A stretch of 64,000 bases of DNA, taken from positions 8,990 through 72,989 of the forward strand of contig CAZAJO010000006.1 of assembly GCA_964485575.1 (NCBI GenBank), read 5' to 3'. A program made the translations under genes and the position numbers. The notes below the pieces were generated by a model. That model did not search any database, was not told the DNA's origin, and saw only the letters and a program-made list of their open reading frames with translations. Source of the DNA: an uncultured Gammaproteobacteria bacterium (lineage in GTDB: Bacteria; Patescibacteriota; Microgenomatia; Levybacterales; GWA1-39-11). Numbering within the stretch: position 1 is the first letter of the stretch; each line of letters starts with the position of its first letter. This document shows positions 1-64,000 of the stretch, in pieces.

Positions 1-784
1 TTATTCCTTGATCCTGTAGTTCACTAAGTTCAGCTACTAAATTATTAGGTGTTCTGTTACGTACACCAAATAGTAATTGGTCACTTGCACCCGCACAAAA
101 TCTGCAATTAAATGGACACCCACGTGAACCTACCATATTTGTTTCTAATTTACCCTGAGAAGGAAATGGGTCTAACGGAAGAAATTTTCTATCAGCAAAA
201 AACATTTTATCTAGATCCTTAGGAACCCATTTGTCCTCCACATCGTGACGGACTTCGACAAAATCGCCATTATCTTTTAAAAAAGCTACTCCACCCATTG
301 ATTGTGGTGAAACTCCGTCAAGGATACCTCTCATAATGTACTCGCCATCCTCAAGTGCCAAGGTGATTATTCTTCCTCCAATCTCAACATCTCTTAAAAT
401 TCGTTCTGGCATTGCTTTGGCATGTGCACCCCCAGCAGCAACGGGAATATCTCTATCCAAATTTGTTAGAATTCTTTTAGCCAATGGGAAGGTGGGAGTT
501 AGCATATTAATTCCAACGAACTTGGGTTTTGCCTCATTAATTACTTGCGCTGCAAGTTCTGGGGAAAGTGCATGAGCCTCAGCATCGACAACTCCAACAT
601 TATATCCAGCCCTTTCACATTCAGTTGCGATATGTGCTAATCCAAATGCAGGGAGCTGTTCAGTATCTGGCCGAACAACATTAGTGTAGTCATTAATAGG
701 GGAATTTACTAATAATAAATCAGGTCTATTTTCGGGACTTTGAAGACCTGATATATATTGTTTGGGATTAACTAAGCGTTCCAT
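1..784 (-). CDS. B12-binding domain radical SAM protein (C-terminus beyond window edge)
   Basis: Minus-strand translation from ATG at 784 gives MERLVNPKQYISGLQSPENRPDLLLVNSPINDYT.. (B12-binding-like N domain) followed by GSRGCPFNCRFCAG (CxxxCxxC radical SAM cluster motif). No stop in frame before position 1, so the ORF tracker does not list it. Confidence 0.7.
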   Translation of the reverse strand, partial: MERLVNPKQYISGLQSPENRPDLLLVNSPINDYTNVVRPDTEQLPAFGLAHIATECERAGYNVGVVDAEAHALSPELAAQVINEAKPKFVGINMLTPTFPLAKRILTNLDRDIPVAAGGAHAKAMPERILRDVEIGGRIITLALEDGEYIMRGILDGVSPQSMGGVAFLKDNGDFVEVRHDVEDKWVPKDLDKMFFADRKFLPLDPFPSQGKLETNMVGSRGCPFNCRFCAGASDQLLFGVRNRTPNNLVAELSELQDQGI

Positions 785-871
785 ATGAGTAACTATCAAT
801 CATTGAGTAACTCTTACTCATCATATCATTTATACAATAAAATGCAACAATTGTGGTGAATCTGAAATTCT

Positions 872-1444
872 TTATTTGGAATACTCGGGGTCTATTTTCA
901 TCTGTTCTTCTATTAAATGTCGAAAGTAATCTGATTTTGAGGGTAATTTTTTCTTTTTTGCTCCCCATTTCATATATGAATCAATTTCAGGAGTGATAAA
1001 TACATTAAATTTAATTTTGTTTTTTTTAAAATTATCTAAATAGTGTCTTAGATCCTGTTCTATTGTATTTTTCTTATACTTAATAATAGAAAAAAGGTGT
1101 GTATTTCTCTTATAAATAAGTATTCGTGGAATTTTCTCGATACTATTCTTGTCGCATAGACACAAAACTGGGATATTGTTATTTCTGGCATATTCAATGA
1201 GAATTCCGAGTGATATTGACTGATCTGAGATATCAACAATTAGCAGATCTGAATTGCTTACACTCTTAATTGCTACATCATATAGGTCTTTTGGTAAAGG
1301 TATTTTCGCTCTGTTTTCAATTATTCCGGTAAAATATGGATTGCTATTTTCAATATCATATTGATCCAAAATATCTAATACTTTTTTAAAAAGCCCATGA
1401 TTGGCTTCGGTATTTTCTGTCGAAGCTGAAATATACGCTTTCAT
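872..1444 (-). CDS. hypothetical protein, possibly nucleoside 2-deoxyribosyltransferase-like Rossmann fold
   Basis: 190-aa ORF. The segment SDLLIVDISDQSISLGILIEYARNNNIPVL resembles the Gly-rich/Glu motif of the NDT-like family. Weak. Confidence 0.4.
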   Translation of the reverse strand: MKAYISASTENTEANHGLFKKVLDILDQYDIENSNPYFTGIIENRAKIPLPKDLYDVAIKSVSNSDLLIVDISDQSISLGILIEYARNNNIPVLCLCDKNSIEKIPRILIYKRNTHLFSIIKYKKNTIEQDLRHYLDNFKKNKIKFNVFITPEIDSYMKWGAKKKKLPSKSDYFRHLIEEQMKIDPEYSK

Positions 1445-1645
1445 ACAACGGAATTATACATTTTTTAACCTCGATATTCTAACCCAAAGAAAATCTATTA
1501 TTGTGATTAATTAAATAGTTGGAGAAATACTCTTCAATTTGATTCTAATCTAATCAAATTCACCGCCTCACTTTTGGTAATTAACAAAGTTTTGTTGAAG
1601 CTAAAGGACCAGTAAGTTATAATTGTAAGGTTCGAAAACAATTAT

Positions 1646-1678
1646 TGGGATGTCGTCTAATGATCGCTCCATTAGACG
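1646..1678 (+). repeat. partial copy of tRNA-Gln 5' end (17 nt identical to 1701-1717) folded into a hairpin (CGTCTAATG...CATTAGACG)
   Basis: TGGGATGTCGTCTAATG is repeated verbatim 55 nt upstream of the tRNA. The downstream CATTAGACG is its reverse complement. Confidence 0.6.
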
Positions 1679-1700
1679 TTTGATCTCAGAAGAACTATAT

Positions 1701-1771
1701 TGGGATGTCGTCTAATGGTAGGACCGCAGCCTTTGGAGCTGTGTATTTTGGTTCGAATCCAAGCGTCCCAG
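1701..1771 (+). tRNA. tRNA-Gln (anticodon UUG)
   Basis: Manual cloverleaf. Acceptor TGGGATG/CGTCCCA (7 bp, one GU). D arm GTC-TAATGGTAG-GAC. Anticodon stem GCAGC/GCTGT, loop CTTTGGA with U33, anticodon TTG and purine 37. Variable loop 4 nt. T arm TTTGG-TTCGAAT-CCAAG. Discriminator G followed by CA. Confidence 0.8.
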
Positions 1772-1859
1772 CAAAGCACTGAACCTTCGGTCGTCAAATG
1801 AAAGCGCACCGAGTAAAACTCGGCGAAGGACCGCAGCAGAACTCTTGCGTCCCAGCATA

Positions 1860-2225
1860 TTATTTTCTGAGGATTTTGTCCATTTCTCTACCCTTTGTTA
1901 CCTCATCTACCAATTTATCAAGATACCGGATAAGTTGCATTGTTGGTTCTTTAATCTCCTCTACTCTCACCCCACAAATGACTCCGGTTATTTTATTCCT
2001 ATCAGGATTTAAATGAGGGGCATTTGCAAAAAATGTTTTGAAATCAGTCTCTTTTTCAATTTGTTCTTGTAATTGCCTTTGTGAATATCCTGTAAGCCAA
2101 CAGGTCACTTCATCAACTTCTTTTTTTGTTCTACCCTTTCTTTCAACTTTTGCAACATATAAAGGGTAAACACGCGAAAAAGTCATGCTATATATCCGTT
2201 GTAATTTCTTCTCGTCTATTTTCAT
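1860..2225 (-). CDS. hypothetical protein
   Basis: 121-aa ORF inside the tRNA-flanked islet. No recognisable motif. Confidence 0.45.
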
Positions 2226-2281
2226 AATCTCATTGTATCATTACATTTTTTTTGCAATTCATTTGCTATACTAGATTTATT

Positions 2282-2890
2282 ATGAGAAAGATTTATGTCC
2301 TCGAATTCCTTACCCTAGATGGTGTTATGCAAGCTCCAGGGGGCTCTAAGGAAGATACGAGTGAGGGATTTAAATTTGGTGGTTGGATGGGTCCTTTCTT
2401 TGGCGGTGATGAGATTGCAGGTAAGGAAATGGAAGATCAGATGAAAATGACCGCGGCATTACTTCTTGGACGAAAAACATATGAAATCTTTTCGGGATTT
2501 TGGCCGCATCATGCTACAGAAACAGAAGGCTGGCCACAAATTAACAAAATTCCAAAATATGTAATGTCCAAAACGTTAAAAAACCCCACTTGGGAAAATA
2601 CAGAAGTTATCAACGATATTGATGAACTAAGAAAATTGAAAAATTCTGATGGTCCGGATCTTCAGGTTTATGGAAGTGCAGATCTTATTCAGACTCTTAT
2701 GAAGCATGATTTAGTTGATGAATTTTGGCTCAAAATATTTCCCATTACACTAGGGACAGGAAAACGATTGTTTGAAAAAGGTACAATACCTGCTGCCTTC
2801 AATCTATATAAATCCCAAGTTACTCCGAGTGGTACTTTCTTTGGCTATTATAAACGTGCGGGAGATGTCAAAACCGAAGATATTGTATAG
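2282..2890 (+). CDS. dihydrofolate reductase family protein (RibD C-terminal domain-like, YwjB/YyaP type)
   Basis: Begins MRKIYVLEFLTLDGVMQAPGG..GGWMGPFFGGD...LLGRKTYEIF...LQVYGSADLIQTLMKHDLVDEFWLKIFPITLGTGKRLF, typical of the bacterial DHFR-like family. The tracker ORF starts 30 nt earlier at 2252; the internal ATG at 2282 fits the family N-terminus. Confidence 0.7.
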   Translation: MRKIYVLEFLTLDGVMQAPGGSKEDTSEGFKFGGWMGPFFGGDEIAGKEMEDQMKMTAALLLGRKTYEIFSGFWPHHATETEGWPQINKIPKYVMSKTLKNPTWENTEVINDIDELRKLKNSDGPDLQVYGSADLIQTLMKHDLVDEFWLKIFPITLGTGKRLFEKGTIPAAFNLYKSQVTPSGTFFGYYKRAGDVKTEDIV

Positions 2891-2978
2891 TTGTTTACGT
2901 AGTTAACAAACGCAAGCATGGTAATTCGGAATATAAAATTGCCCTACTGAAGACAACCAAAAAGTTCGAATAGCACAG

Positions 2979-3008
2979 CCGCAGGACACTGTGTATTTTG
3001 GTTCGAAT
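2979..3008 (+). repeat. degenerate 3' fragment of tRNA-Gln (CCGCAG...CTGTGTATTTTGGTTCGAAT)
   Basis: The 20-mer at 2989-3008 is identical to tRNA positions 1739-1758 (anticodon stem 3' side through T loop). The acceptor 3' strand is absent, so this is not a functional tRNA. Confidence 0.6.
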
Positions 3009-3039
3009 AATCTATCACCAGCTTTGTTATACTTTATAA

Positions 3040-3600
3040 ATGGCCTACTTCCATAGGTGGAAATATCAGAATCTCATTTTTCTTGCAATATCGATTATTG
3101 CAGCAATTTTCTTATCCCGTTACGAGCCGTTCCACGAATTTTTGCTAAAACTTGGTGGGTTTGGGTATATCGGAGCATTCGTTGCTGGAGTTTTATTTGT
3201 ATCAACTTTCACAGTTGCAACTGGTGCAATTATACTACTTGTTTTGGCCGAGCGCTTATCTCCAATAGAAATAGGTATTATTGCAGGGTTGGGAGCTGTA
3301 TTTGGAGACTTTGTTATTTTCCGTTTCGTTAAGGATAATCTTGCTAACGAAGTTGAATCAATTTATAACCATATCGACGGAGACCATCACATACGAAGAG
3401 TTTTTCATTCAAAATATTTTAGTTGGAGCGTGCCTGTAATTGGAGCAATAATAGTCGCTTCTCCCTTCCCTGACGAAATTGGAGTAAGCCTTATGGGGAT
3501 ATCGAAAATGAAAACTTACAAATTTTTATTAGTTTCATTTATTCTCAATGCGATAGGTATTTTCTTAATAGTTTCAGCTTCTAAAATCATCAAGCCCTGA
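3040..3600 (+). CDS. hypothetical multi-pass membrane protein
   Basis: 186 aa, 5-6 hydrophobic helices. Confidence 0.5.
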   Translation: MAYFHRWKYQNLIFLAISIIAAIFLSRYEPFHEFLLKLGGFGYIGAFVAGVLFVSTFTVATGAIILLVLAERLSPIEIGIIAGLGAVFGDFVIFRFVKDNLANEVESIYNHIDGDHHIRRVFHSKYFSWSVPVIGAIIVASPFPDEIGVSLMGISKMKTYKFLLVSFILNAIGIFLIVSASKIIKP

Positions 3601-3651
3601 AAAAATTATGGTCAGAAGTTGAGCATAGATTGAATTCAAAAAGTTAATAAT

Positions 3652-4251
3652 CTATGCAGATTCGTTGTCAGTCTCAATAAGGTGCTTTCTTACAATATTT
3701 TCTGATTTATCCGCATCAGGGAGTAGATCCTCAAGTATTTTTTGATACTTAAATGGATTGTGGATAAGGTAAAGATATTCATATTTTTCAGATGTCCAAT
3801 TGAAAAGCTTTAACGTCCCGAAATTGAACATCCTTCCAAAAATACCTTGATCCAATTCAACAGAGCCAATGTGCATGAGCATAAAACGTTCCTCTTGCTT
3901 GAAGATAAGACCTTTTTTAAGGACGATTTCTTTTGGTTTTATTTCGTAATATTGGTTAAGCCAGGAAACAATAACAAAGATTGTAAGGAAGGATTTTATT
4001 GCAAGCATCGTTATAAAAATCGGGATATTAAAAACAAGGATATTCTCTCCCAATCTTTGACTGACTTCTGGTGAGAAGACGAGGGTAAGGAACAATATGA
4101 GGCCAAACGCTGCTAAGATTTCAATCGTCACGAGGCGCAAATGAAGAAAAAATATACTTTGTCTGATGGTCAGATGTGTGACAATTATTTGATGAGTACC
4201 ATTCTCTTTTTTTGTGCCCATCATTTTTTCTTTGTAGTCAAGGCTTGGCAT
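3652..4251 (-). CDS. bacterial PH domain (bPH_2, YdbS/YdbT-like) membrane protein
   Basis: N-terminal two TM helices, then ..KKGLIFKQEERFMLMHIGSVELDQGIFGRMFNFGTLKL.., typical of membrane-flanked PH domains. Confidence 0.55.
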   Translation of the reverse strand: MPSLDYKEKMMGTKKENGTHQIIVTHLTIRQSIFFLHLRLVTIEILAAFGLILFLTLVFSPEVSQRLGENILVFNIPIFITMLAIKSFLTIFVIVSWLNQYYEIKPKEIVLKKGLIFKQEERFMLMHIGSVELDQGIFGRMFNFGTLKLFNWTSEKYEYLYLIHNPFKYQKILEDLLPDADKSENIVRKHLIETDNESA

Positions 4252-4268
4252 ATGAAATAACTTCTAAA

Positions 4269-4604
4269 CTATTTTACGCTTGTGGAGGCAAATAAGGCAA
4301 TAAGTATAACGATATTCACAATAGTTCCTGCTTTTGCGTCCTTCCAGTACTTTAAAATGAGAAGTTGGGAGGAAACAATTGATAGCACGGCAAATGCTAG
4401 CCAATATCTAAATCCAAGAATCAACAAAACCCCAGACGTTAATAGCAACACTGAAGTAGTTAGCCACATAATGCCCTCAAACCTTGAGACAGGGTCTGAA
4501 AATTGATCAAATTCCTTCAGTTTTGCTGACTTAGCAAAGCCAAACAGATGGATCAGACCGTGAATCAGTAAGAAAATAACCAATAATTCATTTATGAGTT
4601 TCAT
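4269..4604 (-). CDS. hypothetical small membrane protein
   Basis: 111 aa, 3-4 TM. Confidence 0.45.
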   Translation of the reverse strand: MKLINELLVIFLLIHGLIHLFGFAKSAKLKEFDQFSDPVSRFEGIMWLTTSVLLLTSGVLLILGFRYWLAFAVLSIVSSQLLILKYWKDAKAGTIVNIVILIALFASTSVK

Positions 4605-4980
4605 ATCGGTTAAGTAATATTGATAATAAAACTATCACCATTCCTAATCCGAAATAAAATATCTGAAGCCACATTGATTTATTTATGATATACAGTTGGG
4701 CGAACTCGAATATCATTATGGAAAAGCCGGCGCTCACAGAAAGTTCATGAATTATCTTTGACTTCGTAAAAAGAGTAAAAGCCGCATAGATGTTTAGCGT
4801 TCCAATGAGCATTAACATAATTGCAGGTACATGATATGAATCAAACCATCCGTGAAGAAGACTAACGGGCATACCCATCCCATTTGAGGTTAAAAGCTTT
4901 ACGCCCCCAATCATTGTCGAGATTGCGATAAAAAACTCTATCAAAAAAATCACTAATTTTAGTTTATGTTTTAATGCCAA
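4588..4980 (-). CDS. hypothetical membrane protein
   Basis: 130 aa, 4 TM. Confidence 0.45.
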   Translation of the reverse strand: MALKHKLKLVIFLIEFFIAISTMIGGVKLLTSNGMGMPVSLLHGWFDSYHVPAIMLMLIGTLNIYAAFTLFTKSKIIHELSVSAGFSIMIFEFAQLYIINKSMWLQIFYFGLGMVIVLLSILLNRYETHK

Positions 4981-5058
4981 ATTTATTCACCCCAATCAGG
5001 GTAAACACTGGTAGTGAAAAAGTCGTTGAGGTGTGACAAGTTCTTGGTGTGATCTGGA

Positions 5059-7518
5059 TCAAGAAGATTGGATGCCCTGCTCTACTTCCTTTATTTTCAG
5101 AGCGGTTTTCAGTACTGTGTCAGGGTTTAGTGAAATAGAATCCACTCCTTCACGGACCAAAAATTCTGCAAGTTCTGGAAAATCAGAGGGTCCTTGTCCA
5201 CAAATACCAACCTTCAGTCCTTTCTCATGCGCTTTTCTAATGAGCGTGCTTATGAGAGTATGGACCGCTTGATTGTTCTCATTTCCGATATGAGCAATGA
5301 GTTTTGAATCTCTATCCAAGCCCAGTGTAAGCTGGGTAAGATCATTTGACCCGATTGAAAAACCATCAAATATCTCAGCAAATTCATCTACCAAAATGAC
5401 ATTTGAGGGAACCTCAGCCATGACCCAAATGTGTAAATTTTCGTCTAGCTCTCCAGTTGATTGTAGATTTTTACCCTTGTCATGATAAAGACCATTTTTC
5501 CCCATTTCCTCAATCACTTTCCGTCCTTCTTCAGGAGTTCTACAGAAAGGGATCATGACTTGAAGATTACGTAGCCCCATCAGTGTTCTTACTTTGTTAA
5601 CAGCCTGACACTCTAGAGCAAAAGCTCTTGAGAATTTTTCGTCAGTATATCGGGAAGCCCCTCTCCACCCTATCATGGGGTTTTCCTCATGAGGTTCGTA
5701 TAATTTCCCACCGATAAGTCCAGCGTACTCATTTGACTTGAAATCGCTGAAGCGCAATAACACCTCGTGTGGATAAAAAGCTGAAGCTATTATTGCTATG
5801 CCGTATGCTAGCTTGTCAACATAATAATCAACCTTATTTGGATAACCCACAGTCAACTCATCTATCTGTCTTTTTACATCCATATCGGTCAACGAATCAT
5901 AATCAAGAAGTGCATTTGGGTGGATTTTTATGTAGTTTGAGATAATGAATTCTTCTCGGGCCAGTCCTACTCCCATATTTGGGATAAAGGAGTAGCTAAA
6001 TACCAGTTCCGGGTCTGCAATTATCATCTTTACTGCGGTCTTTGGGAGTTCAAATCCTGTAAGGTCAGTCTTGTCTACCCTATACTTGAGAATACCCTCG
6101 TAAACTTTGCCAACTTCACCCTCAGCGCAGCTTACAGTTATTTCCTTCCCGTTGGGAATTGCATTTGTGGCATTTCCAGTGCCTACGATTGCAGGAATTC
6201 CAAGTTCCCTAGACACAATTGCTGCGTGGGAAGTTCTGCCACCCGAATTTGTGACAATTGCCCCTGCAATTTTCATAATAGGTTCCCAGTCAGGATCAGT
6301 AATTTCGGCTAATAATACTTCCCCTTGCTTAAATTCAGATAATTGAGATGGATCTTTGATGAAATGTGCTGTTCCTGTTCCAATCTTTCTTCCCACTGAA
6401 GCACCTTGTGCCAGGATTGTTCCATGTTCTTCAAGAACATACTCCTCAAGCGTCATGCCATCTTTCCTTGCTTGTACGGTCTCCGGTCTTGCTTGGACTA
6501 TATAGAGACTATTTTGTTCACCGTCATATGCCCACTCTATGTCCATTGGTTTTTGGTAATGATTTTCAATAATTACTCCCCATCTTGAAAGTTGCAGTAT
6601 CTGTTCGTCAGTAAGAACGTAGGTTTGTCTTTCATTAGGGGAAACGGCGACGTCTTTTGTTGGACTTGTACCCTCTGTAGAATAGATGAGTTTTTTCTCT
6701 TTTGTGCCTAATCTTTTGCTTATTATAGAGGAGAACCCTTTTATGAGAGTTGGTTTGTGGACGACAAATTCATCGGGAGTCACAATACCTTTCACGATAT
6801 ATTCACCAAGTCCCCATGATCCGTTGATAAGAACGACATCTCTAAATCCACTATCAGAATCTAAAGTGAACATAACACCGCTACAGCCTCTATCTGATCT
6901 CACCATTTTTTGTACAGCAACAGAAAGCGCAACCTTAAAATGGTCAAAATGTTGATCTACCCGGTAAGAGATCGCTCTATTCGTAAAAAGAGATGCAAAA
7001 GCTTTTTTAATAGCATCTTCAAGAGCGTGTTCCCCTTTTATATTCAAATATGATTCCTGTTGGCCAGCAAATGAAGCGTCTGGCAGATCTTCAGCTGTTG
7101 CCGATGATCTGACAGCTACATCACAGTCATCTGTTCCTTCTCCGAGCTTTTGAGGTAATTGATGATATGCCTCATATATTTCTTTTTTCAATTCTTCAGG
7201 GAATGGAGAGGCAATGATAAGATCTCTGATTTTGCTCCCCACATTCTCTAATTGCTTAATGTCTGAAGTATTTAGGTCTTGCAAAAATTCCCTGATTTTT
7301 GCATCAAGCTGATTTTTTTCAATGAAATATCTGTAGGAATATGCAGTAACCGCAAAACCAAAAGGCACTTTAACGTGTTCATCGGGAAAAAGTTGACTCG
7401 TTGCGTTGGTTAGATTTTGATACATTTCGCCAAGGTTGGCATTTTTTCCACCTACGAGAGGAATGTCATCTTTATTCACTTCGTCGAACCAAAGTACGAA
7501 TTTTTGTGCTTTATCCAT
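5059..7518 (-). CDS. ppsA: phosphoenolpyruvate synthase (pyruvate, water dikinase)
   Basis: 819 aa. N-terminal ATP-grasp-like region (DDIPLVGGKNANLGEM), phosphohistidine domain (GGRTSHAAIVSRELGIP), C-terminal PEP-utilising TIM barrel (GICGQGPSDFPELAEFLV). Confidence 0.9.
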   Translation of the reverse strand: MDKAQKFVLWFDEVNKDDIPLVGGKNANLGEMYQNLTNATSQLFPDEHVKVPFGFAVTAYSYRYFIEKNQLDAKIREFLQDLNTSDIKQLENVGSKIRDLIIASPFPEELKKEIYEAYHQLPQKLGEGTDDCDVAVRSSATAEDLPDASFAGQQESYLNIKGEHALEDAIKKAFASLFTNRAISYRVDQHFDHFKVALSVAVQKMVRSDRGCSGVMFTLDSDSGFRDVVLINGSWGLGEYIVKGIVTPDEFVVHKPTLIKGFSSIISKRLGTKEKKLIYSTEGTSPTKDVAVSPNERQTYVLTDEQILQLSRWGVIIENHYQKPMDIEWAYDGEQNSLYIVQARPETVQARKDGMTLEEYVLEEHGTILAQGASVGRKIGTGTAHFIKDPSQLSEFKQGEVLLAEITDPDWEPIMKIAGAIVTNSGGRTSHAAIVSRELGIPAIVGTGNATNAIPNGKEITVSCAEGEVGKVYEGILKYRVDKTDLTGFELPKTAVKMIIADPELVFSYSFIPNMGVGLAREEFIISNYIKIHPNALLDYDSLTDMDVKRQIDELTVGYPNKVDYYVDKLAYGIAIIASAFYPHEVLLRFSDFKSNEYAGLIGGKLYEPHEENPMIGWRGASRYTDEKFSRAFALECQAVNKVRTLMGLRNLQVMIPFCRTPEEGRKVIEEMGKNGLYHDKGKNLQSTGELDENLHIWVMAEVPSNVILVDEFAEIFDGFSIGSNDLTQLTLGLDRDSKLIAHIGNENNQAVHTLISTLIRKAHEKGLKVGICGQGPSDFPELAEFLVREGVDSISLNPDTVLKTALKIKEVEQGIQSS

Positions 7519-7586
7519 AAGAATTTCCTGCCCCTTAATTAAATAATAAATGATTTTTTCAATAAATGATATTGATCAAATTACTC

Positions 7587-7602
7587 TGTGATTCATATCA
7601 TA
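7587..7602. promoter_or_regulatory. CRP/FNR-type palindromic site TGTGATTCATATCATA
   Basis: Matches TGTGA-N6-TCACA at 9 of 10 positions. It lies 69 nt upstream of the ppsA start and next to a Crp/Fnr-family regulator gene. Confidence 0.4.
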
Positions 7603-7637
7603 GAAAAAAGCTCACAAGTATTATATTGTGTTGACAT

Positions 7638-7988
7638 ATGATTCAATCGACTGGACATGGGAGCTACAGATTATACGAGACCAAAAGCCATGTAAAAATT
7701 GTCGAACTTGGGAAAGACAAATATATTTGGCTTTTAGCACCAGGAATTGGAGAGATAATAGTTCTGACTACAGCAGTTCACAAAATAAAAAACTTTCTTT
7801 CCATTGGTAACTACCGCCTGTACAAGGTAAAAGATGAGCCGGATTTTACCGACCTTCTGCATTTGGAACTATTTATTGGCGACAGCATTTGGCAAGGATA
7901 TCTTCTTCCTACAGGTCTTCCAACAACAACAAAGAAAAGAAGGAGGATTATCCCAACAAATGAAATCATTACGAAAGTGACACTCTAG
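7638..7988 (+). CDS. hypothetical protein (uncertain)
   Basis: 116-aa ORF in the ppsA-crp intergenic space. No motif. Confidence 0.25.
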   Translation: MIQSTGHGSYRLYETKSHVKIVELGKDKYIWLLAPGIGEIIVLTTAVHKIKNFLSIGNYRLYKVKDEPDFTDLLHLELFIGDSIWQGYLLPTGLPTTTKKRRRIIPTNEIITKVTL

Positions 7989-8629
7989 ACATTTTCCGAA
8001 AACTCATCCTGAAACTTTTTACCGTCATGGATTACGATCTTATTTCTTTCGACCTTCACAAGCCCTTTATCCTTAAGGATTCTTAATTCGCGGCTGATCG
8101 TCTCTCTTGTCATGCCCGTTTGTGATGCAATATCCTTTTCAGATGTTTGGATTTCAACACCTATGGCTGTTTTTTTGCCAAATCTTTTTGCGAGGATGCC
8201 AAGTTCTGACATGAGTCTTGTGCTTGCGCTTCCTGCCATCAGATGAGTCATCTTGCCCAAAAGCCCTTCAGTCCCAAGGTATACTCTTGAAAGAAGATCA
8301 AACAATACGTCAGGATTATTTTTTATGAAATCCAATGTGTCATCCTTTGGACAACGGTACAATTCAAGATCAGTCACCGCTTCGTAGAAATAGGTATTGG
8401 GTGTATCATTGATTGCCCAAGACATCGGGAAAAAGGCCTTGGGTTTGAACAGATTTACAACAAGTTCATCCCCTTTTTTTGAGATTGCATAAACTTTGAC
8501 ATTACCATTCATTAGATAAAAAATGCCTTGCGGCTGATCATCGGCTCTTATCAAAAGCTCCCCTTTTTTATACTTCTGATTTTTATATTTTGAGAAAAAA
8601 GCTAAAACTTTTTCTTCGACTGGAGACAT
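7985..8629 (-). CDS. Crp/Fnr family transcriptional regulator
   Basis: cNMP-binding beta-roll (LLIRADDQPQGIFYLMNGNVKVY) plus C-terminal HTH (EIQTSEKDIASQTGMTRETISRELRILKDKGLV). Confidence 0.8.
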   Translation of the reverse strand: MSPVEEKVLAFFSKYKNQKYKKGELLIRADDQPQGIFYLMNGNVKVYAISKKGDELVVNLFKPKAFFPMSWAINDTPNTYFYEAVTDLELYRCPKDDTLDFIKNNPDVLFDLLSRVYLGTEGLLGKMTHLMAGSASTRLMSELGILAKRFGKKTAIGVEIQTSEKDIASQTGMTRETISRELRILKDKGLVKVERNKIVIHDGKKFQDEFSENV

Positions 8630-8648
8630 ATCTGTATTTTATCATTAT

Positions 8649-8657
8649 TGGTATAAT
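8649..8657 (+). promoter_or_regulatory. extended -10 element TGGTATAAT
   Basis: TGnTATAAT 7 nt upstream of the ATG at 8664, implying a leaderless or very short-leader mRNA. Confidence 0.4.
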
Positions 8658-8663
8658 CAATAT

Positions 8664-9515
8664 ATGGTCAAAGGAATTATTTTAGATGTTGACGGAGTGA
8701 TAGTTGGAGACAAACCCGGTGTTAATTTCCCCTATCCAAATGGCGATGTCATTGATGCTCTTTACAAACTCCACGAAAAAGGGATGCCTATCATACTTTG
8801 TACCGCAAAATTCGGATACGCAATCATAGACATTATAAAGAAGGCAAACCTCAACAACCCTCATGTAACTGACGGTGGTGCTTTGGTTATAAATCCACTT
8901 GAAGGACAAATCATACGCGAACACGTTCTTGAAAAAGATGTCCTTCTTGAGTTGGTATCTAAATGTTTGAGTCGTGATATCTACGTTGAATTATATGTGC
9001 CGGATTCTTATTTTATGGATAAAAGTCAGGTAAGTGAATTTACAAAAAAAAGGATAGAAATTCTTCAGAAAGAGCCAACTATTGTTGAATCACTATCACT
9101 GGTTGCAAGTCAGAAAGATATCATCAAAATACTTTGCTTTGCACGAGAAGACCATGAGATAGAAGTTTTGTCTGACATAGCACGTTCACTTGGCGATCGT
9201 ATAAACTTCATCTGGTCAACCCACCCTTTTTTACCGGGTGTCAAGTCCGGAGTCGTAACAGCTCCAAATGTTTCAAAAGAGAATGCAATAAAAGAGACTT
9301 TAGAAAGTCTTTCTTTGTCTTTCGATGACATGTTGGGTATTGGGGATGCTTCTTCAGATTGGAACTTCATGAAGCATTGTAGGTATGTTGCGACACTTGA
9401 AAATGCTGATGAGAAAATCAAAGAATTGGTAAAGACAAAAGGTGACGGAAATTTTATTGTAGCGCCTCATGTTGACCAGAACGGGATTTTTGAGATCTTG
9501 AAATACTTTCTTTAG
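8664..9515 (+). CDS. HAD superfamily hydrolase, Cof-like (HAD-IIB)
   Basis: N-terminal ILDVDGVIV (motif I DxD), cap domain, C-terminal GIGDASSDWNFM (motif IV). Confidence 0.75.
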   Translation: MVKGIILDVDGVIVGDKPGVNFPYPNGDVIDALYKLHEKGMPIILCTAKFGYAIIDIIKKANLNNPHVTDGGALVINPLEGQIIREHVLEKDVLLELVSKCLSRDIYVELYVPDSYFMDKSQVSEFTKKRIEILQKEPTIVESLSLVASQKDIIKILCFAREDHEIEVLSDIARSLGDRINFIWSTHPFLPGVKSGVVTAPNVSKENAIKETLESLSLSFDDMLGIGDASSDWNFMKHCRYVATLENADEKIKELVKTKGDGNFIVAPHVDQNGIFEILKYFL

Positions 9516-9516
9516 G

Positions 9517-10545
9517 TTAAGGAACCAGAAGTCTCACTCCGGGTATTTTTTTAAGAAGCATTACAAAAAAGAAAGACGCAACAAATAGTACGGTTGCATA
9601 AAAGTACCCGTGAAGTAAGGGAATGCCTTTCAAAACTTCTGACAGTTCAGGTGTGGCAGAATTTAATATCTCAGCTATCAGTCCATGGACTATGTATATC
9701 CCCATACTAGCATTTCCGACACGGGCAATAAATTCTCTTGGTCCTTTCCTTGTTTTTAATTTCAAAAAATAGAAATAAATAAGTAAAAAAACTCCTACCG
9801 AGGTTACTACTATGCTTGGAGCGAAGTAGTCAAAAATATTTTGCCCTTTTGACAAACCCAGCTCTACAAAGGTGAGCGCAATGCCTATTAGTACGAGTCC
9901 AAAGGAGCGTCTTATCAAATTTCTGGGAAGTGACATGTTGGTCAAGAAATATCCCAACATGAAGTATCCAGAATAATATAGAGAGACTGGAACTAGTCCG
10001 GATTCTGAAGCGCTTGGAAAAGTAGTTCCGGTATGAACATATGGAATAACGCTCACAAAGATAAACCAAATAATCATCAGATATACTCTCTGCGTCGTAG
10101 TCATTTGGGGAACAAAAAGTCTTAATATGGGGGTCAGAATATATAACGAAAATATGAGTGGCAAAAACCAAAGTTGGGAGAAAAATGTGAGTTCAAAAAA
10201 GTATTTCCATTGTGGGACATTGGCCGGGTGATATGAGTGCACGTTATAGTTCCATGCCATATATATACAAGTCCACAAAATCCAAGGAACGAGAACTTTA
10301 ACAGCTCTTTTTGAAAAGAAATTCGATATGGATTCTTGTTTTCCAAGTAACAGTGCACCGCTTAGCATGATAAAAAGTGGGACACTCACTTTCACCAAAG
10401 TAAAAGAGACAAGATAGAAAAAAGAGCTACGTATATCAAGTAAATTTGCAGGAAGTGTTGAGGTGTGCACCAACACCACAAGAAAGATAGCAATTACCCG
10501 CATTACATCAACCCACAGCAGTCTTTTGTTTTTCCCCTTTACCAT
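9517..10545 (-). CDS. acyltransferase family 3 (OafA-like) membrane protein
   Basis: Start MVKGKNKRLLWVDVMRVIAIFLVVLVH is the canonical acyltransferase_3 N-terminus, followed by about 10 TM. The tracker ORF extends to 10758, but the upstream in-frame ATGs lack context; an AAGGCGG lies 4 nt upstream of 10545. Confidence 0.7.
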   Translation of the reverse strand: MVKGKNKRLLWVDVMRVIAIFLVVLVHTSTLPANLLDIRSSFFYLVSFTLVKVSVPLFIMLSGALLLGKQESISNFFSKRAVKVLVPWILWTCIYMAWNYNVHSYHPANVPQWKYFFELTFFSQLWFLPLIFSLYILTPILRLFVPQMTTTQRVYLMIIWFIFVSVIPYVHTGTTFPSASESGLVPVSLYYSGYFMLGYFLTNMSLPRNLIRRSFGLVLIGIALTFVELGLSKGQNIFDYFAPSIVVTSVGVFLLIYFYFLKLKTRKGPREFIARVGNASMGIYIVHGLIAEILNSATPELSEVLKGIPLLHGYFYATVLFVASFFFVMLLKKIPGVRLLVP

Positions 10546-10615
10546 AATTCCGCCTTGAGTATACCACCAACTTACGATAATTTGACTCATTTCAGCTAGT
10601 CTGCTAGTATGGGGT

Positions 10616-11065
10616 ATGAAAAATTTTAGGCAGATTTTTCTTATTGTTGCCATCTTATCTTTTTCATCTTCTATTCCAAGCTTTGCATCTACGGCTACGG
10701 TAAATGTGCAATCCACAACAAACACATCAAGTAATTCAACAACGACAACAACAGGCAATACACATATCAGAATTGAAACAAATGGAGTCGTTAAGGAATG
10801 TGACTCGAAAGATGGGGATTGTACCTACATGGAGTCGGATGATGGATCTTCCAAAGTAAATATAAATAATGGTTCTATAGCAAAGCCTACAAGCGTCTCT
10901 GAAGTCAAAGAAACAGTGACCCCTACTCCTCTTGCATCAAATTCTGCAAAAACAATAATTTCTCAAGAGAAAAAAATTATTCAAGAGCAGGAGGAACATT
11001 CAATTATTCAAGAGATAAAAGATTTCATTAAGGGCATACTTGAATCCCTCAACCTAAAATTTTAG
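10616..11065 (+). CDS. secreted hypothetical protein (signal peptide, Thr/Ser-rich)
   Basis: N-terminal signal peptide IFLIVAILSFSSSIPSFASTA. Confidence 0.5.
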   Translation: MKNFRQIFLIVAILSFSSSIPSFASTATVNVQSTTNTSSNSTTTTTGNTHIRIETNGVVKECDSKDGDCTYMESDDGSSKVNINNGSIAKPTSVSEVKETVTPTPLASNSAKTIISQEKKIIQEQEEHSIIQEIKDFIKGILESLNLKF

Positions 11066-11091
11066 TACCCACTTTCTCAATTGCTTCACTA

Positions 11092-11982
11092 TTGCTATAC
11101 ACGCTCATTTATCCTATAATGCACTCCATGTTTGAACGTCAGGGAGATTTGTTATCTAAAAATTTGTCCAGAAGAAAATTATTGTGGCTTGCCCCAGGTA
11201 TAGGAGCTGGTGCGTTAGTGGGTTGTGGCGAGGGTAAAAAAGAAATGCTGGTAGGTGTGGATCCCGATCTTGAAGCAGATGAAAATGATAAAGCTATTGC
11301 AAAAGCTGTTTCTTCTTTGAACAAAAAAGGGGTTGTAAGAAATGAAAATGAAGCAAGAATATGGGGAAATGCATCCCCCTCCGGACCATTATTTCTGGAA
11401 AAAGCGGGAGTGCCTATTCAAGAATCTCTCACACGATTTCTCTCCAAGATGGCCACTTCTCAAAATCCTTATTTTAAGAATTCTTCTGCACACGCCCTAG
11501 ACATGATCCAGGCAGGAAAGTTGAAAGTGAACGGTGCAACCATAAGTCCAAGTGGCGCTTATATGAATACAAATACTGTTTATGAACACAGCAGAAACGT
11601 GCCAGTTCACAACCTAACCCTTTTTAGTGATCCACTGTCCTCGATGTCAGAAGCGTATATTGCCATAACTTTTGTTCATGAAATGTTCCACGTAAGAACA
11701 GCACAGCAAAGTTACACTGAGAGTGTTCAAGCTGGTATGCCTATAGATGCTGCTGTTGCAAAAATTGATGCAAAACTTGGAGAGTTTGAGGGATGCAATG
11801 GAGAAGAGGCGCAAGCTTTTGCTGAAGAATGCGAAGCATATTTATATGAGCGTGCTCTAGTTCCGGAGTTAAGGACGCTCGAACACGAAACTTTAGCAGG
11901 AGTTTATCTTAGGGACGGTGCTAATGCTTCAAATAAAGCTTGGAAAGAATATCTTGCGCCCTACAGTGGTTGTCGCGGTTAA
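11092..11982 (+). CDS. putative Tat-exported lipoprotein with HExxH zinc-peptidase-like motif
   Basis: SRRKLLWLAPGIGAGALVGC is a twin-arginine motif followed by a lipobox Cys. FVHEMFHV contains HExxH. The true start is possibly the internal ATG at 11128. Confidence 0.5.
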   Translation: MLYTLIYPIMHSMFERQGDLLSKNLSRRKLLWLAPGIGAGALVGCGEGKKEMLVGVDPDLEADENDKAIAKAVSSLNKKGVVRNENEARIWGNASPSGPLFLEKAGVPIQESLTRFLSKMATSQNPYFKNSSAHALDMIQAGKLKVNGATISPSGAYMNTNTVYEHSRNVPVHNLTLFSDPLSSMSEAYIAITFVHEMFHVRTAQQSYTESVQAGMPIDAAVAKIDAKLGEFEGCNGEEAQAFAEECEAYLYERALVPELRTLEHETLAGVYLRDGANASNKAWKEYLAPYSGCRG

Positions 11983-11983
11983 A

Positions 11984-13219
11984 TCACTTTTTCTTTTGGA
12001 CAATATAGATTTGTCCACTTTTGTCATCCGATATAAATAGATTTCCTCTCTTATCAAACGCAAGGCCAACAGGGCGGCCTAGACTCGTATCTTTAAATAT
12101 TCCAGGGTTAAATCCAGTCATAAAATCTTCAGATCCGGTGATAGTGTTTCCTCTCACGGTAAGATGAACCACTTTATAACCGATTGCAATCGTTCTATTC
12201 CATGACCCGTGTAAAGCAACCAAAAGATCTCCTTGCCACTCTTCTGGAAACTGCGTGGAATTTATGAATGCAAGTCCAAGAGGGGCTGAATGCGCCGGTA
12301 TTTCATAGATAGGTGAAATAGTATTTGCGCAAGGATTTACTTTTCCTTTATCGAAATTTGTGTCGTGGATTCTTATGCCATAGCACTTTGGCCAACCATA
12401 ATCATTCATCGCTCTTACAATATTTATCTCATCAGGGGGAGTATCGTCTCCCAGGTTGTCACGACCCATCTCTGTTGCCCATAGCTCTTTAGAAACAGGA
12501 TTTAGAGCTAAAAATGCTGCATTTCGAAGACCTGTTGCAAAAACTGTCGGAGTTTTGCCATTAAAATCTGATTTAAGGACGGAACCCCCTTTTGTTGGTG
12601 GCTCATTACAAACATTGCACGTGGATCCAAGAGAAACAAACATGTTGCCCTCTTCGTCAAAAACAATGCTCCTATTGTTGTGATTGCCGTTTTGGGGAAG
12701 TGAAAACAAAACGGGTCCTCTGGTAGCAGTCGTTCGTGCCTCATCCCATCCATACTTCACGACACTATCCACATTTGCCACAAAAAGTTCCCCATTGTGC
12801 ATAGCAAGTCCATGGACATGATTTTCTGATGTTATTACCGTCTTATTTTCATCGGCTATTCCGTCCCGATTCTTGTCTGGAAGTGCAACAACTGAATTTT
12901 GGGTTGGATTTGAAACAAGAAGAGTCCCCTCGGGGGTAAAAAGGAGGGATCTTGGATTGCCTAAATCTCTTGCAAAGACATGGACTATGTATCCATTTGG
13001 CAAAGAAAAAGGAATAAGTGGAGTTTCCCCTTGAGAGATGGGGTTATCTTCCACCATGACGTTTTTTGACTGTAACGACTTATCCGTACTACCCTCAAAG
13101 ATATTTCTTACAAAATCATAAGAGGCAAACAGAAGGAGTATTGCGACAATTCCTAAAACTACTATTTTCCAAATTTTTTTAAATTTAATCATGAAGTACG
13201 GGAGGCAGCTTTTCATCAA
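11984..13219 (-). CDS. PQQ-dependent sugar dehydrogenase-like beta-propeller (glucose/sorbosone dehydrogenase family), membrane anchored
   Basis: N-terminal TM, then repeated propeller blades (LLVSNPTQNSVVALPD, LFVANVDSVVKYG, GNLFISDDKSGQIYIV), consistent with the soluble quinoprotein dehydrogenase family. Confidence 0.6.
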   Translation of the reverse strand: MMKSCLPYFMIKFKKIWKIVVLGIVAILLLFASYDFVRNIFEGSTDKSLQSKNVMVEDNPISQGETPLIPFSLPNGYIVHVFARDLGNPRSLLFTPEGTLLVSNPTQNSVVALPDKNRDGIADENKTVITSENHVHGLAMHNGELFVANVDSVVKYGWDEARTTATRGPVLFSLPQNGNHNNRSIVFDEEGNMFVSLGSTCNVCNEPPTKGGSVLKSDFNGKTPTVFATGLRNAAFLALNPVSKELWATEMGRDNLGDDTPPDEINIVRAMNDYGWPKCYGIRIHDTNFDKGKVNPCANTISPIYEIPAHSAPLGLAFINSTQFPEEWQGDLLVALHGSWNRTIAIGYKVVHLTVRGNTITGSEDFMTGFNPGIFKDTSLGRPVGLAFDKRGNLFISDDKSGQIYIVQKKK

Positions 13220-13568
13220 TCGGATAAAACCGGATTGATAATGAATTTACGCAGTGCCTTGTATTTTTTTGGGTCAACTCCTCTCCTTCAAAAACATGAC
13301 CTAGATGAGCATCGCAGTTGGCACATCTTATTTCAGTCCTATGACCATCTTCGTCTGTGATTCTCTTGACTGCGTCAGGGTAATTTTCATCGAATGCTGG
13401 CCATCCGCAACCGGCGTCAAATTTAGTCTTGGATGAAAAAAGAGGTGAGTTGCATCTCCTGCAGACAAAAACTCCATCCTTAAAAAAATCGTCATACTCA
13501 CCGGAAAATGGACGCTCGGTACCTTTATGTACGATGACATCCTCTTCCTCCTGTGTTAACGTGTTCAT
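13185..13568 (-). CDS. msrB: peptide-methionine (R)-S-oxide reductase
   Basis: CRRCNSPLF..GCGWPAF...RTEIRCANCDAHLGHVF, the SelR/MsrB signature with both Zn-binding CxxC pairs and the catalytic Cys. Confidence 0.9.
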   Translation of the reverse strand: MNTLTQEEEDVIVHKGTERPFSGEYDDFFKDGVFVCRRCNSPLFSSKTKFDAGCGWPAFDENYPDAVKRITDEDGHRTEIRCANCDAHLGHVFEGEELTQKNTRHCVNSLSIRFYPIDEKLPPVLHD

Positions 13569-13580
13569 TAATCCATCTTA

Positions 13581-13895
13581 CTATTCCTTTGTTTTGATTT
13601 CCAGTTTGATCAAACTATCTACATGGATATTTTTACTCTTAATTGTCCCCGAAGGTAGCTCCAAAACGTGACTTAATATTGGATTCCATATAAAAATTCT
13701 GTAAGGCTTTAAATTTTCCTTCATTTTTCTTACTTTTCCCTTGTCATCTAAAATCAATACATCGATTGGGAATTTCATAAAAAAAGTGTGAATTCCCCAT
13801 CTAGTCTTAAAATAAACCGCCTGTGGTTCTTTTGCACCTAAAAGCCCTACGCATGCTTCTAAAAATCCAGAAAGTTTTCTTACTTTAATTTCCAT
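13581..13895 (-). CDS. DUF192 domain protein
   Basis: 104 aa with GLLGAKEP..GIHTFFMKFPIDVLILDDKGKV pattern. Confidence 0.6.
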   Translation of the reverse strand: MEIKVRKLSGFLEACVGLLGAKEPQAVYFKTRWGIHTFFMKFPIDVLILDDKGKVRKMKENLKPYRIFIWNPILSHVLELPSGTIKSKNIHVDSLIKLEIKTKE

Positions 13896-13951
13896 ATCTT
13901 TATATTACCAACTTCTAGCTTATAGCTGTTAGCTAATATATAATATAGGAT

Positions 13952-14914
13952 ATGGCACTTATAGATGACGTTCACATAACAGTGAAAGCCGGCGATGGTG
14001 GAAATGGCGGAACTGCTAAAAAACAAATGTTTGGAAGCAAAAAAACTGCTCCTGATGGAGGCAATGGGGGAACCGGTGGAAATGTATATTTTAAAGGGGA
14101 CTCCAATATTTCAGACCTTTCCCAATTCCAGTTCATGAAGATGATCAGAGCTGAAAATGGGGTTAATGGTTTGAATAAGGATCTTGATGGGGCTAAGGGT
14201 GAGGATGTTACCGTCCTTGTTCCTTTTGGAACTACGGTACGGGATGAGGATACCGGTGAGTGGGTTGAGATACTTACAGACCTTCCCTTTGCTGTTGCTC
14301 ACGGTGGAACAGGCGGAATGGGAAATCATGACTACAAGCCGGAACTTAAGAAATTTGAGAGCCGCAAATTTGAAGGGGAAAAGGGAGAGGAACGGAAGCT
14401 TCATCTGGTTCTAAATATGATTGCCGACATAGGTCTTGTAGGACTTCCAAACGCTGGAAAAAGCTCCCTTCTCAAAGCCCTTACCAACGCTGTACCAAAA
14501 ATAGGGAATTATCCTTTCACAACACTTGAACCAAATCTTGGTGCGCTTGGCAACATCATTCTTGCCGATATTCCGGGGCTCATTGAGGGTGCATCAAAGG
14601 GCCGTGGGCTTGGGATACAATTCTTAAAACATATTAAAAAGACTAAAGTCCTTCTTCATTGCATAGACGCTAGTGAAGAGGACGTGTCTAGTATTTATAA
14701 AACTGTCCGTGAAGAGTTTGGAGAGTTTGACAGCAGTCTTCTTGAGAAAGATGAGGTTGTGCTTTTGACTAAAGTTGATCTGGTTGATAAAAGTACGGTA
14801 GATACAAAACTTAAGGAGTTAAAAAAGCTTAACAAGAAGGTTTTTGCAATATCAATATATGACGAAAATAGCCTCGAAAATTTAAAAAAAATCATTACTC
14901 AAGTTCAAAAATAA
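13952..14914 (+). CDS. obg: GTPase Obg (short form lacking C-terminal extension)
   Basis: Gly-rich Obg fold (GDGGNGGTAKK..DGGNGGTGGNVYF) followed by G domain GLVGLPNAGKSSLL, DIPGLIEGAS, TKVD. Confidence 0.9.
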   Translation: MALIDDVHITVKAGDGGNGGTAKKQMFGSKKTAPDGGNGGTGGNVYFKGDSNISDLSQFQFMKMIRAENGVNGLNKDLDGAKGEDVTVLVPFGTTVRDEDTGEWVEILTDLPFAVAHGGTGGMGNHDYKPELKKFESRKFEGEKGEERKLHLVLNMIADIGLVGLPNAGKSSLLKALTNAVPKIGNYPFTTLEPNLGALGNIILADIPGLIEGASKGRGLGIQFLKHIKKTKVLLHCIDASEEDVSSIYKTVREEFGEFDSSLLEKDEVVLLTKVDLVDKSTVDTKLKELKKLNKKVFAISIYDENSLENLKKIITQVQK

Positions 14915-14937
14915 AACATTTCGTGGTACAATAGAGT

Positions 14938-15360
14938 GTGGCAAATAAAAACGACTTAAGTCTTATAATCCTTACCTACAAAAATAAAGTATTGTTAAGG
15001 CTTCACAACACAGATCCTCTTGCGCTTAGCATACAATCAAATTCCAAAAAGAATGTCTGGAGTTTTTTAAGTGTTTCCCGGGAAAAAAATAAAACTTTAA
15101 AAACTTCCATCATCGCAAAATTGGAAAGAGAAACGGGGATAAAACTTGACGGAGCTACTCTTCTCTTGGATTCGGTAACGGATGTTAATAATAAGCATTT
15201 TTTTCACGCTTCATTAAACGACGACAATGTGAACAGTATGCATAGGGAAGATGGTGAGACTCTTCAATTTTTTGCTCTTAAAGAACTAACACAACTCAAT
15301 TTAACCGTTTCGACTAAATCCTTTATCGAAAACAACAGCTCCATGATACAAGGTCTGTAG
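14938..15360 (+). CDS. hypothetical protein (weak NUDIX-like); GTG start
   Basis: 140 aa. ..SREKNKTLKTSIIAKLERETGI loosely resembles a degenerate Nudix box. Confidence 0.35.
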   Translation: MANKNDLSLIILTYKNKVLLRLHNTDPLALSIQSNSKKNVWSFLSVSREKNKTLKTSIIAKLERETGIKLDGATLLLDSVTDVNNKHFFHASLNDDNVNSMHREDGETLQFFALKELTQLNLTVSTKSFIENNSSMIQGL

Positions 15361-15415
15361 TCGCCCAACTTTTTTATTCAGTGAAATTTAAGTATTACGA
15401 GGTTATAATGCCACT

Positions 15416-16087
15416 ATGCGTATACTTCTCATCGAAGATGAACATAAGATAGCAAATTCCATTAAAAAGGGTTTAGAGCAGGAGTCTTATGCTGTCGATG
15501 TAGCTTATGATGGTACAAAAGGTTACGATTATGCCTCAACTGAAGAATATGATGCGATAGTTCTTGACCGTCTTTTACCGGGAATTGACGGGCTTACGAT
15601 CTGTAAAAAGCTACGCGCTTCATCAATACACACTCCTATTCTTATGCTAACCGCCCGTGGGGAGATATCTGAGCGTGTCGAAGGCCTTAATAGTGGCGCT
15701 GATGATTATCTTTCTAAGCCTTTTGCATTTATTGAATTACTAGCGCGGATAAGAGCTCTTATTAGAAGACCAAAATCTTCATTGGGTTCACACTTACAGG
15801 TTGCCGACCTGATCCTCAATCCCGTCACTTATAGAGTTGAAAGAGATGGTATTGTGATCTCTCTTTCAAATAAGGAATTTTCCCTTTTAGAATACCTGAT
15901 GCGTCATAAAGGAACTATCATCAAAAAAGACCAGATAATAAATCATGTTTGGAGCTATGATGCGGATGTTCTCCCTAATTCTGTTGAGGTTTATATAACT
16001 CATCTGAGAAATAAGATAGACAAACCCTTTCCAAATTCAAAAAATCTCATCTCAACCATCCGAGGTTTTGGGTATAAAATCGAATAG
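15416..16087 (+). CDS. two-component response regulator, OmpR/PhoB family
   Basis: REC domain (MRILLIEDE..DAIVLDRLLPGIDGL..LMLTARG) plus winged-helix (VEVYITHLRNKID..IRGFGYKI). Confidence 0.9.
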   Translation: MRILLIEDEHKIANSIKKGLEQESYAVDVAYDGTKGYDYASTEEYDAIVLDRLLPGIDGLTICKKLRASSIHTPILMLTARGEISERVEGLNSGADDYLSKPFAFIELLARIRALIRRPKSSLGSHLQVADLILNPVTYRVERDGIVISLSNKEFSLLEYLMRHKGTIIKKDQIINHVWSYDADVLPNSVEVYITHLRNKIDKPFPNSKNLISTIRGFGYKIE

Positions 16088-16089
16088 CT

Positions 16090-17097
16090 ATGTTCCACTC
16101 AACTCGCCTCAAATTAACCGCCTGGTACCTCATTATCATAGTTTTTATTAGCATGGTTTTTAGCGTCGTTATCTATATAGATGTCAATCGTGAGTTGGAA
16201 AGATTCGAAAATTTCCAAAAAATCCGTCAGGAAAGGATGAAGGAAGACTTTGGAGAATTAAAACTTCCCCCGATGAGTCTTGCTGTTGATATGCAACTAA
16301 TACGGGAAGCCAGAGCTCGGCTCATTGCAAGCCTTGCAATTCTTAATGCATGTATATTTGCAGGATCCGGGGTTGCAGGTTACTTCTTAGCGGGAAGAAC
16401 GTTAAAACCTATCAAGGACATGCTTGATGACCAGTCGCGTTTCGTTGGCGATGCTTCTCATGAACTAAAGACTCCTTTGACATCACTCCGTTCGGAAATA
16501 GAAGTTCATCTTAGATCCAAAAAAAGTACATTAAAGGAAGCGAATGAAATATTAAAAAGTAATCTCGAGGAAGTGATGCGTCTGCAAAGCCTTACAGACA
16601 GTCTCATGGAGTTGACGTCATTTGAAAGCGCTGGGTTGAGCTCAAGTTTTGAGAAAGTATTACTTTCAGATATCCTCATGGAAGCAATAAAGAATGTGGA
16701 GCCCATGGCCAAAGCAAAGAAGATAGAAATCGTAAATAGAGCTGTCAAGATGAAAATAATGGGGAATGAAAGAAGTCTTGTCAGACTGTTTACGATCCTT
16801 CTTGATAACGCAATCAAATATAGCACGAGAAGTAAGAGAGTGACCCTTACTTCCGGTATTTTGGATGAGGTGATGTATGTAAAAGTTACGGATCAAGGAA
16901 TAGGAATTGATAGCTCAGAGATTGATAAGGTGTTTAACAGATTTTATAGGATAGATAAATCCAGAAACTCTCTTTCAGTTCCAGGGTACGGGCTTGGTCT
17001 ATCTATCGCTCGAGAAATTACTCAAAGACATGGAGGAAATATATCAGTCAAAAGTAGCACTAAGGGGTCGGTTTTCACCATTGAATTTCCAGTTTGA
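16090..17097 (+). CDS. sensor histidine kinase
   Basis: Two TM, HAMP-like segment, H box DASHELKTPLTSL, N box LLDNAIKYS, G boxes DQGIGI and GYGLGLSIA. Confidence 0.9.
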   Translation: MFHSTRLKLTAWYLIIIVFISMVFSVVIYIDVNRELERFENFQKIRQERMKEDFGELKLPPMSLAVDMQLIREARARLIASLAILNACIFAGSGVAGYFLAGRTLKPIKDMLDDQSRFVGDASHELKTPLTSLRSEIEVHLRSKKSTLKEANEILKSNLEEVMRLQSLTDSLMELTSFESAGLSSSFEKVLLSDILMEAIKNVEPMAKAKKIEIVNRAVKMKIMGNERSLVRLFTILLDNAIKYSTRSKRVTLTSGILDEVMYVKVTDQGIGIDSSEIDKVFNRFYRIDKSRNSLSVPGYGLGLSIAREITQRHGGNISVKSSTKGSVFTIEFPV

Positions 17098-17116
17098 TCT
17101 ATGAGATGCTACTTGT

Positions 17117-17455
17117 ATGGAGCAGAAATTTTGTCCAATTTGTAAATTTGGCATCATTGACGGTTATATTTTTTGCCCACATTGCGGTGCAAAATTAAAA
17201 GACGTTCAATTCGAAATCTCGATAGGAAAGCAGATTGGCATTTACCTTCTGAGTTTTTTTCTACCCCCTCTTGGATTGTTCCCCGGTATCAAATTGCTTA
17301 AAAATCCTGACGACAAAGCAAAACATGTTGGACTTGTCGCGATTTTTTTGACTATACTTGCAACTATATTGACTATCTGGGCAACAATAGGATTTGTAAA
17401 TAGCGTCAACAGAACATTAAATCAACAAATAAACATTCAACAGTTAGGATATTGA
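17117..17455 (+). CDS. zinc-ribbon domain membrane protein
   Basis: CPICKFG..CPHCGAKL followed by two TM helices. Confidence 0.5.
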   Translation: MEQKFCPICKFGIIDGYIFCPHCGAKLKDVQFEISIGKQIGIYLLSFFLPPLGLFPGIKLLKNPDDKAKHVGLVAIFLTILATILTIWATIGFVNSVNRTLNQQINIQQLGY

Positions 17456-17474
17456 CGTGCTAAAATAGATATCT

Positions 17475-18629
17475 GTGCAGATATATTCTTCTTTGGAAAA
17501 ACAGAAAAAGCCCTTTGTCCCTCTTTCCGACAAGAAAGTTTCTTTGTATGTATGTGGGATAACTCCATATGATACAACACACCTTGGACACGCTTTTCTA
17601 TACATGTTTTTTGATGTGGTGAAGCGTTACTTTGAGTATCTGAAGTTTGCCGTGAATTACACACAAAATGTGACTGATATTGATGACGACCTTCTAAATC
17701 GTGCTAAAAAAGAGCATATTGACTGGAAAGAACTGGGTGAGAGGTGGACGAAGAAATACCTTAATGATCTTATTGCTCTAAACATTGCTACTCCCACAAA
17801 TTACATAAAAGCGACGGATTCAATAACTGAAATCATTGAAATCGTATCGCATTTACAAACACATGGATTTGCGTATGAAGTGGATGGTACTGTATATTTT
17901 GAAGTTGCAAAATATAAACCGTATGGAGAGCTTTCGGCTTACTCCTATGATGAGATGATTATTCTTTCAAAAGAAAGGGGTGCGGATCCTGACGATCCCA
18001 AGAAGAGAAACAAATTGGATTTTATTCTTTGGCAGAAAGCAGCCGTTGAAGAACCGTCGTGGGACAGTCCATGGAGTAAAGGTAGACCCGGTTGGCACAT
18101 TGAGTGCTCGGCGATGATCCATAAGACTTTGGGACTCCAGATAGATATTCATGGAGGGGGATTTGATCTGATTTACCCACATCACGAATCAGAAATCGCT
18201 CAAAGCGAGTCATTTACCGGAAAAAAGCCCTTTGTAGGATATTGGATGCATGCAGGGATGCTCAGGTACAAAAAAGAAAAAATGTCGAAATCATTGGGAA
18301 ATCTCATATTGATTAACGACCTCCTTTTTAAGAATTCACAAAATGCAATCCGGTGGATGCTATTATCTCACCACTACCGGTACGAGTGGGAATATTTTGA
18401 TCATATGATAGGAGATTCTCAAGGAGAGGTAGACAGTCTCTTGAAAATGATTGAATCTGATTTGAAGTTTGACGAAAACCTAAAATTACTTGAAGAATTT
18501 GAGGCACATATGAACGATGATTTTAATACGCCAGATGTGCTTTCTATGCTGAAAGAGGCATCCAAAGACCCAAAAAATTCATCAACAATCAAAGAAATCA
18601 TGAAAACGTTAGGATTTGTGGTACAGTAA
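17475..18629 (+). CDS. cysS: cysteine--tRNA ligase (short form); GTG start
   Basis: HIGH motif (HLGHAFLY), Zn-binding Cys (WHIECSAM), KMSKS motif (KMSKSLGN). 384 aa and lacks a long C-terminal anticodon-binding extension. Confidence 0.75.
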   Translation: MQIYSSLEKQKKPFVPLSDKKVSLYVCGITPYDTTHLGHAFLYMFFDVVKRYFEYLKFAVNYTQNVTDIDDDLLNRAKKEHIDWKELGERWTKKYLNDLIALNIATPTNYIKATDSITEIIEIVSHLQTHGFAYEVDGTVYFEVAKYKPYGELSAYSYDEMIILSKERGADPDDPKKRNKLDFILWQKAAVEEPSWDSPWSKGRPGWHIECSAMIHKTLGLQIDIHGGGFDLIYPHHESEIAQSESFTGKKPFVGYWMHAGMLRYKKEKMSKSLGNLILINDLLFKNSQNAIRWMLLSHHYRYEWEYFDHMIGDSQGEVDSLLKMIESDLKFDENLKLLEEFEAHMNDDFNTPDVLSMLKEASKDPKNSSTIKEIMKTLGFVVQ

Positions 18630-18633
18630 GAAT

Positions 18634-18846
18634 ATGGAGTTTCCTGCAGGTTCAAAAAGAATTTATCCAACTCTTACTATTCCTCGAAATACACTTCCTT
18701 CCCGGTTCTATGCTTTTCCTATTGTTGGAGGATTGGTAAAACTGATACTTCTAATACCTGCAATCATATTTCTTTCTGTTCTTAGTTTTGTTTGGCAAGT
18801 TACCGTATTTTTAAATGCTTTTGTCGTTCTTTTTACCGGGAGATAA
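18634..18846 (+). CDS. DUF4389-like N-terminal fragment (truncated paralog, possible pseudogene)
   Basis: ..RIYPTLTIPRNTLPSRFYAFPIVGGLVKLILLIPAIIFLSVL..FVVLFTGR then stop. DUF4389 proteins normally continue past the conserved FTGRYP. Confidence 0.35.
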   Translation: MEFPAGSKRIYPTLTIPRNTLPSRFYAFPIVGGLVKLILLIPAIIFLSVLSFVWQVTVFLNAFVVLFTGR

Positions 18847-19002
18847 TGGAGAACATCAGTTGAGCTGTGTGACTTTTACAACAAGTATACATAAAAAACA
18901 ACACTAAATATTTAGGGAGTAAAAAATAAATATCCGGGATTTAATTCAAACATCGAGGATAAATTTTCGATAACGATACCCTTCCCCACTACTCCAAATA
19001 GA

Positions 19003-19392
19003 ATGTACGCGTTTCCCCTCTTTGGGATATTCGTAAGATTCATCATCATGATTCCTTTCATGTTTTGGTATGGGGTCGTATATTATGGCTATTTTTTCTT
19101 ATCAGCCCTATCTTCTTTTTCAGTACTTTTTAAAGGCTACTTTCCTGAGAGTACGCATGAGATGATCGTGGATGGACTTAGACTTGGATTTTCACTAAAT
19201 CTATACTTTGCTGGGATTTCAGATACAGTACCTAGCTATAAAATTTCCATGAATCACAAAGCTATCAAAATTTTTGCTTTGATAATAGGACTTCTCTATC
19301 TTCTTTTTTCAAATGTGACTAGCTCAAACAGCGATAAATACAATAAGCCTTCCAATCAACAACCCACAAACGAAAGACCGTACTCCTCATAA
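19003..19392 (+). CDS. DUF4389 domain membrane protein
   Basis: FPLFGIFVRFIIMIPFMFWYGVVYYGYF..FSVLFKGYFPES..DGLRLGFSLNLYFAGISD matches the DUF4389 core. Confidence 0.5.
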   Translation: MYAFPLFGIFVRFIIMIPFMFWYGVVYYGYFFLSALSSFSVLFKGYFPESTHEMIVDGLRLGFSLNLYFAGISDTVPSYKISMNHKAIKIFALIIGLLYLLFSNVTSSNSDKYNKPSNQQPTNERPYSS

Positions 19393-19577
19393 CCTATAGT
19401 TTTTTGCTTACTGGAACATAATAGTGTATAATGAATAAAGTTTTGTAAGCATTACGGGTTTGAATTTGTCAAACCTGGAGGATAGACTTCAATAAAGATT
19501 TTTTTTCCTCATCTTGCCCAACATTTCAAAAATTTTAGGAACATGCTTTTTTAGGGAAAAGCACGTTTTACTTACAT

Positions 19578-20792
19578 ATGAATAGACCATATTACAAAAA
19601 GCAAAGAAACAATAACAATAACTCTGGAAGAGGTGGATACAACCGTGGTCCAAGACCTGCTTTTGGACAAAGCAATGGTCGGAAGATGTCCACATTCAAC
19701 CCTTCCCATCTCGTATCTGAAGCTAAGGAATTTGAGCCCCAGGAAGTATTTGTGCCAACTCACCAATTTGCTGATTTCGATCTAGATACCCGTTTAAAAC
19801 TCAACATAAATGCAAAAAATTATGTTACACCTACTCCTATTCAAGATCAGGCAATCCCTGCAATGCTTGAGGGACGAGACGTTATTGGGATAGCAAATAC
19901 CGGAACTGGAAAGACGGCGGCTTTCCTTATTCCCCTAATTGATAAAGTTCTTAAAAATAGGAATAAAAAAGTCATAATACTTGCTCCGACAAGAGAACTT
20001 GCCGTCCAGATAAGGGATGAATTTGAAGAGTTTAGTCGTGGAATGAATATGTACTCAGTGCTTCTTATCGGTGGAGTTAAAAGTTTTAGGCAGAAGCAAG
20101 ATCTAAGACGAGAATTCAATTTTGTCATAGGAACACCAGGACGCGTAAAAGACATGATTAAGGAAAGACAACTGAGACTTGATCAATTTGACAGCGTTGT
20201 TTTAGACGAGGCAGATCATATGGTTGATATCGGATTTATCCACGATGTAAAATTCTTTATATCTCTACTTCCGCATAACCGTCAGTCGCTTTTCTTTTCT
20301 GCAACAATTGATGGTAGCGTTAAGGAAATATTGGCTGCATTCGTTAAAAACCCAGTTACAGTATCGGTCAAAACCCATGACACGGTGGATGCTATTTCGC
20401 AGGATGTTATAAAAGTAGAAAGTCAAAACAAAAAGATTGACCAACTGCATGATCTGTTAATCCAAAAGAATTATGAGAAAGTTATTATTTTTGGAAGAAC
20501 AAAATGGGGAGTACAAAAAGTCAGTGATGAATTAGTGAGGCGCGGATTTAGAGCTGGTGCAATACATGGTAATAAGAATCAGAATCAAAGACAAAGAACT
20601 CTTACTATGTTCAAGAGAAACGAGATTTCAATTCTCCTGGCAACAGACGTTGCTGCTCGAGGTTTGGACATTGATGATGTCTCACACGTTATAAATTATG
20701 ATATGCCAGCTTCTTATGAGGATTATATTCACAGAATAGGTCGTACTGGACGCGCCAACAAGAAAGGTACTGCTCTTACATTTGTAGGCTAG
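19578..20792 (+). CDS. DEAD-box ATP-dependent RNA helicase with N-terminal Asn/Arg/Gly-rich extension
   Basis: Q motif (PTPIQDQ), motif I ANTGTGKTAAF, motif II (degenerate DEAD; this sequence has DEADH) VLDEADHM, motif III SAT, motifs V-VI (ARGLDI, HRIGRTGR). Confidence 0.9.
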   Translation: MNRPYYKKQRNNNNNSGRGGYNRGPRPAFGQSNGRKMSTFNPSHLVSEAKEFEPQEVFVPTHQFADFDLDTRLKLNINAKNYVTPTPIQDQAIPAMLEGRDVIGIANTGTGKTAAFLIPLIDKVLKNRNKKVIILAPTRELAVQIRDEFEEFSRGMNMYSVLLIGGVKSFRQKQDLRREFNFVIGTPGRVKDMIKERQLRLDQFDSVVLDEADHMVDIGFIHDVKFFISLLPHNRQSLFFSATIDGSVKEILAAFVKNPVTVSVKTHDTVDAISQDVIKVESQNKKIDQLHDLLIQKNYEKVIIFGRTKWGVQKVSDELVRRGFRAGAIHGNKNQNQRQRTLTMFKRNEISILLATDVAARGLDIDDVSHVINYDMPASYEDYIHRIGRTGRANKKGTALTFVG

Positions 20793-21434
20793 CTAAGGCC
20801 TTTGCATGATCAAAGCTTCTGTTCTCCAAATTTTCGTTCTTCCTGCAATATGAGGATCGTCGTGGTTTTCAGGATGAAAAACAGCGCTTTTTCGCTCAAA
20901 AGTCGTAAAGTCACCTTTTCTGAATACGCATTTATATTCCGGATCTTTTGAATACATTCCTTTTCTCGATTCTGCTGTGAGCACTGGGAAATGAAAGGCC
21001 CAATCTATAGAGTTTCCTTTCGGACTATACCTAAATTGAAAGCGACTAACATAATCCCCTTCTCTTTCAAAAAAAGTATACTTGTAAGAAGCGTCTTCCT
21101 CTATTTTCTCGCACGAATAGGTTATTCCTTCAGGTCTGTTGTCGCTAACTGCTAAGTAAATAATTCCTGCCCAATAGTTCCACAGGAGTTGTCTTTGTTC
21201 CTCTTGTCTTTTGTCGTAATCGGAAACTACAGCGTTGTCCCTACTCTCAGGTGATAATGCTTCCCATGCGTTATTGAGTAACTGAATACCAGATTGCGAT
21301 GCTGCTTCGATGCACTCTTTTTCAGGCAATTCTGTCCACGCTCCAGGAAATTTGCGGATCAATTGTGGGTCTGTAGGATTACAAACAAAATGTTCGAAGC
21401 CAAAAAGAACGCCTTGATCTACTTGCTCCTTCAT
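20793..21434 (-). CDS. hypothetical protein
   Basis: 213-aa ORF, no motif. Confidence 0.45.
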   Translation of the reverse strand: MKEQVDQGVLFGFEHFVCNPTDPQLIRKFPGAWTELPEKECIEAASQSGIQLLNNAWEALSPESRDNAVVSDYDKRQEEQRQLLWNYWAGIIYLAVSDNRPEGITYSCEKIEEDASYKYTFFEREGDYVSRFQFRYSPKGNSIDWAFHFPVLTAESRKGMYSKDPEYKCVFRKGDFTTFERKSAVFHPENHDDPHIAGRTKIWRTEALIMQRP

Positions 21435-21685
21435 TTACCCTGGATTAAAGCCCTTTTTTCATTTCTTGTCAATTGTTTTAATTCATATTCACGTTGAAGA
21501 GCTTTTGTTTGGTTATCTACCATTTCATAGTAGACCAAAAAAACCGGACGCCTACCAGAGGTATACTTTGCACCTCCAGATATCGCTCCGTTATGTGATT
21601 TCAACCGTTTGACAAGGTCTACTGTTTTGCCGGTGTAGAAAGTTCCGTCGTTACACTCTACAATATAAACATAGTAATTTTTCAT
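21431..21685 (-). CDS. GIY-YIG nuclease family protein (UPF0213-like)
   Basis: YVYIVECNDGTFYTGKTVDLVKRLKSHN...EYELKQL is the GIY-YIG signature. Confidence 0.8.
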   Translation of the reverse strand: MKNYYVYIVECNDGTFYTGKTVDLVKRLKSHNGAISGGAKYTSGRRPVFLVYYEMVDNQTKALQREYELKQLTRNEKRALIQGK

Positions 21686-21747
21686 AGAATATATTAAGCC
21701 TCTTTTCAGTCTACCTCTCTATAGTTGATTCTTAGTATAATCCAAAT

Positions 21748-22197
21748 ATGCGAAAATACTTACAGATCTCAGTAGTTATTTTAATTATCCTTCTTGCCGC
21801 ATATTTTAAAAACACGCCAGATAATGATGAGGACGAAAAAATAAATATTCAAGCACCTTCTCCAACAACAGTCTCAACTGTTACTGTAAGTCCAACTACT
21901 TCGGTTAGCTCTTCAAAATACAAAGATGGGGTATATGATGGAAGCATAGAAGACGCAGTTTATGGAGATCTTCAAGTGGAAGTTGTTATTGCGGGTGGTA
22001 GGATAACAGATGTTAGTGAGTTGATGTACCCTGACGATAATCACACGTCAATTGCAATAAACAAACAAGCTCTTACTATTCTAAAACAAGAGGCTATTGA
22101 TAGACAAAGTTTTGATGTAGATATAGTTACTGGCGCATCTGACTCAGCTCCTGCATTTGCAAGATCGTTGGAAGTAGCACTAAGTAAAGCTTTGTAG
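21748..22197 (+). CDS. FMN-binding domain protein (NqrC/RnfG-like), membrane anchored, with flavinylation motif
   Basis: N-terminal TM anchor, Thr/Ser/Pro linker, FMN_bind-like domain ending ..QSFDVDIVTGASDSA. DIVTGAS (nt 22120-22140) fits the Dxx(s/t)gA(T/S) ApbE-dependent flavinylation motif. Confidence 0.7.
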   Translation: MRKYLQISVVILIILLAAYFKNTPDNDEDEKINIQAPSPTTVSTVTVSPTTSVSSSKYKDGVYDGSIEDAVYGDLQVEVVIAGGRITDVSELMYPDDNHTSIAINKQALTILKQEAIDRQSFDVDIVTGASDSAPAFARSLEVALSKAL

Positions 22198-22222
22198 AGT
22201 TTTTCTATACCAGATAACTCTT

Positions 22223-22250
22223 GCTCAAATTTCCAACTGAAAATTTGAGC
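22223..22250 (+). terminator. perfect 10-bp inverted repeat hairpin (GCTCAAATTT-N8-AAATTTGAGC)
   Basis: Sits 26 nt after the FMN_bind stop codon, before a TATAAT-like box upstream of apbE. Terminator or attenuator lacking a clear U-tract. Confidence 0.4.
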
Positions 22251-22312
22251 TGAGACTCTCGGTATAATACTCGTTCAAGGACTTATATTTTGATAACATA
22301 GGAACTCGTATT

Positions 22313-23047
22313 ATGAAGGTAACAGAAGGAATCATGGGAATGAGTGTTGCTGTTGAAGTACTTGACGAATGTGATGGTTCTGATGTTGATGAAATATTGG
22401 ATTACTTCCATGAAGTTGACGAGATGTTCAGCACATACAAAAGAACGAGCGAGATAAGTAAAATCAACAGGAAGGAGCTTCGTATAGAGGATGCGAGTCC
22501 AGATGTTAAAAAAATTCTTAGACTTTGTGAAGAGACAAGGAGTCTGACTCATGGGTATTTTGATATTCACGTAGAGGGAGTTCTGGATCCATCCGGCCTT
22601 GTTAAGGGGTATGCTATCTCCGAAGCGTCAAAAAGACTGATAAAAAAAGGTTACAAGAACTTTTATATTGAAATCGGAGGAGATATCGATATTCATGGGT
22701 TGAAGAATGGACAAAAATGGAAGGTTGGAGTGCGGGACCCAAGAGACACAACTACTACTAAAGGAGTTTTGCATTTGACTAACGTTGGGATAGCAACTTC
22801 GGGAACTTACGAACGTGGAATGCATATATATGATCCTATTAAAAAGAAGCTAGCAAATGAAGTCTCAAGCCTTACTGTTATTGGTCCGGATGTATATGAA
22901 GCTGATAGATTTGCAACGGCCGCGTATGCTATGGGCAAGAAAGGAATTGATTTTTTAGATACAATAGAAGGTGTTGAAGGATATATGATCGCGCGTGACG
23001 GAAAAGAATATTTGACTGAAGGCTTTCGTAATTATCTTAAAAGATGA
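22313..23047 (+). CDS. apbE: FAD:protein FMN transferase (ApbE family)
   Basis: ..IHVEGVLDPSGLVKGYAISEA...IEIGGDI...GIATSGTYERGMHIYDP...ADRFATAAY is the ApbE signature. Short (244 aa) version. Confidence 0.8.
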   Translation: MKVTEGIMGMSVAVEVLDECDGSDVDEILDYFHEVDEMFSTYKRTSEISKINRKELRIEDASPDVKKILRLCEETRSLTHGYFDIHVEGVLDPSGLVKGYAISEASKRLIKKGYKNFYIEIGGDIDIHGLKNGQKWKVGVRDPRDTTTTKGVLHLTNVGIATSGTYERGMHIYDPIKKKLANEVSSLTVIGPDVYEADRFATAAYAMGKKGIDFLDTIEGVEGYMIARDGKEYLTEGFRNYLKR

Positions 23048-24579
23048 AATATATAGACGCACTTCTCAATAGAATTACGATGTATAGGCTAGTCCTCTAT
23101 GTTCTAATCTCGTGGGTTGGGATTGGTGCTGTGTTGGGATTTTTAGACAGCATTCCATACAAAGGATTTGATATTTTAATGACAGCTTCAATAGCAGTCA
23201 TTTCTTGCTTTATAACAAATTACCTCTTCTCAAAGGTATTTAATGCAGTTACTAATATAGAGTCCGTTTTTGTGACCGCACTTATCCTGACGCTTATTTT
23301 TCCAATAGCTTTCCCTTCAAGTCTTGCTCCACTTGTTGTGGTATCAGTAATTGCTATGGCATCAAAATATCTTTTGACCATCGAAAAAAGACATATATTT
23401 AACCCAGCAGCAGTTGCTGTCCTTGTTGTTGGTTATTTTGCCCCCGACTACTCAGCTATCTGGTGGATCGGATCAAATGCCATTATCATACCTGTCTTTA
23501 TTGGCGGGTTCTTGATCATAAGAAAAATAAGAAGAGAAGATCTAGTATTGTCATTTCTTCTTACATTCCTACTCATGAGCGGAATCGGAAGTTATCTTAA
23601 CAATGGTTCAGTAGATTCTATTCTAAACGTCTGGAGGCAAAGTCTTCTTTCCTCTGCTCTAATATTCTTCGCTTTCGTGATGCTCACAGAACCACTTACT
23701 TCTCCTACTACAAAAAAGTTTCAACGATTTTACGCAATTATTGTTGCTATTTTGTATAGTAGTCCCCTTCTGAGACTTGGAATCTTTGCTATTACACCGG
23801 AGATGGCACTTGTTGGTGGAAATATATTTTCATTTATCGTAAGTCCAAAATATAGGCTTCTTCTAACGCTTCAAAGAAAAATTAAACTTTCTGATGACAC
23901 ATTCCTTTTTGATTTTGGTTCTATAAAAAAATTCCAGTTTGTGCCCGGCCAATATTTGGAATGGACGCTTCCGCATTCGCATGTAGATTCAAGGGGAAAC
24001 CGTCGATACTTCAGTATTGCCTCAGGCAAGAATGAGAATCTCATGATGGCAGTTAAATTCTACAAGCCTTCAAGTAGTTATAAAAATGCTCTTTTGAATT
24101 TGCAGCCTGGTGAAAAGATGATAGCAACAAGTCTTGCTGGGGATTTTGTCCGCCCTAAAAACCCATCTATTCCGCTCGTTTTTATCGCAGGTGGAATTGG
24201 AATAACTCCCTTCAGAAGCATGATCGAAGACATCATAGAAAAAAAACAAAATGTTAATATCGCATTGCTTTTTGCTAATAAAAATGAGAGTGACATTGTT
24301 TTTAAAGAAGATTTGGAGAAAGCGAGAAATTTTGGAGTTAAGACGCATTATATCTTGACTGACAAAGACAAAACTCCGTCGACCTGGAATGGGCTCAGAG
24401 GTCATATTGATAGTGATATGGTTAAAAAACTCTTGCCTGATTTTCAGAAAAGAGTTTTCTTTATTTCTGGGCCACAGCTTATGGTGCAGAATTTCGAAAA
24501 AATGCTTAGAACTATGGGTGTCAGAAAAAGTAACATTAAGTCCGATTTTTTCCCTGGCTACAAAGAAACAGTAGCATAA
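23044..24579 (+). CDS. RnfD/NqrB-like membrane domain fused to FNR-like FAD/NAD(P)H-binding oxidoreductase domain
   Basis: ATGA overlap with apbE stop. N-terminal roughly 290 aa with about 9 TM containing HIFNPAAVAVL and MLTEPLTSPTT. From memory these correspond to E. coli RsxD NPFNPAM and LTDPVTASTT, the latter the FMN-threonine region. C-terminal about 220 aa carries RRYFSIAS (RxYS FAD motif), GGIGITP (NAD(P) GxGxxP) and FISGP. Confidence 0.65.
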   Translation: MKYIDALLNRITMYRLVLYVLISWVGIGAVLGFLDSIPYKGFDILMTASIAVISCFITNYLFSKVFNAVTNIESVFVTALILTLIFPIAFPSSLAPLVVVSVIAMASKYLLTIEKRHIFNPAAVAVLVVGYFAPDYSAIWWIGSNAIIIPVFIGGFLIIRKIRREDLVLSFLLTFLLMSGIGSYLNNGSVDSILNVWRQSLLSSALIFFAFVMLTEPLTSPTTKKFQRFYAIIVAILYSSPLLRLGIFAITPEMALVGGNIFSFIVSPKYRLLLTLQRKIKLSDDTFLFDFGSIKKFQFVPGQYLEWTLPHSHVDSRGNRRYFSIASGKNENLMMAVKFYKPSSSYKNALLNLQPGEKMIATSLAGDFVRPKNPSIPLVFIAGGIGITPFRSMIEDIIEKKQNVNIALLFANKNESDIVFKEDLEKARNFGVKTHYILTDKDKTPSTWNGLRGHIDSDMVKKLLPDFQKRVFFISGPQLMVQNFEKMLRTMGVRKSNIKSDFFPGYKETVA

Positions 24580-24633
24580 ATCGATTGCTTTTGAGCACGA
24601 AATGTGCTATAATACTTCAAACCCTCTCAAACT

Positions 24634-24906
24634 ATGCAATCCCATAATTCAAATCCATGTACCCGTTGCGGGAAAGAAAGAATTGAAGGAAAAAAGTGGA
24701 AAGAAGAGATAGCTACTTTTTTTGGAACCTCTACAATCATTCATCAAGATACTATTTGCCCTGATCCGGAGTGTCAAAAAATCGTTGAAGAAAAATTAGA
24801 ACAGCAAAAACAGAAGTCAGACGAATTAAAGCAAGAAAAGCAAAAAAAGGTGGATATAGCAACAGCTGCACGAAAGTTAAAAGCACTACAAAACCTCAAG
24901 AACTAA
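24634..24906 (+). CDS. small Cys-pair (zinc-ribbon-like) coiled-coil protein
   Basis: CTRCG...CPDPEC, then a Lys/Gln/Glu-rich helix. Confidence 0.4.
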   Translation: MQSHNSNPCTRCGKERIEGKKWKEEIATFFGTSTIIHQDTICPDPECQKIVEEKLEQQKQKSDELKQEKQKKVDIATAARKLKALQNLKN

Positions 24907-25399
24907 TACGTTTATATACCAGAAATATGGTTACACCCGCGATCAACACGAGATACACATAAGTGACGTAATTTGCTATTCCTGAATTGTTTTTTGTGTC
25001 CATAATGCTTTTCCCTACCTCAAGCTCAAGTTCGGTAAAAAACCCAGGAGATTTACTGTCAAAGATAATGTAATAAGTGCCTTCTTTGTCAAATGTCACA
25101 GTAGCTGATGCATTGTAGAGGCTACTCGTTCTTTTTACCTCCGTAACTGGTTTTGTGAGAAGTTTTTTGCGATCTCTGTAAATTGTAATTGTGCAATCAC
25201 AGTCTTTTACATTAAATTCTTTTGAAGAGTCATCAATCTGGAAGTGTAAAACGGTTTCTTGATTGATAAGTGGTCTATCATCGGGTTCTGCGTGCATGAG
25301 AACTTTAATAGATCCCACTCCTTCAGCGGTATGGGCGTGCACACTCTCTTTGTTAAAAAGGAAAATGCAGAGGACAAACAGAAAAATTATTTTTTTCAT
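24896..25399 (-). CDS. secreted protein with C-terminal TM anchor, predicted mature N-terminus at His
   Basis: Signal peptide ..FNKESVHA then HTAEG... C-terminal TM YVYLVLIAGVTIFLVY. The His-start could be a metal-binding (His-brace-like) feature; this is speculative. Confidence 0.4.
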   Translation of the reverse strand: MKKIIFLFVLCIFLFNKESVHAHTAEGVGSIKVLMHAEPDDRPLINQETVLHFQIDDSSKEFNVKDCDCTITIYRDRKKLLTKPVTEVKRTSSLYNASATVTFDKEGTYYIIFDSKSPGFFTELELEVGKSIMDTKNNSGIANYVTYVYLVLIAGVTIFLVYKRISS

Positions 25400-26316
25400 C
25401 TTTCGATTATACCGTATGAATTGAGAAGTGTACTTACCGTAACAAATTCAAAACCTTTTTCTCTTAAAATATTTATGATTTGTGGAACTGCAATGTAGTC
25501 GACAGGTTCATTGGGAAATCCGTTCATGTGCATGACTATTATTGAACCATTTCTTGTATTACTCACGACGTTATTTATTATAGCCTCCGAATTCGGATTG
25601 AATCCATCATTTGCAACCACATCCCACTGGATTGCAGTCATTCCCGCTTTTTTTAAAAGGTCAAGGTCTTCAATCTTGTAGCATCCTCCCGGAAATCGGA
25701 ACAATTTTGTTTTTACTCCTGTGTAATGCTGGAGTAAAAATTGTGACGTTCCCAGATCTTGAATTTTTTCAGTATCTTCAAGGGATGGTAATCCAAAGCA
25801 GTCGTTGGTAAATGCCTTGTGTGCATACGAATGGCTAGCAATCTCAAATAATGGATCATTTGCAAGGTCTTTCGCTTCTTGAGGATAAACTTCGGTCCAC
25901 ATTCCGGCAATAAACAGCGTTGCGGGGGTTTTAAGAGCTCTTAACGTTTCAATCATTTTAGAGTCATAATAACTTTGCACGTGCCCACCTTTAAGAGACT
26001 GAACCATCCCTTCAGTCATGTCCGCATCAAAAGTCAAAGCAATCATCCTTTTGTTCCGGTCTCCATGAAAAACCATCCCCTTTTTTTGTGCTAGAAAGTG
26101 GTTTTGGTAGATCAACTCTTTCTTCCAGTCCACTTCTCTTACATATTCTTGTTGCTTGTATAAATTAGTCATAAAAAAAGGAAGACTGGAGCTTTGGGGA
26201 GACAGAAAAAATACGGAAAAATTAAACACAATAAGTAATGGAAGTAGGACGATGTATGTATAAAGAAAAGAGTTGTCTTTTATTTTTTTTCTACTATTCT
26301 TCGCTCTTTTTTTCAT
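25396..26316 (-). CDS. polysaccharide deacetylase family protein (NodB homology domain)
   Basis: IALTFDADM..., ASHSYAH and a His-rich metal site, with an N-terminal TM. Confidence 0.7.
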   Translation of the reverse strand: MKKRAKNSRKKIKDNSFLYTYIVLLPLLIVFNFSVFFLSPQSSSLPFFMTNLYKQQEYVREVDWKKELIYQNHFLAQKKGMVFHGDRNKRMIALTFDADMTEGMVQSLKGGHVQSYYDSKMIETLRALKTPATLFIAGMWTEVYPQEAKDLANDPLFEIASHSYAHKAFTNDCFGLPSLEDTEKIQDLGTSQFLLQHYTGVKTKLFRFPGGCYKIEDLDLLKKAGMTAIQWDVVANDGFNPNSEAIINNVVSNTRNGSIIVMHMNGFPNEPVDYIAVPQIINILREKGFEFVTVSTLLNSYGIIER

Positions 26317-26391
26317 TGAACCATTCTAATCTTTTGAATTAATTCCAGTCAATACACTAATTATGATATTATTGCCTTAAAGTCCATTAAT

Positions 26392-28176
26392 ATGTTTTTT
26401 CCCAAGTTACTTTCTTATGTCAGGTCTTTTTTTCTGCCTTTTTTGGTAGTTGTCGGTCTTATCGCGTACCTTATCTTAAGTTTTGGAAATTTCACAACCT
26501 TATCAATTATCATTGCATATGCATCAATCCTTTTAGGTTCATACCCTCTCATAGCTGAGTCTATTGAGGACATAAAAAATAGACAGTTTGGATTAGACTA
26601 CATCGCGATACTAGCTATAGCTGTAGCCCTTATAACTCATGAATATTTGGTTGGGATCATTCTCGGACTCATGCTTGCGACCGGCAGAAATTTAGAGGAT
26701 TTTGCATCAAAACTTGCTAAAAAGTCTCTCAGTAGTTTGGCTGAAAGAATACCTCATGATATTGGAGTTGAAGATAATGGAACTGTTATGAGTAAGTCAG
26801 TAGGTTCAATAAGTATTAACGAGATAATTGTTGTGAGAAAAGGGGAAGTAATACCTCTTGATGGTTTATTGCTCTCTCCAACAGCTGTTGTTGACGAATC
26901 AAGTCTCACCGGTGAGGCATTTCCGGCAGATAAATATAGTGGGGACCTATTAAGGTCAGGAATTCTCAATCTTGAGTCAGTGATACGCGTAAAAGTCACC
27001 AAGTCCGAGAAAGATTCAACCTATAAAAAAATAGTGCAACTCGTTGAAAGGGCACAGAGTGAAAAAGCACCACTTGTGAGACTTGCTGACAAATATAGTC
27101 TGTATTTTACAGTGATAACTCTTATCATTAGTGGCTTTGCATATCTTTTGCATCCTAACTTGGAAGCAATTCTAGCTGTATTGGTTGTTGCGACTCCTTG
27201 CCCATTGATACTCGCAACCCCAATCGCATTAATTGGTGGAATGAATGCTCAAGCTCGAAAAAGAATCATCATTAAAAAACTTGCTAGCATCGAATCCTTG
27301 TCGCGGGTGGACACTATAATTTTTGATAAAACAGGTACTCTCACACTTGGAAAACCACACGTTGCTAAATTTGTTCTGCACGAAAAAATTGATAGAAATC
27401 GCCTTTTATCTATAGCCGGATCAATAGAACGCAATTCACTACACCCCTTAGCAAAAGCAATTGTTGACTATACTGCCAAAGGTCCAACAATAGAAGTCTC
27501 TGACGTAGCAGAGGTTGTGGGAAAAGGTATCTCAGGAGTTGTTGATGGGAAAAAATATCTATTAGCAAAAATGGATTCCTCAGATGCGGCAATGAGAATT
27601 GGGATCTTTAAGGATAAAACCGTTTTAGGAGAATTTGTTTTTGAAGATCAACTGAAGGTAGAGTCAAAAAAAACGATTGAGAGCTTAAGAAACTTAAACA
27701 TGACTATAAAAATATTTACAGGAGACAAGCTGCGTACAGCGGTTGAATTGGTAAAAAAGATAGGAATAGAGATCGAAGTTAAGGCAGGTCTAAAGCCTGA
27801 GGACAAGCAAAAGGGTATCGAAGATCTTAAGCGCGAAGGAAGGACTGTTGCTATGGTTGGAGATGGAATAAATGACGCTCCTGCACTTGCTCTTTCTGAT
27901 GTAGGAATGGTTTTTGCAAATGATGAGCAAACTGCTGCTTCAGAAGCAGCTGATATTGTACTTCTCGGTGGTAACTTTTCCTCCGTACTCTATTCTATCC
28001 TTAGTGCGAAGAGGACAATTTCAATAGCAAAGCAAAGCATTTTGTGGGGAATTGGACTTAGTATCTTGTGTATGATCCTAGCAGCGTTAGGTTACATTCC
28101 CCCACTGGCCGGATCTTTGATACAAGAAGGCATAGACGTAGCTGTCATCCTCAACGCCTTAAGAGCTGCAAGATGA
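26392..28176 (+). CDS. heavy-metal translocating P1B-type ATPase without N-terminal metal-binding domain
   Basis: TM6 TPCP motif (ATPCPLILATP), phosphorylation DKTGTLT, GDGINDAP hinge. No CxxC HMA domain at the N-terminus. Confidence 0.85.
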   Translation: MFFPKLLSYVRSFFLPFLVVVGLIAYLILSFGNFTTLSIIIAYASILLGSYPLIAESIEDIKNRQFGLDYIAILAIAVALITHEYLVGIILGLMLATGRNLEDFASKLAKKSLSSLAERIPHDIGVEDNGTVMSKSVGSISINEIIVVRKGEVIPLDGLLLSPTAVVDESSLTGEAFPADKYSGDLLRSGILNLESVIRVKVTKSEKDSTYKKIVQLVERAQSEKAPLVRLADKYSLYFTVITLIISGFAYLLHPNLEAILAVLVVATPCPLILATPIALIGGMNAQARKRIIIKKLASIESLSRVDTIIFDKTGTLTLGKPHVAKFVLHEKIDRNRLLSIAGSIERNSLHPLAKAIVDYTAKGPTIEVSDVAEVVGKGISGVVDGKKYLLAKMDSSDAAMRIGIFKDKTVLGEFVFEDQLKVESKKTIESLRNLNMTIKIFTGDKLRTAVELVKKIGIEIEVKAGLKPEDKQKGIEDLKREGRTVAMVGDGINDAPALALSDVGMVFANDEQTAASEAADIVLLGGNFSSVLYSILSAKRTISIAKQSILWGIGLSILCMILAALGYIPPLAGSLIQEGIDVAVILNALRAAR

Positions 28177-28226
28177 AGTGGGACCCATTCTAGCTCATAA
28201 TTTTAGAAGGGTCGCTACAACCAGAT

Positions 28227-29699
28227 TTGAGTGTTAGAATAGATCTTGTGTTATCCCCTCTTTTGTTTTTCAGAAAAAAGCACTATCTTCTACTAACTAT
28301 TGTAATTATTTGCGGTTTGTTTGCTACTTGCTACAGCACGCTTTCAATCGTAAGACACACGCAATATGCTTCCTACGGCTATGATCTGGGCATTAATGAT
28401 CAGACTGTGTGGAGGTATAGCAGGTTTGAGCCTCCTATTTCTACAATAGCCCCTTTCCCGGATAGGTCAAAATTAGAGCTTCATGTGGAACTTGTTTATG
28501 CTTTCATTTCTCCTTTCTATTGGTTGTGGTCGACAAGGCGATTTCTTTTGATTATTTCAGCAATTGTCCTGTGTTCCGGTGGTATAGCAACGTATTTACT
28601 AGCGAAGTATAGGTTAAAAGGTGAGCTCATTAGTTTTTCGCTGACTTTTTCCTACTTATTGTTCTATGGTTTGCAGTTTGCTGTTTGGTTTGACGTCCAT
28701 AGCACAGGATTTGGAGCAGCTTTTCTCATGTGGTTTCTGTTGTTTTTAGACAAGAAAAATAAATATTTGTCTTTAGTGTTTTTCTTTTTGACAATCACTT
28801 CTAAAGAAAATATGGCGCTTTATACTTTGGCTATTGCTCTTCTTTATCTTATCAGGAGACGCGAGAAAATTGTTCTTTTTTTCGCAGGGTTTTCCGTAGC
28901 GTACCTGCTTTTTATTTTTTATGTCTTTTTCCCTCATATAATGCACGTTCCGTATCTGTATCAGAATAAGGATGGACTTCTTTCAAATATCAACCCACTC
29001 TATCTTTTCAATTCAGCTGAAAAGCTAAGGACCTTATTCTATACATTTCTCTCAGTTGGGTTTTTGCCTCTCTTAAATCCTCTCACAGTTCCACTTATCA
29101 TGACTCATTTTGCAACTTTCTTTGTGATAGCAAGCGATCTTCCCGGAGCACAAGGTCTATTTGGACACTATCGGGTGACATTGGGACCCCTTCTTACGTG
29201 GTCCACTATCATGACTATTGCCACTTTTAAATTCCTAAATAAAAAATACGTTGCAGTATACCTATTTATTTGTGCATTGATTGTCCAATATACGCTTCAT
29301 TTGCCGCTTTCTTATCTAACAAAGTCATGGTTTTGGACTGTTCCACCTTCTGCTTATACAATAAACAAAATTATCCGTACCTACCTACCAGAAAGAGTGT
29401 CGGTTGCTTTACAAAACAATATAACCCCCCATCTTTCGCACCGCGATCAGATATATACTCTGTACCCTAGTAAAAAAACCTTCGAATCGTCTTCTCCTTG
29501 TGGCAAGAAGGTCTGTAACTGGTTGTCGTGGTATGACCACCCGGAATTTGTCATAGTAGATACTGCAAAGGATTGGGACATCAGACACTTATTGGCAGAC
29601 AGACCAGTCTTTCTTGATGCTTTATCAAATGTTGAAAAATCAGGAGAACTCATTAGGTTTAAGGTTGAGGGAACTACAATCCTCTACAAAACAAGGTGA
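28227..29699 (+). CDS. DUF2079 family membrane protein (TTG start; alternative GTG at 28248)
   Basis: Multi-TM with ..YASYGYDLGINDQTVW.. early loop typical of DUF2079. Confidence 0.5.
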   Translation: MSVRIDLVLSPLLFFRKKHYLLLTIVIICGLFATCYSTLSIVRHTQYASYGYDLGINDQTVWRYSRFEPPISTIAPFPDRSKLELHVELVYAFISPFYWLWSTRRFLLIISAIVLCSGGIATYLLAKYRLKGELISFSLTFSYLLFYGLQFAVWFDVHSTGFGAAFLMWFLLFLDKKNKYLSLVFFFLTITSKENMALYTLAIALLYLIRRREKIVLFFAGFSVAYLLFIFYVFFPHIMHVPYLYQNKDGLLSNINPLYLFNSAEKLRTLFYTFLSVGFLPLLNPLTVPLIMTHFATFFVIASDLPGAQGLFGHYRVTLGPLLTWSTIMTIATFKFLNKKYVAVYLFICALIVQYTLHLPLSYLTKSWFWTVPPSAYTINKIIRTYLPERVSVALQNNITPHLSHRDQIYTLYPSKKTFESSSPCGKKVCNWLSWYDHPEFVIVDTAKDWDIRHLLADRPVFLDALSNVEKSGELIRFKVEGTTILYKTR

Positions 29700-29759
29700 A
29701 CCCCTCCTTGTCTTTCGACGCGGAGGGGTCAAAATACACCTTTCTTGGAGTACCCGCTC

Positions 29760-30014
29760 TCACGGTAGCCCGAGGGCGAAGAGCGCCAACCACAGAAAGC
29801 CGACAAACAGGATCATTCCCCTGATTGGTTTCTGATCGTCGAAAATCTGACTCGTAAGGTACAGGAAAAATCCTGCTAGACCTGCAAGGACGGCAACATA
29901 CCGAAACCCTTCCCAGAACGAATGAACACTATAGGAAGTTAATATTCCCAATGCCAGAACAACCGGAAATCGCCACCCGTCGAGTGTAGTCAAAACCTTG
30001 GTGCGAATAGACAT
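29760..30014 (-). CDS. small hypothetical membrane protein inside GC-rich islet
   Basis: 84 aa, 3 TM. Local GC is about 50-60% versus about 36% background. Confidence 0.35.
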   Translation of the reverse strand: MSIRTKVLTTLDGWRFPVVLALGILTSYSVHSFWEGFRYVAVLAGLAGFFLYLTSQIFDDQKPIRGMILFVGFLWLALFALGLP

Positions 30015-30052
30015 TTCTTCCCTCCGGAAGTAGTTTTTGTACCCACAAGGGT

Positions 30053-30155
30053 CTAGAAGACGCCAAACTCAGCCTGCAGTACTGCTGCAAGCAGGAAGAG
30101 AGTTGTTGAGACTACCTTTCTGAAAAAACTGCGGGACAGTCTCTGGCTACTCATC
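30053..30155 (-). CDS. 33-aa hydrophobic micro-ORF (MSSQRLSRSFFRKVVSTTLFLLAAVLQAEFGVF), uncertain
   Basis: Manually translated. It lies immediately upstream (minus strand) of the 84-aa ORF in the same GC-rich islet. Confidence 0.2.
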
Positions 30156-30393
30156 GAAATGGTAATCAGAAAAAGTCCACTTGCGGCCAGCCAGAAAGAT
30201 GCCAGTAACGCGGTGATAACAACAGCCATTCAAAACTCCAAGTTAAGGTGCAGTCGACAAGCTTGTCGACAGAGACGAATAAACTCATTGCCCGAAAGCT
30301 CCTTTCGAGCTTGTTTTATTAGTAGATGGATTGTAGCACAGCTTATTGACGGGGAGAAACGTATATGTTTATAGTAAATGAAGGCGGGATTCT

Positions 30394-30936
30394 ATGGAGG
30401 AACATCAAGTAGATCACGACCCGCTTTCGGACCTAATTAAGGACAATACTTCTATTAAGAAATCCAAGAAAGATGATTTGATTGACATTCATATAGGAAA
30501 TCCTTTGCGTCGAATTACTCAAATCCTTGAAGAGATCAAAAAGCAAAAAGCTTTCACTTTTGATATCAAGGGTTCACTTGGTATTGCAGGCATTGCGCTC
30601 ACTCTTGGAGCTTTTGGGATTTTTGGTGGAACGAAGGCGCTTTGTAGCAAAGGGGTACAGACAAAGCTGGGGAGAATTCAAAAACTTGCTTATCTAGAAG
30701 AGCAGAATGTAAGTGTTCTTAATAAAATACCAATTTTGAACATGATGTTTATGAAACCTTTATCTAATCGTGTTCTTATGATAGGTAGTGACGGGAAAAT
30801 TGTTCACCTTGCTTTTGAAAATAAGATGGTGCCTCCAAATGAAGCACCAGAAATCGAATATTATGCCACTGGTAATTACGACTCGTGTTCGGAGACATTA
30901 ACTGTTGATACTCCAACCGCTTTTCAAGGAAAGTAA
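30394..30936 (+). CDS. hypothetical protein with one TM
   Basis: 180-aa ORF. Confidence 0.45.
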   Translation: MEEHQVDHDPLSDLIKDNTSIKKSKKDDLIDIHIGNPLRRITQILEEIKKQKAFTFDIKGSLGIAGIALTLGAFGIFGGTKALCSKGVQTKLGRIQKLAYLEEQNVSVLNKIPILNMMFMKPLSNRVLMIGSDGKIVHLAFENKMVPPNEAPEIEYYATGNYDSCSETLTVDTPTAFQGK

Positions 30937-30939
30937 TCT

Positions 30940-31902
30940 GTGCTACGATTATTCCAGGCAGGAGAAATTATAAAAGCAGCACTCAAAATACTACTAATAT
31001 TAAGCTTCGGATTCTCTGTGCAATTTCTTTTTCTATTTCTCGTTTTTGCGATAGGTGGCTTTACCCCTGCCTTTCTTAAAGACACTTTGGTGAAGAGTAA
31101 CGTTTACGGTACGGTAAGTTCTAAAATTGAGTCGTTAGCGATCGAATCTTCAGACTCAGAGGATATGATCATGCCTTTTATTAAAGAGCAATTTACCTCT
31201 TCGTATGTTAGGGGTAAAAGCGAGACTCTTATTGATGACACGTTCTCCTGGCTTGATGGAAAGACCTCAACGCCTCCGGTTCTTTCTTTCAAGGAGCTTA
31301 AAGATTCGATTGAGCAAAAGAACCCAGAGTTAATATCTCAATTGCAGCAAATGTCAGTTGAGATGAAGCAACAACAGCAGGAACAAGCAATGCAAGAAGG
31401 GGGGTTGCCTACATCACAAACTGACTCGATGGATTTTAACAAAATGATGAAAAGTGATTTCTCAATTCCGGTAGGTGAAAATCTAAAACCATTAAAGTCC
31501 ATCTACGCTTTCTTCAAGTTTGCTCTTCCACTAACTGCGGTTTACCTGTTGGTACTTTTAGGACTTATTGCTCTTCTTTCTTCAGGAGTAAAAAGTAAGC
31601 TTAAGTGGATTGGGGCTACTTTTATTTCCTCTATATTCTTTTGCTGTTTGCCAATAGTAATAGCGATTGGACTTTCCAAAGCACCTCTTCAATTTGACGT
31701 CAAAAGCCCTGAGATTTCAGGAATTATTTCTTCGATAAGTACCATTGTTGTCAGAGCATTTGCTGAGAAATACTTACAGGTTGAGGTTTTGGGGGTCATG
31801 GCTTTTGTCGCATTTGGAGTCATCTGTTTTATAGCAAGCTCTATGGTTACTTCGACAACACAAGCCAAAACTTCAGTATCTAAAAAACGCAAGACCTCTT
31901 GA
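30940..31902 (+). CDS. hypothetical membrane protein
   Basis: 320 aa, N- and C-terminal TM clusters, Gln-rich central segment. Confidence 0.45.
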   Translation: MLRLFQAGEIIKAALKILLILSFGFSVQFLFLFLVFAIGGFTPAFLKDTLVKSNVYGTVSSKIESLAIESSDSEDMIMPFIKEQFTSSYVRGKSETLIDDTFSWLDGKTSTPPVLSFKELKDSIEQKNPELISQLQQMSVEMKQQQQEQAMQEGGLPTSQTDSMDFNKMMKSDFSIPVGENLKPLKSIYAFFKFALPLTAVYLLVLLGLIALLSSGVKSKLKWIGATFISSIFFCCLPIVIAIGLSKAPLQFDVKSPEISGIISSISTIVVRAFAEKYLQVEVLGVMAFVAFGVICFIASSMVTSTTQAKTSVSKKRKTS

Positions 31903-31934
31903 TTCTTTTCTGACTTTTATATATCCTTGCATTC

Positions 31935-32591
31935 GTGTACGGCAGTTCTCCAACTCACAATGATTCAGGGTTTGATAGTAAAATATTGTGGGTTCTGGTA
32001 TGGCTATTAACGTTAGGAATAGTTGCAGTAATAAGTTACGGAATGGGTAAAGGGGGACCCAATTTAGCCCTAAAACCTTCTCCGGTTCCGACTACTTCGC
32101 TACAGGAAATTCCGACCGCTCCCCCACTCAGCTTAACACCAACAAAAACAGCTTCTCCTTCACCGGAGCTTGAAATTTGTGACAAGACAGGACCATCGCA
32201 GAAAAAGGACTATCTGGTCACGTATTACATGAAGGAGGGTGATTCAGTAACGTCTGTTGCTGAAAAAGAACTGGGAGACAGTCGTAGAACTACCGAAATA
32301 ATTGCTCTGAACGAAGGAGGACCAGCACTTGCTGTTGGAAGTGCACTATACCTTCCACCAACAGACATCAAACAATCTTCTGGTCACATTGCCGAGGTAT
32401 CAGGTAAAATAGTCAGAAAAGACAACAGCACATCCTGGCAGCTAGCTTATGGAGCTGGAGTTGACGGACCAGGCATAGCTTTACCAGGGTTCTGGTTCAA
32501 AAATATTGCAACTTCGCAATACAAGATAGGTGACTGTGTAACTATACTCTTTGACAATGGTGTCAAAGTTTATAGTATAAAAAAGTCTTGA
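31935..32591 (+). CDS. membrane-anchored LysM-like domain protein
   Basis: TM, Pro/Thr linker, then DYLVTYYMKEGDSVTSVAEKELGDSRRTTEIIALN (LysM-like). Confidence 0.45.
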   Translation: MYGSSPTHNDSGFDSKILWVLVWLLTLGIVAVISYGMGKGGPNLALKPSPVPTTSLQEIPTAPPLSLTPTKTASPSPELEICDKTGPSQKKDYLVTYYMKEGDSVTSVAEKELGDSRRTTEIIALNEGGPALAVGSALYLPPTDIKQSSGHIAEVSGKIVRKDNSTSWQLAYGAGVDGPGIALPGFWFKNIATSQYKIGDCVTILFDNGVKVYSIKKS

Positions 32592-32607
32592 TACCTTTAG
32601 TTAAAAA

Positions 32608-32817
32608 TTACTTTTTAGCACAAACCTTACAGTCACTCATATGAGTTGCTGCAAGATAAACAGCTGAAAGTCCAACAAGGATGTAAACAACTTTTTCAAC
32701 GCCTCCCATAGATCCGAGAAGCATTGTTACCAAGTTAAAATTAAGAAGACCAACAAGTCCCCAATTGACACCTCCAACTACTACTAAAATAAAAGCGAGC
32801 ATGTGTAACCACTTCAT
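32608..32817 (-). CDS. DUF378 family small membrane protein
   Basis: MKWLHMLAFILVVVGGVNWGLVGLLNFNLV..YILVGLSAVY is the DUF378 consensus. Confidence 0.75.
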   Translation of the reverse strand: MKWLHMLAFILVVVGGVNWGLVGLLNFNLVTMLLGSMGGVEKVVYILVGLSAVYLAATHMSDCKVCAKK

Positions 32818-32868
32818 ATTTACTCACCTCCCTTCACTTTTACGACACTTAATATATAGTAGCACTTC

Positions 32869-33333
32869 TTGTATACTAAATGTGTGAAAAGAAAAGTTCT
32901 TCTTATTGTCAGCCTCATCCTTTTTTTCGTTGTACCCGGCAAGGTAAGTGCTCAGGACATAAGTACGACAGACAAACTCATAACTGTTGATATAGGAAAA
33001 CAAAAATTGTACGCGTGGGAAGGTGGCAAAGTTCTTCAGGAGTTCAGGGTATCGACCGGTATGCGCTACACACCTACCGTGAAAGGAAGCTTTAAAATCC
33101 GCTCCAAAATTGAAAAGCAAAATATGAAGGGCAATTACCCTCCCTACGAGCCATATTTTAGAAAAGATGTTCCCAATGTTATGTATTTCTATCAAGCTTA
33201 TGCCATCCATGGTGTTTATTGGCACAGTCTTTTTGGGTCACGCGCCTCACATGGATGTGTAAATTTGTCAGTTGCTGATTCAAAATGGGTGTTTGACTGG
33301 GCACAAGTAGGAACTAGGGTTGAAGTGTTCTAA
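32869..33333 (+). CDS. L,D-transpeptidase (YkuD domain); non-ATG start (TTG 32869 or GTG 32884)
   Basis: Signal peptide, then YAIHGVYWHSLFGSRASHGCVNLS (catalytic His/Cys of L,D-transpeptidases). Confidence 0.8.
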   Translation: MYTKCVKRKVLLIVSLILFFVVPGKVSAQDISTTDKLITVDIGKQKLYAWEGGKVLQEFRVSTGMRYTPTVKGSFKIRSKIEKQNMKGNYPPYEPYFRKDVPNVMYFYQAYAIHGVYWHSLFGSRASHGCVNLSVADSKWVFDWAQVGTRVEVF

Positions 33334-33686
33334 GCGGGAACCTCGAGACTTCCTTGTGGAATTGTCTGAAAAAGATCGATATTTGGATTCTCTTCTGATA
33401 CTTTTTTCCTAACTCGTTCTTGCTCGACCAAATGATTAATGGCTGTATAACCTACTCCAGACCTTATATCAGAATCCTCGATTATGCGACCCTCCTCAAA
33501 ATTTGCACGGATTTCCCTCACTTTTTGACTAGCTTGCGAAGGAGTCCACCACTCTATGCCCTCTCTCTCAAGGAGAATACCAGCAGTTAAGTATTCAGCT
33601 TCAAGAATGGCAAATCTTTCTGCTTGTTGATTTGCTCTACCCGATTCTGCCAGATAACTGTCGCCTCTGAACATATTTATTTCCAT
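33330..33686 (-). CDS. hypothetical protein
   Basis: 118 aa. Confidence 0.4.
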   Translation of the reverse strand: MEINMFRGDSYLAESGRANQQAERFAILEAEYLTAGILLEREGIEWWTPSQASQKVREIRANFEEGRIIEDSDIRSGVGYTAINHLVEQERVRKKVSEENPNIDLFQTIPQGSLEVPA

Positions 33687-33944
33687 TTTGCGATTATAGT
33701 ACTCTTGAGGCTAAATTACAAATACCACAGGGTTGTGCACTTAACTTGACAAAAATTCAAAAAAGCTCTAACGTTAATATAGTCCAACCAAAAGAATTGG
33801 ATCCGATTCCTAGGAAGGACGGTACATTGAAGGAAGAGTCTACTAGAAGGCGATTCTGGAGAAGTATCAGTAGGGATAGTTAGGACTATTTTGTTAAAAC
33901 AGACCGTAAAAAAGTTTGTTTATATAACAAAATGATCCAAAAAA

Positions 33945-33982
33945 AACAAAAAGGCCTGTGTAATAGCAGGCCTTTTTGTTTG
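33945..33982. terminator. bidirectional rho-independent terminator (AAAAAGGCCTG-tgtaatag-CAGGCCTTTTT)
   Basis: GC stem flanked by an A-run on one side and a T-run on the other. It sits directly downstream of the minus-strand gene ending at 33985. Confidence 0.75.
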
Positions 33983-33984
33983 TA

Positions 33985-34326
33985 TTAGGCTGTTGCAATA
34001 ACATCTGCTCTACCTTTAAGTCTTGCGTTCTCAATTTCAAGTTCCTGAATTTTTCTTTTTAGGTCTTTATTATTCTTCCTTTCTGAGTTTAGTGTGCTGT
34101 TTTTGCCCCGCATTATAAATGCAGTACCAACAGAGTTCACCAAAAAGATTATCCAAGAGAAGACGAGTGTAAGCAAAACACTTCCAAGTACGACTAGGTA
34201 AAGAGGTACTCCCGGAATGCTATATGAGCTGAGATGGATCGTAACCAAACCTCCATTTTGCAGTGCAAAAAAAGCTATTGCTATCCCAAATATTATTGTT
34301 ATTATTAACTCCAACATATTGTTCAC
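33985..34326 (-). CDS. LapA-like (DUF1049) inner-membrane protein with C-terminal coiled coil
   Basis: Two TM, then KRKIQELEIENARLKGRADV. Confidence 0.55.
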   Translation of the reverse strand: MNNMLELIITIIFGIAIAFFALQNGGLVTIHLSSYSIPGVPLYLVVLGSVLLTLVFSWIIFLVNSVGTAFIMRGKNSTLNSERKNNKDLKRKIQELEIENARLKGRADVIATA

Positions 34327-34333
34327 CTCCTTC

Positions 34334-34795
34334 TTAAAAACTTCCTATAAGTTGTAGGGCCTGAACTTTGCTCTTACGGTCTTGATTCAAAAGTTCAACT
34401 GACTCAGTCTCCTTAAGACGCAACCCCTCAACTACGCTTTTCAGTTTTTGCGCACTATCATGCGTGAGCCATTGGAATACAGTGTCAACCCCATCTCCAT
34501 AGCTTCCTTTTATTCGGATACCCGAAAAGAAGATAGATTGCGTTAGCTCAAAAACTGTCACTCTACTCAAGGGTACGGTAGTGATAACAGTAAAAAATGG
34601 GAAGTATCTCCTTTTAATTACCAATCTCTTCTCTTCAACGACCAGCTCGTCGGGGATGAGATCAAAAGGCCAGGTTCCTTTAGCCTTATAAAGAAAAGCC
34701 GAAACCTGAGAAGCTGCAACGACCGTTCGCTCGAAATTTTTCTTTACTACTACATATGGCTCTACTTTTTTTGAGATGTTTTTTTTCAGTTCCAT
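34334..34795 (-). CDS. hypothetical protein
   Basis: 153 aa. Confidence 0.4.
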   Translation of the reverse strand: MELKKNISKKVEPYVVVKKNFERTVVAASQVSAFLYKAKGTWPFDLIPDELVVEEKRLVIKRRYFPFFTVITTVPLSRVTVFELTQSIFFSGIRIKGSYGDGVDTVFQWLTHDSAQKLKSVVEGLRLKETESVELLNQDRKSKVQALQLIGSF

Positions 34796-34796
34796 A

Positions 34797-35078
34797 TTAA
34801 ATATCTTGCAATTGCGATATTAGTATTTGTGTTTGTGATTCAATCTGCCTTGTTGCTTGATTTACCTCTTGTTCCCGATCATTCTCTGCCGTTTGTTTCA
34901 GTCTATCGATTTCTTGCTCAGCCGCCTGTTGCAGTAGAGATATGTCAGCGTCTAGCTTTTGGTTCACGGTCTCGATTTCGTGAGATAAACGTGTATCTAT
35001 GGAAGTTAACCTGCTTTTAATTTCGTTGATGTCTGATATTGGAGTATTCATATATTTTCTGAGTTCTGCAGGAGGCAT
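34797..35078 (-). CDS. hypothetical coiled-coil protein
   Basis: 93 aa, heptad-rich. Confidence 0.35.
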   Translation of the reverse strand: MPPAELRKYMNTPISDINEIKSRLTSIDTRLSHEIETVNQKLDADISLLQQAAEQEIDRLKQTAENDREQEVNQATRQIESQTQILISQLQDI

Positions 35079-35104
35079 AAACCTCCTGCAGAATGTCTGT
35101 CTTT

Positions 35105-35425
35105 TTACTTGGTCGCATAAACAACCTTTTTGCTCTCAAGTGCCCCTTGAGCAACAGAATCCTTTGCGATCTCGCCAATTTTCTTAGCTTTTATTTCTCC
35201 TTCTCTAAGGTTTTTTTTAACCTCTTTTTTCTTCCTCTCGGTATATCCAGTTACACTGTCTTTGAACTGGGTAAGAACTTCTTTGACCATTTCACGATTT
35301 TTCTTATCCCTCAAGATCAAAGCTCCTGTTACGCCTATTCCTGCCCCGACGACGGCTCCAGCTACTGTAGAGACAACCGGATTAGTTTTTTCTGTGGAAT
35401 CTTTAAGTTGATTTGTCATAGTCAC
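35105..35425 (-). CDS. YtxH-like (general stress) domain protein
   Basis: VAGAVVGAGIGVTGALIL followed by Lys/Glu-rich helix. Confidence 0.55.
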   Translation of the reverse strand: MTMTNQLKDSTEKTNPVVSTVAGAVVGAGIGVTGALILRDKKNREMVKEVLTQFKDSVTGYTERKKKEVKKNLREGEIKAKKIGEIAKDSVAQGALESKKVVYATK

Positions 35426-35504
35426 CTCCTTTTTTTGCTATCTCCATTTAACCTTTTCAACATAAGAGGGGAAGATGAGAAATGTGAGAAATGTGTATGA
35501 AACT

Positions 35505-36548
35505 TTATGCGGCAAGTGGAAAATATGGAGATAGGTCCAAAACTACTTTACCGGACTGCCATGGACTTGCAGCAACTATGCCCCTGTCTGGTCCTAGTCC
35601 ATATTCGTCTTGGAACATATACTCAATTCGGATAGCTTGCGATGTAAAACTTTCAACAGCCTTTCTGACTGTAAATTCGCTAAAATCCTCAGGTATCCCA
35701 AAATCACGATATATTTTTTGTATAACCTCAGGATTAAGTGTTGGAGGAACAACAAGGCCTGGCATTCTTGCCTCAAGAATAGAAGGAGGATTGTCTCCAC
35801 TGAATCGCATTGCTTTTACTTGTCTGTCAAGCGCCCATTGAGCTATAAGCTCATCTTCCTCTTTTCCAATAACCTGAATGTGTTCTCTTTTTCCCATCTC
35901 TTGATACTTTTCTATTATGCCTGAAGCATACATCCTTGTTTTTGGTATGCCTTGAACATCAATATTATGTCTTTCCATATATTCAAATAATTCATCTGGC
36001 TGCATACTTTCAATTTCCGCACGAAGATAACCGCTGTGGATTTGGTTGGTTAGAACTTGCGGTAGTCCTATTAAGATCGTGTCATTGTCTTGTCCCGATG
36101 ACATCTTCCCCAAAAAGTTATGTAATGTTTTCTTGCCTCTGTTTTTTACATCTGTTCTACCTACACCGACATTTTCAAAGTTTTTAACTTTTAAAAATGC
36201 TTCTTCAAGTTCTTCATTGAATTGGTCTCCTTCATTTTTATCATTTGTTGCAGATAACACGAGGTCATATTGAGCCATCGAGTGATCATATGCTACACCA
36301 ATGGTATTTGCATTTTCCCGTGCGCAGGCAATCACTTGAGTCATCAAAGTTGTTTTTCCAACCCCTGATGACCCAAAATATCCAAGTCTTTTTCCTTCTA
36401 ATGCCTTTTGAATAAGAAATTTAGGTAAGTCCCTGCCAAATGGTCTGACGTCATAAACTGAAGCCAATACATTATATTTTTCTGGATTTACAACAATTTC
36501 TCCAAGAAGAATCTCTGATTTTGTTTGACCTATTAGCTCTTTACCCAT
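35505..36548 (-). CDS. P-loop NTPase of unknown function
   Basis: Walker A GYFGSSGVGKTTL. No further assignable domains. Confidence 0.5.
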   Translation of the reverse strand: MGKELIGQTKSEILLGEIVVNPEKYNVLASVYDVRPFGRDLPKFLIQKALEGKRLGYFGSSGVGKTTLMTQVIACARENANTIGVAYDHSMAQYDLVLSATNDKNEGDQFNEELEEAFLKVKNFENVGVGRTDVKNRGKKTLHNFLGKMSSGQDNDTILIGLPQVLTNQIHSGYLRAEIESMQPDELFEYMERHNIDVQGIPKTRMYASGIIEKYQEMGKREHIQVIGKEEDELIAQWALDRQVKAMRFSGDNPPSILEARMPGLVVPPTLNPEVIQKIYRDFGIPEDFSEFTVRKAVESFTSQAIRIEYMFQDEYGLGPDRGIVAASPWQSGKVVLDLSPYFPLAA

Positions 36549-37721
36549 ACAGCTTTTTCGGCAGTTTTATTGTCATAATGGTTCCCTTATTTAGTCTGGA
36601 ATATATTTCTATAGTTCCTTTATGTTTGTCAATAATTCCCTTCACGATGTAAAGCCCCAGTCCCATACCTTCTTTTCTATTACCCTTTGCTTTGAAGAAC
36701 TCATGAAAGACTTTATTTTGTTCATTTTTGCGTATTCCTTTTCCATAATCAGTAACAGTAATTTTGATGTATTTTCCTTCAGAAACCAAAGCTACAACGA
36801 TAGGAGTAGTTTTTGTTGAAAATTTTGCTGCATTATTGAGAAGATTTGTAAAAACTTGTTGTAACTTTTCTGTGTCTCCCTGTATCATTCTTGATTTTAG
36901 ATTGAGGTCATTTCCAAAAAAACTTTGTATCCAGGGTAACTGAATCTAAAATTTATGACCGCTCTTTTAATGGTTTTTAGAATATTTATTTCCTTCCAGC
37001 GGTACGATAGTTGACCAGTCTTTACTTGATCTATAGCAAGAAGTTCATTGAGCATGTGCTTTAGCCTTTTTATCTCCTGTGTCAGAACCTCAACTGATTT
37101 TTCTGATGGGAATTGCTTGCTATTTATTTTTTTTGCGATAAGGTCAGCGTAAGCAGATATGGTTGTTAACGGTGTTTTTAACTCGTGGGAAGCAAGCGAG
37201 ATGAAAAGATCTCTCTCCTCCACCGACTCCATTGTTTTTTCGTAAAGTTGCGAATTTCGGATACCAAGACTTATGAGTGATCCAAAGAGATTGATGACAT
37301 TAATAGTTCTTTTGTCCATTATCTGTGGTATTTTAGACTGTAGAGTCATTACGCCAATTGTTTCATGGTTGAAGCTTAGGGGAATAATAATGAGTGATCT
37401 TACTCCGACATCATAAAGTTCCTTGTGAATTTTCTTTAAAGTTTGCTCAGTTATTATATATAGTTTTCCATTGATAAATGATTTGTGGGAATATCCTTTC
37501 TCACGCGGTTCTACTTGTCTTTTTGGTGGAACATTGGTGTAAACCCTTACCAATTCTCCGTCTTTGCCACCTAAAAATATTGATCCATAATCAGCTCCTG
37601 CTACTTTTCCTGCTTCTGAGACTGCAATCTTAAATCGATCCTCAAGATTCAAGGGTTCAAGAAATGAAAGCGTTGAATGATAGAGACGGGTCAGAATCTC
37701 ACTGTCTGCAAAGTCTCTCAT
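36541..37721 (-). pseudogene. GAF-sensor histidine kinase disrupted by a frameshift in an A7/T7 homopolymer (36916-36922)
   Basis: ORF 36897-37721 encodes GAF + HisKA (LASHELKTPLTTI). ORF 36541-36888 encodes the HATPase_c N/G boxes (NLLNNAAKFS, DYGKGI, GMGLGLYIV). Adding one T in the T7 run (minus strand) joins them into ..YKVFFGNDLNLKSRMIQGDTEKLQQVF.., a canonical kinase. Confidence 0.65.
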
Positions 37722-38383
37722 TGCCGTATTGTATACCCAAAACCGCGGATACTTTTTATAAGCTTTGTAGGGAATCCCCCATCTACTTTTTTCCTAAGGT
37801 AACCGATATATACGTCAACAACTCTTGACTCAATATCCGGTGAGTACATCCATATGTGATCAAGTATTGTCTCTCGACTAAGTACTGTGCCACGATTCAG
37901 TAAAAGATACTCAAGCAATTTAAATTCTTTTGCAGTCAAAGAGATAGGTTTGCCGCTTCTAGTCACTTCCATGGTGTGTGTATCAAGAACAAGGTCATCT
38001 AGTACAAGCTGGGGATTAACAGATTGTTTTAACCTGGCTCTAATACGAGCTAGAAGTTCGTCTGTATCAAAAGGTTTTGGAAGATAATCATCAGCGCCAA
38101 GATCTAGCCCATGAACTATCTCACTCTTTGAATCTTTAGCGGTAAGGATGATTATGGGTAAGTCTGGATAGTTTTTCTTGACCTCTGTACACACTGTTTC
38201 GCCAGAAATGCTTTCAATACCAAGATCTAGCAAAATAAGATCCGGAGGTGTTTCTTTCACAAAATTTAAAGCTACCGTGCCGTCAGAAGTCACTTTCGTT
38301 CTGTAACCAGCTTCCTTTAACGATTCTTCAAGATATCCGCTGATATTTTTATCATCTTCTACAATTAAAATTTTATGTATCAT
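37718..38383 (-). CDS. two-component response regulator, OmpR family
   Basis: MIHKILIVEDD.., DLILLDLGI, ILTAKD, winged helix ..VDVYIGYLRKKVD..IRGFGYTI. Start taken at the internal ATG 38383. Overlaps the kinase start (operon). Confidence 0.85.
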   Translation of the reverse strand: MIHKILIVEDDKNISGYLEESLKEAGYRTKVTSDGTVALNFVKETPPDLILLDLGIESISGETVCTEVKKNYPDLPIIILTAKDSKSEIVHGLDLGADDYLPKPFDTDELLARIRARLKQSVNPQLVLDDLVLDTHTMEVTRSGKPISLTAKEFKLLEYLLLNRGTVLSRETILDHIWMYSPDIESRVVDVYIGYLRKKVDGGFPTKLIKSIRGFGYTIRQ

Positions 38384-38390
38384 AATACTT

Positions 38391-38433
38391 AATACAGGCA
38401 CAGTATACCATTTCTGACACACATGCCTGTATT
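38391..38433. promoter_or_regulatory. 10-bp perfect inverted repeat AATACAGGCA-N23-TGCCTGTATT bracketing an extended -10-like TGGTATACT (minus strand)
   Basis: Located between the GlsB-like gene stop and the response regulator start. Operator-like geometry. Confidence 0.35.
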
Positions 38434-38444
38434 ATAAGCTAAAT

Positions 38445-38693
38445 TTAGAAGCCAAAATGCATTTTGCGACCAACCCATATAAGGATCACTGACCCCAATA
38501 CAGCAACAAAAATGCTATAGATATTAAAACCGGTAACTGAAGGTTGTCCGAACATGTTCATTAAAAAACCGCCAACAACTGCTCCAACAATTCCTAATAT
38601 AATATCCATTAAAAGTCCTCCCTCACTTTTCATAATTACTGATGCAATCCATCCAGCAATAGCTCCAAAAACAATCCATAATAATATACCCAT
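38445..38693 (-). CDS. GlsB/YeaQ/YmgE family (transglycosylase-associated) stress membrane protein
   Basis: MGILLWIVFGAIAGWIA..IILGIVGAVVGGFL is the family signature. Confidence 0.8.
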   Translation of the reverse strand: MGILLWIVFGAIAGWIASVIMKSEGGLLMDIILGIVGAVVGGFLMNMFGQPSVTGFNIYSIFVAVLGSVILIWVGRKMHFGF

Positions 38694-38694
38694 A

Positions 38695-38889
38695 CTATTT
38701 GCCCTCCTTTCCTATAAAAGATTTAGTGCTTGCCTCAACAGGTGCAGTCAGAACTCCATAAAAACTACGAACAACGTTGAGGATTGGTTTTTCTATCTCA
38801 AAAGCAACTCCGAAGAAAACATTTACTTTTTGCTCGTTGTGGTGAGGAAGATAAAGTGCTTTGTGAAACTTTGCTTGTGTGTATGTCAT
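38695..38889 (-). CDS. small hypothetical protein (uncertain)
   Basis: 64-aa ORF tightly packed between flanking genes. Confidence 0.25.
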   Translation of the reverse strand: MTYTQAKFHKALYLPHHNEQKVNVFFGVAFEIEKPILNVVRSFYGVLTAPVEASTKSFIGKEGK

Positions 38890-38953
38890 ATGCCCATATT
38901 AGAGCAACAACATATGAGACAAAGAAGAGAAATGTGAGAATTTGGAAAGAAAA

Positions 38954-39547
38954 CTAAGATTGTTCCTGATCGACTTTAAAGAAGAACGCCTGCTCTTCCA
39001 TCGCTCCGAGTGGTGTTTCTGTGTATGTTCGTACACCTGTTGCTCTTTGCGCTCGAGAAACTTCCAAACCAATTCTCATATTTCGCTCAAACGCTTCGTC
39101 CGTACTTATTCTATGCTTGTTACTGATACGCATAAGGAGATTTGTTGCTTCTCCACCCATATTTAAAACATGCGTTGCAGCATTCATTTTTTTTGCCTCC
39201 TCAGATAAATAATACTCAGGAGCCATGTAATCAATTGGCTTTTTGAATCCTAATCCGTCTCTTAGCACCATCGTTGTGTCATCGTATAATTCGTATAGAG
39301 CAGCCCCCAAGAGATTACAGCAAGCAACAAAAGTTCTTCTGTCAGTATTTCTGGCTTTTGCTTCTTCTTCTAACGCATCAAACAGCGAGGGATCATAAAC
39401 TCCAACCTTTATTTTCTGCACTTCAAAGGCAGGTAAAAAATCAGGGACTTCGAAAGTTGCTGGCTTCCCATCAAATGTTTCGTGTGGCTCCATTTCAGGC
39501 ATAAGGTTGATATTATAGGGCCATTTTGATTTTTTGACAATACGCAA
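38954..39547 (-). CDS. hypothetical protein
   Basis: 197 aa, no motif recognised. Confidence 0.45.
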   Translation of the reverse strand: MRIVKKSKWPYNINLMPEMEPHETFDGKPATFEVPDFLPAFEVQKIKVGVYDPSLFDALEEEAKARNTDRRTFVACCNLLGAALYELYDDTTMVLRDGLGFKKPIDYMAPEYYLSEEAKKMNAATHVLNMGGEATNLLMRISNKHRISTDEAFERNMRIGLEVSRAQRATGVRTYTETPLGAMEEQAFFFKVDQEQS

Positions 39548-39583
39548 AGCTCTTTTAATGTGAAGCTTGTACTTTGAGGAATA

Positions 39584-40798
39584 TCAATTAAGATTAATAC
39601 TGTCAGCTAAGTCTCCTAGAAGTTCTTTTTCAGACTTGAGTAGTTGTATAGAATTATAAAAAAGTTCCTCTGGGCTTTCGGGTACCTGTAATTTACCTAA
39701 ATTCACTTCGTGATCACGTTCCAGCTGTGCTACAGGCTCACCAAAAGTTCCGTCTGGGTTCCTTGATGGCATGTAAGACGGGTCTGTCGAATACCCCAGA
39801 GCACCAAACCAGTTGAGATTTGCTTTACCATTTTTTTCACTAGCTTCAAGTTCTCGCCTCTTAAGAGACATCAATATTCTAAGTCCACTCCATTTGTTAA
39901 ATTCATTTGCAGAGATATGTTCATTCTGATGATCAACTTTTTCAACAGGACTTTTTCTTGGACTTTGCCAAGGTATACAACCAAAACTGAACAGATTTTC
40001 CACATCCGAGCCAACAAGTGAATATTCAGCCATTGCCATAGAGACATAATTAACTGCAGCATTAAATCTATTCACATTGCCCCGTTCAGTTATAGGTCTA
40101 TCTGCAACCTTTTTCTTGAGCTCACTTGCACTATGGGCAATATCGTACAGCAAACCGAACTCCTCGGGCCAAATCATTCTCTGTAAACTGTGATGTACCA
40201 CATCATGTATATCAGTTGCTGGTATGTAACCCTTTGCCATCAGGGCGTAAAAAGAGTCGGGCATTATCATAAAATTAGTTGGCTTTTCACCATTTACGGT
40301 AGGGCTTACCATTTTTTGGCTCTTTGCCTGTGTAAGGAAATCACCAATATTTGCCTCATTAAAAAATAAGGCTCCTAAGCGGGATGTAAATTTTTCCCTG
40401 AAATCCTTAGGTGCTTTGATTTCACCACTGAGTAATCCTGAAGCTGTAATTATCAAGCCTGGGATATGCATTTGAGATGAATTTACAACTTCGCTGTTAA
40501 CTCCTGTCGTAGTTGTTCCCGAAATCGACTCTTTAATAAATAAAGGTAACTCAGCTTGTTCAGGGTCATCGTGTGTATGTATAGTTGAAGTTACGTCAAT
40601 GGTTAGCCCTTTTTTGCCATTAAGCACTGCGTTATCTGCAGCTACTGTTAAATAACCGTTTTCTATGCATTGCTCGCGAAAAGGACTTGTCCTGTATTCA
40701 AAAACGAACTGTTCACCTAATTTGGTGAGAGCATCAATCTCGTTTTCCCTCGATCTCCATACCGCCCACTCTTCCATTGGTTTGTTTGTCTCACGCAT
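39584..40798 (-). CDS. hypothetical protein
   Basis: 404 aa, no motif recognised. Divergent from the STAND gene. Confidence 0.45.
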   Translation of the reverse strand: MRETNKPMEEWAVWRSRENEIDALTKLGEQFVFEYRTSPFREQCIENGYLTVAADNAVLNGKKGLTIDVTSTIHTHDDPEQAELPLFIKESISGTTTTGVNSEVVNSSQMHIPGLIITASGLLSGEIKAPKDFREKFTSRLGALFFNEANIGDFLTQAKSQKMVSPTVNGEKPTNFMIMPDSFYALMAKGYIPATDIHDVVHHSLQRMIWPEEFGLLYDIAHSASELKKKVADRPITERGNVNRFNAAVNYVSMAMAEYSLVGSDVENLFSFGCIPWQSPRKSPVEKVDHQNEHISANEFNKWSGLRILMSLKRRELEASEKNGKANLNWFGALGYSTDPSYMPSRNPDGTFGEPVAQLERDHEVNLGKLQVPESPEELFYNSIQLLKSEKELLGDLADSINLN

Positions 40799-40861
40799 AT
40801 AAAAGGATTATAATACCTTAATTGTCAGAATATCTGACAATTTCGTATATATAATTCTTTT

Positions 40862-43114
40862 ATGAACTTGTCACAGAAAAACAAATTTTCTTACTTATTC
40901 CGAAAGTACCGATTAAAGTCAGAATTTGAAACTCTCTCAGATTTCGGAAATGCACTTGCAGAAAAAGGTAGAATATACGAAGATAGTCTTTTTTCGCACT
41001 GGCAAAAAGGGTCTCGTGTACCAAGTGACCGTACCTTGCTACTTAAAATCATATCCTTATTTTCCGAGCTTCATGGCATTAACTCAATAGCAGAGTCAAA
41101 TGAATTTCTTGAGGCCGCTGGACTTTCTGCATTAACCACAGAAGAGATAGATCAATTGCCTGAGAATATAAAGGATATAGCTCCTTTTTTAGCTCCTAAT
41201 AAAATCGTAAATTATATTCAACGAAAAGAAATTCAAAAAAACTCTCGAGAAGCATTGGATTCACTACATATCCTAATACTTTCAGGAAGACCAGGGTCTG
41301 GGAAGTCTGCTTTAGCAATAGAAATGGCCCACGAGTATGCAGCCAGTTATCCAGATGGAGTTTTGTGGTTTCGCGCTGATACAACAACAGCTATGGACAT
41401 CTTAATGGCAATAAGTTTGATTTATAAGAAAGATGTTGCTCATATTAATAATCTTGAGGCTCGAGCTGCTTATGTTAGGTCATTTATGAAAGATAAAAAG
41501 GTCCTCTATATATTTGATAATGTAGAAACAGACTTTGACCATTCCCTATTAATACCCAATCTTGAAAAAAATGCCGTCATTCTAACGACAACAAGCCCTG
41601 AACTTTCAGGTTTTAAAAAGTCATCTATTATTACAGCTTCTCAATTTAACATTTCTGAAACCGAAGAACTTTTTGAATTAATATTAGGGAGCAAAAGTTT
41701 TGAGTTAGTCCGAAATCAACTGCTTGAGATTGCAGAACTCGTTGATTATTTGCCTCTGGCTATTCAAATAATTGCAAGACAGATCGCTGCTAAGAAATAT
41801 AGCACATTAGAAATTATTGAATATTTAAAGAACGATAGCTTTGAACTGAAGCAACTAAAGTATGAGAACAAAGATTTACAATCGACTCTTGAGGCAAGTT
41901 TTAAAAAACTTAATAAAAATGTGGCAACAGTTCTGCTCTCCTTATCTGTTTTTTCTGGTAAAGACTTCTCGTTAGAGGCTGCGATTTCATTACATAATTA
42001 CTCAAGATCACAGATAAAAAACTACTTACTGGAACTTGTTGATAATTCGTTAATTGAAATTTCTTCTGACTCAAGATATAGGCTCAACCCCTTTATCTTG
42101 CGTTTTATTAGAGAAAAGAATACTAATCTCGAGATTTATACAAAAGCAGCCGAGTATTACACTTCTTTATTTAATAATATCAAGGAAGCAGAAATAGAAC
42201 ACCAGATCCTTGTGTACGAGCAAGATAATATTTCCGGGGTTTTAACCCAATGCTTTCAGAACGAACAGTACGCTTTCGTATGCAAATTATTTAAGAATTT
42301 TGGTGTATTTCTGTGGGAAACAGGTCAATGGGAAAAGCTGAAAAATTTTGCTTTCTTAGCTTATAAAAGTGCCAGTAAAATAAATGACAATCAAAGTAGG
42401 ATGCTTATTTGCAACAGAGAACTCAGCTGGGTTTATTATTGGACTGGTGATATTAAGTTGTCCTTAAAGTATACACTTGAGGCAAATAAACTTGCAGCTG
42501 AGCTTAATGACCGCTACTACACAGCTTATACTGAAGAAAGGCTGTCTAAAATCTATCAAGGCATGCGAAGATATGAAGAATCGATTTCTTTAGCTCTTTC
42601 ATCTTTGGCTTACTTTGAGGAAATACACGATTCTTTAAGAATTTCAAATAATTTGCGTCACTTGGGAGAAACTTATTTGATGCTGGGTGATTATATGGTT
42701 GCAAAAGAGTATATCCAGAAATCAAGGGATGCCCTTAAAAAGGTGAAAAATAGGAGGGTTCGGCTGATTCAAGAATGTGTATCTTTGACAGAACTTGCAG
42801 CTATCTTCTATCTTGAGAACAACTTTGAAAGGGCTAAAGAGTTGTTTATGGAAAGTGAAGAAATGGAAGAAAGCATTAAAAGCTTTACTCTTAATCGGAT
42901 TTGGATTAATATTGTGCTCGGATTGATATATGAATCAAAAGAAGATGTGTTTAATGCAAAACAGAAGTTCAGGCTAGCAGAAGATGCATGTATATATCTA
43001 GGGATGAGACGTAACATCTCGGAGATAAGCCCTATTTTGGCTGCTTTGAAGAAGCAACTTGCAAATAGCACTATTTACCAACAGTCGCCTTTTTTGACAT
43101 ACATGAAAAATTAA
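40862..43114 (+). CDS. STAND-class NTPase: N-terminal XRE-like HTH, NB-ARC/AAA ATPase core, C-terminal TPR repeats
   Basis: HTH-like LSDFGNALAEKGRIYEDSLFSHWQKGSRVPSDRTLLLKI. Walker A ILSGRPGSGKSALAIEMA, Walker B VLYIFDNVE, arm ..LPLAIQIIARQIA. Then about 350 aa of TPR-like repeats. Confidence 0.7.
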   Translation: MNLSQKNKFSYLFRKYRLKSEFETLSDFGNALAEKGRIYEDSLFSHWQKGSRVPSDRTLLLKIISLFSELHGINSIAESNEFLEAAGLSALTTEEIDQLPENIKDIAPFLAPNKIVNYIQRKEIQKNSREALDSLHILILSGRPGSGKSALAIEMAHEYAASYPDGVLWFRADTTTAMDILMAISLIYKKDVAHINNLEARAAYVRSFMKDKKVLYIFDNVETDFDHSLLIPNLEKNAVILTTTSPELSGFKKSSIITASQFNISETEELFELILGSKSFELVRNQLLEIAELVDYLPLAIQIIARQIAAKKYSTLEIIEYLKNDSFELKQLKYENKDLQSTLEASFKKLNKNVATVLLSLSVFSGKDFSLEAAISLHNYSRSQIKNYLLELVDNSLIEISSDSRYRLNPFILRFIREKNTNLEIYTKAAEYYTSLFNNIKEAEIEHQILVYEQDNISGVLTQCFQNEQYAFVCKLFKNFGVFLWETGQWEKLKNFAFLAYKSASKINDNQSRMLICNRELSWVYYWTGDIKLSLKYTLEANKLAAELNDRYYTAYTEERLSKIYQGMRRYEESISLALSSLAYFEEIHDSLRISNNLRHLGETYLMLGDYMVAKEYIQKSRDALKKVKNRRVRLIQECVSLTELAAIFYLENNFERAKELFMESEEMEESIKSFTLNRIWINIVLGLIYESKEDVFNAKQKFRLAEDACIYLGMRRNISEISPILAALKKQLANSTIYQQSPFLTYMKN

Positions 43115-43115
43115 T

Positions 43116-43667
43116 ATGAAGGAAGTAGAAATAAAAGCAAAATTAAATGGTATGCATGATAGTCCTGAGTCGATTGAAGCAAGGACCGGCTTGCGTTGGG
43201 AAGAATCTGTCGACCAGAAAGACACAATTTTTCTTCCTGTAGGTATGGATTTTGGTAATTTAACTGATGGTTCACCAGTTTTCCGCCTGAGAGAAGTTGA
43301 TGGGGCCACAATTCTAACTCTTAAAATCTCTTCAGCAGACGCTTCGGAAAGAGCCGAAGAAGAGATATTGGTTGATGATAGTTCTAAGACTAGAAGGATA
43401 GTTGAGTTGTTAGGATTTTCAGAGGCTATAACAATAGAAAAAAGAAGAAGAAAAATGAATTTCGGAGAGTATCTGCTCTTTTTTGATGATGTTCAGGATC
43501 TAGGACAGTTCTTGGAAATTGAAAAGTTGGTTGATGACAATGTAGACGCAGGGCCGATAAAGGAGGATATGATCGCAAGTCTTCAAGCTCTTGGGCTGGA
43601 AGACTTAACAGTTGTGAACAGATCTTACGACGCTCTCCTGTATCAGGCTCGTACTTATAATTCTTAA
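43116..43667 (+). CDS. CYTH domain protein (class IV adenylyl cyclase/CyaB-thiamine triphosphatase fold)
   Basis: Starts MKEVEIKAKL (the EIEIK-type CYTH N-terminal motif). About 180 aa with conserved acidic/basic residues (RLRE, EIEK). ATG overlaps the upstream stop as aTAAtATG. Confidence 0.55.
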   Translation: MKEVEIKAKLNGMHDSPESIEARTGLRWEESVDQKDTIFLPVGMDFGNLTDGSPVFRLREVDGATILTLKISSADASERAEEEILVDDSSKTRRIVELLGFSEAITIEKRRRKMNFGEYLLFFDDVQDLGQFLEIEKLVDDNVDAGPIKEDMIASLQALGLEDLTVVNRSYDALLYQARTYNS

Positions 43668-43675
43668 CTTTCATT

Positions 43676-44257
43676 ATGAAAAAAAAATTAGTAATTTTAT
43701 TTGGACCCTCCGGAGTGGGGAAAAGCAGTTTGATCGGACAAATTACAAAGCTCGAACCAAGAATTAAGGCCGTTATTCCTTTTACTGATAGGCCCAAAAG
43801 GCAAGGCGAATTTTCCAGAAGGAGTATCTCGAGAAAAGACTTCGATCAGTTAGAATCAAAAGCTCAATATATTATCGCAAAGAATATATATGGATATCGA
43901 TACGCAACAAACAAGACAGAGATAAATAGTCTTATAAAAAAAGGTGTAGTGCCAGTCATCGATTTTCCATTGGACAGAGTGGATTTCTTATCAGATTTTA
44001 AAAAAGACGTTTGTGGGATTTACATTGCTCCACCCTCTCTTGCCGTTCTAAAGAGTCGATTGCGTAAGGATGGAAGAGATGTCGATTTGAAAAGGTTTGA
44101 AGAAGGAAAGCTTGAGCTTTCAAAGTTGAAGCAAATGGAATTTAAGCACCCATACATAAGTGCAGTTGTGGTTAATAGTGATCTTGAAAAACAAAGTAAA
44201 GAACTTCTTTCAATTATCTACGAAAATACTAATCTTTCCAAAAAGGAAATTCTGTAG
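43676..44257 (+). CDS. guanylate kinase-like P-loop nucleotide kinase
   Basis: GPSGVGKSSL (P-loop), FTDRPKRQGE (TTRxxRxGE-like NMP-binding motif), YGYRYA, VVPVIDF. Confidence 0.55.
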   Translation: MKKKLVILFGPSGVGKSSLIGQITKLEPRIKAVIPFTDRPKRQGEFSRRSISRKDFDQLESKAQYIIAKNIYGYRYATNKTEINSLIKKGVVPVIDFPLDRVDFLSDFKKDVCGIYIAPPSLAVLKSRLRKDGRDVDLKRFEEGKLELSKLKQMEFKHPYISAVVVNSDLEKQSKELLSIIYENTNLSKKEIL

Positions 44258-44453
44258 TTTTAATCCTTCATAAATATTTATTTCCTATTTTAGTCATGTT
44301 TGATGACAATTTATATAGAAGTGATATATTGCAACAAAAATTTTCACGCAGTGTAATGATAATGATTCTTTGGCAGGACTCTACAAATTGCCCCTCTGTA
44401 CAGTCCAATATTAATAACTTTTCGATTCTAACTTTTGTCTGCCCGAAGACTAA

Positions 44454-44478
44454 CAGCTCAGGCAGAGCTGTTTTTTTT
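44454..44478 (+). terminator. rho-independent terminator-like hairpin CAGCTC-aggca-GAGCTG + T8 in the 5' leader of the tasA-like gene
   Basis: Perfect 6-bp stem plus TTTTTTTT, 200 nt downstream of the previous stop and 33 nt upstream of a strong AAAGGAGG SD and the ATG at 44512. Terminator or attenuator. Confidence 0.55.
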
Positions 44479-44511
44479 GTAGGCTTACTATACGAAAGGA
44501 GGTGAATATAT

Positions 44512-45060
44512 ATGAATAAAAAAATAATGATGAGCGGACTTTCAATAATTTCAGCTCTCACACTTTTAGGAGGCACAGCTTTCGCTGCATTTACTACACA
44601 AGCAACAGCTACTGGTAATACTTTTTCAACCGACAATCCTGCACTTCTGATTTCCTCAGACAGCGCAAATTATTTTGGTGATATTGTAAATCCATTTAAT
44701 GATGCCAATATTGTCCCAGGGTATGAAAGAACTTTTACTTTCTACCTAAAAAACACAGGTAATTCTGCACTTGATGTAAATGCACATTTTACTGGAGTTG
44801 CAGATATTCTTGATAACGTTTTAGTAACTGATTTTGACTGTAGTAATGCTGCAGATCCAAGTGCTTTTAGTGTTACATCCATGAAAGGCGGGTCTGTTAG
44901 TTTGGGAACTATCCAACCTGGAGCACCAAATGCGCTAACATGTCATGTAAAGGTTACACTACCTGTTTCAGTTGACGATACTTATAAAAATAGAACATCT
45001 GTTTTTACAGTTGAATTTAATGGAACAACGGTAGCTCCATCACCTATTCCTGCACCTTAG
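44512..45060 (+). CDS. TasA/camelysin-like secreted protein with SipW-cognate signal peptide
   Basis: MNKKIMMSGLSIISALTLLGGTAFAAFTTQATATGNTFST matches the SipW-dependent signal consensus (..GGTfAyFtd..tNtF). IVPGYERTFTFYLKNTGNSALDV parallels TasA LKPGDK..F.F.NNGSL. Confidence 0.65.
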   Translation: MNKKIMMSGLSIISALTLLGGTAFAAFTTQATATGNTFSTDNPALLISSDSANYFGDIVNPFNDANIVPGYERTFTFYLKNTGNSALDVNAHFTGVADILDNVLVTDFDCSNAADPSAFSVTSMKGGSVSLGTIQPGAPNALTCHVKVTLPVSVDDTYKNRTSVFTVEFNGTTVAPSPIPAP

Positions 45061-45070
45061 TTTTTCGTCT

Positions 45071-45099
45071 GGTGGTGGGAGACTGCCTTTCCCGCCACC
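45071..45099 (+). other. GC-rich stem-loop (GGTGGTGGG-N11-CCCGCCACC) between tasA-like and sipW
   Basis: 9-bp stem with one GU in an AT-rich background. Possible processing or attenuation site. Confidence 0.35.
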
Positions 45100-45124
45100 G
45101 ACACCGGTAAGAAAATAAATACAT

Positions 45125-45676
45125 ATGAAAACGTTCAAACAAATATCAAATATACTACTAGCTGTTTTTATATTCAGTCTGGTTCCAATAGTTTTATTTA
45201 TATTTGTTACTTCAAGATCACCAATACTATTTGGAATTCGTTCTTATGTTGTAGTTACGGGAAGTATGACTCCAGCACTGCCTATAGGAAGTATGGTATT
45301 TACCTATCCAAAAGCTACCTACAATATCGGTGAGATCATAACTTTTAAAAGAGGAAATATCACAATTACACACAGAATCAATGATGTAAAAGACGGGAAC
45401 TATATTACAAAAGGGGATGCAAATAGCTCTACCGACACTCAAATTGTCAGTAAATCCGATATAATTGGTCACGATGTAGCTGTTGTTCCTTTCATCGGAA
45501 GACTGACAGGATTTATCAAAACACCAATCGGGTTTGGGTTACTTTTGGGTATCCCAACTCTACTTTTTGTCTTTTTTGAAGCATGGCAGATGAAAAAGGA
45601 GTGGGAAAAGATAATTGAAAAAAGAGTTAGAGACAACCTTACTACAATAAATCCATTTCATGAATTAAAATTATGA
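45125..45676 (+). CDS. sipW: signal peptidase I, archaeal/ER-type (SipW)
   Basis: N-terminal TM, VVVTGSMTPALPIGSMVF (catalytic Ser box), ITHRI (catalytic His), KGDANSSTD, C-terminal TM. This is the S26B/SipW architecture. Confidence 0.8.
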   Translation: MKTFKQISNILLAVFIFSLVPIVLFIFVTSRSPILFGIRSYVVVTGSMTPALPIGSMVFTYPKATYNIGEIITFKRGNITITHRINDVKDGNYITKGDANSSTDTQIVSKSDIIGHDVAVVPFIGRLTGFIKTPIGFGLLLGIPTLLFVFFEAWQMKKEWEKIIEKRVRDNLTTINPFHELKL

Positions 45677-46158
45677 ATAAGAAGCGAGGACTGATAGGAC
45701 TGTCATTGTTAGTAGCTTTTTGTCTCACTTTGGTAAGTACTTCTTTTGCAAAGTTTACGACATCTGCCACGGCAACAAATAATACATTTTCAACAGCTCT
45801 TGTCTTTGGTACTCCAACCCCCTCAGTATCACCTTCGCCTACTGTAGTCCCTACAACAACACCAACTCCTACTGTGACACCATCTGCTACTCCAACGCCT
45901 ACTGGAACAGGATGCACAAATAACGTTGTCGTTACAGGAGGAGGTACAGGTTCTAATACTTCAGCGACGGTAATTTGCGAAAATAACTCAACTACTACTC
46001 AAACCAACAATACAACTACGAATACTAATATTGATACAAGCTCAAACACTGGGGGAAATACTCAGAATGGAAATACAGGTGGGACAAATACAACAACAAG
46101 TGGTTCTTCAAATACGGTGACAGTTACAACATCCGGGTCCTCAAACACTACGCATTAA
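45673..46158 (+). CDS. second SipW-cognate-signal secreted protein, Thr/Pro/Ser/Asn-rich
   Basis: LVSTSFAKFTTSATATNNTFSTA repeats the cognate signal consensus. The remainder is low-complexity TPT/NTT with two Cys. Confidence 0.55.
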   Translation: MNKKRGLIGLSLLVAFCLTLVSTSFAKFTTSATATNNTFSTALVFGTPTPSVSPSPTVVPTTTPTPTVTPSATPTPTGTGCTNNVVVTGGGTGSNTSATVICENNSTTTQTNNTTTNTNIDTSSNTGGNTQNGNTGGTNTTTSGSSNTVTVTTSGSSNTTH

Positions 46159-46688
46159 CTAACAGGAAGAGCTACAACTACAAATCTTTTTGAATCCAAA
46201 AATCCGGTACAGGTGTAGATAGTGACTCTACTGTCTTTTGTGTTGTCAATTATGTATGTCTGTGATGGATCAACAGTTGCTGTATATTCAACCTTGAACT
46301 CCTTTTTTACACCGTCATTCATCGTGATCCATATCTTTTGACCAGGCTTTACCTGTGGAAGATTTCCTAAAATACTTTTCCAGTTGTGACCATATATCAC
46401 GCTGTTCCCTTTACTTCCTGGCAAAGGAGTTGATTTAAGGTACGAAACACCATTACTTGTCGTTTCCCAAGATTTACCATGAATTGATGCTGGTACTATA
46501 GCTAAATTAGCTTTAATTGATGGGATTTCAATAGATTTTGGGAATTGTCCACCAGTATTTTGGATAACTTGAGGCTTTGCCTTGAAGGTTAGTGGATTTG
46601 AAAAGTTTCTTTGATACAGCAAATAAGCGGCAAAAGCCAAAAAACAGACTCCTACTATCAGAAATAACTTGGAAAAAAAGTTTTGCAT
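46155..46688 (-). CDS. sortase (membrane anchored)
   Basis: N-terminal TM, NSVIYGHNW (catalytic His box), TIYTCTG (TLxTC catalytic Cys), conserved Arg near the C-terminus. Confidence 0.75.
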   Translation of the reverse strand: MQNFFSKLFLIVGVCFLAFAAYLLYQRNFSNPLTFKAKPQVIQNTGGQFPKSIEIPSIKANLAIVPASIHGKSWETTSNGVSYLKSTPLPGSKGNSVIYGHNWKSILGNLPQVKPGQKIWITMNDGVKKEFKVEYTATVDPSQTYIIDNTKDSRVTIYTCTGFLDSKRFVVVALPVS

Positions 46689-46696
46689 GGTACTAA

Positions 46697-47311
46697 TTAC
46701 TTAGTATTTTTGCGCATGAAGAGGCCAATCAGAGTCATTAATACTCCAGCTCCGAAGACTGAGAGTACAAAAGTAATGTTACCTGTTGAAGCGAGTCCGA
46801 AAGATCCTTTAGCAGCTTGAACGATAGATCCTAGACCATCAGAACGGCCGTCTGTTCTACCATCTGTTCTTCCGTCAGTTCTACCGTCTCCACCACCTGA
46901 AGTAGTAGTTGTTGAATTACATGAATATGAGATGTTTTTAGCAACATATGGTACGTCATCAAGTCCCCATGCAGCACCTGATGGAACATAGATCCATCCT
47001 TGGCTTTCAAGTACGGCAATTTCTTGCTCAGATACTTCGGTCAATCTTTTCCAATTGGTTTGAATTCCAGCTCCATCAGTACCACAAAAACACTGCATTA
47101 ATGTATCTTGGGATAATGTGTAAACGGTATCAGAACCTGAGTGAAGAGCATTGTCTCCGGCGATTCCGTGTTGTCCACTTGGGTAGCTAGCTTTAACAGT
47201 TCCTGTAGGTGTTAAACATGATGCAGGAGTAACTTCTGCTGCCATAGCGGAATTAACTCCGGCTGTGCCGAGAAGAATTGCAGACGTCAATAATATAGAA
47301 TATAACTTCAT
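46697..47311 (-). CDS. sortase substrate surface protein (LAXTG-type sorting signal LASTG + TM + KR tail) with DGRT x4 tandem repeat
   Basis: Signal peptide, Cys-containing domain, TTTSGGGDGRTDGRTDGRTDGRSDG, then ..SFGLASTGNITFVLSVFGAGVLMTLIGLFMRKNTK. Confidence 0.7.
   Translation of the reverse strand: MKLYSILLTSAILLGTAGVNSAMAAEVTPASCLTPTGTVKASYPSGQHGIAGDNALHSGSDTVYTLSQDTLMQCFCGTDGAGIQTNWKRLTEVSEQEIAVLESQGWIYVPSGAAWGLDDVPYVAKNISYSCNSTTTTSGGGDGRTDGRTDGRTDGRSDGLGSIVQAAKGSFGLASTGNITFVLSVFGAGVLMTLIGLFMRKNTK
46836..46883. repeat. four tandem 12-nt repeats encoding (DGRT)4 inside the sortase-substrate CDS
   Basis: ccatcagaacgg/ccgtctgttcta/ccatctgttctt/ccgtcagttcta on the plus strand. Confidence 0.7.
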
Positions 47312-47328
47312 ATTAAATCAATTTTAGG

Positions 47329-47357
47329 ATTATAATATATACTTATAGGATTGTCAA
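47329..47357 (-). promoter_or_regulatory. perfect consensus sigma70 promoter TTGACA-N17-TATAAT for the sortase-substrate/sortase operon
   Basis: Minus-strand read: cTTGACAatcctataagtatatatTATAATcctaaaattgatttaATG. Confidence 0.65.
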
Positions 47358-47360
47358 GCT

Positions 47361-50030
47361 CTACTTTGTGACCGACAAGGAGTAATCTTTGATGATCTTT
47401 ATTATCTGAGAGTCGTTTTTGTCTAAAGGTGAGATTCCAAAAGAATCATCCTCTTTTAGAGCCCAGTTCCAAAGAACTACCCCATCTATACCCTCTTTTT
47501 TAACTGAATTTAGGAATTCTGACAGTTCCAGCTCTCTATTCACCCTATTTCCATTATCATCAGATTTACTAAATCCAACCTCGCCAATAATAAGTGGCTT
47601 GTTATTGTTTCTTCTGACCTGTATGGCCCAGTCTTTGATGACAGTTGCAGTCTTTTGCTTTTCGTATTGTACGTAATAATGAGCTGTTGGAAGCGCACCC
47701 GGTGCAATGTCCCCTATATCGGAAAGGAAAGGTCCTGCGTCTCCCGTGTTATATATAGGAGTAAAACCTTCAGTTCCAAGCGTTATTATATGATTTGAAT
47801 CTAATGAATAGATAAATTCGCTTGTCTGCTTCATCCAGTTTGTCACTGTTTCGGTTTTTGAAGTTGTTGAGCTTCTTGGTTCATTCATAAGTTCCCAAGC
47901 CATAATTGAGGGTTGACGGCTTAAAGGTCTGTCGTTGAATTGGCTTTTGAACGTTATTACATGCTTTATGTAGTCCTGGAAGTTTTTTTGAACATTTTTG
48001 TCTGTAAAAAATGCGTCAAAATTGCTATTTGTGGAGTTTGGAAGATTATTCCAAGCTAAATATTGAGGAACCCCTCCATAATCTGCCCAATAATTTGAGA
48101 GAGTTATGATGAGCTTTATATCGTACTTTTCTGCTCTATCGACAATATACGCTAGTTTTTGAAGCTTCTCTTCATTGTAAACACCCGGTTGGGGTTGAAA
48201 TCCGTCTTCAGTCCCTTCACCAAAAGCCCAGAACCTCATTACTTTTATTCCGTTTTGGGAAGCCAATTTCATGGTTGAATCTATCTCTTCTTCACTTCTA
48301 TAGGCAAGATCGTACGAATTTACACCAATGAACTTAAATTCTTTGTTGTTTAAGGACAATGAAGAACCATCAAGAACAACAAAGTCTTTTGGATCTTCCT
48401 TTCTGACGTAAACGTTTGTATGCTTACCACGGAAGCTTAAGGTGTAGTGTGTTAAAAATGCACTTTTATTCTTTTTGACCAAAGATTCGTACACCTGGTC
48501 ACCTACATCACCATTTGCCATGACAATCCATTTGGCTTGACGCCGAGGGTCTGTGAGGGCATTTGTCCAATAATCCCCTGTTCCTTCGTGGATGAAGCGT
48601 TTCATAGGGATTCCTGTTGAAAAAGCAAGCGCATTGTTAAATGCAATTGAGGTTAAAATAAGACCATCTCTGTCCTTTGCAGTTGCTATCAGGTGATCTC
48701 TAACATCCTTCACATTCAAAGAGCTAGTACCAGAAACTCCATCAGTAAGGGTAATTATATTTTTCCCGATATAAAAACTTTGAAATTGAAGCATAATTAT
48801 GACCAAAAGAAGCACTTTCAAAAGAGCACTCTTTCTCACGATATATGAAGCAAAAAATGCTACAGCCGGAAGAATCATGAGTCCATATCTCACATTGAAC
48901 CAAGATGCACTAGCCTCCTGCGTAATTTTTACACCTAATTCAGGAACAATAAGAATTGAAAACCCTAATATGAGGGAGATTACATGGAAGGCAAAGGGAG
49001 ACAAAAGTGTGTAAACCGCAAGAGCTCCATCTTTTAGCTTTTCTCGCAGTACGTAAAACGCAAGACCAATGACGGAAAGAACCATAGGCACAAAACCAAT
49101 ATTGTCTACCATGGCTAACCAGTAGATCTTAAGAGATAGGAGCACGTCGTATTTGGAGACCAGAGATCCTGCAGCTTCAATCTTTGCTTGCTGTGCGTGA
49201 GCAGAATACGGACCATAGGCAAAGTAAAGCGGGTCATTGAAGATCAATAAGTTCCAGATGAGCCATGCTACTATTCCAAGTCCTCCAAGTACACCAAAAA
49301 GAATAAGCCTACCCTCAAGAAGCCTTACTAGACCACCTAGCCTTTTTTTGAAAGACTCTTTTGAATACAAAATAGCATCTTTGTAACTTATCAGAGACAA
49401 AGTCCCAAGCATCGCAAACAACAAGAACCATCCGTCATAGCGGGTTAATGTCGCTAAAAATACCCAGAAAGAAGGTAGGATCAAATTGATAGTTTTTTTG
49501 TCCTCAGTCCATTTGTAGAAAGAGTAACTAGCACTTGTAAAGAAGAGTAACAGAAGAAGCTCAGTCATAGGAGTTGACTGCATGTAAAGTACGTTAAGGT
49601 TTGTTGCAAAAAGCAGAGTGCCAAGTAGCGCTGTGATTTTTCCTTTCAAAGTGTGCTTTATGAATAGATAGACAACATATACTGTGGCAACATATGACAA
49701 CATAGACCAGATGGATCCTGCAAACCCCGACTGCCACAACGAATCATTCCAGACTAAAGTAAGCTTTAGTAGATGATCTAACGGGAGCCAAACAGAACCA
49801 ATCTGAGCAAGTCCTGGCTTCAAATTATCAACAACTAACCGTGCCATATTCATATGGGCACGAGCATCATTATAGGCAACTACCGTATCAAGCTTGAGAA
49901 AGACAAGATAGCTGATGATACTTAGTATTGCTGCCAATAGAGGCACCCATAGATCAGGTAAGTTGATTGTAATATAGGGCAACTTTATTTCTATATTGCC
50001 ACCAAATATTTTTTTAAGTAGATTTTTCAT
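47361..50030 (-). CDS. fusion: GT-C-type membrane glycosyltransferase-like domain + glycoside hydrolase family 5 (mannanase/cellulase-like) domain
   Basis: N-terminal about 520 aa with at least 12 TM. C-terminal TIM barrel with MAWELMNEPR (acid/base Glu in NEP) and IIGEVGF (nucleophile Glu), the hallmarks of GH5. Confidence 0.6.
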   Translation of the reverse strand: MKNLLKKIFGGNIEIKLPYITINLPDLWVPLLAAILSIISYLVFLKLDTVVAYNDARAHMNMARLVVDNLKPGLAQIGSVWLPLDHLLKLTLVWNDSLWQSGFAGSIWSMLSYVATVYVVYLFIKHTLKGKITALLGTLLFATNLNVLYMQSTPMTELLLLLFFTSASYSFYKWTEDKKTINLILPSFWVFLATLTRYDGWFLLFAMLGTLSLISYKDAILYSKESFKKRLGGLVRLLEGRLILFGVLGGLGIVAWLIWNLLIFNDPLYFAYGPYSAHAQQAKIEAAGSLVSKYDVLLSLKIYWLAMVDNIGFVPMVLSVIGLAFYVLREKLKDGALAVYTLLSPFAFHVISLILGFSILIVPELGVKITQEASASWFNVRYGLMILPAVAFFASYIVRKSALLKVLLLVIIMLQFQSFYIGKNIITLTDGVSGTSSLNVKDVRDHLIATAKDRDGLILTSIAFNNALAFSTGIPMKRFIHEGTGDYWTNALTDPRRQAKWIVMANGDVGDQVYESLVKKNKSAFLTHYTLSFRGKHTNVYVRKEDPKDFVVLDGSSLSLNNKEFKFIGVNSYDLAYRSEEEIDSTMKLASQNGIKVMRFWAFGEGTEDGFQPQPGVYNEEKLQKLAYIVDRAEKYDIKLIITLSNYWADYGGVPQYLAWNNLPNSTNSNFDAFFTDKNVQKNFQDYIKHVITFKSQFNDRPLSRQPSIMAWELMNEPRSSTTSKTETVTNWMKQTSEFIYSLDSNHIITLGTEGFTPIYNTGDAGPFLSDIGDIAPGALPTAHYYVQYEKQKTATVIKDWAIQVRRNNNKPLIIGEVGFSKSDDNGNRVNRELELSEFLNSVKKEGIDGVVLWNWALKEDDSFGISPLDKNDSQIIKIIKDYSLSVTK

Positions 50031-50031
50031 A

Positions 50032-51552
50032 CTATTTTTTGTTTCTTGTTAAAATTGTTCCTGTCAAAAGTGTTAAAAATAGACCACTTGCTACTCCAAA
50101 AAGACCAAGGGCGTACTGATAAAGGCTTATTGATTTTCTAAAAAATGTATTGAAGACAAATGAGCCGGACACGTTTTTTTGAAGGTAATCCCAGTTGAGT
50201 AAGTAATTGTATTTCATGTGAAGTCCAGTTGCCTCATGGTATGGAGGAACTTGGTTTGTCGTTATAGCACCTAACGTATTTACCCCTATGCTATATACCC
50301 CGGTTGAGATCAAAGCTAGCAAAAACAGCCAATTTCTTCTGTAGACTTGGATGGCTTGTGCCAAAAGTATGCTTGCCAACCCAAAAACAGGAATCAGATA
50401 CCGAGGTCCAAATGCCCATCCTCCCCACGGATCTCCCCACGCGGAATAGACTGAAAATACTGTAACAATTGTTACAAAAAGCACAATAGCCTCATTCCTT
50501 GCCTTCTTGAGTAAACTCTTGATACCTAAGAACGCAAGAATAATAAATGGGGAGTAAAGAAATATTCCGCGATCATAACTCATAGAAAGAACAGCGCTTC
50601 CTTTCATAAGATCGTTATAGTTCAAAAAAGCTGCTGTATTATTTTCTTTTTTACCCTTTGGAATTACAGGTTGACCTGCTTTGTCTATTTTCCCAACAGA
50701 AATAACTGCCTGGGAAAGTTTGATGGGTTGACCATAGGTTGTCTGATTGTAAAACATCCATGCGGTAAACAAGGGAAGTACAAATAGCGCCCCATAAATA
50801 ATGGATTTTGAGACAGATATCTTTATCCTTTTTATTTTTGAGTCAACCCCACACTTCTGAAAGATCATAAAAAGAACAAATGGGGTGACAAACAGAACAT
50901 TTGGGGTATCTACAAGAAAAGCAAAAAATGCCAAAAGCCAAATAAATCCAGCGTTGACGATACTTCTTTTAGAAAGAATGAGTCTGAATATTGTCAAAAG
51001 AATCAATGTTGTCAGAAGGTGTTGATATATTGAAGTTGTGTAAGCCCAAGCGCTTGTTCCAAAAAGGAAAAGGCTTACTGATACAAGGCTAGGAAGAACA
51101 CCCATATTAAGTTTTCTACCAATACTTGTAACAACAGCAACTAAAAGCATTGCAATAACAATAGAGATAGAACCCGTAGCCAGTTGAGCGTATCCATAGA
51201 TTTTTCCAACCGCATAGAATGGTGCTGAAAGGAGCAGGAATCCCGGCGGATATAACCCAACGTACTTACCATTGTGGTATCCAAGATCCGGAAGAACTAT
51301 TCTTGCCACCTCAACAGGAAGAGTTGTTGAGTTGTATTCCATAAGAGCCAATAATTGAGCGTACCTATTCCTCTCCGGAGAATTTTCAAATGGAGCCCCA
51401 GCACTTTTTAGATTTTCTTCAATGTATTTCGCACTTGGGTTACCAGCAACTCCTTTAAGAGTTGATGTCAAAAGCACTGCAAAAACCACAACAATTACAA
51501 CAAAACTAAAGACCTTACCTATTGATTTAAATAACGATTTACTCATGTTCAT
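50032..51552 (-). CDS. polytopic membrane protein, putative GT-C family glycosyltransferase
   Basis: 506 aa, about 12 TM, in-operon with other glycan genes. Assignment by context and topology only. Confidence 0.4.
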   Translation of the reverse strand: MNMSKSLFKSIGKVFSFVVIVVVFAVLLTSTLKGVAGNPSAKYIEENLKSAGAPFENSPERNRYAQLLALMEYNSTTLPVEVARIVLPDLGYHNGKYVGLYPPGFLLLSAPFYAVGKIYGYAQLATGSISIVIAMLLVAVVTSIGRKLNMGVLPSLVSVSLFLFGTSAWAYTTSIYQHLLTTLILLTIFRLILSKRSIVNAGFIWLLAFFAFLVDTPNVLFVTPFVLFMIFQKCGVDSKIKRIKISVSKSIIYGALFVLPLFTAWMFYNQTTYGQPIKLSQAVISVGKIDKAGQPVIPKGKKENNTAAFLNYNDLMKGSAVLSMSYDRGIFLYSPFIILAFLGIKSLLKKARNEAIVLFVTIVTVFSVYSAWGDPWGGWAFGPRYLIPVFGLASILLAQAIQVYRRNWLFLLALISTGVYSIGVNTLGAITTNQVPPYHEATGLHMKYNYLLNWDYLQKNVSGSFVFNTFFRKSISLYQYALGLFGVASGLFLTLLTGTILTRNKK

Positions 51553-52325
51553 ATGACTCTTTTAATATTGTATAGAAAAAAAAGAATTCTTGAGTAGGTC
51601 AATCCAGCTGGGGTTAATAACGTTTTGAATTCTTCAATAGACACATCGTTTCCAATACAATATCTCGGAATTTCATAAAGAGAATTATTGGTATATAGGG
51701 CCGATTTCGTAGTAAAAGCAGCTGCATAGCCACTTTTCGAAACAACGTCTAGAACAGCATTATTATACTTTCCAAACGGGTAAGCAAAGTATCTGATTGT
51801 AGAACCTAACTTTTTTTCAAAGGTTCTTTTCGATATAGTTATTTCTTTTACCAGCTCTTTTTTGTCAATCTTTGACAAGTCTTTGTGATTTTCTGAGTGA
51901 TAGCCAACTACAATGTTGTCACTACTAATCTTTTTTAGATCTGCTAGGGACAAGGTGGCAAAACTGGGATTAGAACCTTCAAAAGTTCTTTTACCTGAAT
52001 TTCCTAAGGCAAAAAGAGTTACGGGGACATTATGTTTTTTAATAAGTGGTAATGCATTATTGGCAAAGGTCGTGTACCCATCATCAAAAGTTATTGCAAC
52101 CTGTCTTTTTTTCGATACAGATTTGATAATTTCATCTAAAGAAACTATTTTATAATTATCTTTCAAATATGCTAATTGTCTTTCAAACTCTATTTCTTTT
52201 GTCGAAAATTCCCAATCGCTTTCATCAATTGAATGATAGCAGAGGATTACTTTTTGATCATTGCTTTGAGTTTTATTTACAAAATTCAAGAGTTTTAAAA
52301 TTAATTTTTGGACATTCTTTTTCAT
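51549..52325 (-). CDS. polysaccharide deacetylase (NodB domain)
   Basis: LCYHSI.., VAITFDDGY, NVPVTLFALG, HSENH. Confidence 0.75.
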   Translation of the reverse strand: MKKNVQKLILKLLNFVNKTQSNDQKVILCYHSIDESDWEFSTKEIEFERQLAYLKDNYKIVSLDEIIKSVSKKRQVAITFDDGYTTFANNALPLIKKHNVPVTLFALGNSGKRTFEGSNPSFATLSLADLKKISSDNIVVGYHSENHKDLSKIDKKELVKEITISKRTFEKKLGSTIRYFAYPFGKYNNAVLDVVSKSGYAAAFTTKSALYTNNSLYEIPRYCIGNDVSIEEFKTLLTPAGLTYSRILFFLYNIKRVI

Positions 52326-52329
52326 GGTT

Positions 52330-53292
52330 TTAGCTTGCTAAATACTTTTTCATGTATCTCATTGCATCTTTGCTAAACGGGTCAGTAGAACTTTCCGTGG
52401 CTACACATTGAACCGAGTAATAAATACTAAGGCTCTTGAAGAAATTTCTTTGGGTGTCTGTCGTTGCAAACGTAGACACAATCTTATCAGTGTAGCTTTT
52501 ACCCAATTTTTTGAAAAGATACCTACAAGTGATGGCTAGATCGGTGTAAGGTTCAGCTAGGCAAGCAATTTCTGTGTCAATTATGTACGCTCTTTTTTTT
52601 GAATACAGAATGTTGTCCAGATGCAAATCCCTGTGAGCCAATGTCAAATTTGAATTAACTTTTCTTAAATCATAACGGGCTTTGTAAAACAAAAAAGCAG
52701 TACTACATAAAAACATTATCTCGCTTGGTTTTTTAAGAATTGATTTTATTAAATATAGAAGAAAAGAGACTGTGATGTATGCTTTTCCTCTTTTAGGAAA
52801 ATTTCCCTTTTTATAAAATTTTGTTTTGCCGTTTTGGTAAAGATAATCTAGTATTTCGACAGTTAACCTATAGAGTTGCTCACTCTTCAAGTTTGAAACG
52901 GATTCACCTTCAATGAATTCCCTTTGTAAAATCAGGCTACCGTCCATATTTTGAAATTTTAAGATTTTTGGAAAAGTTATTGAAAAATTTCCATTAGTTT
53001 TTTTCTCTTCGTATTTAGAAAAAACCTCTAGCATGCTTGCTTCATTTAGCAACTGAAAGTATTTTAAATTTTTCAATTTAAAACTAAGTTTTTTTTCTAT
53101 ATAGCCCTTAGAGTTGTTATTAATAAGATTTACAGAGTACCCTAATTTTTTATCAGCGGCAGCAGATATGCTTTCTGAATTGCTTATTTTAAGCAGGTTT
53201 GCACCATTTATTCTGCTTTGTAAAGCTTGTTCGACTGGAGCTACTATCCAACCCCTCATTGCGTTACTGTATGTTAGATATTTATTAATCAT
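52330..53292 (-). CDS. protein-kinase-like fold phosphotransferase (APH/LPS-kinase-like)
   Basis: Catalytic loop LAHRDLHLDNILY (HxDLHxxN) and downstream IIDTE (DxE/DFG-equivalent). Confidence 0.55.
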   Translation of the reverse strand: MINKYLTYSNAMRGWIVAPVEQALQSRINGANLLKISNSESISAAADKKLGYSVNLINNNSKGYIEKKLSFKLKNLKYFQLLNEASMLEVFSKYEEKKTNGNFSITFPKILKFQNMDGSLILQREFIEGESVSNLKSEQLYRLTVEILDYLYQNGKTKFYKKGNFPKRGKAYITVSFLLYLIKSILKKPSEIMFLCSTAFLFYKARYDLRKVNSNLTLAHRDLHLDNILYSKKRAYIIDTEIACLAEPYTDLAITCRYLFKKLGKSYTDKIVSTFATTDTQRNFFKSLSIYYSVQCVATESSTDPFSKDAMRYMKKYLAS

Positions 53293-54194
53293 GTTCTTGT
53301 TGTCTTTGTACTAAACCACTCAAGCTTGTAGTTTTTTGAGAAAAACGAATAGAAGGGAATGCACAAAAGCTTTACTAGCGAAATGTATATAGTCCCAATT
53401 GGGTTTGCTTTCAAAGCTATTACAACACCCTCGAGAATAACTTTTTTTGGCCTAGAGAACTCTATTGAAAGTTGTTTCTGGTGCAGTAATCCAAGATCGT
53501 GCTTCGTCGCTTGAGGTGTGGACCTAAAAGCTTGTCTTAGATAATCCCTAATTGTTTTGGGGAGTTTATAAGAAACTTTTGACTCTTTTGCATATCTGAA
53601 GAGGTACCCTTTTGAAATGCATTCAAGGTATATGTAATCGTCATCTGCTGTAATCTCAGGTATAGTTAGGTTTTTGGCAAATTCGGCTCTTAACCCTAAG
53701 CATGCACCTGTGCATCCATAGATATTGTTGCCCGATTGTAAGCTTTCTCTTGTATGTAGGTATACAATTAATGTTGAGTAGATTGCTTTTTCTATAAAAC
53801 CTGAGGGCTTACTAGGATGAGAATTGCTACTTACAAGCATAACTTTTGGGTTCTGTAAAAATTTCTCTACATGCTTTGTTAATACACTATCGTTCTCTAA
53901 GGTCACATCAGCGTCAAGCAAAAGTATCACGTCACTACTAAAACTTCTCAAAAGGAAGTTAATTCTCAACCTTTTTCCTAATCTTTTCTGACCTGTAACT
54001 AACTTTAATTTTTTACTTTTTATACTTTTTACTTCGTTGTTTGTATTGTCAGTACTCCCATCAGAGACAACTATAATGTTCTTTAGCACAAAATTTGAAG
54101 TTTTTTGCTTGAGAATAGATTTTATTAAGTGTTTAATATTTTTCTCTTCGTTGTAGGCAGGAATTCCGATTGTAAGTGTTAATTTTTTAGCCAT
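53289..54194 (-). CDS. glycosyltransferase family 2
   Basis: IGIPAYNEEKNI.., VVSDGSTDNT, LLDADV (DxD). Confidence 0.8.
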   Translation of the reverse strand: MAKKLTLTIGIPAYNEEKNIKHLIKSILKQKTSNFVLKNIIVVSDGSTDNTNNEVKSIKSKKLKLVTGQKRLGKRLRINFLLRSFSSDVILLLDADVTLENDSVLTKHVEKFLQNPKVMLVSSNSHPSKPSGFIEKAIYSTLIVYLHTRESLQSGNNIYGCTGACLGLRAEFAKNLTIPEITADDDYIYLECISKGYLFRYAKESKVSYKLPKTIRDYLRQAFRSTPQATKHDLGLLHQKQLSIEFSRPKKVILEGVVIALKANPIGTIYISLVKLLCIPFYSFFSKNYKLEWFSTKTTRT

Positions 54195-54196
54195 AT

Positions 54197-55465
54197 TTAA
54201 ATAATGAATGATTTAACTGTTGTAAAAAATACAGACATAGGACTTAGAAAAGGTCTCCAAATACCCGATTTTTGCTTAATAACTGTAGGTATTTCTTTAG
54301 CACTATTTTTTTCGATTTTTAGTTGTTCCAAGGCTTCTCCAAGTACTTTTACAACGGTTTTGCGCTCAATGGACGTCATTGAAGAATAAAGCGGAAGTCT
54401 TAAAAGTCTTTCTGCATACTCTTCAGTGATAGGTAGATCTGATGCTACATTTCCCAATTTGCGTCCTTGAGGCGCACTATGTAGAGGAATATAGTGAAAT
54501 GTTGCAGAAATCTCATTCGTTCTCATGAAATCCATTACAAAATTGCGATCCTGAGCACTTGGCATGATTATGTAAAAAATGTGGGCATTATGACCTGCGT
54601 AGTCTGGAATTGTTGGTATATCCAAAAGTTTTTTGTGAGCAAATCTCCCTACCTCTCTTGCATAGAAGTCATAATTTTTTTGTCTCAATCGGGTTATCTT
54701 TTCAACACTCTCAAGTTGGGCAAGGAGGTATGCTGCAAGAATGTCGCTTGGCAAGTAGCTTGAGCCAACATCAACCCACGTGTACTTGTCTACTTCTCCT
54801 CTAAAGAATTTACTTCTGTTTGTCCCTTTTTCTCGGATGATTTCTGCCCTTTCAACAGCATTGTCTTCTTCGTTATTGATAAAGAGCGCACCACCTTCAC
54901 CACAGGTGATATTTTTTGTATCGTGGAAAGAAAAACATCCAAAATCTCCAATAGTTCCAAGATATTTGTCTTTGTATTTTGCTTCAATCGCTTGTGCTGC
55001 ATCTTCAACCACCTTCAAGTTGTGCTTTTTAGCGATAGTCATAATCTTATCCATATCACAAGCAACACCTGCGTAGTGGACCACCATAATTGCTTTCGTT
55101 TTTTTAGTTATTTTTCTCTCAATGTCTTTAGCATCAATGTTTAATGTCTGTTTTTCTATTTCAGCAAAAACTACTTTTACACCTTGAGCAAGAAGGATAG
55201 CGTTAATCGTTGAAGAGAAAGTAAAGGATGGTGCTATCACTTCATCGCCTGGCTTTAAGTTGAGAAGTCGTATTGCAAGTTCTAAGGCTGATGTTCCTGA
55301 TGTAGTCAATAGTGCCCTTTTGGTGCCATACCTTTTCTCAAGAAAACTGTGCACTAGTTTTGTGTATTTGCCATCCCCGGACATATCCATTCTGTTATCC
55401 AGAATGTCGTGGATATATTTGCTTTCGTTGCCTGTAATATATGGTTTGAATAATTTAATTTTCAT
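54197..55465 (-). CDS. DegT/DnrJ/EryC1/StrS family PLP-dependent sugar aminotransferase
   Basis: ..GDEVIAPSFTFSSTINAI.., DAAQAIEAKYKDKYLGTIGDFGCFSFHDTKNITCGEGGAL (Lys in FHxxK). Confidence 0.85.
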   Translation of the reverse strand: MKIKLFKPYITGNESKYIHDILDNRMDMSGDGKYTKLVHSFLEKRYGTKRALLTTSGTSALELAIRLLNLKPGDEVIAPSFTFSSTINAILLAQGVKVVFAEIEKQTLNIDAKDIERKITKKTKAIMVVHYAGVACDMDKIMTIAKKHNLKVVEDAAQAIEAKYKDKYLGTIGDFGCFSFHDTKNITCGEGGALFINNEEDNAVERAEIIREKGTNRSKFFRGEVDKYTWVDVGSSYLPSDILAAYLLAQLESVEKITRLRQKNYDFYAREVGRFAHKKLLDIPTIPDYAGHNAHIFYIIMPSAQDRNFVMDFMRTNEISATFHYIPLHSAPQGRKLGNVASDLPITEEYAERLLRLPLYSSMTSIERKTVVKVLGEALEQLKIEKNSAKEIPTVIKQKSGIWRPFLSPMSVFFTTVKSFII

Positions 55466-55466
55466 A

Positions 55467-56561
55467 TTAAATTCCTTTCAAAATGTCTAGTGAAAATTGC
55501 TCATATTTATTCGCAACGTTCTCCCATGTATATTTCTTGCTTATTTTCCTTGCTTCTTTACCCATTTGTGTAAAGACACTTTTTTTAGACGCCTTGATGA
55601 GTAAATTCCCGTATTCGGCAATGTCAAACATTTTAGCCTTCAAATTCACTTTTTCAGTTGTCCATGAAAGAGACGGGATGTCAAAGCTAACCAATGGGAG
55701 TCCTGAAGCTAATGCTTCAAGAGAGAACAGTGAAAATCCTTCGTGCCTGGACGGAAATGCAACAAAGGCAGCTTTTGATAGAAGTTGTTCTTTGTCTTTT
55801 CCATAGGATGGACCTAGTACTTTGACTTTGTCCTGAAGTTGAAGTGAATTTACCATTTTTTCGATTTTTTCTTTGTCTGGACCAACCCCTACCATTACAA
55901 GTGGGAGGCAATTTTTACTTACCTTCGCGTAGGATTTAAGCAGTAAATCAATGCCCTTTTGACCCATGTCATACCTTCCTAAAAATAAAATGTACTCTGG
56001 CTTTTTCTTTTTGATCTTAAAAAATTCGCTACCTACTCCTTCAGGCACTATTTTTGAAACTACATTTTTGTTAACCTTGCGTATTTTTTTATCCTGATGG
56101 ACCGTAAAAGGAAGTGCGTATTTGTAGAACCTCAGTCCAAAATTTTCAATGAGGTCAAAAGGTAATTTATAGAGCTTCGCAAATCTCTCAGCCTCAAATG
56201 ATGTCGTAAGAGCAACGACAGGAATTCTTGTAAAAAGAGGTGAGAATAGAGTTGAAATAGGAGCTGTAAAACATTCAACTATAATGTCTCCTTTCAACCC
56301 AATAACGGTCGCTGGAAGAAGGAGAATGTATAGGAGATTGTTGAGTCTGATGTTCTTTGTTCCTACTCCGATGTGTTTATAGGTGAGACCATTTTCAACC
56401 CTATCTTCGTATCCCGGATACTTCGAACAAATGACAGTTATCTTGTGCCCTTTTTTTACCAAACGGCTACCTACTTCAACTGTTGCTCGCGCTTGACCTG
56501 CACCAAGTAGTGGGTTTTTTATATCGTCAAAGTCCAAAAATATTATGTTAAGTTTTTTCAT
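55467..56561 (-). CDS. glycosyltransferase family 4 (GT-B)
   Basis: ..FPSRHEGFSLFSLEALASGLPLVSFDI (EX7E motif). Confidence 0.8.
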   Translation of the reverse strand: MKKLNIIFLDFDDIKNPLLGAGQARATVEVGSRLVKKGHKITVICSKYPGYEDRVENGLTYKHIGVGTKNIRLNNLLYILLLPATVIGLKGDIIVECFTAPISTLFSPLFTRIPVVALTTSFEAERFAKLYKLPFDLIENFGLRFYKYALPFTVHQDKKIRKVNKNVVSKIVPEGVGSEFFKIKKKKPEYILFLGRYDMGQKGIDLLLKSYAKVSKNCLPLVMVGVGPDKEKIEKMVNSLQLQDKVKVLGPSYGKDKEQLLSKAAFVAFPSRHEGFSLFSLEALASGLPLVSFDIPSLSWTTEKVNLKAKMFDIAEYGNLLIKASKKSVFTQMGKEARKISKKYTWENVANKYEQFSLDILKGI

Positions 56562-56563
56562 AG

Positions 56564-59047
56564 TTAAAAAAGTGAAGTGACTCTATTCAAAAGGTAATCC
56601 ACTCTTGGTAAAGTAATAAGTCTGGTCTTAGTAGTAGTTGCAACTTTTGCAGCATCAAAAAGCTGATCTGAGGAAGCATCCCAACTGAATCTTTGAGCCC
56701 ATTTGTATGCTTTCTGTGATGCTATTTTCCGATCCTTGTGATTTTTTAGATAGAAATTAAGCTCTTTAGCAAAACTCTTTGTTTCCCTAACTCTAGCAAG
56801 CCTACCTGTAACGCCGTTAACCACAGAGTCCTTCAGTCCGTTAGTGTCAGAAGCTACAACCGGTGTTTTGCAGGCATTTGCTTCAAGAACGGTAATTCCC
56901 CACCCCTCAACTGTTGATGGCTGAACAGCAACCCAACTTTGTGAAAGAAGTTTGACCTTTTCCTCTTCGCTGACTTTTCCAAAGAAAGCAATTTTTTTCT
57001 CAAGTCCTAATTTTATTGCTAAATCTTTTAGTGTTCCCATATATTCTCCGTCCCCAACAACCCAAAGTCTTAAAGCTGCTTTTCTTTTCACAAGTTGGGC
57101 AAATGCTCTGATAGCTATATCAATATTTTTGTATGCTTTAAGTCTGCCCAAGTATATGATCGTTGGGGTTTGACTCTTCGCAAATTTTCTTTCAGGGAGG
57201 TCAATTCCTGGGTTTACTATTTGAATATTCTCTTCTTTAGCAATTCCTGCTTTTATTATTTCTTTCTTTGATGATTCACTAACAGTTATTACCGTTTTAT
57301 TTTTGTAAACAAAAGGCATTACCTTTCCTTCGATATAACGGCCAATATATGAGAAAGGAAATTTCATCTGTTCAATAAAAATATCCTGATGAACATGATG
57401 AATTAAAAGTAAAACGGGTTTTGTTGAAAATAACGGTGCAAAGAAAGGTATTCCATTCTCAGAATCAATGATAACGTCGTAATTTTTTCTGAATTTTAAG
57501 ATATAGTAAATAGCTGCCCAAAGGTAAACTGTGTAAAATCCTCCACGTCTTACGATATTTACACCATCTACAGTTTCATTCCGCTTGCTAACCCCGTCAT
57601 TTCCACAAAATTGTGTCACAGTGTTTCCGCTTTTTACCCATCTTCTAGCTATTTCGTGAACGTACATCTCAGCACCACCAGCCCACATGTGTTTCGTATC
57701 TCTCCAGTTAAAAATTAAAACCCTCATGCCTTTCGCTGTGACGCGGCTTCTTTGTGGCAAAAAGGCTTCCACAAAATCCCTTATATTTTTGAAGATAATT
57801 TCAAGAGACTCTTCAAGGTAATGTAGGGATCCAACAACAATAAGACTCAAAAAACCCATACAGACCATAACGAGACTTATCTGTCCTATGGAAGCATGAA
57901 ACAGATTTATGGCCAATATCTGAGTAAGTGAAATGAGGAATGTAAATACAGATAAAAGGTGTTTGTCTTTGAGTTGATGAAAAGAGGCTATATTTGACGC
58001 AACTGTAAATGCAACCATTGAGAGCGAATACATAAATAAGTATGGTGTTATTGTCAGTGCTTTTGAGCCAAAAATTAATGGCATTGTAAAACTTCCTAAA
58101 GCTCCGATGACAACGAATGCTGCCATGCTAGATAAGAATGAAGCAGTTAACAATTTATAAAATGTAGAGTTTGAATTTATCCCTGTTCCTTCTTTATGAC
58201 TTAAAACCGGCAAAATAAACTGGGAGAATAGAGATCCAGCAAAATAGACCATTTTTCCAGCTAATGATAGTAGGGCATATTCGCCAGCCTGAACAGGTGG
58301 TAGGAAGTGTTTTGCCAAAATTACATCCATAGACAGATACACGATTATTGAAATTTTGGATATAGCACTTGAAAAGTAAAACTTTGCCGGAAACTTAGTA
58401 CTTTCTGTAACTTTTGTCTTAACACCTTTATTAAGGTGTTTTGCAGCAATAATAAATAAGAATGAAGAAACAAGCAAAGAAATAAGTATAGAAACATAGG
58501 AATACTGACCTAACCCAACCAGCGAAAATCCAATTGCAAGACTGAGCTTTAAAACAGATTCAACAGCAACAATTGAGGCAACTAACCCCCACTTCATATT
58601 CCCACCCAAGTAACCACCGTCAACTGAGGCAACGATCATGAGAAGAAGAACCGGAGTAAAACTAAGAACCGGTAGGAGATTTTCCAATCTAAAGAAGTGT
58701 GCTGTGAATGGGGAAATGATAACCCACAAAACGCTTACAAGGATTGACAAGATAAGAGCCTTTTTCCTAACTGTTTGCCAAAATTTCTTTGCTGGTTTAT
58801 TATGCTTCCCGAAGTAGAACGCGCTTCTATGGGTTACTGTCCTTCCCAGAGCTCCAATTGGGATATCAACAAGACTTAGGATACTTCCAATCAGAGAAAC
58901 GAGTGCAAAATCTTCTAAAGAGATATTTCTTCCAAGAAATGCATTGAATGCGAGATTAAAGAAGTTTGAAAATACAGTAGCTAAAATAAGCATTGCTCCT
59001 CTTTTCTTCAAACTGTCTTTCCAGAAGTTATTTAGTAAAATTTTCAT
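56564..59047 (-). CDS. fusion: polysaccharide-flippase-like (Wzx/MOP-type) multi-TM domain + C-terminal GT4 glycosyltransferase
   Basis: N-terminal about 400 aa with about 12 TM resembling oligosaccharide flippases. C-terminal ..VQPSTVEGWGITVLEANACKTPVVASD (GT4 EX7E). Confidence 0.55.
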   Translation of the reverse strand: MKILLNNFWKDSLKKRGAMLILATVFSNFFNLAFNAFLGRNISLEDFALVSLIGSILSLVDIPIGALGRTVTHRSAFYFGKHNKPAKKFWQTVRKKALILSILVSVLWVIISPFTAHFFRLENLLPVLSFTPVLLLMIVASVDGGYLGGNMKWGLVASIVAVESVLKLSLAIGFSLVGLGQYSYVSILISLLVSSFLFIIAAKHLNKGVKTKVTESTKFPAKFYFSSAISKISIIVYLSMDVILAKHFLPPVQAGEYALLSLAGKMVYFAGSLFSQFILPVLSHKEGTGINSNSTFYKLLTASFLSSMAAFVVIGALGSFTMPLIFGSKALTITPYLFMYSLSMVAFTVASNIASFHQLKDKHLLSVFTFLISLTQILAINLFHASIGQISLVMVCMGFLSLIVVGSLHYLEESLEIIFKNIRDFVEAFLPQRSRVTAKGMRVLIFNWRDTKHMWAGGAEMYVHEIARRWVKSGNTVTQFCGNDGVSKRNETVDGVNIVRRGGFYTVYLWAAIYYILKFRKNYDVIIDSENGIPFFAPLFSTKPVLLLIHHVHQDIFIEQMKFPFSYIGRYIEGKVMPFVYKNKTVITVSESSKKEIIKAGIAKEENIQIVNPGIDLPERKFAKSQTPTIIYLGRLKAYKNIDIAIRAFAQLVKRKAALRLWVVGDGEYMGTLKDLAIKLGLEKKIAFFGKVSEEEKVKLLSQSWVAVQPSTVEGWGITVLEANACKTPVVASDTNGLKDSVVNGVTGRLARVRETKSFAKELNFYLKNHKDRKIASQKAYKWAQRFSWDASSDQLFDAAKVATTTKTRLITLPRVDYLLNRVTSLF

Positions 59048-59049
59048 AG

Positions 59050-61413
59050 TTAGATAAATAAAGACATGGCAAACTTTAATGGGGCCAAAACTGTTCTCTT
59101 GACTGCTCCCACTGCATTCACGACAATTTTTCTTTCAATGTTTCCGACAAATACAAATGGCATAGCAATAGCTCCAATAGCTCCTGCCCATCCAAATGCA
59201 GGTTTTTCTACAACCCTTTTTTGCTTTTGAGGCTTTGCTATTGCAGTCTTAGGTTTTAAAAGATGAAGACCATGAACTGTCTTTTCCCAGTAGAAAGGCT
59301 TGAAGAAAAGTTGATAAAGAGCCATACCCCCGGCAACTGAAATCATCAACCAATAGAAAGGAATGAGAAAAACGTATTTCATAAGTGCTAGATCCTCTCT
59401 TTTTGCAAGTGCCACGAGGTAGTAGTAAAAGAAAAGGAAGTTACCAAAAGTAAGGGATATCATCGCTATATATAAGACGTAGGATGGATAAAGGTATTCA
59501 ATCGTTGGCCCAACATAGGCATACAACGTGAAATACGCGATAGTTGCTAGCCATAAGAAGGGATTTATTAGAATGAATGCAATTTTTCCTCCAACAATGA
59601 GGTGAAACAGTGGAAAGTGAACTTTGCTTTTCTTCGCAAATTCAAATGATCTTCTAGTATGCACTAGATACGTCTGCATATATCCCTTGATCCAACGTGA
59701 ACGTTGTCTTACCCAGTTGCCCCATTTACTATTAGCTTCTTCAAGAGTTGTCGAGTCTATAATGGCTGTCTTGTACCCCGCTTTAAATAGCCTCATCCCA
59801 AGATCTGCGTCCTCTGTAACATTGAATGGATCCCATCCGTGAAGGGACACTATGTCCTTTGTTCTGAAGTGATTTGAAGTACCACCAAGAGGTATGCTTG
59901 TGTTGATAGACTGGAATCCGGTAAGCGTTATACCAAACCACAACGAGTATTCAGCTGTAAAGAAGCGCGTAAGCAAATTCTGTGTTGGGTTGTAGTAATT
60001 GAGCTTTGCTTGATAACAAACAGTCCTTCTATCACCTTTTTTAAAGGCAAGATAGGCCTTTTTTAGCTGAAGTGTGTCTGGCTTGTCCTCAGCATCATAA
60101 ATTACGAGATACTCACCTTTTGCAAATGAAAGGCCATAATTACAAGCTTTTGGCTTTGTTTTTGGCTGGGAATTTGGAACAACAACTATCCTCACATATG
60201 AAGGCAGGTTCAATTTTCTGGCTTTTAGGATAGAGTCCTTGTCATCCTCCTCAAGCAGCAACATGACGTCAAGTTTTTCTTTTGGCCAAGAAAGAGCAGA
60301 GATATTTTTTACGAATTGAGGAATTATATGAGCCTCTTTATATAGTGGACACAATATTGTGTAGATAGGAAGCTTACCTTCCTCAATACCTGAAAGTGCT
60401 TTACCCGTAATATGAACTTCGTTTGAATGTCTAAGACTTTTAGTAACGATATAGAGATTGAAAAGCGTATCTGCAAAGTAAATAAGACTCAAAATACATA
60501 CAAGAAAGCTTAAAGTACCCAGTGTATTAACAAATAAGCCTAGGAACACTGAAAGAACAATTACGGTAATAAGAGTCTTTTGAAGAGCTGTAAAAGTCAT
60601 CAGTGCCGAATCATTGTATGGAAGGGTTGTGTGAGTTACATATTTTTTGCCATTGTGGCGTGTGCCTGCCCCTTTCATAGAACCTTCTTTTAGAGATGGG
60701 ATCGCAAAGGGATTCACTTTTTTGCCCTTCAAAAGAACAGCTTTTGATCCGATTTCAATACTTGTTTTCAGAAGGCCAATTTTTGATACTCCCTCTTTCC
60801 TTTTTGAAAACACGATATTGTGATCTTCAATCAAAAATCCTGCCTTTGATGCACGGTGTAAGAATTCGAGGTCAAAAGTCCATGCAGAGGCAGGTGTGAA
60901 CTTAACTGTATTAATTACCTCTTTTTTAAATACTTTAAGCCCTGATTGAATGTCGTGGGGCAACTTAAAAAGTGTTCTGCCAAAGGCGATTTTGAATACT
61001 TTGCTTGAAACTTTCCTTACAAAATTGTCTTGATATGACTTGCGATTGGCTACAACCACGTCGGCATTTCTTAACTTAAGAGCCATTTTTACTATCTCTT
61101 CAGGTGGATATTGAAGATCTGCGTCGATAAAGGCCAAATTCTGAAAAGAAGCCTTCTCAAATCCTTCAAATAACGAGTATGCCTTCCCTTTTTTTCCTAC
61201 TTTTGTATAGAAAGAAACAGGATATGTTAGTGAAAGTCTTTTCACTATTTCCTCTGTTCCATCACTAGAGCCATCATCTATAACAAGGATTTCATAGTAA
61301 AACCCATTTAAAACAAGTGAGTTACTAATCCGCTCTATTAGTTCACGAATATTTTTCTTCTCGTTGAAAGTTGGAACAACAACAGATAATTGCCTTGAAA
61401 ATGTGTATTTCAT
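59050..61413 (-). CDS. fusion of two GT2 domains: Dpm1/GtrB-like N-terminal plus processive (QxxRW) C-terminal with TM segments
   Basis: N-terminal LSVVVPTFNEKKNI..VIDDGSSDGT..IDADLQ. Central TM. Second domain PIYTILCPLYKE..YDAEDKP..EDADLGMR..QRSRWIKG, then C-terminal TM helices. Confidence 0.7.
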   Translation of the reverse strand: MKYTFSRQLSVVVPTFNEKKNIRELIERISNSLVLNGFYYEILVIDDGSSDGTEEIVKRLSLTYPVSFYTKVGKKGKAYSLFEGFEKASFQNLAFIDADLQYPPEEIVKMALKLRNADVVVANRKSYQDNFVRKVSSKVFKIAFGRTLFKLPHDIQSGLKVFKKEVINTVKFTPASAWTFDLEFLHRASKAGFLIEDHNIVFSKRKEGVSKIGLLKTSIEIGSKAVLLKGKKVNPFAIPSLKEGSMKGAGTRHNGKKYVTHTTLPYNDSALMTFTALQKTLITVIVLSVFLGLFVNTLGTLSFLVCILSLIYFADTLFNLYIVTKSLRHSNEVHITGKALSGIEEGKLPIYTILCPLYKEAHIIPQFVKNISALSWPKEKLDVMLLLEEDDKDSILKARKLNLPSYVRIVVVPNSQPKTKPKACNYGLSFAKGEYLVIYDAEDKPDTLQLKKAYLAFKKGDRRTVCYQAKLNYYNPTQNLLTRFFTAEYSLWFGITLTGFQSINTSIPLGGTSNHFRTKDIVSLHGWDPFNVTEDADLGMRLFKAGYKTAIIDSTTLEEANSKWGNWVRQRSRWIKGYMQTYLVHTRRSFEFAKKSKVHFPLFHLIVGGKIAFILINPFLWLATIAYFTLYAYVGPTIEYLYPSYVLYIAMISLTFGNFLFFYYYLVALAKREDLALMKYVFLIPFYWLMISVAGGMALYQLFFKPFYWEKTVHGLHLLKPKTAIAKPQKQKRVVEKPAFGWAGAIGAIAMPFVFVGNIERKIVVNAVGAVKRTVLAPLKFAMSLFI

Positions 61414-61439
61414 ACTAAAACTTAAGTTTCAAGCTTTGC

Positions 61440-61667
61440 TTACCTACTCCCTCCCACTTTGTGTATGTCTATAAATTTTTCTAGAGAATCACTTGAAACC
61501 CTATAATGCCCACCAAATTCTACAGCCTCAAGTTGACCCTCCTTGATGTACTTGTAAATAGTGAGAACCGACAAGCGAAGTAATTCCGCCACTTCATGGA
61601 CGGTTAGAAACTCATTTTTTATGGCAAAATCTGACGTATTTATGCTCAAAATAAAACAATAGCCCAT
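61440..61667 (-). CDS. excisionase-family/MerR-like HTH DNA-binding protein
   Basis: LTVHEVAELLRLSVLTIYKYIKEGQLEAVEFGGHYRV is an HTH_17-type motif. Confidence 0.55.
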   Translation of the reverse strand: MGYCFILSINTSDFAIKNEFLTVHEVAELLRLSVLTIYKYIKEGQLEAVEFGGHYRVSSDSLEKFIDIHKVGGSR

Positions 61668-61761
61668 AACATATTGCTATGAGCTGTATTGAGTGATAGG
61701 TTATACCATAGTTTGATATAGATGTCAACTATAGGATGAGGTTGTGCGATACTGACTATTC

Positions 61762-61775
61762 TTAACAATTGTTAA
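61762..61775. promoter_or_regulatory. perfect 14-bp palindrome TTAACAATTGTTAA
   Basis: Lies in the divergent intergenic region about 90 nt upstream of the XRE regulator. A second palindrome CGTCAAAATGACG sits at 61818-61830 and a TATAAT at about 61852. Confidence 0.4.
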
Positions 61776-61865
61776 GTATAGTCTTCTATGGTGTGCCTGC
61801 CATATATTTAGTTGAGTCGTCAAAATGACGGTTTTGTTAGAAAATTCCTGTATAATACTTTTCAA

Positions 61866-62069
61866 ATGCTTGAGAACAATCTATTATTAATAAGAACTGG
61901 GAGAAACTTGACCCAAGAAGAGCTAGCTAAAGGAGTTGAGGTTACAAGACAAACCATTATTTCTATAGAGAAAGGTAACTATACCCCGTCTGTGCTTCTT
62001 GCATTACGTATTGCAAAATTCTTTAATGTAAAGGTTGAGGATATATTTCAGATTAATCATGAACAATAA
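61866..62069 (+). CDS. XRE family HTH transcriptional regulator
   Basis: LIRTGRNLTQEELAKGVEVTRQTIISIEKGNYTPSVLLALRIAKFFNVKVEDIF. Start taken at the internal ATG (68 aa). Confidence 0.8.
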   Translation: MLENNLLLIRTGRNLTQEELAKGVEVTRQTIISIEKGNYTPSVLLALRIAKFFNVKVEDIFQINHEQ

Positions 62070-62427
62070 AACAACTATCATAGAGGTGATTGTCGCTTTT
62101 CTTCTAATTGCACTTTTAATTTTATTTTTATCGCCCGTTGATCTTCTCATGCCGATGACAACAGGCTCGATGTCAATACTGCTAATCGCAGTTCTATTCT
62201 TAATATTTTCAGCGCTTGTCTTTCGGGAAAAATCACGGGATGAGCGGGAAAACATACTTAGGATGAACGCGGGAAGAATTTCCTTTTTGACAGGAAGCGT
62301 TATTGCAATTATTGGTATATTATTTCAAAGCGTTTCCCACAATATTGATCCATGGCTCGTATATACAGTTATAGGCATGATATTGGCAAAAACCGCTGCG
62401 AGACTCTACTCTGCACTGCGCAGTTAG
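62059..62427 (+). CDS. small membrane protein co-transcribed with the XRE regulator
   Basis: 4 TM. ATG overlaps the XRE stop. Confidence 0.5.
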   Translation: MNNKTTIIEVIVAFLLIALLILFLSPVDLLMPMTTGSMSILLIAVLFLIFSALVFREKSRDERENILRMNAGRISFLTGSVIAIIGILFQSVSHNIDPWLVYTVIGMILAKTAARLYSALRS

Positions 62428-62484
62428 GCTTCAATGTAAAGTCGACTTGACATTATTCTACTGACTGTTTATTATTAATTCAGA

Positions 62485-62994
62485 ATGAATAAAACTCTTA
62501 TTGTAGTTCTACTCGCGGTCATAGTTCTGGTGGCTATAGGAGCATTTGCTTACTCTCAAAGTTCATCAGACACTGGCTCTGCTATGATGTCTAAAGAGCT
62601 TGATGGGGAAGAAGAAATGGCTGTGAAAAGTGAAAAAATGGATAAAACGGATATTGAAAATGTAGAAAGTTCACGATACACCGTTTATACAAACGCAACT
62701 GATTTGGAGCATCTAGAGTCAAAAAGAGTGCTGTTCTTTTATGCTTCATGGTGTCCCACGTGTAGGCCAGCGGATGCCGATTTTAAGGCAAATTTAGACA
62801 AAATACCTTCAGATTTCACTGTAGTAAGAGTCAACTACAATGATCCTGAAACTGACCAGTCTGAAAGGGATCTTGCCAAAAAATATGCGGTTACCTACCA
62901 ACATACTTATGTTCAAATTGACTCAAATGGGAAAGAAATCCGAAAATGGAATGGAGGAGGTTTAACCGAACTTCTAGGGAATATCGTGCAGTAA
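62485..62994 (+). CDS. membrane-anchored thioredoxin-like protein (WCxxC)
   Basis: Signal-anchor, then LFFYASWCPTCRPAD. Confidence 0.7.
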   Translation: MNKTLIVVLLAVIVLVAIGAFAYSQSSSDTGSAMMSKELDGEEEMAVKSEKMDKTDIENVESSRYTVYTNATDLEHLESKRVLFFYASWCPTCRPADADFKANLDKIPSDFTVVRVNYNDPETDQSERDLAKKYAVTYQHTYVQIDSNGKEIRKWNGGGLTELLGNIVQ

Positions 62995-62996
62995 AT

Positions 62997-64000
62997 ATGA
63001 TTCTACTCGTTGCTTTTGCCTTTCTAGCCGGTTTTATAACCATTCTATCTCCTTGTATCCTTCCAATACTACCCATTGTACTCTCTGGATCCCTAACAGG
63101 GGGTCATCGAAGGCCTCTTGGAATTGTAGTTGGATTTATATTAAGCTTTTCCCTCTTTACACTATTCCTCGCAACGATCGTGAAGACTACTGGAATATCT
63201 GCGGATGTTTTGCGAGCTTTTTCAGTAGTTATTATTCTTCTTTTCGGAGCAAGTTTGCTTTTGCCGAATTTTCAACTAACTATGGAAAAGCTTTTTACAA
63301 AGCTCTCATCTATTGTGAGTAGGAATTCGACACAAGCATCCGGCTTTTGGAGTGGTCTTGTCCTTGGAATGAGTCTTGGACTTGTCTGGACGCCGTGTGT
63401 TGGACCTATCATTGCATCTGTTATCACGCTTGCTGCTACAAGCTCAGTTAACGGAAGCGCAATCCTAATAACCTTTGCCTACTCTTTAGGTACCGCCATC
63501 CCTATGTTTGCTATCACGTATGGTGGGCGTTCATTACTCAATAAAGTCCCCTGGTTACTTCGCAACACAGCGCGTATACAAAAAGGTTTTGGAGTTCTGA
63601 TGATTATTGTTGCAATAAGCATCTTCTTCAATCTTGATAGGCAATTTCAGGTGCTAGTCTTAGATAAATTCCCTTCGTATGGTGTTGGTTTGACCAAGCT
63701 TGAAGACAATGATTTAGTCAAAAACTTATTAAAAAAGAACAACTCACTACTGGACAAGAATTTGGTTGGAAAGCCGATGCCAAACGAAGGATCTTTCCCC
63801 CAAGCACCTGAACTCATAGCGGGTGGGGAATGGCTCAATAGCACACCACTTACTTTGTCTTCCCTGAGAGGAAAGGTCGTTCTCATTGATTTTTGGACAT
63901 ACACTTGCATCAACTGCATTAGAACACTACCTTACTTAAAGTCATGGAATGAAAAATATAAGGACAAAGGACTTGTTATTATTGGCGTTCACACACCCGA
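62997..64000 (+). CDS. fusion: CcdA/DsbD-beta cytochrome c biogenesis-type thiol-disulfide transporter + C-terminal TlpA/ResA-like thioredoxin domain (runs off window)
   Basis: ILSPCILPILP and WTPCVGPI (the two conserved Cys of the CcdA TM core). Later VVLIDFWTYTCINCIRTLPYL (CxxC thioredoxin fold). No stop before 64000. Confidence 0.7.
   Translation, partial: MILLVAFAFLAGFITILSPCILPILPIVLSGSLTGGHRRPLGIVVGFILSFSLFTLFLATIVKTTGISADVLRAFSVVIILLFGASLLLPNFQLTMEKLFTKLSSIVSRNSTQASGFWSGLVLGMSLGLVWTPCVGPIIASVITLAATSSVNGSAILITFAYSLGTAIPMFAITYGGRSLLNKVPWLLRNTARIQKGFGVLMIIVAISIFFNLDRQFQVLVLDKFPSYGVGLTKLEDNDLVKNLLKKNNSLLDKNLVGKPMPNEGSFPQAPELIAGGEWLNSTPLTLSSLRGKVVLIDFWTYTCINCIRTLPYLKSWNEKYKDKGLVIIGVHTP

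Follow-up and report, generated by a model that had tools for sequence, protein, structure and literature searches.

The three genes at positions 21748-24579 of the window (the whole 64,000-nucleotide stretch of DNA analysed here) probably encode a member of the NQR/RNF-like systems, in which electrons would pass from NAD(P)H to FAD, then to a membrane domain and on to a covalent FMN on the outer face. All three are on the + strand: an FMN_bind (NqrC/RnfG-like) protein of 149 aa (21748-22197), a compact ApbE (FAD:protein FMN transferase) of 244 aa (22313-23047), and, as a fusion of 511 aa, an RnfD/NqrB-like domain joined to an FNR-type domain (23044-24579). The fusion gene overlaps apbE by 4 bp (ATGA, 23044-23047), and the FMN_bind gene is the next one upstream of this pair. 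A sequence-only reading of this DNA had described the row of genes, and its ORF coordinates, strand and overlap were all borne out; each of the motifs it had named (DIVTGAS, HIFNPAAV, LTEPLTSPTT, RRYFSIAS, GGIGITP and ISGP) was found in the translated ORFs. The architecture, the electron-transfer model and the occurrence in the candidate phyla radiation (CPR) were already published in 2021 and 2024, and as a discovery the locus adds little. What is added here is a set of details: a leaderless ApbE, the complete loss of the RnfD flavin loop, a cupredoxin variant and a linked two-component system.

Domains and layout of the three genes

Every domain of the three genes was confirmed by Pfam, profile and fold searches. 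The first 268 residues of the fusion (23044-23847, + strand) form an RnfD/NqrB-like membrane domain, with NQR2_RnfD_RnfE (PF03116) scoring 58 bits (gathering cutoff 27.7) and hhalign matching E. coli RsxD over 251 columns (Prob 95.3, E=2e-8). Ten transmembrane helices are predicted, with both termini cytoplasmic, and the positively charged loops EKRH (114-117) and RKIRRED (160-166) share their side of the membrane with the FNR domain; HIFNPAAV occupies residues 117-124. The AlphaFold2 model of the N-domain had a pLDDT of 78, and that of the full-length protein a pLDDT of 84.5 and a pTM of 0.80. When the N-domain model was compared with the PDB, each of the top 15 matches was a chain of RnfD or NqrB (query TM-score 0.57-0.76), and these accounted for all significant fold matches, the next being urea transporters at E>0.1. 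The RnfD/NqrB-like identity proposed for this domain stands on both profile and fold.

The rest of the fusion, residues 271-511 (23854-24579, + strand), is an FNR-type FAD/NAD(P)H dehydrogenase domain, predicted to be cytosolic. NAD_binding_1 (PF00175) covers residues 380-484 with 64 bits, and FAD_binding_6 (PF00970) scores 21.6 bits for a cutoff of 21.1. The motifs are those of the FNR class: RRYFSIAS at 320-327 (the R-x-Y-[ST] FAD motif), GGIGITP at 383-389 (G-x-G-x-x-P) and ISGP at 474-477. Its best solved relatives by sequence are the NqrF FAD domain (7qu3, 3.7e-14) and an NADH-cytochrome b5 reductase (2eix, 5.4e-14), and Foldseek with the full model returned FNR-type reductases and flavohaemoglobins (b5 reductase, NqrF and flavohaemoglobin, E 1e-13 to 1e-17).

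ApbE was equally clear (PF02424, 142.5 bits). Among solved structures, Listeria FmnB (7esa, E=5e-16) and Vibrio ApbE come closest to it, and the matches to 7esa, 6nxi, 5mgy and 4xgw range from E 5e-16 to 5e-14. The four Pfam families that the sequence-only reading had expected in apbE and the fusion (ApbE, NQR2_RnfD_RnfE, NAD_binding_1 and FAD_binding_6) were all matched. Its FMN_bind assignment did not pass by Pfam, where the window protein reaches 18.9 bits, under the cutoff of 22, but it was recovered by a profile of 28 family sequences (A3), which finds 8p2a_A, an FMN-binding domain of known structure (E=1.8e-21), with the motifs in register. PF04205 is matched by 28 of the 28 FMN_bind homologs.

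The FMN_bind and apbE genes are separated by a 115-bp spacer (22198-22312, + strand), whose sequence occurs only once in the window. The perfect 10-bp hairpin reported after the first gene is present, with arms GCTCAAATTT at 22223-22232 and AAATTTGAGC at 22241-22250 and a loop of 8 nt, and it is embedded (22223-22250) within a longer imperfect stem. The spacer RNA folds at -27 kcal/mol (z=-1.98). A terminator-pattern search of the spacer gave no match, and a canonical terminator was ruled out because the hairpin has no T-run. The spacer also holds a TATAAT (22264-22269) and an AGGA ribosome-binding site (22300-22303). It is missing in two relatives (L069 and L001), in which the FMN_bind and apbE genes abut or overlap.

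Predicted flavinylation site and the leaderless ApbE

The FMN_bind protein is made of a hydrophobic N-terminal anchor (residues ~4-20), a Pro/Thr/Ser-rich linker and the FMN_bind domain (~58-149). DIVTGAS, at residues 125-131 of the 149, fits D-x-x-[ST]-G-A-[ST], and its last residue, Ser131 (codon 22138-22140, + strand), is the flavinylation site predicted by this motif. In 28 of 28 FMN_bind homologs G129 and A130 do not vary and residue 131 is either Ser or Thr; in the alignment with 8p2a_A, the consensus 'vsGAs' of the family falls on 'VSGAT'. From this we infer that Ser131 carries the FMN.

The membrane domain tells a different story from the one first proposed. LTEPLTSPTT (214-223) had been taken as the FMN-threonine region of RnfD/NqrB, yet hhalign places it on RsxD FILTDPVTASTT (residues 293-304), and it corresponds instead to the TDPVT motif of RsxD, NqrB and A. 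vinelandii RnfD. The segment TEPLTSPTT (aa 215-223, 23686-23712, + strand) lies in the TM8-TM9 loop, and its counterparts read 'LTDPVTASTT' in RsxD (295-304), 'ATDPVSAS' in NqrB and 'ATDPVTSP' in A. vinelandii RnfD. E216, P217, T219 and P221 are invariant in the fusion family. The alignments indicate that the long TM5-TM6 loop, which bears the flavinylated threonine in RnfD and NqrB, is deleted in the fusion. RsxD from 146 to ~222, including DGISQAT187 with the flavinylated T187, faces a gap in hhalign, and NqrB 208-279 is matched by residues 125-150 of the query only, with T236 in the unaligned, shortened stretch. What is left, as aligned to RsxD and NqrB, is a short outer TM5-TM6 loop (aa 133-144, APDYSAIWWIGS, 23440-23475, + strand), in which 'SAIWW' of the fusion aligns with RsxD 'MTSWL' at 139-143.

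This short loop carries an A-[TS]-W-W signature in the family, which we considered as a flavinylation motif and rejected: the residues at -6 and -3 are Ser and His, which does not fit D-x-x-[ST]-G-A-[ST], and the signature aligns with 'TSW' of RsxD (140-142). The window fusion has Ile at position 139, where 134 of 195 family members have T, 34 have S and 19 have I. Since the RnfD flavin loop is deleted, ApbE has a single predicted target here, and Ser131 of the FMN_bind protein would be the only covalent flavin site in the locus.

ApbE itself lacks the features expected for work outside the cytosol. A search of the window ApbE for a signal peptide, a lipobox or a transmembrane segment found none, so that the signal peptide or lipobox by which the extracytosolic type is recognised is missing. 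The protein starts 7 residues ahead of the first conserved strand (MGM), and an extension at the N-terminus is excluded by a stop in the same frame at 22265-22267, 46 nt upstream of the start codon. A substrate that faces outward is at odds with such an enzyme, unless FMN is added ahead of export. If ApbE is cytosolic, the FMN_bind domain could therefore be cytosolic as well, anchored in the membrane only through its N-terminal helix; the whole flavin chain would then face the cytoplasm and FMN_bind would export nothing, serving as a shuttle that links the FNR domain with the RnfD-like domain on its cytosolic face, or as the reductant of a cytosolic or membrane substrate. The leader is absent from the cluster ApbE in 46 of the 46 related loci examined as well as in the window, which fits such an arrangement, and Lys and Arg alone are nearly balanced on the two sides of the anchor (2 vs 2-3). 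The one precedent for a leaderless ApbE that the ApbE review cites also fits, being the cytoplasmic flavinylation of the soluble K. pneumoniae fumarate reductase (PMC12052999).

Net charge, however, gives a polarity: by the charge-difference rule the more positive anchor flank is the N side in 46 of 49 FMN_bind homologs, predicting N-in/C-out, and the long Pro/Thr/Ser-rich linkers that follow the anchor in these homologs also speak for an outer location. In addition, in some CPR lineages the fusion adjoins a membrane-anchored cupredoxin, with FMN_bind and ApbE not nearby, and the cupredoxin anchor has the same polarity as that of FMN_bind in 9 of 11 cases. Cupredoxins are normally extracytosolic, and a partner of this kind in place of FMN_bind argues against a cytoplasm-facing chain. 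The multimer model published for the NQR/RNF-like system likewise docks the FMN_bind subunit on the outer face. Taken together, we find a chain facing only the cytoplasm unlikely.

With an outward FMN_bind protein as the preferred reading, the cytosolic FNR-like domain would use a non-covalent FAD to oxidise NAD(P)H (probably NADH); the ten-helix RnfD/NqrB-like domain would carry the electrons across the membrane, presumably via a non-covalently bound flavin; and these would reach the FMN that ApbE is predicted to attach to Ser131 of the anchored FMN_bind protein on the outer face, from which they may pass to a further acceptor. The minimal electron wire proposed in the sequence-only reading is upheld in its domains and in its agreement with the published model and definitions, and has to be amended in its middle step: the RnfD-like domain is without the flavinylated threonine, leaving Ser131 as the predicted ApbE target.

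Conservation, neighbourhood and alternative functions

The closest relatives of the locus are in Levybacteria-type CPR genomes, and it probably lies in such a genome itself. The fusion family is large, with >6000 word-index matches, of which the best 120 are all ~500 aa long with PF00175 and nearly all have PF03116. The order FMN_bind-ApbE-fusion recurs in 46 of 80 related loci (CPR, Spirochaetia and one locus recorded as an actinobacterium), and FMN_bind and ApbE are the only consistent partners of the fusion among the 80. An envelope redox theme had been suggested from msrB and the thioredoxin/CcdA-TlpA genes of the window; these show no conserved linkage across the 80 related loci, and the MsrB ORF starts without a hydrophobic N-terminus. 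A two-component regulator pair frequently adjoins the cluster.

Could the locus be a displaced or decaying remnant of an rnf/nqr operon, with no function of its own? It is true that each of the three proteins has its homologue among the Rnf/Nqr parts or in the factor that matures them. A remnant would nevertheless be hard to reconcile with 522 clusters (50% identity) matched by the N-domain profile at E<=1e-30, with intact full-length members, or with about 85 invariant residues across 43 sequences that are 51-74% identical to the window fusion. The three-gene order is conserved across phyla, the FAD, NAD and flavinylation motifs are intact, and no rnf/nqr genes lie nearby: none of the multi-TM ORFs of the window belongs to the Rnf-Nqr family or encodes another rnf/nqr subunit, and no second copies of the FMN_bind, apbE or fusion genes are present in the window. 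Family size, intact motifs and conserved order effectively refute the displaced-subunit alternative named earlier, and we regard a remnant as barely credible.

The conservation of the full RnfD/NqrB fold bears on another possibility, namely a minimal redox pump in which NADH-driven electron transfer is coupled to Na+ or H+, giving fermentative cells a small ion-motive force, as opposed to a plain exporter. Three transmembrane acidic/polar residues, E73, E216 and E253, are invariant in the fusion family, and E216 aligns with the Asp of the TDP motif of NqrB/RnfD, which we take to be NqrB D346, implicated in Na+ handling. Against a pump, the cluster and the window lack NqrD/E (RnfA/E), which belong to the electron path of Nqr and Rnf. 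Neither these nor Fe-S subunits (RnfB/C, the NqrF ferredoxin domain) were found in the conserved neighbourhood of the 80 loci. We consider ion pumping distinctly improbable, a step below a cytoplasm-facing chain.

A broader proposal goes beyond the NQR/RNF-like assignment, and we put it forward tentatively and with considerable doubt. The cluster would rely on a cytosolic ApbE, with FMN added before export or with FMN_bind facing the cytosol, and the RnfD-FNR fusion would be a general, modular, NADH-driven exporter of CPR bacteria, with interchangeable outer partners (covalent-FMN proteins or His-rich cupredoxins) and dedicated two-component control. If the ApbE part is true, it breaks the accepted logic of 'extracytosolic flavinylation'; if the exporter part is true, the fusion could be the principal redox enzyme in the membrane of these organisms. 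The ultra-small CPR bacteria are usually seen as fermentative symbionts that lack respiratory chains. A two-protein wire would give them an outlet for reducing equivalents, or a means to reduce extracellular iron, copper or host-derived acceptors. Because it comprises just two proteins and one maturation enzyme, the system is very small and an attractive target for reconstitution.

Comparison with known systems

The NQR/RNF-like system has been described by comparative genomics (Méheust 2021, eLife 10:e66878, PMC8238504; Huang 2024, mSystems 9:e00375-24, PMC11334425). These papers place it "primarily" among Actinobacteria and CPR bacteria, and they already propose a one-way electron wire from NAD(P)H to the outside. 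Our literature search returned only these two comparative-genomics and modelling studies on the system, and no experimental work was found. The operational definition given in Méheust 2021 places PF00175 C-terminally in the same protein and the gene at most 5 genes from ApbE or FMN_bind; in the window, PF03116 and a C-terminal PF00175 share one protein, and ApbE and FMN_bind adjoin it. In Huang 2024 (PMC11334425) the membrane subunit of this system is described as not conserving the flavinylated Thr of NqrB/RnfD, and the membrane domain in the window does not have it either. The locus has the same architecture (FMN_bind, ApbE and a PF03116-PF00175 fusion), CPR/Actinobacteria range, lost membrane flavinylation site and proposed one-way electron flow, and differs in nothing essential; its peculiarities are the 115-bp hairpin spacer and the Ile in place of the usual Thr/Ser of A-[TS]-W-W. 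In the searched text of PMC8238504 and PMC11334425 we did not find a universally leaderless ApbE, a cupredoxin-partner variant or a two-component system that is often the cluster's neighbour.

Na+-NQR (NqrABCDEF) and Rnf (RnfABCDGE) have a membrane subunit, NqrB/RnfD, homologous to the membrane domain in sequence and fold; the NqrF FAD domain is the closest solved relative of the FNR domain by sequence, and ApbE is a common maturation factor. These complexes have six polypeptides, as against two here. The locus lacks NqrD/E, RnfA/E, RnfB/C, NqrA, any Fe-S cluster-binding domain and the 2Fe-2S ferredoxin domain of NqrF. No RnfA/E, NqrD/E or Fe-S subunit of a canonical Rnf or Na+-NQR was found among the multi-TM ORFs of the window, the NqrB/RnfD covalent-FMN loop with its Thr-flavinylation site is deleted, and the dehydrogenase is fused straight to the membrane subunit. 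For the locus a one-way electron flow is proposed, in place of the U-shaped one of Na+-NQR/Rnf.

The flavin-based extracellular electron transfer of Listeria (Ndh2, EetA/B, PplA, FmnB/ApbE) also depends on ApbE flavinylation, with an anchored FMN_bind protein as the proposed outer carrier in a single-membrane cell, and its FmnB (7esa) is the closest solved ApbE by sequence. Listeria relies on a type II NADH dehydrogenase together with a quinone pool, and its FmnB works extracytosolically (PMC9973259). Here, in contrast, the RnfD-like conduit and the dehydrogenase form one fusion, nothing implies a quinone step, and ApbE is leaderless.

The NOX/FRE enzymes, in which a haem-containing ferric-reductase membrane domain is joined to a C-terminal FNR domain, follow the same design; one example is S. 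pneumoniae NOX (8qt6/8qq7), which is among the matches of the FNR domain. Both place a transmembrane electron conduit and, C-terminal to it, a cytosolic FAD/NAD(P)H module of the FNR type in one polypeptide. Their membrane domains are unrelated, a six-helix di-haem domain in NOX/FRE and a ten-helix RnfD/NqrB fold, presumably flavin-based, in the locus.

The cluster, its spacer and the flavinylation partners

The three genes of the cluster follow each other on the + strand as open reading frames encoding an FMN_bind protein (149 aa, 21748-22197), ApbE (244 aa, 22313-23047) and a fusion protein (511 aa, 23044-24579), with an ATGA overlap between apbE and the fusion gene. This layout, the sequence motifs and the perfect 10-bp hairpin 3' of the FMN_bind gene (arms 22223-22232 and 22241-22250, loop of 8 nt), all described in the sequence-only reading, were borne out by checks of the ORFs and the sequence, and Pfam and family-profile searches confirmed the families it had proposed (ApbE, NQR2_RnfD_RnfE, NAD_binding_1, FAD_binding_6 and FMN_bind).

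The hairpin lies in a 115-bp spacer (22198-22312), within a longer imperfect stem (~22206-22267; z=-1.98 in RNA folding). The spacer is an insertion compared to two related loci, L069 and L001, in which apbE abuts or overlaps the FMN_bind gene; it occurs once within the window and contains a TATAAT at 22264-22269. A terminator and a riboswitch were both rejected for the hairpin: there is no T-run, the terminator pattern was unmatched, Rfam gave no match (the sole match in the window being one tRNA), and the insertion is lineage-specific. The spacer could be a small inserted element, an internal promoter or a regulatory stem. Another TATAAT box ends 6 nt upstream of the FMN_bind ATG (21736-21750), with no Shine-Dalgarno there, and the FMN_bind transcript may be leaderless.

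The 149-aa protein has an N-terminal hydrophobic anchor followed by a Pro/Thr/Ser-rich linker, and carries DIVTGAS at residues 125-131. Alone, it scores 18.9 bits for FMN_bind in Pfam, just under the cutoff of 22; yet PF04205 is matched by all 28 of its homologs, and their profile matches a solved FMN-binding domain (8p2a_A, E=1.8e-21) whose VSGAT lines up with the vsGAs of the family. For these reasons, Ser131 (codon 22138-22140) is the predicted flavinylation site. The anchor is predicted to be N-in/C-out in 46 of 49 homologs, which would face the FMN_bind domain outward.

This orientation sits uneasily with the enzyme encoded next to it. ApbE (Pfam ApbE, 142.5 bits) has an in-frame stop 46 nt 5' of its ATG and an AGGA ribosome-binding site directly ahead of it. 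Neither signal peptide, lipobox nor transmembrane segment was found in any of the 46 cluster ApbEs of the window type (L001-L076), which come from CPR, Spirochaetia and a single locus recorded under an actinobacterial name; all begin 5-20 residues ahead of the first conserved strand, without a hydrophobic segment. As precedent for an ApbE without leader, a review of the enzyme cites cytoplasmic flavinylation (PMC12052999). To reconcile a leaderless ApbE with an outward-facing substrate, FMN may be attached ahead of export; alternatively, the FMN_bind domain may be cytosolic instead, or there may be another ApbE or another export route.

The fusion protein and the covalent-FMN loop

The fusion matches NQR2_RnfD_RnfE (58 bits, cutoff 27.7), NAD_binding_1 (64 bits) and FAD_binding_6 (21.6 bits). 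An AlphaFold2 model of the full protein (43-sequence alignment; pLDDT 84.5, pTM 0.80) places ten transmembrane helices at residues 13-266 and, after them, a two-domain module of FNR type at 271-503. With the full-length model, Foldseek returned FNR-type matches only. The N-terminal domain modelled separately (pLDDT 78) had significant PDB matches to RnfD and NqrB chains only (query TM-scores of 0.57-0.76 for the top 15; urea transporters came next, at E>0.1), so that the RnfD/NqrB-like assignment also stands on fold. By sequence, phmmer with the N-domain alone found no match in the PDB, and a family profile and hhalign were required.

The nearest solved relatives of the C-terminal domain by sequence are the FAD domain of NqrF and NADH-cytochrome b5 reductases, all of them NADH enzymes, and the segment LLFANKNESDIVF resembles a b5-reductase segment whose Asp favours NADH. 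These two likenesses hint, weakly, at NADH as electron donor. Both ends of the membrane domain would be cytosolic if the FNR domain is, which would place the basic loops EKRH (114-117) and RKIRRED (160-166) inside, fitting the positive-inside rule.

We aligned E. coli RsxD (the RnfD of this species, with flavinylation motif DGISQAT187) to a profile of 195 sequences of the fusion family using hhalign (Prob 95.3%, E=2e-8, 251 columns). FNPAA (119-123) of the fusion corresponds to FNPAM (121-125) of RsxD, SAIWW (137-141) to MTSWL (139-143), and MLTEPLTSPTT (213-223) to FILTDPVTASTT (293-304), while the stretch of RsxD from 146 to ~222, including the loop with T187, faces a gap. From this alignment, we conclude that the covalent-FMN loop of RnfD/NqrB is deleted in the fusion. 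LTEPLTSPTT had been taken for the FMN-threonine region, an assignment that has to be withdrawn: besides aligning to RsxD 293-304, away from T187, it falls on ATDPVSAS of Vibrio cholerae NqrB and ATDPVTSP of Azotobacter vinelandii RnfD when these are compared to the family profile.

At the end of TM5 the family strongly conserves A-[TS]-W-W-x-G, with W140, W141 and G143 invariant in the 195 members. At residue 139, the T/S position, 134 of them have Thr, 34 Ser and 19 Ile; the window fusion (codon 23458-23460) and its closest relatives are among those with Ile. We considered this motif as a relic flavinylation site and rejected it: it aligns to T140-S141-W142 of RsxD, at the end of TM5 and not at the FMN site, the residues that the flavinylation motif has at -6 (Asp), -3 (Ser/Thr) and -2 (Gly) are missing, and the window protein carries Ile.

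Distribution, partners and neighbourhood

A word-index search with the fusion gave >6000 matches, of which the best 120 are all of ~500 aa with PF00175, nearly all with PF03116 too, and belong to Levybacteria wherever the source gives a name. With the N-domain profile, 522 clusters at 50% identity were retrieved exhaustively at E≤1e-30, rising to 1291 at E≤1e-10. Of the best 150 N-domain relatives, about one in three measures just 200-395 aa; these may be contig-end fragments, or stand-alone RnfD-like proteins without an FNR domain. From a collection of species-representative genomes we kept 80 loci, from CPR (Levy-, Andersen-, Wolfe-, Doudna-, Woese-, Davies-, Berkel- and Saccharibacteria), Spirochaetia MAGs and a single record titled for the actinobacterial genus Salinibacterium. 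L069 comes closest (74% identity), and relatives from Levybacteria-type MAGs span 58-74%; judged from these relatives, the window would come from a genome of that type. Many MAG records (L001, L002, L003, L013, L019, L023, L033, L069 and others) are titled "uncultured Gammaproteobacteria bacterium". Since they sit among loci named Levybacteria or Patescibacteria, the remaining carriers of the cluster having CPR names, and their proteins are 46-74% identical to that of the window, the titles look like pipeline mislabels and were treated as unreliable.

Of the 80 loci, 46 keep the order FMN_bind, ApbE, fusion. No second copy of the three genes was found within the window; in a Saccharimonadales MAG (L078) the whole cluster occurs twice in tandem (1310-4035 and 5765-8499). 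Some Spirochaetia MAGs have two loci (L042/L045, L044/L048, L039/L049), one complete and a second without ApbE, with L048 and L049 keeping FMN_bind only and L045 neither partner.

Other loci change partners. Five (type B: L023 4028-5430, L038 4622-5976, L055, L065, L073 4646-5998) encode a divergent FMN_bind protein, in which …V[SA]GSSLT… replaces the D-x-x-[ST]-G-A-[ST] motif of type A, along with a longer ApbE (~288 aa), likewise without leader. L023 carries, in addition, a type-A FMN_bind gene and a tandem pair of fusions. In six loci, FMN_bind stands immediately 5' of the fusion with no adjoining ApbE. In eleven (L036, L037, L053, L054 at 5446-5898, L059, L060, L062, L063, L067, L070 and L079), from Wolfe-, Woese-, Davies-, Doudna- and Saccharibacteria among others, the fusion is adjoined by neither ApbE nor FMN_bind but by a cupredoxin-like protein (PF13473, E from 1e-7 to 3e-4) that is membrane-anchored, rich in His and devoid of Cys. 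A further locus, L057, also encodes a cupredoxin-like protein (231-740). Cupredoxins are normally extracytosolic, and their presence in the partner position supports a modular exporter with an outward-facing acceptor site, and suggests interchangeable outer partners.

Clustering all neighbouring ORFs of the 80 loci revealed nothing consistently linked beyond FMN_bind and ApbE, and no member of the Rnf-Nqr family, nor any other rnf/nqr subunit, is present among the multi-TM ORFs of the window. A pair of genes for an OmpR-type response regulator and a histidine kinase does lie directly beside the cluster in ~19 of the 80 loci (L006, L014, L019, L020, L039, L040, L074, L078 and others). The window's pair (15416-16087 and 16090-17097) is the best match of these cluster-linked pairs, with 65% and 46% identity to that of L014, which is directly downstream of the fusion; the window pair is 4.65 kb upstream of the cluster. 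It may be a dedicated regulator.

Downstream come a 90-aa four-Cys zinc-ribbon/coiled-coil protein (24634-24906) that only the closest relatives (L001-L004, L069) share, a 167-aa protein on the opposite strand (24896-25399), unmatched in Pfam, whose two hydrophobic ends are probably a signal peptide and a C-terminal anchor, and a P-type ATPase (26392-28176) with the PCP motif in ATPCPLILATP. A link to the ATPase, the polysaccharide deacetylase or the zinc-ribbon gene was discarded, as they are kept only in very close relatives or never.

The sequence-only reading had also invoked an envelope redox theme. The gene identities were right: MsrB (SelR, 7e-44), whose ORF begins without a hydrophobic N-terminus, an N-terminally anchored thioredoxin-like protein (62485-62994), and a fusion of a CcdA/DsbD-like membrane protein to a TlpA-like thioredoxin (…FWTYTCINC…; ~62994-64000, running off the window). 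The theme itself was not upheld, as these genes are 8-40 kb away and lack conserved linkage; the thioredoxin and CcdA-TlpA genes are a separate thiol-reducing export system, unlinked to the cluster by conserved neighbourhood.

Comparison with the NQR/RNF-like system

A flavinylation gene cluster with a fusion of N-terminal PF03116 and C-terminal PF00175 is described by Méheust et al., 2021 (PMC8238504), as the NQR/RNF-like system, to which our locus belongs as an ordinary member. Full-text literature searches retrieved no further description and no experimental study of the system. In the searchable text of its papers we found neither the adjacent two-component pair nor the partner variants (type B, FMN_bind only, cupredoxin), nor a discussion of a leaderless cluster ApbE with an outward-facing substrate. 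What interest remains lies in this paradox, in the exchange of partner for a cupredoxin and in how easily the system could be reconstituted.

The electron wire proposed from the sequence, from NAD(P)H through the fusion to an extracytosolic FMN, is essentially the published model, once the mistaken FMN-threonine and the unsupported redox theme are set aside. Huang et al., 2024 (PMC11334425) modelled the complex of Ktedonobacter racemifer and propose that the small subunit's covalent FMN reaches a non-covalent flavin site left vacant in the membrane domain. The missing covalent-FMN loop in our fusion agrees with the same authors, for whom the flavinylated Thr of NqrB/RnfD is not conserved in the membrane subunit.

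Follow-up and report, generated by a model that had tools for sequence, protein, structure and literature searches.

A STAND NTPase with a candidate operator heads an operon for a CYTH protein and a guanylate-kinase-like kinase and is probably a self-regulating transcription factor

The STAND NTPase encoded in the 64-kb stretch of DNA analyzed here, hereafter the window, is probably a self-regulating transcription factor whose operon carries two enzymes, a CYTH protein and a guanylate-kinase-like (GK-like) kinase, as lineage-specific cargo. As an arrangement of genes the operon is specific to its lineage; it does not represent a new conserved system. The features of the region are the following:

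40799-40861, control region of 63 nt that separates the STAND gene from the divergent ORFan pair hyp404-hyp197
40820-40842, palindrome AATTGTCAGA-ATA-TCTGACAATT at the centre of this intergenic region
40862-43114, + strand, STAND NTPase gene, 750 aa
43116-43667, + strand, CYTH gene, 183 aa
43676-44257, + strand, GK-like kinase gene, 193 aa

The three open reading frames described in the first-pass annotation are present at the coordinates given there, and its domain assignments (NB-ARC and TPR, CYTH, guanylate kinase fold) were confirmed by Pfam matches. The spacing of the genes required correction. The STAND stop codon (TAA, 43112-43114) had been described as overlapping the CYTH start (aTAAtATG), but one base (T, 43115) separates the two. 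The kinase gene had been placed 9 nt downstream, which is the distance of its ATG from the last base of the CYTH stop codon; the intergenic gap itself is 8 nt (43668-43675). No Shine-Dalgarno sequence precedes the CYTH gene or the kinase gene. On the + strand, the nearest terminator-like hairpin 3' of the STAND start is at 44452-44472. Because of these features and the 1-nt and 8-nt gaps, the STAND, CYTH and GK-like genes are almost certainly a single transcription unit. The close translational packing of the two enzyme genes after the STAND gene would also fit a partnership at the protein level.

The STAND protein matches the Pfam NB-ARC family over residues 133–348 (E 1.9e-13, 50.7 bits against a cut-off of 23.5) and TPR_12 at residues 554–627 (E 9e-12). 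An AF2 model computed with 32 family sequences as input (mean pLDDT 86.5) has a helical domain at the N-terminus, followed by an alpha/beta NTPase core, then a helical/winged-helix region and, from residue 424 to about residue 713, some 16 paired helices. The best PDB matches of the model are STAND proteins, namely 6mfv, Apaf-1, CED-4, plant NLRs and Avs3, and the NOD fold aligns with those of 6mfv, Apaf-1 and CED-4 with E values of 2e-13 to 1e-8. The Walker A residues G142, G145, G147, K148 and S149 are invariant or nearly so among the 32 family members, with G145, G147 and K148 invariant family-wide. The Walker B aspartate, D219, follows the segment VLYIF and is likewise invariant in the 32 sequences. 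Position 409 is Asn in the window's protein, whereas 31 of 32 relatives carry the His of an LHP (MHD-like) motif. This conserved WHD histidine is the ADP-locking feature of STAND/NB-ARC NTPases, present across the family but absent from the window's own member, and because N409 replaces it the nucleotide switch of this protein may behave atypically. The family contains at least 32 full-length or near-full-length metagenomic proteins, and the hosts are probably Patescibacteria. Sequence conservation is highest in the N-terminal 95 residues, with a mean column identity of 68% compared with 45% for the whole protein.

The N-terminus had been described as an XRE-like HTH, a proposal for which the evidence is mixed. 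Pfam HTH models do not match residues 1–110 at E ≤ 0.01. Nonetheless, residues 8–100 are modeled by AF2 as a five-helix domain with a pLDDT of 96.4, and, calmodulins aside, nearly all Foldseek matches of this domain are lambda-repressor-like HTH proteins (EspR, PrgX, SinR, TP901-1 CI, POU, DdrO and Stl), with E values of only about 1–7, which are below statistical significance for so small a domain. A profile search against the PDB yielded a weak match to a POU-specific domain (E 0.13) together with spurious matches to designed TPR proteins. Based on the confident five-helix model, the predominance of lambda-repressor-like folds among the Foldseek matches and the conserved palindrome that adjoins the gene, the domain looks like an XRE-type HTH and is a candidate DNA-binding domain.

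A perfect TGTCA-N7-TGACA palindrome precedes the STAND gene of the window and of 8/8 homologue loci, either 20–80 nt 5' of the STAND start or within a mis-called N-terminal extension. It is the only exact site in the 64-kb window; the motif occurs in none of 97 other fetched loci, and an earlier count found no site in 703 kb of background sequence. Across the STAND loci the arms are conserved and the spacer is variable, a pattern more easily reconciled with recognition by a protein than with an RNA hairpin. Possible -35/-10 elements overlap the palindrome, and promoter structure could therefore explain part of its conservation. That the palindrome directly precedes the STAND genes of the window and the homologue loci, and is absent from the other loci, points to a putative operator through which the STAND protein would regulate its own gene.

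The hyp404-hyp197 unit, which is divergent, has the 63-nt control region and its central palindrome in common with the STAND gene. The suggestion that this upstream pair belongs to the same island thus gained support, and the two genes may be part of the STAND regulon. Neither hyp404 nor hyp197 has a match in Pfam, NCBIfam, PADLOC, PHROGs, the PDB or viral contigs, and neither resembles the genes upstream of the STAND homologues. The upstream gene is divergent in 7 of the 8 homologue loci. The region's surroundings contain a two-component system and surface/pilus genes, including TasA/SipW/sortase, and the surface-protein locus downstream varies from strain to strain.

The partner genes do not recur together in the related loci inspected, which gives no support for a conserved module of the three genes. 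No CYTH or GK-like gene neighbors the STAND relatives (27–39% identity) in any of the eight loci that make up this sample. The neighbors of the STAND homologues differ at every locus: FolD; isochorismatase and Macro; Tad pilus genes; arginine decarboxylases; radical SAM and NUDIX. No GK-like or STAND-family gene lies within 5 kb of the CYTH relatives in any of the 80 metagenome loci that encode them. For relatives of the kinase, a scan of contigs gave nine loci and look-ups of the encoding contigs a further three (L006–L008), and 10 distinct loci were compared; no STAND gene is nearby and the kinase relatives reside in a different conserved cassette. CYTH genes were seen near kinase relatives at two of these loci only. 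In L014, a CYTH-receiver fusion lies two genes from the kinase relative, a near-exception to the absent co-conservation, and in L013 a CYTH gene is 6 kb away. The search for a CYTH-kinase fusion of the Rosetta-stone type yielded a candidate in the longest CYTH match, P0081 (357 aa), which proved to be a tandem CYTH-CYTH protein. Among the loci inspected, the pairing of STAND, CYTH and kinase genes is a lineage-specific arrangement found only in this organism.

The closest structural relative of the STAND protein is PH0952 of Pyrococcus horikoshii (6mfv; Foldseek E 2.3e-13), although the sequence identity is only about 16%. The authors of that structure describe PH0952 as a predicted transcription factor that carries a DNA-binding effector domain at its N-terminus and senses through TPRs (PMC6468293). 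The STAND protein has the same layout as PH0952/MalT-type proteins, in which an N-terminal DNA-binding effector (putative in the window's protein) is followed by the NOD (NBD-HD-WHD) and the TPR sensor. The effector domains themselves differ, being XRE/lambda-repressor-like here, ArsR-like in PH0952 and C-terminal and LuxR-like in MalT, and N409 takes the place of the conserved WHD histidine. By analogy, the same mechanism would be expected, with an ADP-locked resting state, TPR autoinhibition and multimerization upon induction.

The NB-ARC and TPR core is also related to that of AfsR/SARP-type regulators, as shown by matches to the NCBIfam models AfsR (E 9e-30), HaaT (E 1.3e-34) and FxSxx_TPR (E 3.7e-21), all of which score far below the cut-offs of the models. 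Two distant matches, P0068 and P0073, combine Pfam HTH_3/HTH_31 with NB-ARC and TPR, and GutR of Bacillus is an HTH-NTPase-TPR activator. In contrast to the XRE-NB-ARC-TPR proteins of Actinobacteria, the N-terminal domain of the window's protein is missed by Pfam HTH models. The family further differs from the AfsR/GutR type in that it appears confined to metagenomic, Patescibacteria-looking sequences and in having a putative operator of its own, TGTCA-N7-TGACA.

In the mechanism that we propose, the XRE-like domain at the N-terminus would bind DNA, NB-ARC would be the nucleotide switch and the TPR domain the sensor. At rest, the STAND protein would probably be an ADP-bound monomer autoinhibited by its TPR domain, as in MalT, AfsR and PH0952. 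Binding of a ligand or a protein to the TPR domain would trigger nucleotide exchange and multimerization, and the HTH domains clustered in this way would bind the palindrome at 40820-40842. The STAND protein would thereby control its own operon and probably also the divergent hyp404-hyp197 unit, with the CYTH protein and the kinase as lineage-specific cargo of the regulator rather than conserved partners. DNA binding, the direction of regulation and the inducer are elements of this model that we infer.

An alternative function, proposed in part by the first-pass annotation, is that of an Avs-like, abortive-infection or nucleotide-depletion defense system in which the STAND protein senses a phage cue and the CYTH protein and kinase act as effectors, for example by hydrolyzing NTPs or synthesizing a signaling nucleotide. 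The combination of a STAND NTPase with a repeat sensor, here NB-ARC and TPR, is common to antiviral STAND proteins, Avs3 is among the structural matches, both enzymes could use nucleotides, ORFans flank the operon and the downstream surface-protein locus differs between strains. However, the STAND protein is much shorter than Avs proteins, and Pfam, NCBIfam and PADLOC identified no toxic effector domain in it (nuclease, protease, TIR, SIR2 or pore-forming); these searches detected NB-ARC and TPR alone in the STAND protein, and CYTH and GK alone in its two neighbors. PADLOC returned only trivial P-loop or TPR-type matches for the six proteins of the region, all with E ≥ 0.0015, and the STAND family has no match in IMG/VR viral contigs. 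The neighboring two-component system and surface/pilus genes do not constitute a defense island, and the trio is not co-conserved in the 8, 80 and 10 loci described above. The position of an Avs effector is occupied by a domain that looks DNA-binding in the model, accompanied by a family-wide palindrome. We consider the defense function to be quite improbable, and the nucleotide-signaling or defense module originally suggested is not supported. The N-terminal domain and the conserved palindrome indicate that gating by the STAND protein would be transcriptional, rather than an Avs-like activation of proteins.

The CYTH protein matches Pfam CYTH over residues 1–171 (E 2.1e-16, 60.7 bits against a cut-off of 23.2) and retains 17/17 invariant columns of the family. 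The ExExK motif is present, as are the tunnel residues E3, E5, K7, R57, R59, K70, E81, E83, K109, R111, D124, E134 and E136. Its identity to any relative is at most 37% among 1.8 billion representatives. The first-pass annotation had considered an adenylyl cyclase. If the CYTH protein were a genuine adenylate or nucleotidyl cyclase of class IV, the operon would make and process a cyclic-nucleotide signal, and two database matches favor this function: the score against NCBIfam TIGR00318 (cyaB, class IV adenylate cyclase) is 73.1 bits, above the cut-off of 57.95, and YpAC-IV is among the PDB sequence matches (E 2e-8). Yet annotations of the cyclase type such as TIGR00318 cover triphosphatases too (Vogt et al. 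2021), and the top PDB sequence match is SaTTM (E 2.4e-10), an experimentally demonstrated triphosphatase that was itself once annotated as a cyclase. True class IV cyclases require an HFxxxxExExK motif (Vogt et al. 2021), whereas the N-terminus of the CYTH protein, MKEVEIK, leaves no room for the HF residues. In these cyclases the centre arginine of the RxR motif is replaced by a small residue (Vogt et al. 2021), but the motif is intact in the CYTH protein (R57-L-R59). The cyclase assignment is thus disfavored, and we regard it as very improbable. Because the catalytic tunnel is intact and the HF motif is missing, the most likely function of the CYTH protein is that of a triphosphate-tunnel phosphohydrolase, predicted to act on inorganic triphosphate or an NTP-like substrate. 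Like SaTTM (Saci_0718) and other CyaB-like stand-alone CYTH/TTM proteins, it consists of a single domain, is about 180 aa long and keeps ExExK and the tunnel Arg, Lys and Glu residues. What sets it apart from them is co-transcription with a kinase and a STAND regulator, an arrangement seen in 0/80 relatives inspected.

The kinase matches Pfam Guanylate_kin over its full length (residues 3–182, E 4.3e-19). The P-loop GPSGVGKS and residues R39, R42, Y76, R128 and R140 do not vary among members of the GK-like family and canonical Gmk sequences, whereas the invariance of R134 is limited to the GK-like family. The kinase therefore has in common with the GK-fold P-loop kinases Gmk and PhnN the P-loop, the arginine pair and tyrosine that bind the acceptor phosphate, and the lid arginines. 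The GMP site, the residues of which presumably have the roles known from yeast Guk1, is altered in comparison with Gmk. A deletion of three residues removes Y-x-F of the GxxYxF motif; in the LE(Y/H) motif Ile replaces Glu, and in D-x-D Pro replaces the second Asp. The guanine/GMP-binding residues are likewise missing or replaced in the closest family of the kinase. The scores fall short of the equivalog cut-offs for both Gmk and PhnN by a wide margin (85.3 bits against 160.45 for TIGR03263, the gmk equivalog). A PHROGs search of the region's proteins returned a generic guanylate kinase family only, and the sole IMG/VR match is one distant GK on a jumbo-phage contig. Because the P-loop and the phosphate-binding arginines are kept and the guanine-binding residues are absent, the protein is unlikely to be a GMP kinase. 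Its residues argue that it is most likely an active P-loop kinase with a phosphate-bearing acceptor other than GMP. With both active sites intact, the earlier description of the CYTH protein and the kinase as nucleotide or phosphate enzymes is plausible, and the substrates given here are those that we infer.

The two enzymes may also be housekeeping proteins of a reduced genome, encoded behind an unrelated regulator without a functional connection; the GK-like gene might even represent a divergent gmk. Stand-alone proteins of the CyaB-like CYTH type are very numerous, with 1340 representatives at E ≤ 1e-3 in unrelated contexts, for example adjoining ribosomal protein genes in L004; no canonical gmk was found in the 64-kb window, and the partners are not co-conserved. 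On the other hand, the 1-nt and 8-nt gaps and the absence of Shine-Dalgarno sequences and of an internal terminator link expression of both enzymes to the STAND gene. The guanine-reading residues are missing from the kinase, its score is little more than half the gmk equivalog cut-off, and its nearest relatives form a separate family in a dedicated cassette. We consider adjacency without function rather unlikely, and favor a self-regulating STAND transcription factor with the two enzymes as its cargo.

A more far-reaching proposal, which is speculative and to which we assign a low probability, is that the STAND protein is an inducible transcriptional switch in a cell of the Patescibacteria type. 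A cue sensed by the TPR domain, such as a nucleotide, polyphosphate or an infection-derived molecule, would turn on a four-gene stress or defense regulon comprising the triphosphatase, the non-guanylate GK-fold kinase and the two ORFan proteins. To our knowledge, a STAND-controlled nucleotide-remodeling response at the level of transcription has no described counterpart. The two enzymes are of biochemical interest in their own right, one as a CYTH protein that is labeled a cyclase and is probably a triphosphatase, the other as an enzyme of the guanylate kinase fold in which the recognition of guanine has been lost. If the self-regulation reading is correct, it would caution against calling every bacterial STAND NTPase beside nucleotide enzymes antiphage. 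It would also provide a regulator/operator pair defined by sequence, HTH-NB-ARC-TPR with TGTCA-N7-TGACA, for uncultured, probably Patescibacteria organisms, a group in which very little is known about transcriptional regulation, and regulons could become predictable directly from metagenomes.

The open reading frames and Pfam matches of the three adjacent genes bear out the genes and the NB-ARC, TPR, CYTH and guanylate-kinase-like domains described in the first-pass annotation:

40862–43114, + strand, STAND gene (750 aa)
43116–43667, + strand, CYTH gene (183 aa)
43676–44257, + strand, guanylate-kinase-like (GK-like) kinase gene (193 aa)

The overlap claimed for the first two genes was an error: a lone T lies between the STAND stop codon (TAA, 43112–43114) and the CYTH ATG, such that the genes abut. 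Eight nucleotides separate the CYTH stop codon from the kinase ATG. Neither the CYTH nor the kinase start has a Shine-Dalgarno sequence; a GGAGG Shine-Dalgarno is present before the next gene (44512). Past the STAND start, no terminator-like hairpin occurs on the + strand until 44452–44472, where one is followed by a T-run. Because of the tight gaps, the lack of downstream Shine-Dalgarno sequences and the hairpin position, we conclude that the trio is a predicted single operon with translational coupling or re-initiation. Its G+C content of 0.35–0.37 is near that of the surroundings.

The STAND protein comprises an NB-ARC domain (residues 133–348, Pfam E-value 1.9e-13) and a TPR_12 match (residues 554–627). 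Its core is related to the NCBIfam families HaaT, AfsR and FxSxx TPR proteins, all scoring far under their cut-offs. A word-indexed search yielded ~32 relatives with 27–39% identity, every one metagenomic, and the sole named one belongs to a Patescibacteria group bacterium. The best-conserved part of the family is the N-terminal 95 residues, with the motif FxxLFKKYRLKSEFETLSxFGxALAEKGxxYEDSIFSHWQKGxRxP... The full-length AF2 model, built with the family alignment, is confident (pLDDT 86.5), and its best PDB matches are the STAND-TPR protein PH0952 (6mfv), Apaf-1, CED-4, plant NLRs and Avs3. Modeled alone, the N-terminal domain forms a five-helix bundle (pLDDT 96.4). Calmodulin-type noise aside, its Foldseek neighbors are nearly all HTH domains of the lambda-repressor/XRE type, including EspR, PrgX, SinR, TP901-1 CI, POU-specific domains, DdrO and Stl. 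These matches are weak (E-values of 1–7, TM ~0.45–0.5), and the HTH assignment is therefore considered plausible, such fold statistics being no proof. Residue 409 (codon 42086–42088) is Asn, whereas 31 of 32 family members have the LHP (MHD-like) His of the WHD there. In other STAND proteins this His helps lock ADP in the resting state; N409 might thus loosen the lock.

A perfect palindrome, AATTGTCAGA-ATA-TCTGACAATT (40820–40842), lies in the 63 nt that separate the STAND gene from the divergent gene 39584–40798; it is centered at 40831, almost exactly in the middle. Its core, TGTCA-N7-TGACA, has one exact site in the 64-kb window and directly precedes the first STAND gene in each of the eight fetched metagenome loci with STAND homologues (L018–L021 and L102–L105). 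It is absent from the 97 other fetched loci, and an earlier count over 703 kb of background gave no site. Several database entries mistranslate the palindrome as a spurious N-terminal extension of the STAND protein, e.g. MTxLSENLT, which is CTGTCAGAAAATCTGACA. Across loci the arms are constant in sequence while the spacer varies, the signature of a putative protein-binding site rather than an RNA hairpin. The conserved palindrome gives independent support for a putative DNA-binding N-terminal domain. Direct reading of the sequence places TATAAT boxes on both strands, each ~18–24 bp from the palindrome center:

40850–40855, + strand, TATAAT box, 6 nt before the STAND ATG
40812–40807, − strand, TATAAT box, 8 nt before the ATG of the divergent gene

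Since the boxes flank the palindrome, one operator may serve two near-leaderless divergent promoters. A consensus scan gave another possible + strand promoter, TTGTCT-17-TATAAT, with its end at 40814; transcription from it would start shortly before the operator, and the direction of regulation is thus not fixed by the sequence. Extra perfect sites away from the STAND gene, at L021:1893–1909 and L104:2942–2958, may be further regulon targets. A one-mismatch site, AGTCATGTTTGATGACA (44292–44308), lies 35 nt past the kinase stop codon and overlaps a promoter-like match, ATGACA-16-TATATT. The window contains seven one-mismatch sites against 2.6 expected, an excess that could be due to chance.

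The CYTH domain spans residues 1–171 (Pfam E-value 2.1e-16), and the protein scores above the NCBIfam cyaB cut-off (73 versus 58 bits). The enzyme looks active, as an alignment with 20 relatives shows all 17 invariant columns kept, including E3, E5, K7, R57, R59, K70, E81, K109, R111, D124, E134 and E136. By sequence, SaTTM (7ns8) is the top PDB match and YpAC-IV comes next. SaTTM had been annotated as a cyclase and was shown to be a triphosphatase by Vogt et al., who argued that an HFxxxxExExK extension is required of true class IV cyclases and that cyclases swap the center Arg of RxR for a small residue. The present protein begins MKEVEIK and has R57-L-R59. Of the two activities initially considered, these features favor a triphosphatase, acting on PPPi or NTP, and count against the cyclase, and with it a cyclic-nucleotide role for the trio.

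The Guanylate_kin match of the third protein covers residues 3–182 (Pfam E-value 4.3e-19). Its NCBIfam score is far under the gmk cut-off (85 versus 160 bits), with a weaker match to PhnN, and the 64-kb window contains no canonical gmk. Alignment with its own family and canonical-type Gmk shows that the P-loop, R39, R42, Y76 and the lid arginines are kept. The Y-x-F segment is lost through a three-residue deletion; Ile replaces the Glu of LE(Y/H), and Pro the second Asp of D-x-D. We take these positions to correspond to Y50, E69 and D100 of yeast Guk1, which hold GMP and read the guanine. The predicted kinase should be active, its phosphorylated acceptor being one other than GMP. Fusions of CYTH domains with nucleotide kinases are a known theme in the literature, so the CYTH protein and the kinase may reasonably be functionally linked.

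The first-pass annotation had proposed that the trio is a nucleotide-signalling or nucleotide-manipulating module in defence or stress response, and had held that a lack of co-conservation would speak against it. The eight STAND homologue neighborhoods differ from one another, and none contains a CYTH or GK-fold gene:

L018, unknowns and an ADP-ribosylglycohydrolase-like gene (motif reading)
L019, FolD
L020, isochorismatase and Macro
L021, Tad pilus genes
L102 and L103, tandem STAND pairs, then arginine or ornithine decarboxylases
L104, HbpS-like and GDPD genes
L105, radical SAM and NUDIX

As in the window, the gene upstream of STAND is divergent in seven of the eight. The tandem pairs (L102:2665–7334 and L103:3936–8301) are translationally coupled, have the operator only at the first gene, and precede the decarboxylase and a related membrane protein of 265–271 aa.

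An exhaustive HMMER search for CYTH relatives with a threshold of E ≤ 1e-3 gave 1340 representatives, of which the top ones are 36–37% identical. In all 80 metagenome loci with CYTH relatives, no GK-like gene or STAND-family member occurs within 5 kb, and the closest named relative, annotated as a class IV adenylate cyclase in a Falkowbacteria genome, is a stand-alone gene with ribosomal protein genes close by. The nearest kinase relatives (33–39% identity) are a distinct family, found in a conserved cassette with a Zn-ribbon protein of ~125 aa (KKDRYxRARGG..CxxC..LYQKDG), a GTP-cyclohydrolase-II-like and an OMP-decarboxylase-like gene, often with NUDIX next after the kinase (L006:3395–5993, L010:375–3001, L012:7975–10588, L013:7916–10555, L014:3–1767 and L007:89–1027). 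L007 and L008 encode a fusion of the kinase with the Zn-ribbon, and L014 has a CYTH-receiver fusion two genes downstream. No STAND gene lies near the cassette in the loci inspected, and the window has none of its Zn-ribbon, cyclohydrolase or decarboxylase partners. Pairing of CYTH with the GK-like gene recurs only in near-identical strains of the same organism. Judged by these neighborhoods, the three genes do not form a conserved module.

The surroundings do not resemble a defence island or mobile element. The divergent ORFans 39584–40798 and 38954–39547 have no match in any library, the PDB or viral contigs. Beyond these on the upstream side lie genes for a Transgly_assoc protein, for an OmpR-type response regulator and for a histidine kinase in two ORFs, which could reflect a disrupted gene, a frameshift introduced by sequencing or a true split:

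36897–37721, − strand, histidine kinase with GAF and HisKA, first ORF
36541–36888, − strand, histidine kinase with HATPase_c, second ORF, after an 8-nt gap

The ORF 35505–36548 (− strand) encodes a 347-aa protein with the Walker A motif GSSGVGKT and no family in Pfam, NCBIfam, PADLOC or PHROGs. Downstream lies a TasA-like/SipW-like/sortase surface-protein cluster (44349–47311) that varies between strains from 44349, the point at which a near-identical Logan contig departs from the window, carrying another TasA-like gene (L001:1256–2313). The start of all three Logan contigs falls at 43095 of the window, within the last part of the STAND gene.

For the trio, PADLOC returned only trivial P-loop or TPR similarity. 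The defence and cyclic-nucleotide readings are both unlikely: they have no positive support, and several tests ran against them. The best-supported reading is that the STAND protein is a self-regulated HTH-NB-ARC-TPR transcription factor, co-transcribed with two lineage-specific phosphate/nucleotide enzymes. PH0952, the closest solved structure, shares its layout and differs in the DNA-binding domain; its authors regard it as a predicted transcription factor whose effector domain, at the N-terminus, binds DNA and whose TPR part is the sensor, the protein being kept ADP-bound and autoinhibited twice over (PMC6468293). The STAND family is newly delineated within the known class of STAND transcription regulators. 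The predicted factor would act on its own promoter region via the palindrome, probably also controlling the divergent ORFan pair, and the CYTH protein and GK-like kinase would be expressed with it as lineage-specific cargo.

Follow-up and report, generated by a model that had tools for sequence, protein, structure and literature searches.

What would a bacterium build with an ER/archaeal-type signal peptidase whose gene lies between those of two proteins carrying the specialised signals that such an enzyme recognises? The question is raised by three co-directional + strand ORFs that ORF calling places at 44512-46158 of the window, i.e. the entire 64,000-nucleotide stretch of DNA analysed here, with products of 182 aa, 183 aa and 161 aa. 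A preliminary description had taken them for a tapA-sipW-tasA-like operon, such as that of Bacillus. TasA-type fibres are the protein scaffold of Bacillus biofilms, and TasA homologues are on record from archaea as well as from several bacterial phyla, Patescibacteria among them. The comparison stands in that two SipW-type substrates flank an ER/archaeal-type peptidase; it fails in that the gene order is substrate-peptidase-substrate and the second substrate is not a TapA homologue. The gene trio, along with a strong stem-loop between the pilin and peptidase genes, is present in all related loci with sufficient downstream sequence, and throughout these the substrates remain adjacent to the ER/archaeal-type peptidase. 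We consider it probable that the operon encodes a SipW-dependent fibre system of the TasA superfamily that works by donor-strand exchange, with a partner that is TapA-like in donating a strand and yet non-homologous to TapA. The kind of system is already known, whereas its conserved RNA leader and its second substrate are undescribed. New observations are the 74-89% identity of the leader despite saturated synonymous sites, the compensatory changes in its hairpin and the way in which the N-terminal motifs of both substrates vary together within genomes.

The middle gene (45125..45676, + strand) encodes a 183-aa signal peptidase of the ER/archaeal type (S26B, SipW/SEC11-like), with Ser47, His83 and Asp98 and with N- and C-terminal hydrophobic segments that are probably transmembrane. 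The S26B/SipW catalytic boxes first attributed to it are borne out by a match to TIGR02228 (86.7 bits, cut-off 51.85) and by alignment of its GSM, HR and GDxN boxes with SEC11A/SEC11C. S47 (GSM), H83 (THR) and D98 (GDAN) are invariant in five orthologues, and a profile made from the window protein and four orthologues finds only SEC11A/SEC11C in the PDB (E about 1e-12), its boxes aligning with SGSMEPA, VHR and GDNN of SEC11A, a Ser/His(/Asp) arrangement instead of the Ser/Lys dyad. Grouping with LepB-type enzymes, the outcome that had been named as telling against the initial reading, was not found: the bacterial LepB-type model TIGR02227 scores 17.4 bits, below its cut-off of 47. With the Bacillus SipW equivalog NF046067 the protein reaches 82.8 bits and misses the cut-off of 190; it is the same type of enzyme as Bacillus SipW, though not an orthologue by the NCBI criterion.

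The first gene (44512..45060, + strand) specifies a 182-aa precursor of a predicted major subunit, a mature β-sandwich of 157 aa of the TasA/camelysin superfamily with the putative donor-strand motif AFTTQATATGNTFST. Alignment with TasA predicts SipW cleavage at AFA(25)/A(26), and in the alignment of relatives A25 is invariant and A23 nearly so. The TasA/camelysin core motifs claimed for this protein are only weakly present when it is taken alone: PF12389 gives 15.3 bits (E=0.019) over residues 2-90 only, mostly the N-terminus, missing the gathering cut-off of 22.5 bits, and the TasA equivalog NF046066 gives 13.9 bits, not reaching its cut-off of 450. The links proposed earlier for the flanking proteins, which fall short of curated cut-offs in direct HMM comparison, are recovered through relatives and profile-profile comparison. 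A profile search relates 2706 representative clusters to the pilin family; PF12389 matches 14 of its 27 close homologues (E≤0.01; best 2e-7) and 68 of 124 profile relatives (E≤0.001; best E 3.5e-20); and hhalign aligns the family profile with TasA at 87% probability (E 3.8e-6) and a wider profile at 97.2% (E 3.8e-11), with the homology limited for both profiles to about the first 80 residues. In these alignments the family-invariant F27 and F38 fall on F29 and F39 of TasA, which are donor-strand contact residues (PMC9674648). As relatives and profile comparisons connect the window proteins to it, we retain the assignment to the TasA/camelysin (PF12389) superfamily, to which the first substrate belongs. 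Hypervariability of the pilin, suggested by lengths of 184, 176 and 177 aa beside an identical SipW, was rejected, the same ORF having been given differing start-codon calls.

The two flanking proteins carry a nearly identical signal and mature N-terminus, AFTTQATATGNTFST and KFTTSATATNNTFST, with 25 of 41 N-terminal residues identical (BLASTP E=3e-4), and a six-frame scan of the 64-kb window confines the shared motif to these two ORFs. In each an Ala-X-Ala-like site (AFA/A in the pilin, SFA/K in the third protein) is followed by the conserved mature motif, where 12 of the 14 residues after the first mature one are identical (F27-T40 against F28-T41). The mature motifs of the two substrates also co-vary within genomes, with a summed identity of 131 where permuted pairings give 111.3±4.8 (p=3e-4). 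The preliminary description had quoted the N-terminal strings correctly, as SipW-dependent signals, but the corresponding model TIGR04088 (cut-off 19 bits) matches neither window N-terminus even at E≤10, while TasA, run as a control, scores 38 bits. Five relatives (P0035, P0040, P0103, P0108 and P0131) do pass this model at 19.3-34.7 bits, and the window motif is a divergent SipW-cognate form (FTT..ATA.GNTFST vs FSD..TS..NTF.AGTLDL).

Such a motif could reflect recognition by the peptidase alone, and co-evolution with one peptidase could explain both its sharing and its within-genome co-variation. The flanking proteins might then be ordinary secreted or surface proteins, an adhesin or camelysin-like protein and a mucin-like glycoprotein, that have a specialised signal in common and form no donor-strand fibre, a reading with which the direct family scores below curated cut-offs and the resemblance of the third protein to a disordered glycoprotein also agree. 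Some camelysin-type members of PF12389 have indeed been described as cell-surface proteases and not as fibres. We nevertheless hold this to be unlikely: the motif continues for some 15 residues past the cleavage site, with its invariant positions falling on the TasA phenylalanines named above, the best fold-search matches are donor-strand pilins, and a very conserved N-terminus joined to a fast-evolving body is what polymerising pilins typically show. In the pilin, residues 1-40 are identical at 29-39 of 40 positions among relatives and the remaining residues are only 24-58% identical.

AF2 models the pilin as an all-β sandwich to which two short helices are added (pLDDT averages 78.7 and is 80-91 in most 10-residue blocks of the mature domain). 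The best Foldseek matches of this model in the PDB are donor-strand pilins, namely self-complemented FimA (6erj) as the top match, the TasA homologue AbpA (7ueg; E 1.4e-4, TM 0.40), the Sulfolobus thread (7pnb) and FimG, at TM-scores that are low throughout (0.33-0.41). TasA is absent from the top 50 of these matches; it appears with AbpX among the best PDB sequence-profile matches, which are non-significant. The model thus predicts a compact β-sandwich of about 157 aa that is nearer to the AbpA/FimA donor-strand pilins than to full-length TasA. A pilus of a different sort, sortase-assembled or type IV pilin-like, might be suspected from the sortase and LAxTG-type substrate encoded immediately downstream on the other strand and from the unusually conserved hydrophobic N-terminus of the pilin. 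However, both flanking operon proteins end without a C-terminal sorting signal, the adjacent peptidase belongs to S26B and is not a prepilin peptidase, the pilin N-terminus aligns with the signal and cleavage site of TasA, and the type IV pattern Gly/Phe...Glu5 is absent; we judge such a pilus to be extremely improbable and reject it. The neighbouring gene at 46697-47311 (- strand) alone has a sorting signal, consisting of LASTG, a hydrophobic stretch and RKNTK.

The third gene (45673..46158, + strand), whose start overlaps the sipW stop (ATGA), encodes the second SipW-type substrate, a 161-aa protein comprising the signal (SFA/K), the motif KFTTSATATNNTFSTALVFG, a Thr/Pro linker and a Cys-bracketed, Asn/Thr/Gly-rich C-terminal domain of about 80 aa. 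It had been described as a low-complexity protein rich in Thr, Pro and Asn, as it is: the 136 residues after the signal include T 46, N 18, S 17, G 14, V 11 and P 10. The window protein belongs to no Pfam or NCBIfam family and hence has no TapA domain homology; its C-terminal domain, scanned in the versions from six genomes, matched no Pfam family, a single weak database relative of the protein was found, and its single-sequence AF2 model (pLDDT 47) is uninformative. This second substrate is TapA-like only in its N-terminal copy of the strand of the major subunit, and is not a homologue of TapA.

TasA polymers form by donor-strand exchange, and TapA has an N-terminus that is similar to the donor strand and can supply it (PMC9674648, PMC10151520). 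We propose that the pilin precursor is exported and cut after Ala25, the site indicated by the TasA alignment, by the Ser/His(/Asp) ER-type peptidase of the same operon. Judging from homology and fold, the new N-terminus, AFTTQATATGNTFST, would then act as a donor β-strand that completes the β-sandwich of the next subunit, so that subunits would be joined head-to-tail into a polymer, as they are in TasA, AbpA and type 1 pili. With this strand at its N-terminus and no pilin domain behind it, the third protein probably provides the first or the last of the complementing strands, as a TapA-like nucleator or anchor, and its Thr/Pro stalk, possibly glycosylated, and Asn/Thr/Gly-rich domain may tether or decorate the fibre end.

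How this operon might be regulated is suggested by the non-coding sequence around the pilin cistron. The pilin gene is preceded by a conserved leader of about 180 nt (44334..44511, + strand) that is 74-89% identical at the nucleotide level to eight distinct relatives, whereas identity at 4-fold degenerate sites of the adjacent sipW is no more than 29-44%; the leader is under purifying selection. Rfam searches, at E≤1 over 43.5-47.5 kb and at the gathering threshold for the whole window, give no match to it, and it corresponds to no known riboswitch. A 69-aa leader peptide ORF (44296-44505) was rejected on finding its frame broken by 1-nt indels among close relatives (T7 vs T8, TTC-TTGG vs TTCTTTGG), and an antisense 122-aa ORF (44268-44636) is spurious likewise. 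The leader includes an extended Shine-Dalgarno sequence, AAAGGAGGTG (44495..44504, + strand; 7-9 nt before the ATG). Its octamer AAAGGAGG (44495-44502, 9 nt before the ATG) has six copies in the window, and the other nearby copy (43559) does not precede a start codon, which upholds the statement that this is the only strong Shine-Dalgarno sequence of the region. GGAGGTGA is invariant in seven aligned loci and has close variants in L039 (GGGGGTGA) and L042 (GGGAGGTGA).

Within the leader lies an invariant 35-nt core, GGCAGGACTCTACAAATTGCCCCTCTGTACAGTCC (44372..44406, + strand), an imperfect palindrome of the form GGACT.TACA-N11-TGTA.AGTCC. The core is present as a single copy in the window, with 0 expected by chance, and once per locus in 30 of 38 loci; in those whose gene positions were checked, it precedes the pilin gene. 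A metagenome scan with a 22-nt version of the core retrieved one contig, and a scan of viral contigs for the core found none. Further downstream is the terminator-like leader hairpin (44452..44478, + strand), reported earlier as a hairpin plus T8 and confirmed here, which has an 8-bp stem and the loop AGGCA; its sequence AACAGCTC-AGGCA-GAGCTGTT occupies 44452-44472, and the T8 at 44471-44478 overlaps its last two bases.

As the hairpin matches the terminator consensus and, in the window, comes 195 nt after the end (44257) of a co-directional gmk-like gene, it could be the intrinsic terminator of that gene, lying outside the pilin transcript. We regard this as very unlikely. In L010, L011 and L037, where the gene upstream is divergent, the pilin gene still has the same leader and hairpin in front of it, and unrelated hairpin-plus-T-run elements occupy the same position in L001, L005 and L040. 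Moreover, only 16 nt separate the T-run from the Shine-Dalgarno sequence (33 nt from the ATG), leaving no room for a promoter, and compensatory changes preserve the hairpin in relatives from which the U-run has been lost. Across seven distinct sequences 98.2% of cells are paired and four of the eight pairs are changed on both sides, a result matched by 0 of 500 shuffles. The U-run is interrupted or degenerate in three of nine relatives (L003, L004 and L016), which retain the hairpin.

Where the pilin transcript begins bears on whether the leader acts as RNA or as DNA. A consensus scan found a promoter-like site at 44303..44330 (+ strand; ATGACA, 16 nt, TATATT, with TG upstream; 10 of 12 matches), which is one of two candidates; the region is conserved in relatives, but in L003 the second base of the putative -10 is C. 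A σ54 promoter in TTGGCAGG...TTGCC was rejected, the GG-to-GC distance being 17 nt where 11 are needed. The other candidate underlies the reading that the leader functions mainly at the level of DNA, with the 35-nt palindrome as an operator overlapping a promoter (TTGCCC, about 17-18 nt, GATAAT-like) and the hairpin as a 5'-terminal stabiliser of the mRNA. This is a possibility of some weight, if on the whole an improbable one. The core is invariant, so that nothing favours RNA pairing over a DNA site, and RNAalifold folds it as a hairpin without covariation; a -35/-10-like arrangement is readable in most relatives (TTGATAAT), and the retention of the hairpin beside a degenerate U-run is also what this reading expects. 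On the other hand, the window's own -10 candidate is poor and the site was missed by the promoter scan. G·U pairs in the leader hairpin are tolerated on the sense strand only, which shows RNA-level selection for at least this hairpin, and invariant complementary loops, including those of L042 with its different stems, point to RNA-RNA or RNA-factor contacts.

These loops belong to the leader hairpin and to a second structure downstream of the pilin gene. The GC-rich stem-loop reported between the tasA-like gene and sipW is indeed present (45067..45102, + strand), with a 12-bp core and three outer pairs, the loop CUGCC and no U-run after it; its dG is -24.9 kcal/mol (z = -4.4), and 0 of 200 shuffles fold equally well. 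All 14 pilin-sipW intergenic regions folded have a strong hairpin at this position, with unrelated sequences in L001, L005, L039, L040 and L041, and the alignment of the hairpin gives 91.6% paired cells and one compensatory pair. Directly 5' of the leader hairpin is an invariant CTGCCC element (44439..44444, + strand), present in all leaders including that of L042, which has a different leader-hairpin stem with the same loop and lacks the 35-nt core. The element is complementary to the hairpin-loop GGCAG and to GGCAG at 44372. The RNAalifold consensus pairs it with the loop GGCAG, and all bases of the alternative CUGCC:GGCAG pairing are invariant. Elsewhere in the window neither the core nor a further long hairpin with GGCAG or CTGCC as its loop is found.

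In both hairpins, then, the loops are fixed while the stems change by compensation, and in L042 both stems are replaced and the loops kept. The loops might work through a 5'-3' kissing contact, a terminator/antiterminator switch or a shared trans factor. It is conceivable, and we offer it as a tentative proposal that is more doubtful than probable, that the pilin cistron is bracketed by an undescribed cis-regulatory RNA system, made up of the leader with its 35-nt core, its CUGCCC element and its GGCAG loop and of the intergenic hairpin with the exactly complementary CUGCC loop, and that the third gene represents a new family of TapA-independent, strand-donating initiators or anchors. The broader suggestions of the preliminary description, regulated read-through at the leader hairpin and stoichiometry control by the intergenic stem-loop, are supported by the conservation and covariation of the two hairpins, though read-through control may not be a universal role of the leader hairpin because the U-run is degenerate in three of the nine relatives. 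Expression appears to be biased to the major subunit, as the pilin has a perfect 11-nt Shine-Dalgarno sequence whereas sipW starts without one and the third gene would be translationally coupled. Bracketing of the pilin cistron by a structured leader with a terminator-like hairpin and by a conserved 3' stem-loop would most likely set mRNA stability and read-through, yielding much pilin and little peptidase or partner.

The proposed system can be compared with several known ones. It resembles B. subtilis tapA-sipW-tasA in having a dedicated ER-type peptidase gene between or beside two substrates with SipW-cognate signals, in the homology of its pilin to TasA over the signal, donor strand and first β-strands (hhalign 87-97%), in a minor partner whose mature N-terminus copies the donor strand of the major subunit, as in TapA (PMC9674648, PMC10151520), and in a major subunit that should greatly outnumber the products of the other two genes. 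Unlike in B. subtilis, the order is major subunit, peptidase, partner; the subunit is much smaller (157 aa mature), without helical insertions or a C-terminal extension; where TapA has an Ig domain, the non-homologous partner has a Thr/Pro stalk and a domain rich in Asn, Thr and Gly; a structured leader and an intergenic hairpin are found in place of SinR operators; and the host is uncultured and probably of the CPR. In the Bacillus cereus sipW-tasA-(bc1280)-calY and Clostridium perfringens sipW-bsaA loci, sipW is likewise linked to PF12389/TIGR04088-type matrix proteins, with more than one substrate per locus, but the second substrate there is a paralogous camelysin (CalY) or absent, whereas here it shares the N-terminal strand only. 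BsaA polymers are reported to use isopeptide bonds (PMC11580942), and nothing in the window operon suggests bonds of this kind.

[quoted passage not shown] The latter finds some of its best structural matches in AbpA (7ueg) and the thread subunit (7pnb), and in sequence is clearly nearer to the bacterial PF12389 proteins. In the archaeal bundling pili the partner protein has been proposed as first-strand donor, and the operon is without a dedicated peptidase gene (PMC9245690). Type 1 pili (FimA/FimG) would share with the proposed system the principle of an Ig-like pilin fold completed by the N-terminal strand of a neighbour; they differ in that there is no sequence homology, no chaperone or usher belongs to the window system, and the envelope here is of the monoderm type, so that assembly would presumably be spontaneous or nucleated outside the cell.

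The locus represents a minimal, well-delimited system, with a 157-aa subunit, its own peptidase and a partner contributing only a donor strand, and is small enough for direct heterologous reconstitution. The host is most likely an uncultured bacterium of the CPR (Patescibacteria) type, an assignment drawn solely from one relative labelled Candidatus Saccharimonadales, and the members of this lineage are uncultured bacteria that probably live attached to other cells, for which surface fibres likely matter in attachment. The co-variation of the two N-terminal strands within genomes bears on how such fibres are nucleated, and the strongly conserved leader and the complementary loops of the hairpins may represent a new way of controlling pilin dosage at the RNA level. 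Should the proposed bracketing of the pilin cistron be correct, a loop-based RNA system could set the dosage of pilin in these uncultured bacteria.

The operon comprises three co-oriented genes: the 182-aa ORF of the first substrate or pilin (44512-45060, +), the 183-aa ORF of the signal peptidase (45125-45676, +), and a 161-aa ORF whose start codon shares an ATGA with the stop codon of the middle gene (45673-46158, +). The first protein starts with MNKKIMMSGLSIISALTLLGGTAFAAFTTQATATGNTFST and the third with MNKKRGLIGLSLLVAFCLTLVSTSFAKFTTSATATNNTFST; their N-termini share 25 of 41 residues (E=3e-4), and when every frame of the window was scanned, this motif turned up in these two ORFs alone. 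The three ORFs, with SipW-type N-termini on both flanking proteins, are thus present as the preliminary description had them, and so are the terminator-like leader hairpin with its T8, the Shine-Dalgarno site (SD) of the pilin gene (AAAGGAGG, 44495-44502, +), confirmed in the sequence, and the GC-rich intergenic stem-loop. The third protein is likewise of low complexity, with T, N, S, G, V and P dominating after the signal.

Against the archaeal/ER-type signal peptidase model TIGR02228 the middle protein scores 86.7 bits, above the cut-off of 51.85, and against the bacterial model of LepB type it scores 17.4 bits, short of the required 47, which upholds its assignment to the ER/archaeal type. 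Its boxes GSM (S47), THR (H83) and GDAN (D98) are invariant across five orthologues, and the profile of these five retrieves only SEC11A and SEC11C from the PDB (E ~1e-12), with the boxes aligned. Given the failure of the LepB model and these sole PDB matches, the enzyme does not group with LepB-type peptidases. Its score against the NCBI Bacillus SipW equivalog, 82.8 bits, is below the cut-off of 190, as expected for a distant organism.

The TasA/camelysin-like nature proposed for the first substrate is not apparent from its own score against PF12389, the TasA/camelysin (Peptidase_M73) family (15.3 bits, cut-off 22.5, mostly from the N-terminus), and emerges from its relatives. A word-indexed search gave 27 clusters of proteins of 171-229 aa, and PF12389 matches 14 of them at E≤0.01. 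Searched with a profile, 1.84 billion representatives yielded 2706 relatives, with a PF12389 match in 68 of 124 sampled (best E 3.5e-20). Their N-termini shade gradually into the canonical signal ...GATFAFFSD.ATS..NTF.AGTLDL. In hhalign comparisons with B. subtilis TasA (the identity of the query sequence confirmed by 513.8 bits against the TasA equivalog) the pilin family reached 87% probability and a wider profile 97.2% (E 3.8e-11), over a region spanning signal, cleavage site, donor strand and the PG....F.L.N.G strands. As for the SipW-cognate signal model TIGR04088, neither flanking protein of the window passes it, and five pilin relatives do, as does TasA (38 bits); the window signal is a divergent form of the SipW-cognate signal. 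Judged by these sequence comparisons, membership of the pilin in the TasA/camelysin family can be taken as established transitively, through relatives and profiles and not directly, and family-level support is much stronger than its own PF12389 score. The family is already known from Patescibacteria (PMC9245690).

An AF2 model of the pilin from a 27-sequence alignment predicts a domain that is all-β apart from two short helices; pLDDT averages 78.7 and lies at 80-91 in most 10-residue blocks of the mature protein. Among its significant Foldseek matches in the PDB are several donor-strand pilins, namely self-complemented FimA (6erj, E 7e-5), the archaeal bundling pilin and TasA homologue AbpA (7ueg, E 1.4e-4), the Sulfolobus thread subunit (7pnb), FimG and CS20, at modest TM-scores of 0.33-0.41; TasA itself is not among the PDB matches listed. 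Invariant residues are concentrated in positions 1-45 (S8, S11, I12, G21, A25, F27, A31, T37, F38 and L45), with P69, G70, N81 and the cysteine pair C110/C144 further on in the family alignment; residues 1-40 are identical to those of relatives at 29-39 of 40 positions and the remainder at 24-58%. In the cryo-EM fibre of TasA the donor strand comprises residues 28-38, with hydrophobic contacts by F29, I32 and F39 (PMC9674648), and hhalign aligns F27 and F38 of the pilin with F29 and F39 of TasA. The pilin precursor would probably be cut after Ala25, and the mature protein would keep AFTTQATATGNTFST as its donor strand.

The third protein matches no Pfam or NCBIfam family and has almost no detectable database relatives. 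We found its gene in 14 distinct sequence variants among the related loci from other genomes and metagenomes (L001-L042), each overlapping the peptidase stop. The architecture is kept: a variable signal and the cleavage site [FY][AG]|[KRQI] are followed by the motif F.T.A.ATNNTFSTA..FG.PTP, a Thr/Pro linker and an approximately 80-aa Asn/Thr/Gly-rich domain, C..N..V.G.G.GS....V.C...T...Q.N... Lengths of 149 and 161 aa in L027/L028, with identical peptidases, and of 164 and 170 aa in L037/L038, with near-identical ones, reflect differing linkers, which suggests repeat slippage in the Thr/Pro stalk. An AF2 model from the single sequence was uninformative. The 16-residue mature motifs of pilin and third protein are more alike within than between genomes (their identities sum to 131, and permuted pairings give 111.3±4.8, p=3e-4). 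This signal stems from lineages in which both motifs changed jointly, both substrates sharing N.Y.GN.F in L004, FSSTN.N.GN.F in L005 and F[VI]V.ATS in L040; the independent events are few and gene conversion could contribute. Both N-terminal strands are evidently under one constraint. As the N-terminus of B. subtilis TapA resembles the TasA donor strand and has been proposed or shown to supply it (PMC9674648, PMC10151520), these linked strands suggest that the third protein works like TapA, yet it is not a TapA homologue.

Every related locus whose sequence extends far enough downstream has the trio of pilin, peptidase and Thr/Pro-rich protein (L001, L003, L004, L005, L010, L011, L014, L015, L017, L027, L037, L039, L040 and L041). 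One of these, L001, is labeled Candidatus Saccharimonadales. The species-representative MAG records L002-L006, with a sortase/SipW/TasA-type locus, bear the title 'uncultured Gammaproteobacteria bacterium', a proteobacterial label that looks doubtful for a locus of such monoderm type. The GC content of the window is 37.9%.

Convergent to the operon lie a sortase (46155-46688, -; PF04203, E 1.5e-23), whose stop overlaps that of the third gene, and its 204-aa substrate (46697-47311, -), with four GRTD repeats and, at its C-terminus, an LAxTG-type sorting signal made up of LASTG, a hydrophobic stretch and RKNTK; sorting signals are absent from the operon's own proteins. The pair also adjoins the operon in L011 and L037/L038, with a sortase nearby in L001, L005 and L041, and together with the operon it may form a conserved cell-surface island. 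Next is an 889-aa fusion (47361-50030, -) of an N-terminal PMT_2 membrane domain (GT-C, protein-mannosyltransferase-like) to a C-terminal GH5 cellulase-family domain; L003 and L004 encode homologues (~50% identity) close to the operon, as do L001 and L002. One may speculate that the fusion protein glycosylates the Thr/Pro stalk of the third protein. A long same-strand polysaccharide-type cluster follows (50032-61413, -), encoding a polysaccharide deacetylase, a GT2, a DegT-family aminotransferase, two GT4 and a double-GT2 protein. Taken with the neighbouring operon, this cluster looks like a 'matrix' neighbourhood of the EPS-plus-fibre type. Upstream are three co-oriented genes (40862-44257, +). 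Their products are a 750-aa STAND-type protein with NB-ARC and TPR, a CYTH protein resembling class IV adenylate cyclases, and a divergent guanylate-kinase-like protein, which scores 85 bits against TIGR03263 (cut-off 160). In L011 and L037 the place upstream is taken by a GAF-histidine kinase and an OmpR-type regulator, encoded on the opposite strand. Elsewhere in the window, a 384-aa cysteine--tRNA ligase ORF (17475-18629, +) matches positions 1-375 of 466 of TIGR00435 and appears to lack the C-terminal part.

The non-coding leader of the pilin gene (44334-44511) is 74-89% identical to that of eight distinct relatives, while in the same pairs four-fold degenerate sites are 29-44% identical in sipW and about 44-65% in pilin codons 1-40. 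This contrast shows purifying selection on the leader; with the four-fold sites far less identical, its conservation is not explained by a recent transfer of the block. A 35-nt core (44372-44406) is invariant, present as one copy per locus in 30 of 38 loci, and sits 5' of the pilin gene wherever gene positions were examined; it shows zero covariation and could equally be a DNA operator overlapping a promoter. The leader has no match in Rfam. Its terminator-like hairpin (44452-44472, +) runs into eight T's (44471-44478). In an alignment whose register was placed by hand, with N inserted in loops, 98.2% of cells are paired, four of eight pairs are changed on both sides, and G·U pairs occur on the sense strand; none of 500 shuffles attains this. 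The leader stays with the pilin gene even where the upstream gene is divergent, and the gap between T-run and SD is only 16 nt; this places the hairpin within the transcript of the pilin gene or in a short RNA needing read-through. The U-run is degenerate in L003, L004 and L016. Two metagenome samples (L007, L008) with identical pilin and peptidase differ by T8 versus T7 here, a homopolymer polymorphism at the putative terminator. The distant relatives L001 (~5930-5965), L005 (~5950-5985) and L040 (~2275-2305) are without the conserved leader sequence and have an unrelated hairpin and T-run just upstream of the pilin SD; in them the architecture is conserved without sequence conservation.

Between pilin and sipW lies the GC-rich stem-loop (45067-45102, +; dG -24.9 kcal/mol, z -4.4), with no T-run after it. 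A strong hairpin lacking a U-run is found in all 14 folded intergenic regions, of unrelated sequence in L001, L005, L039, L040 and L041; in the close group 91.6% is paired, with one compensatory pair. It could act as a 3' stability barrier, a processing site or a point of partial termination. The pilin gene has an SD (11 nt) and sipW none, and the third-gene start overlaps the sipW stop; hairpin, SD contrast and overlap would fit the earlier suggestion of much substrate and little peptidase. The loops are complementary, AGGCA(G) in the leader hairpin and CUGCC in the intergenic one; an invariant CUGCCC immediately precedes the leader hairpin, GGCAGG begins the core, and the RNAalifold consensus pairs CUGCC with the GGCAG of the leader loop. 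L042 has no core and differs completely in both stems, yet it retains the GGCAG leader loop, the CUGCCC before it and an intergenic loop of exactly CUGCC. No other long hairpin in the window carries the motif in its loop. This sequence pattern could reflect an antiterminator, a kissing contact between 5' and 3' loops, or a shared trans factor.

Peptidase, family and operon evidence bear out in essence the interpretation as a SipW/TasA-like fibre operon, and it is essentially right to regard the locus as a probable SipW-dependent TasA-superfamily fibre operon in compact form with a non-homologous TapA-like partner. Such operons are of a known kind, on which this locus is a variation; its most novel part is the conserved leader together with the paired hairpin loops.
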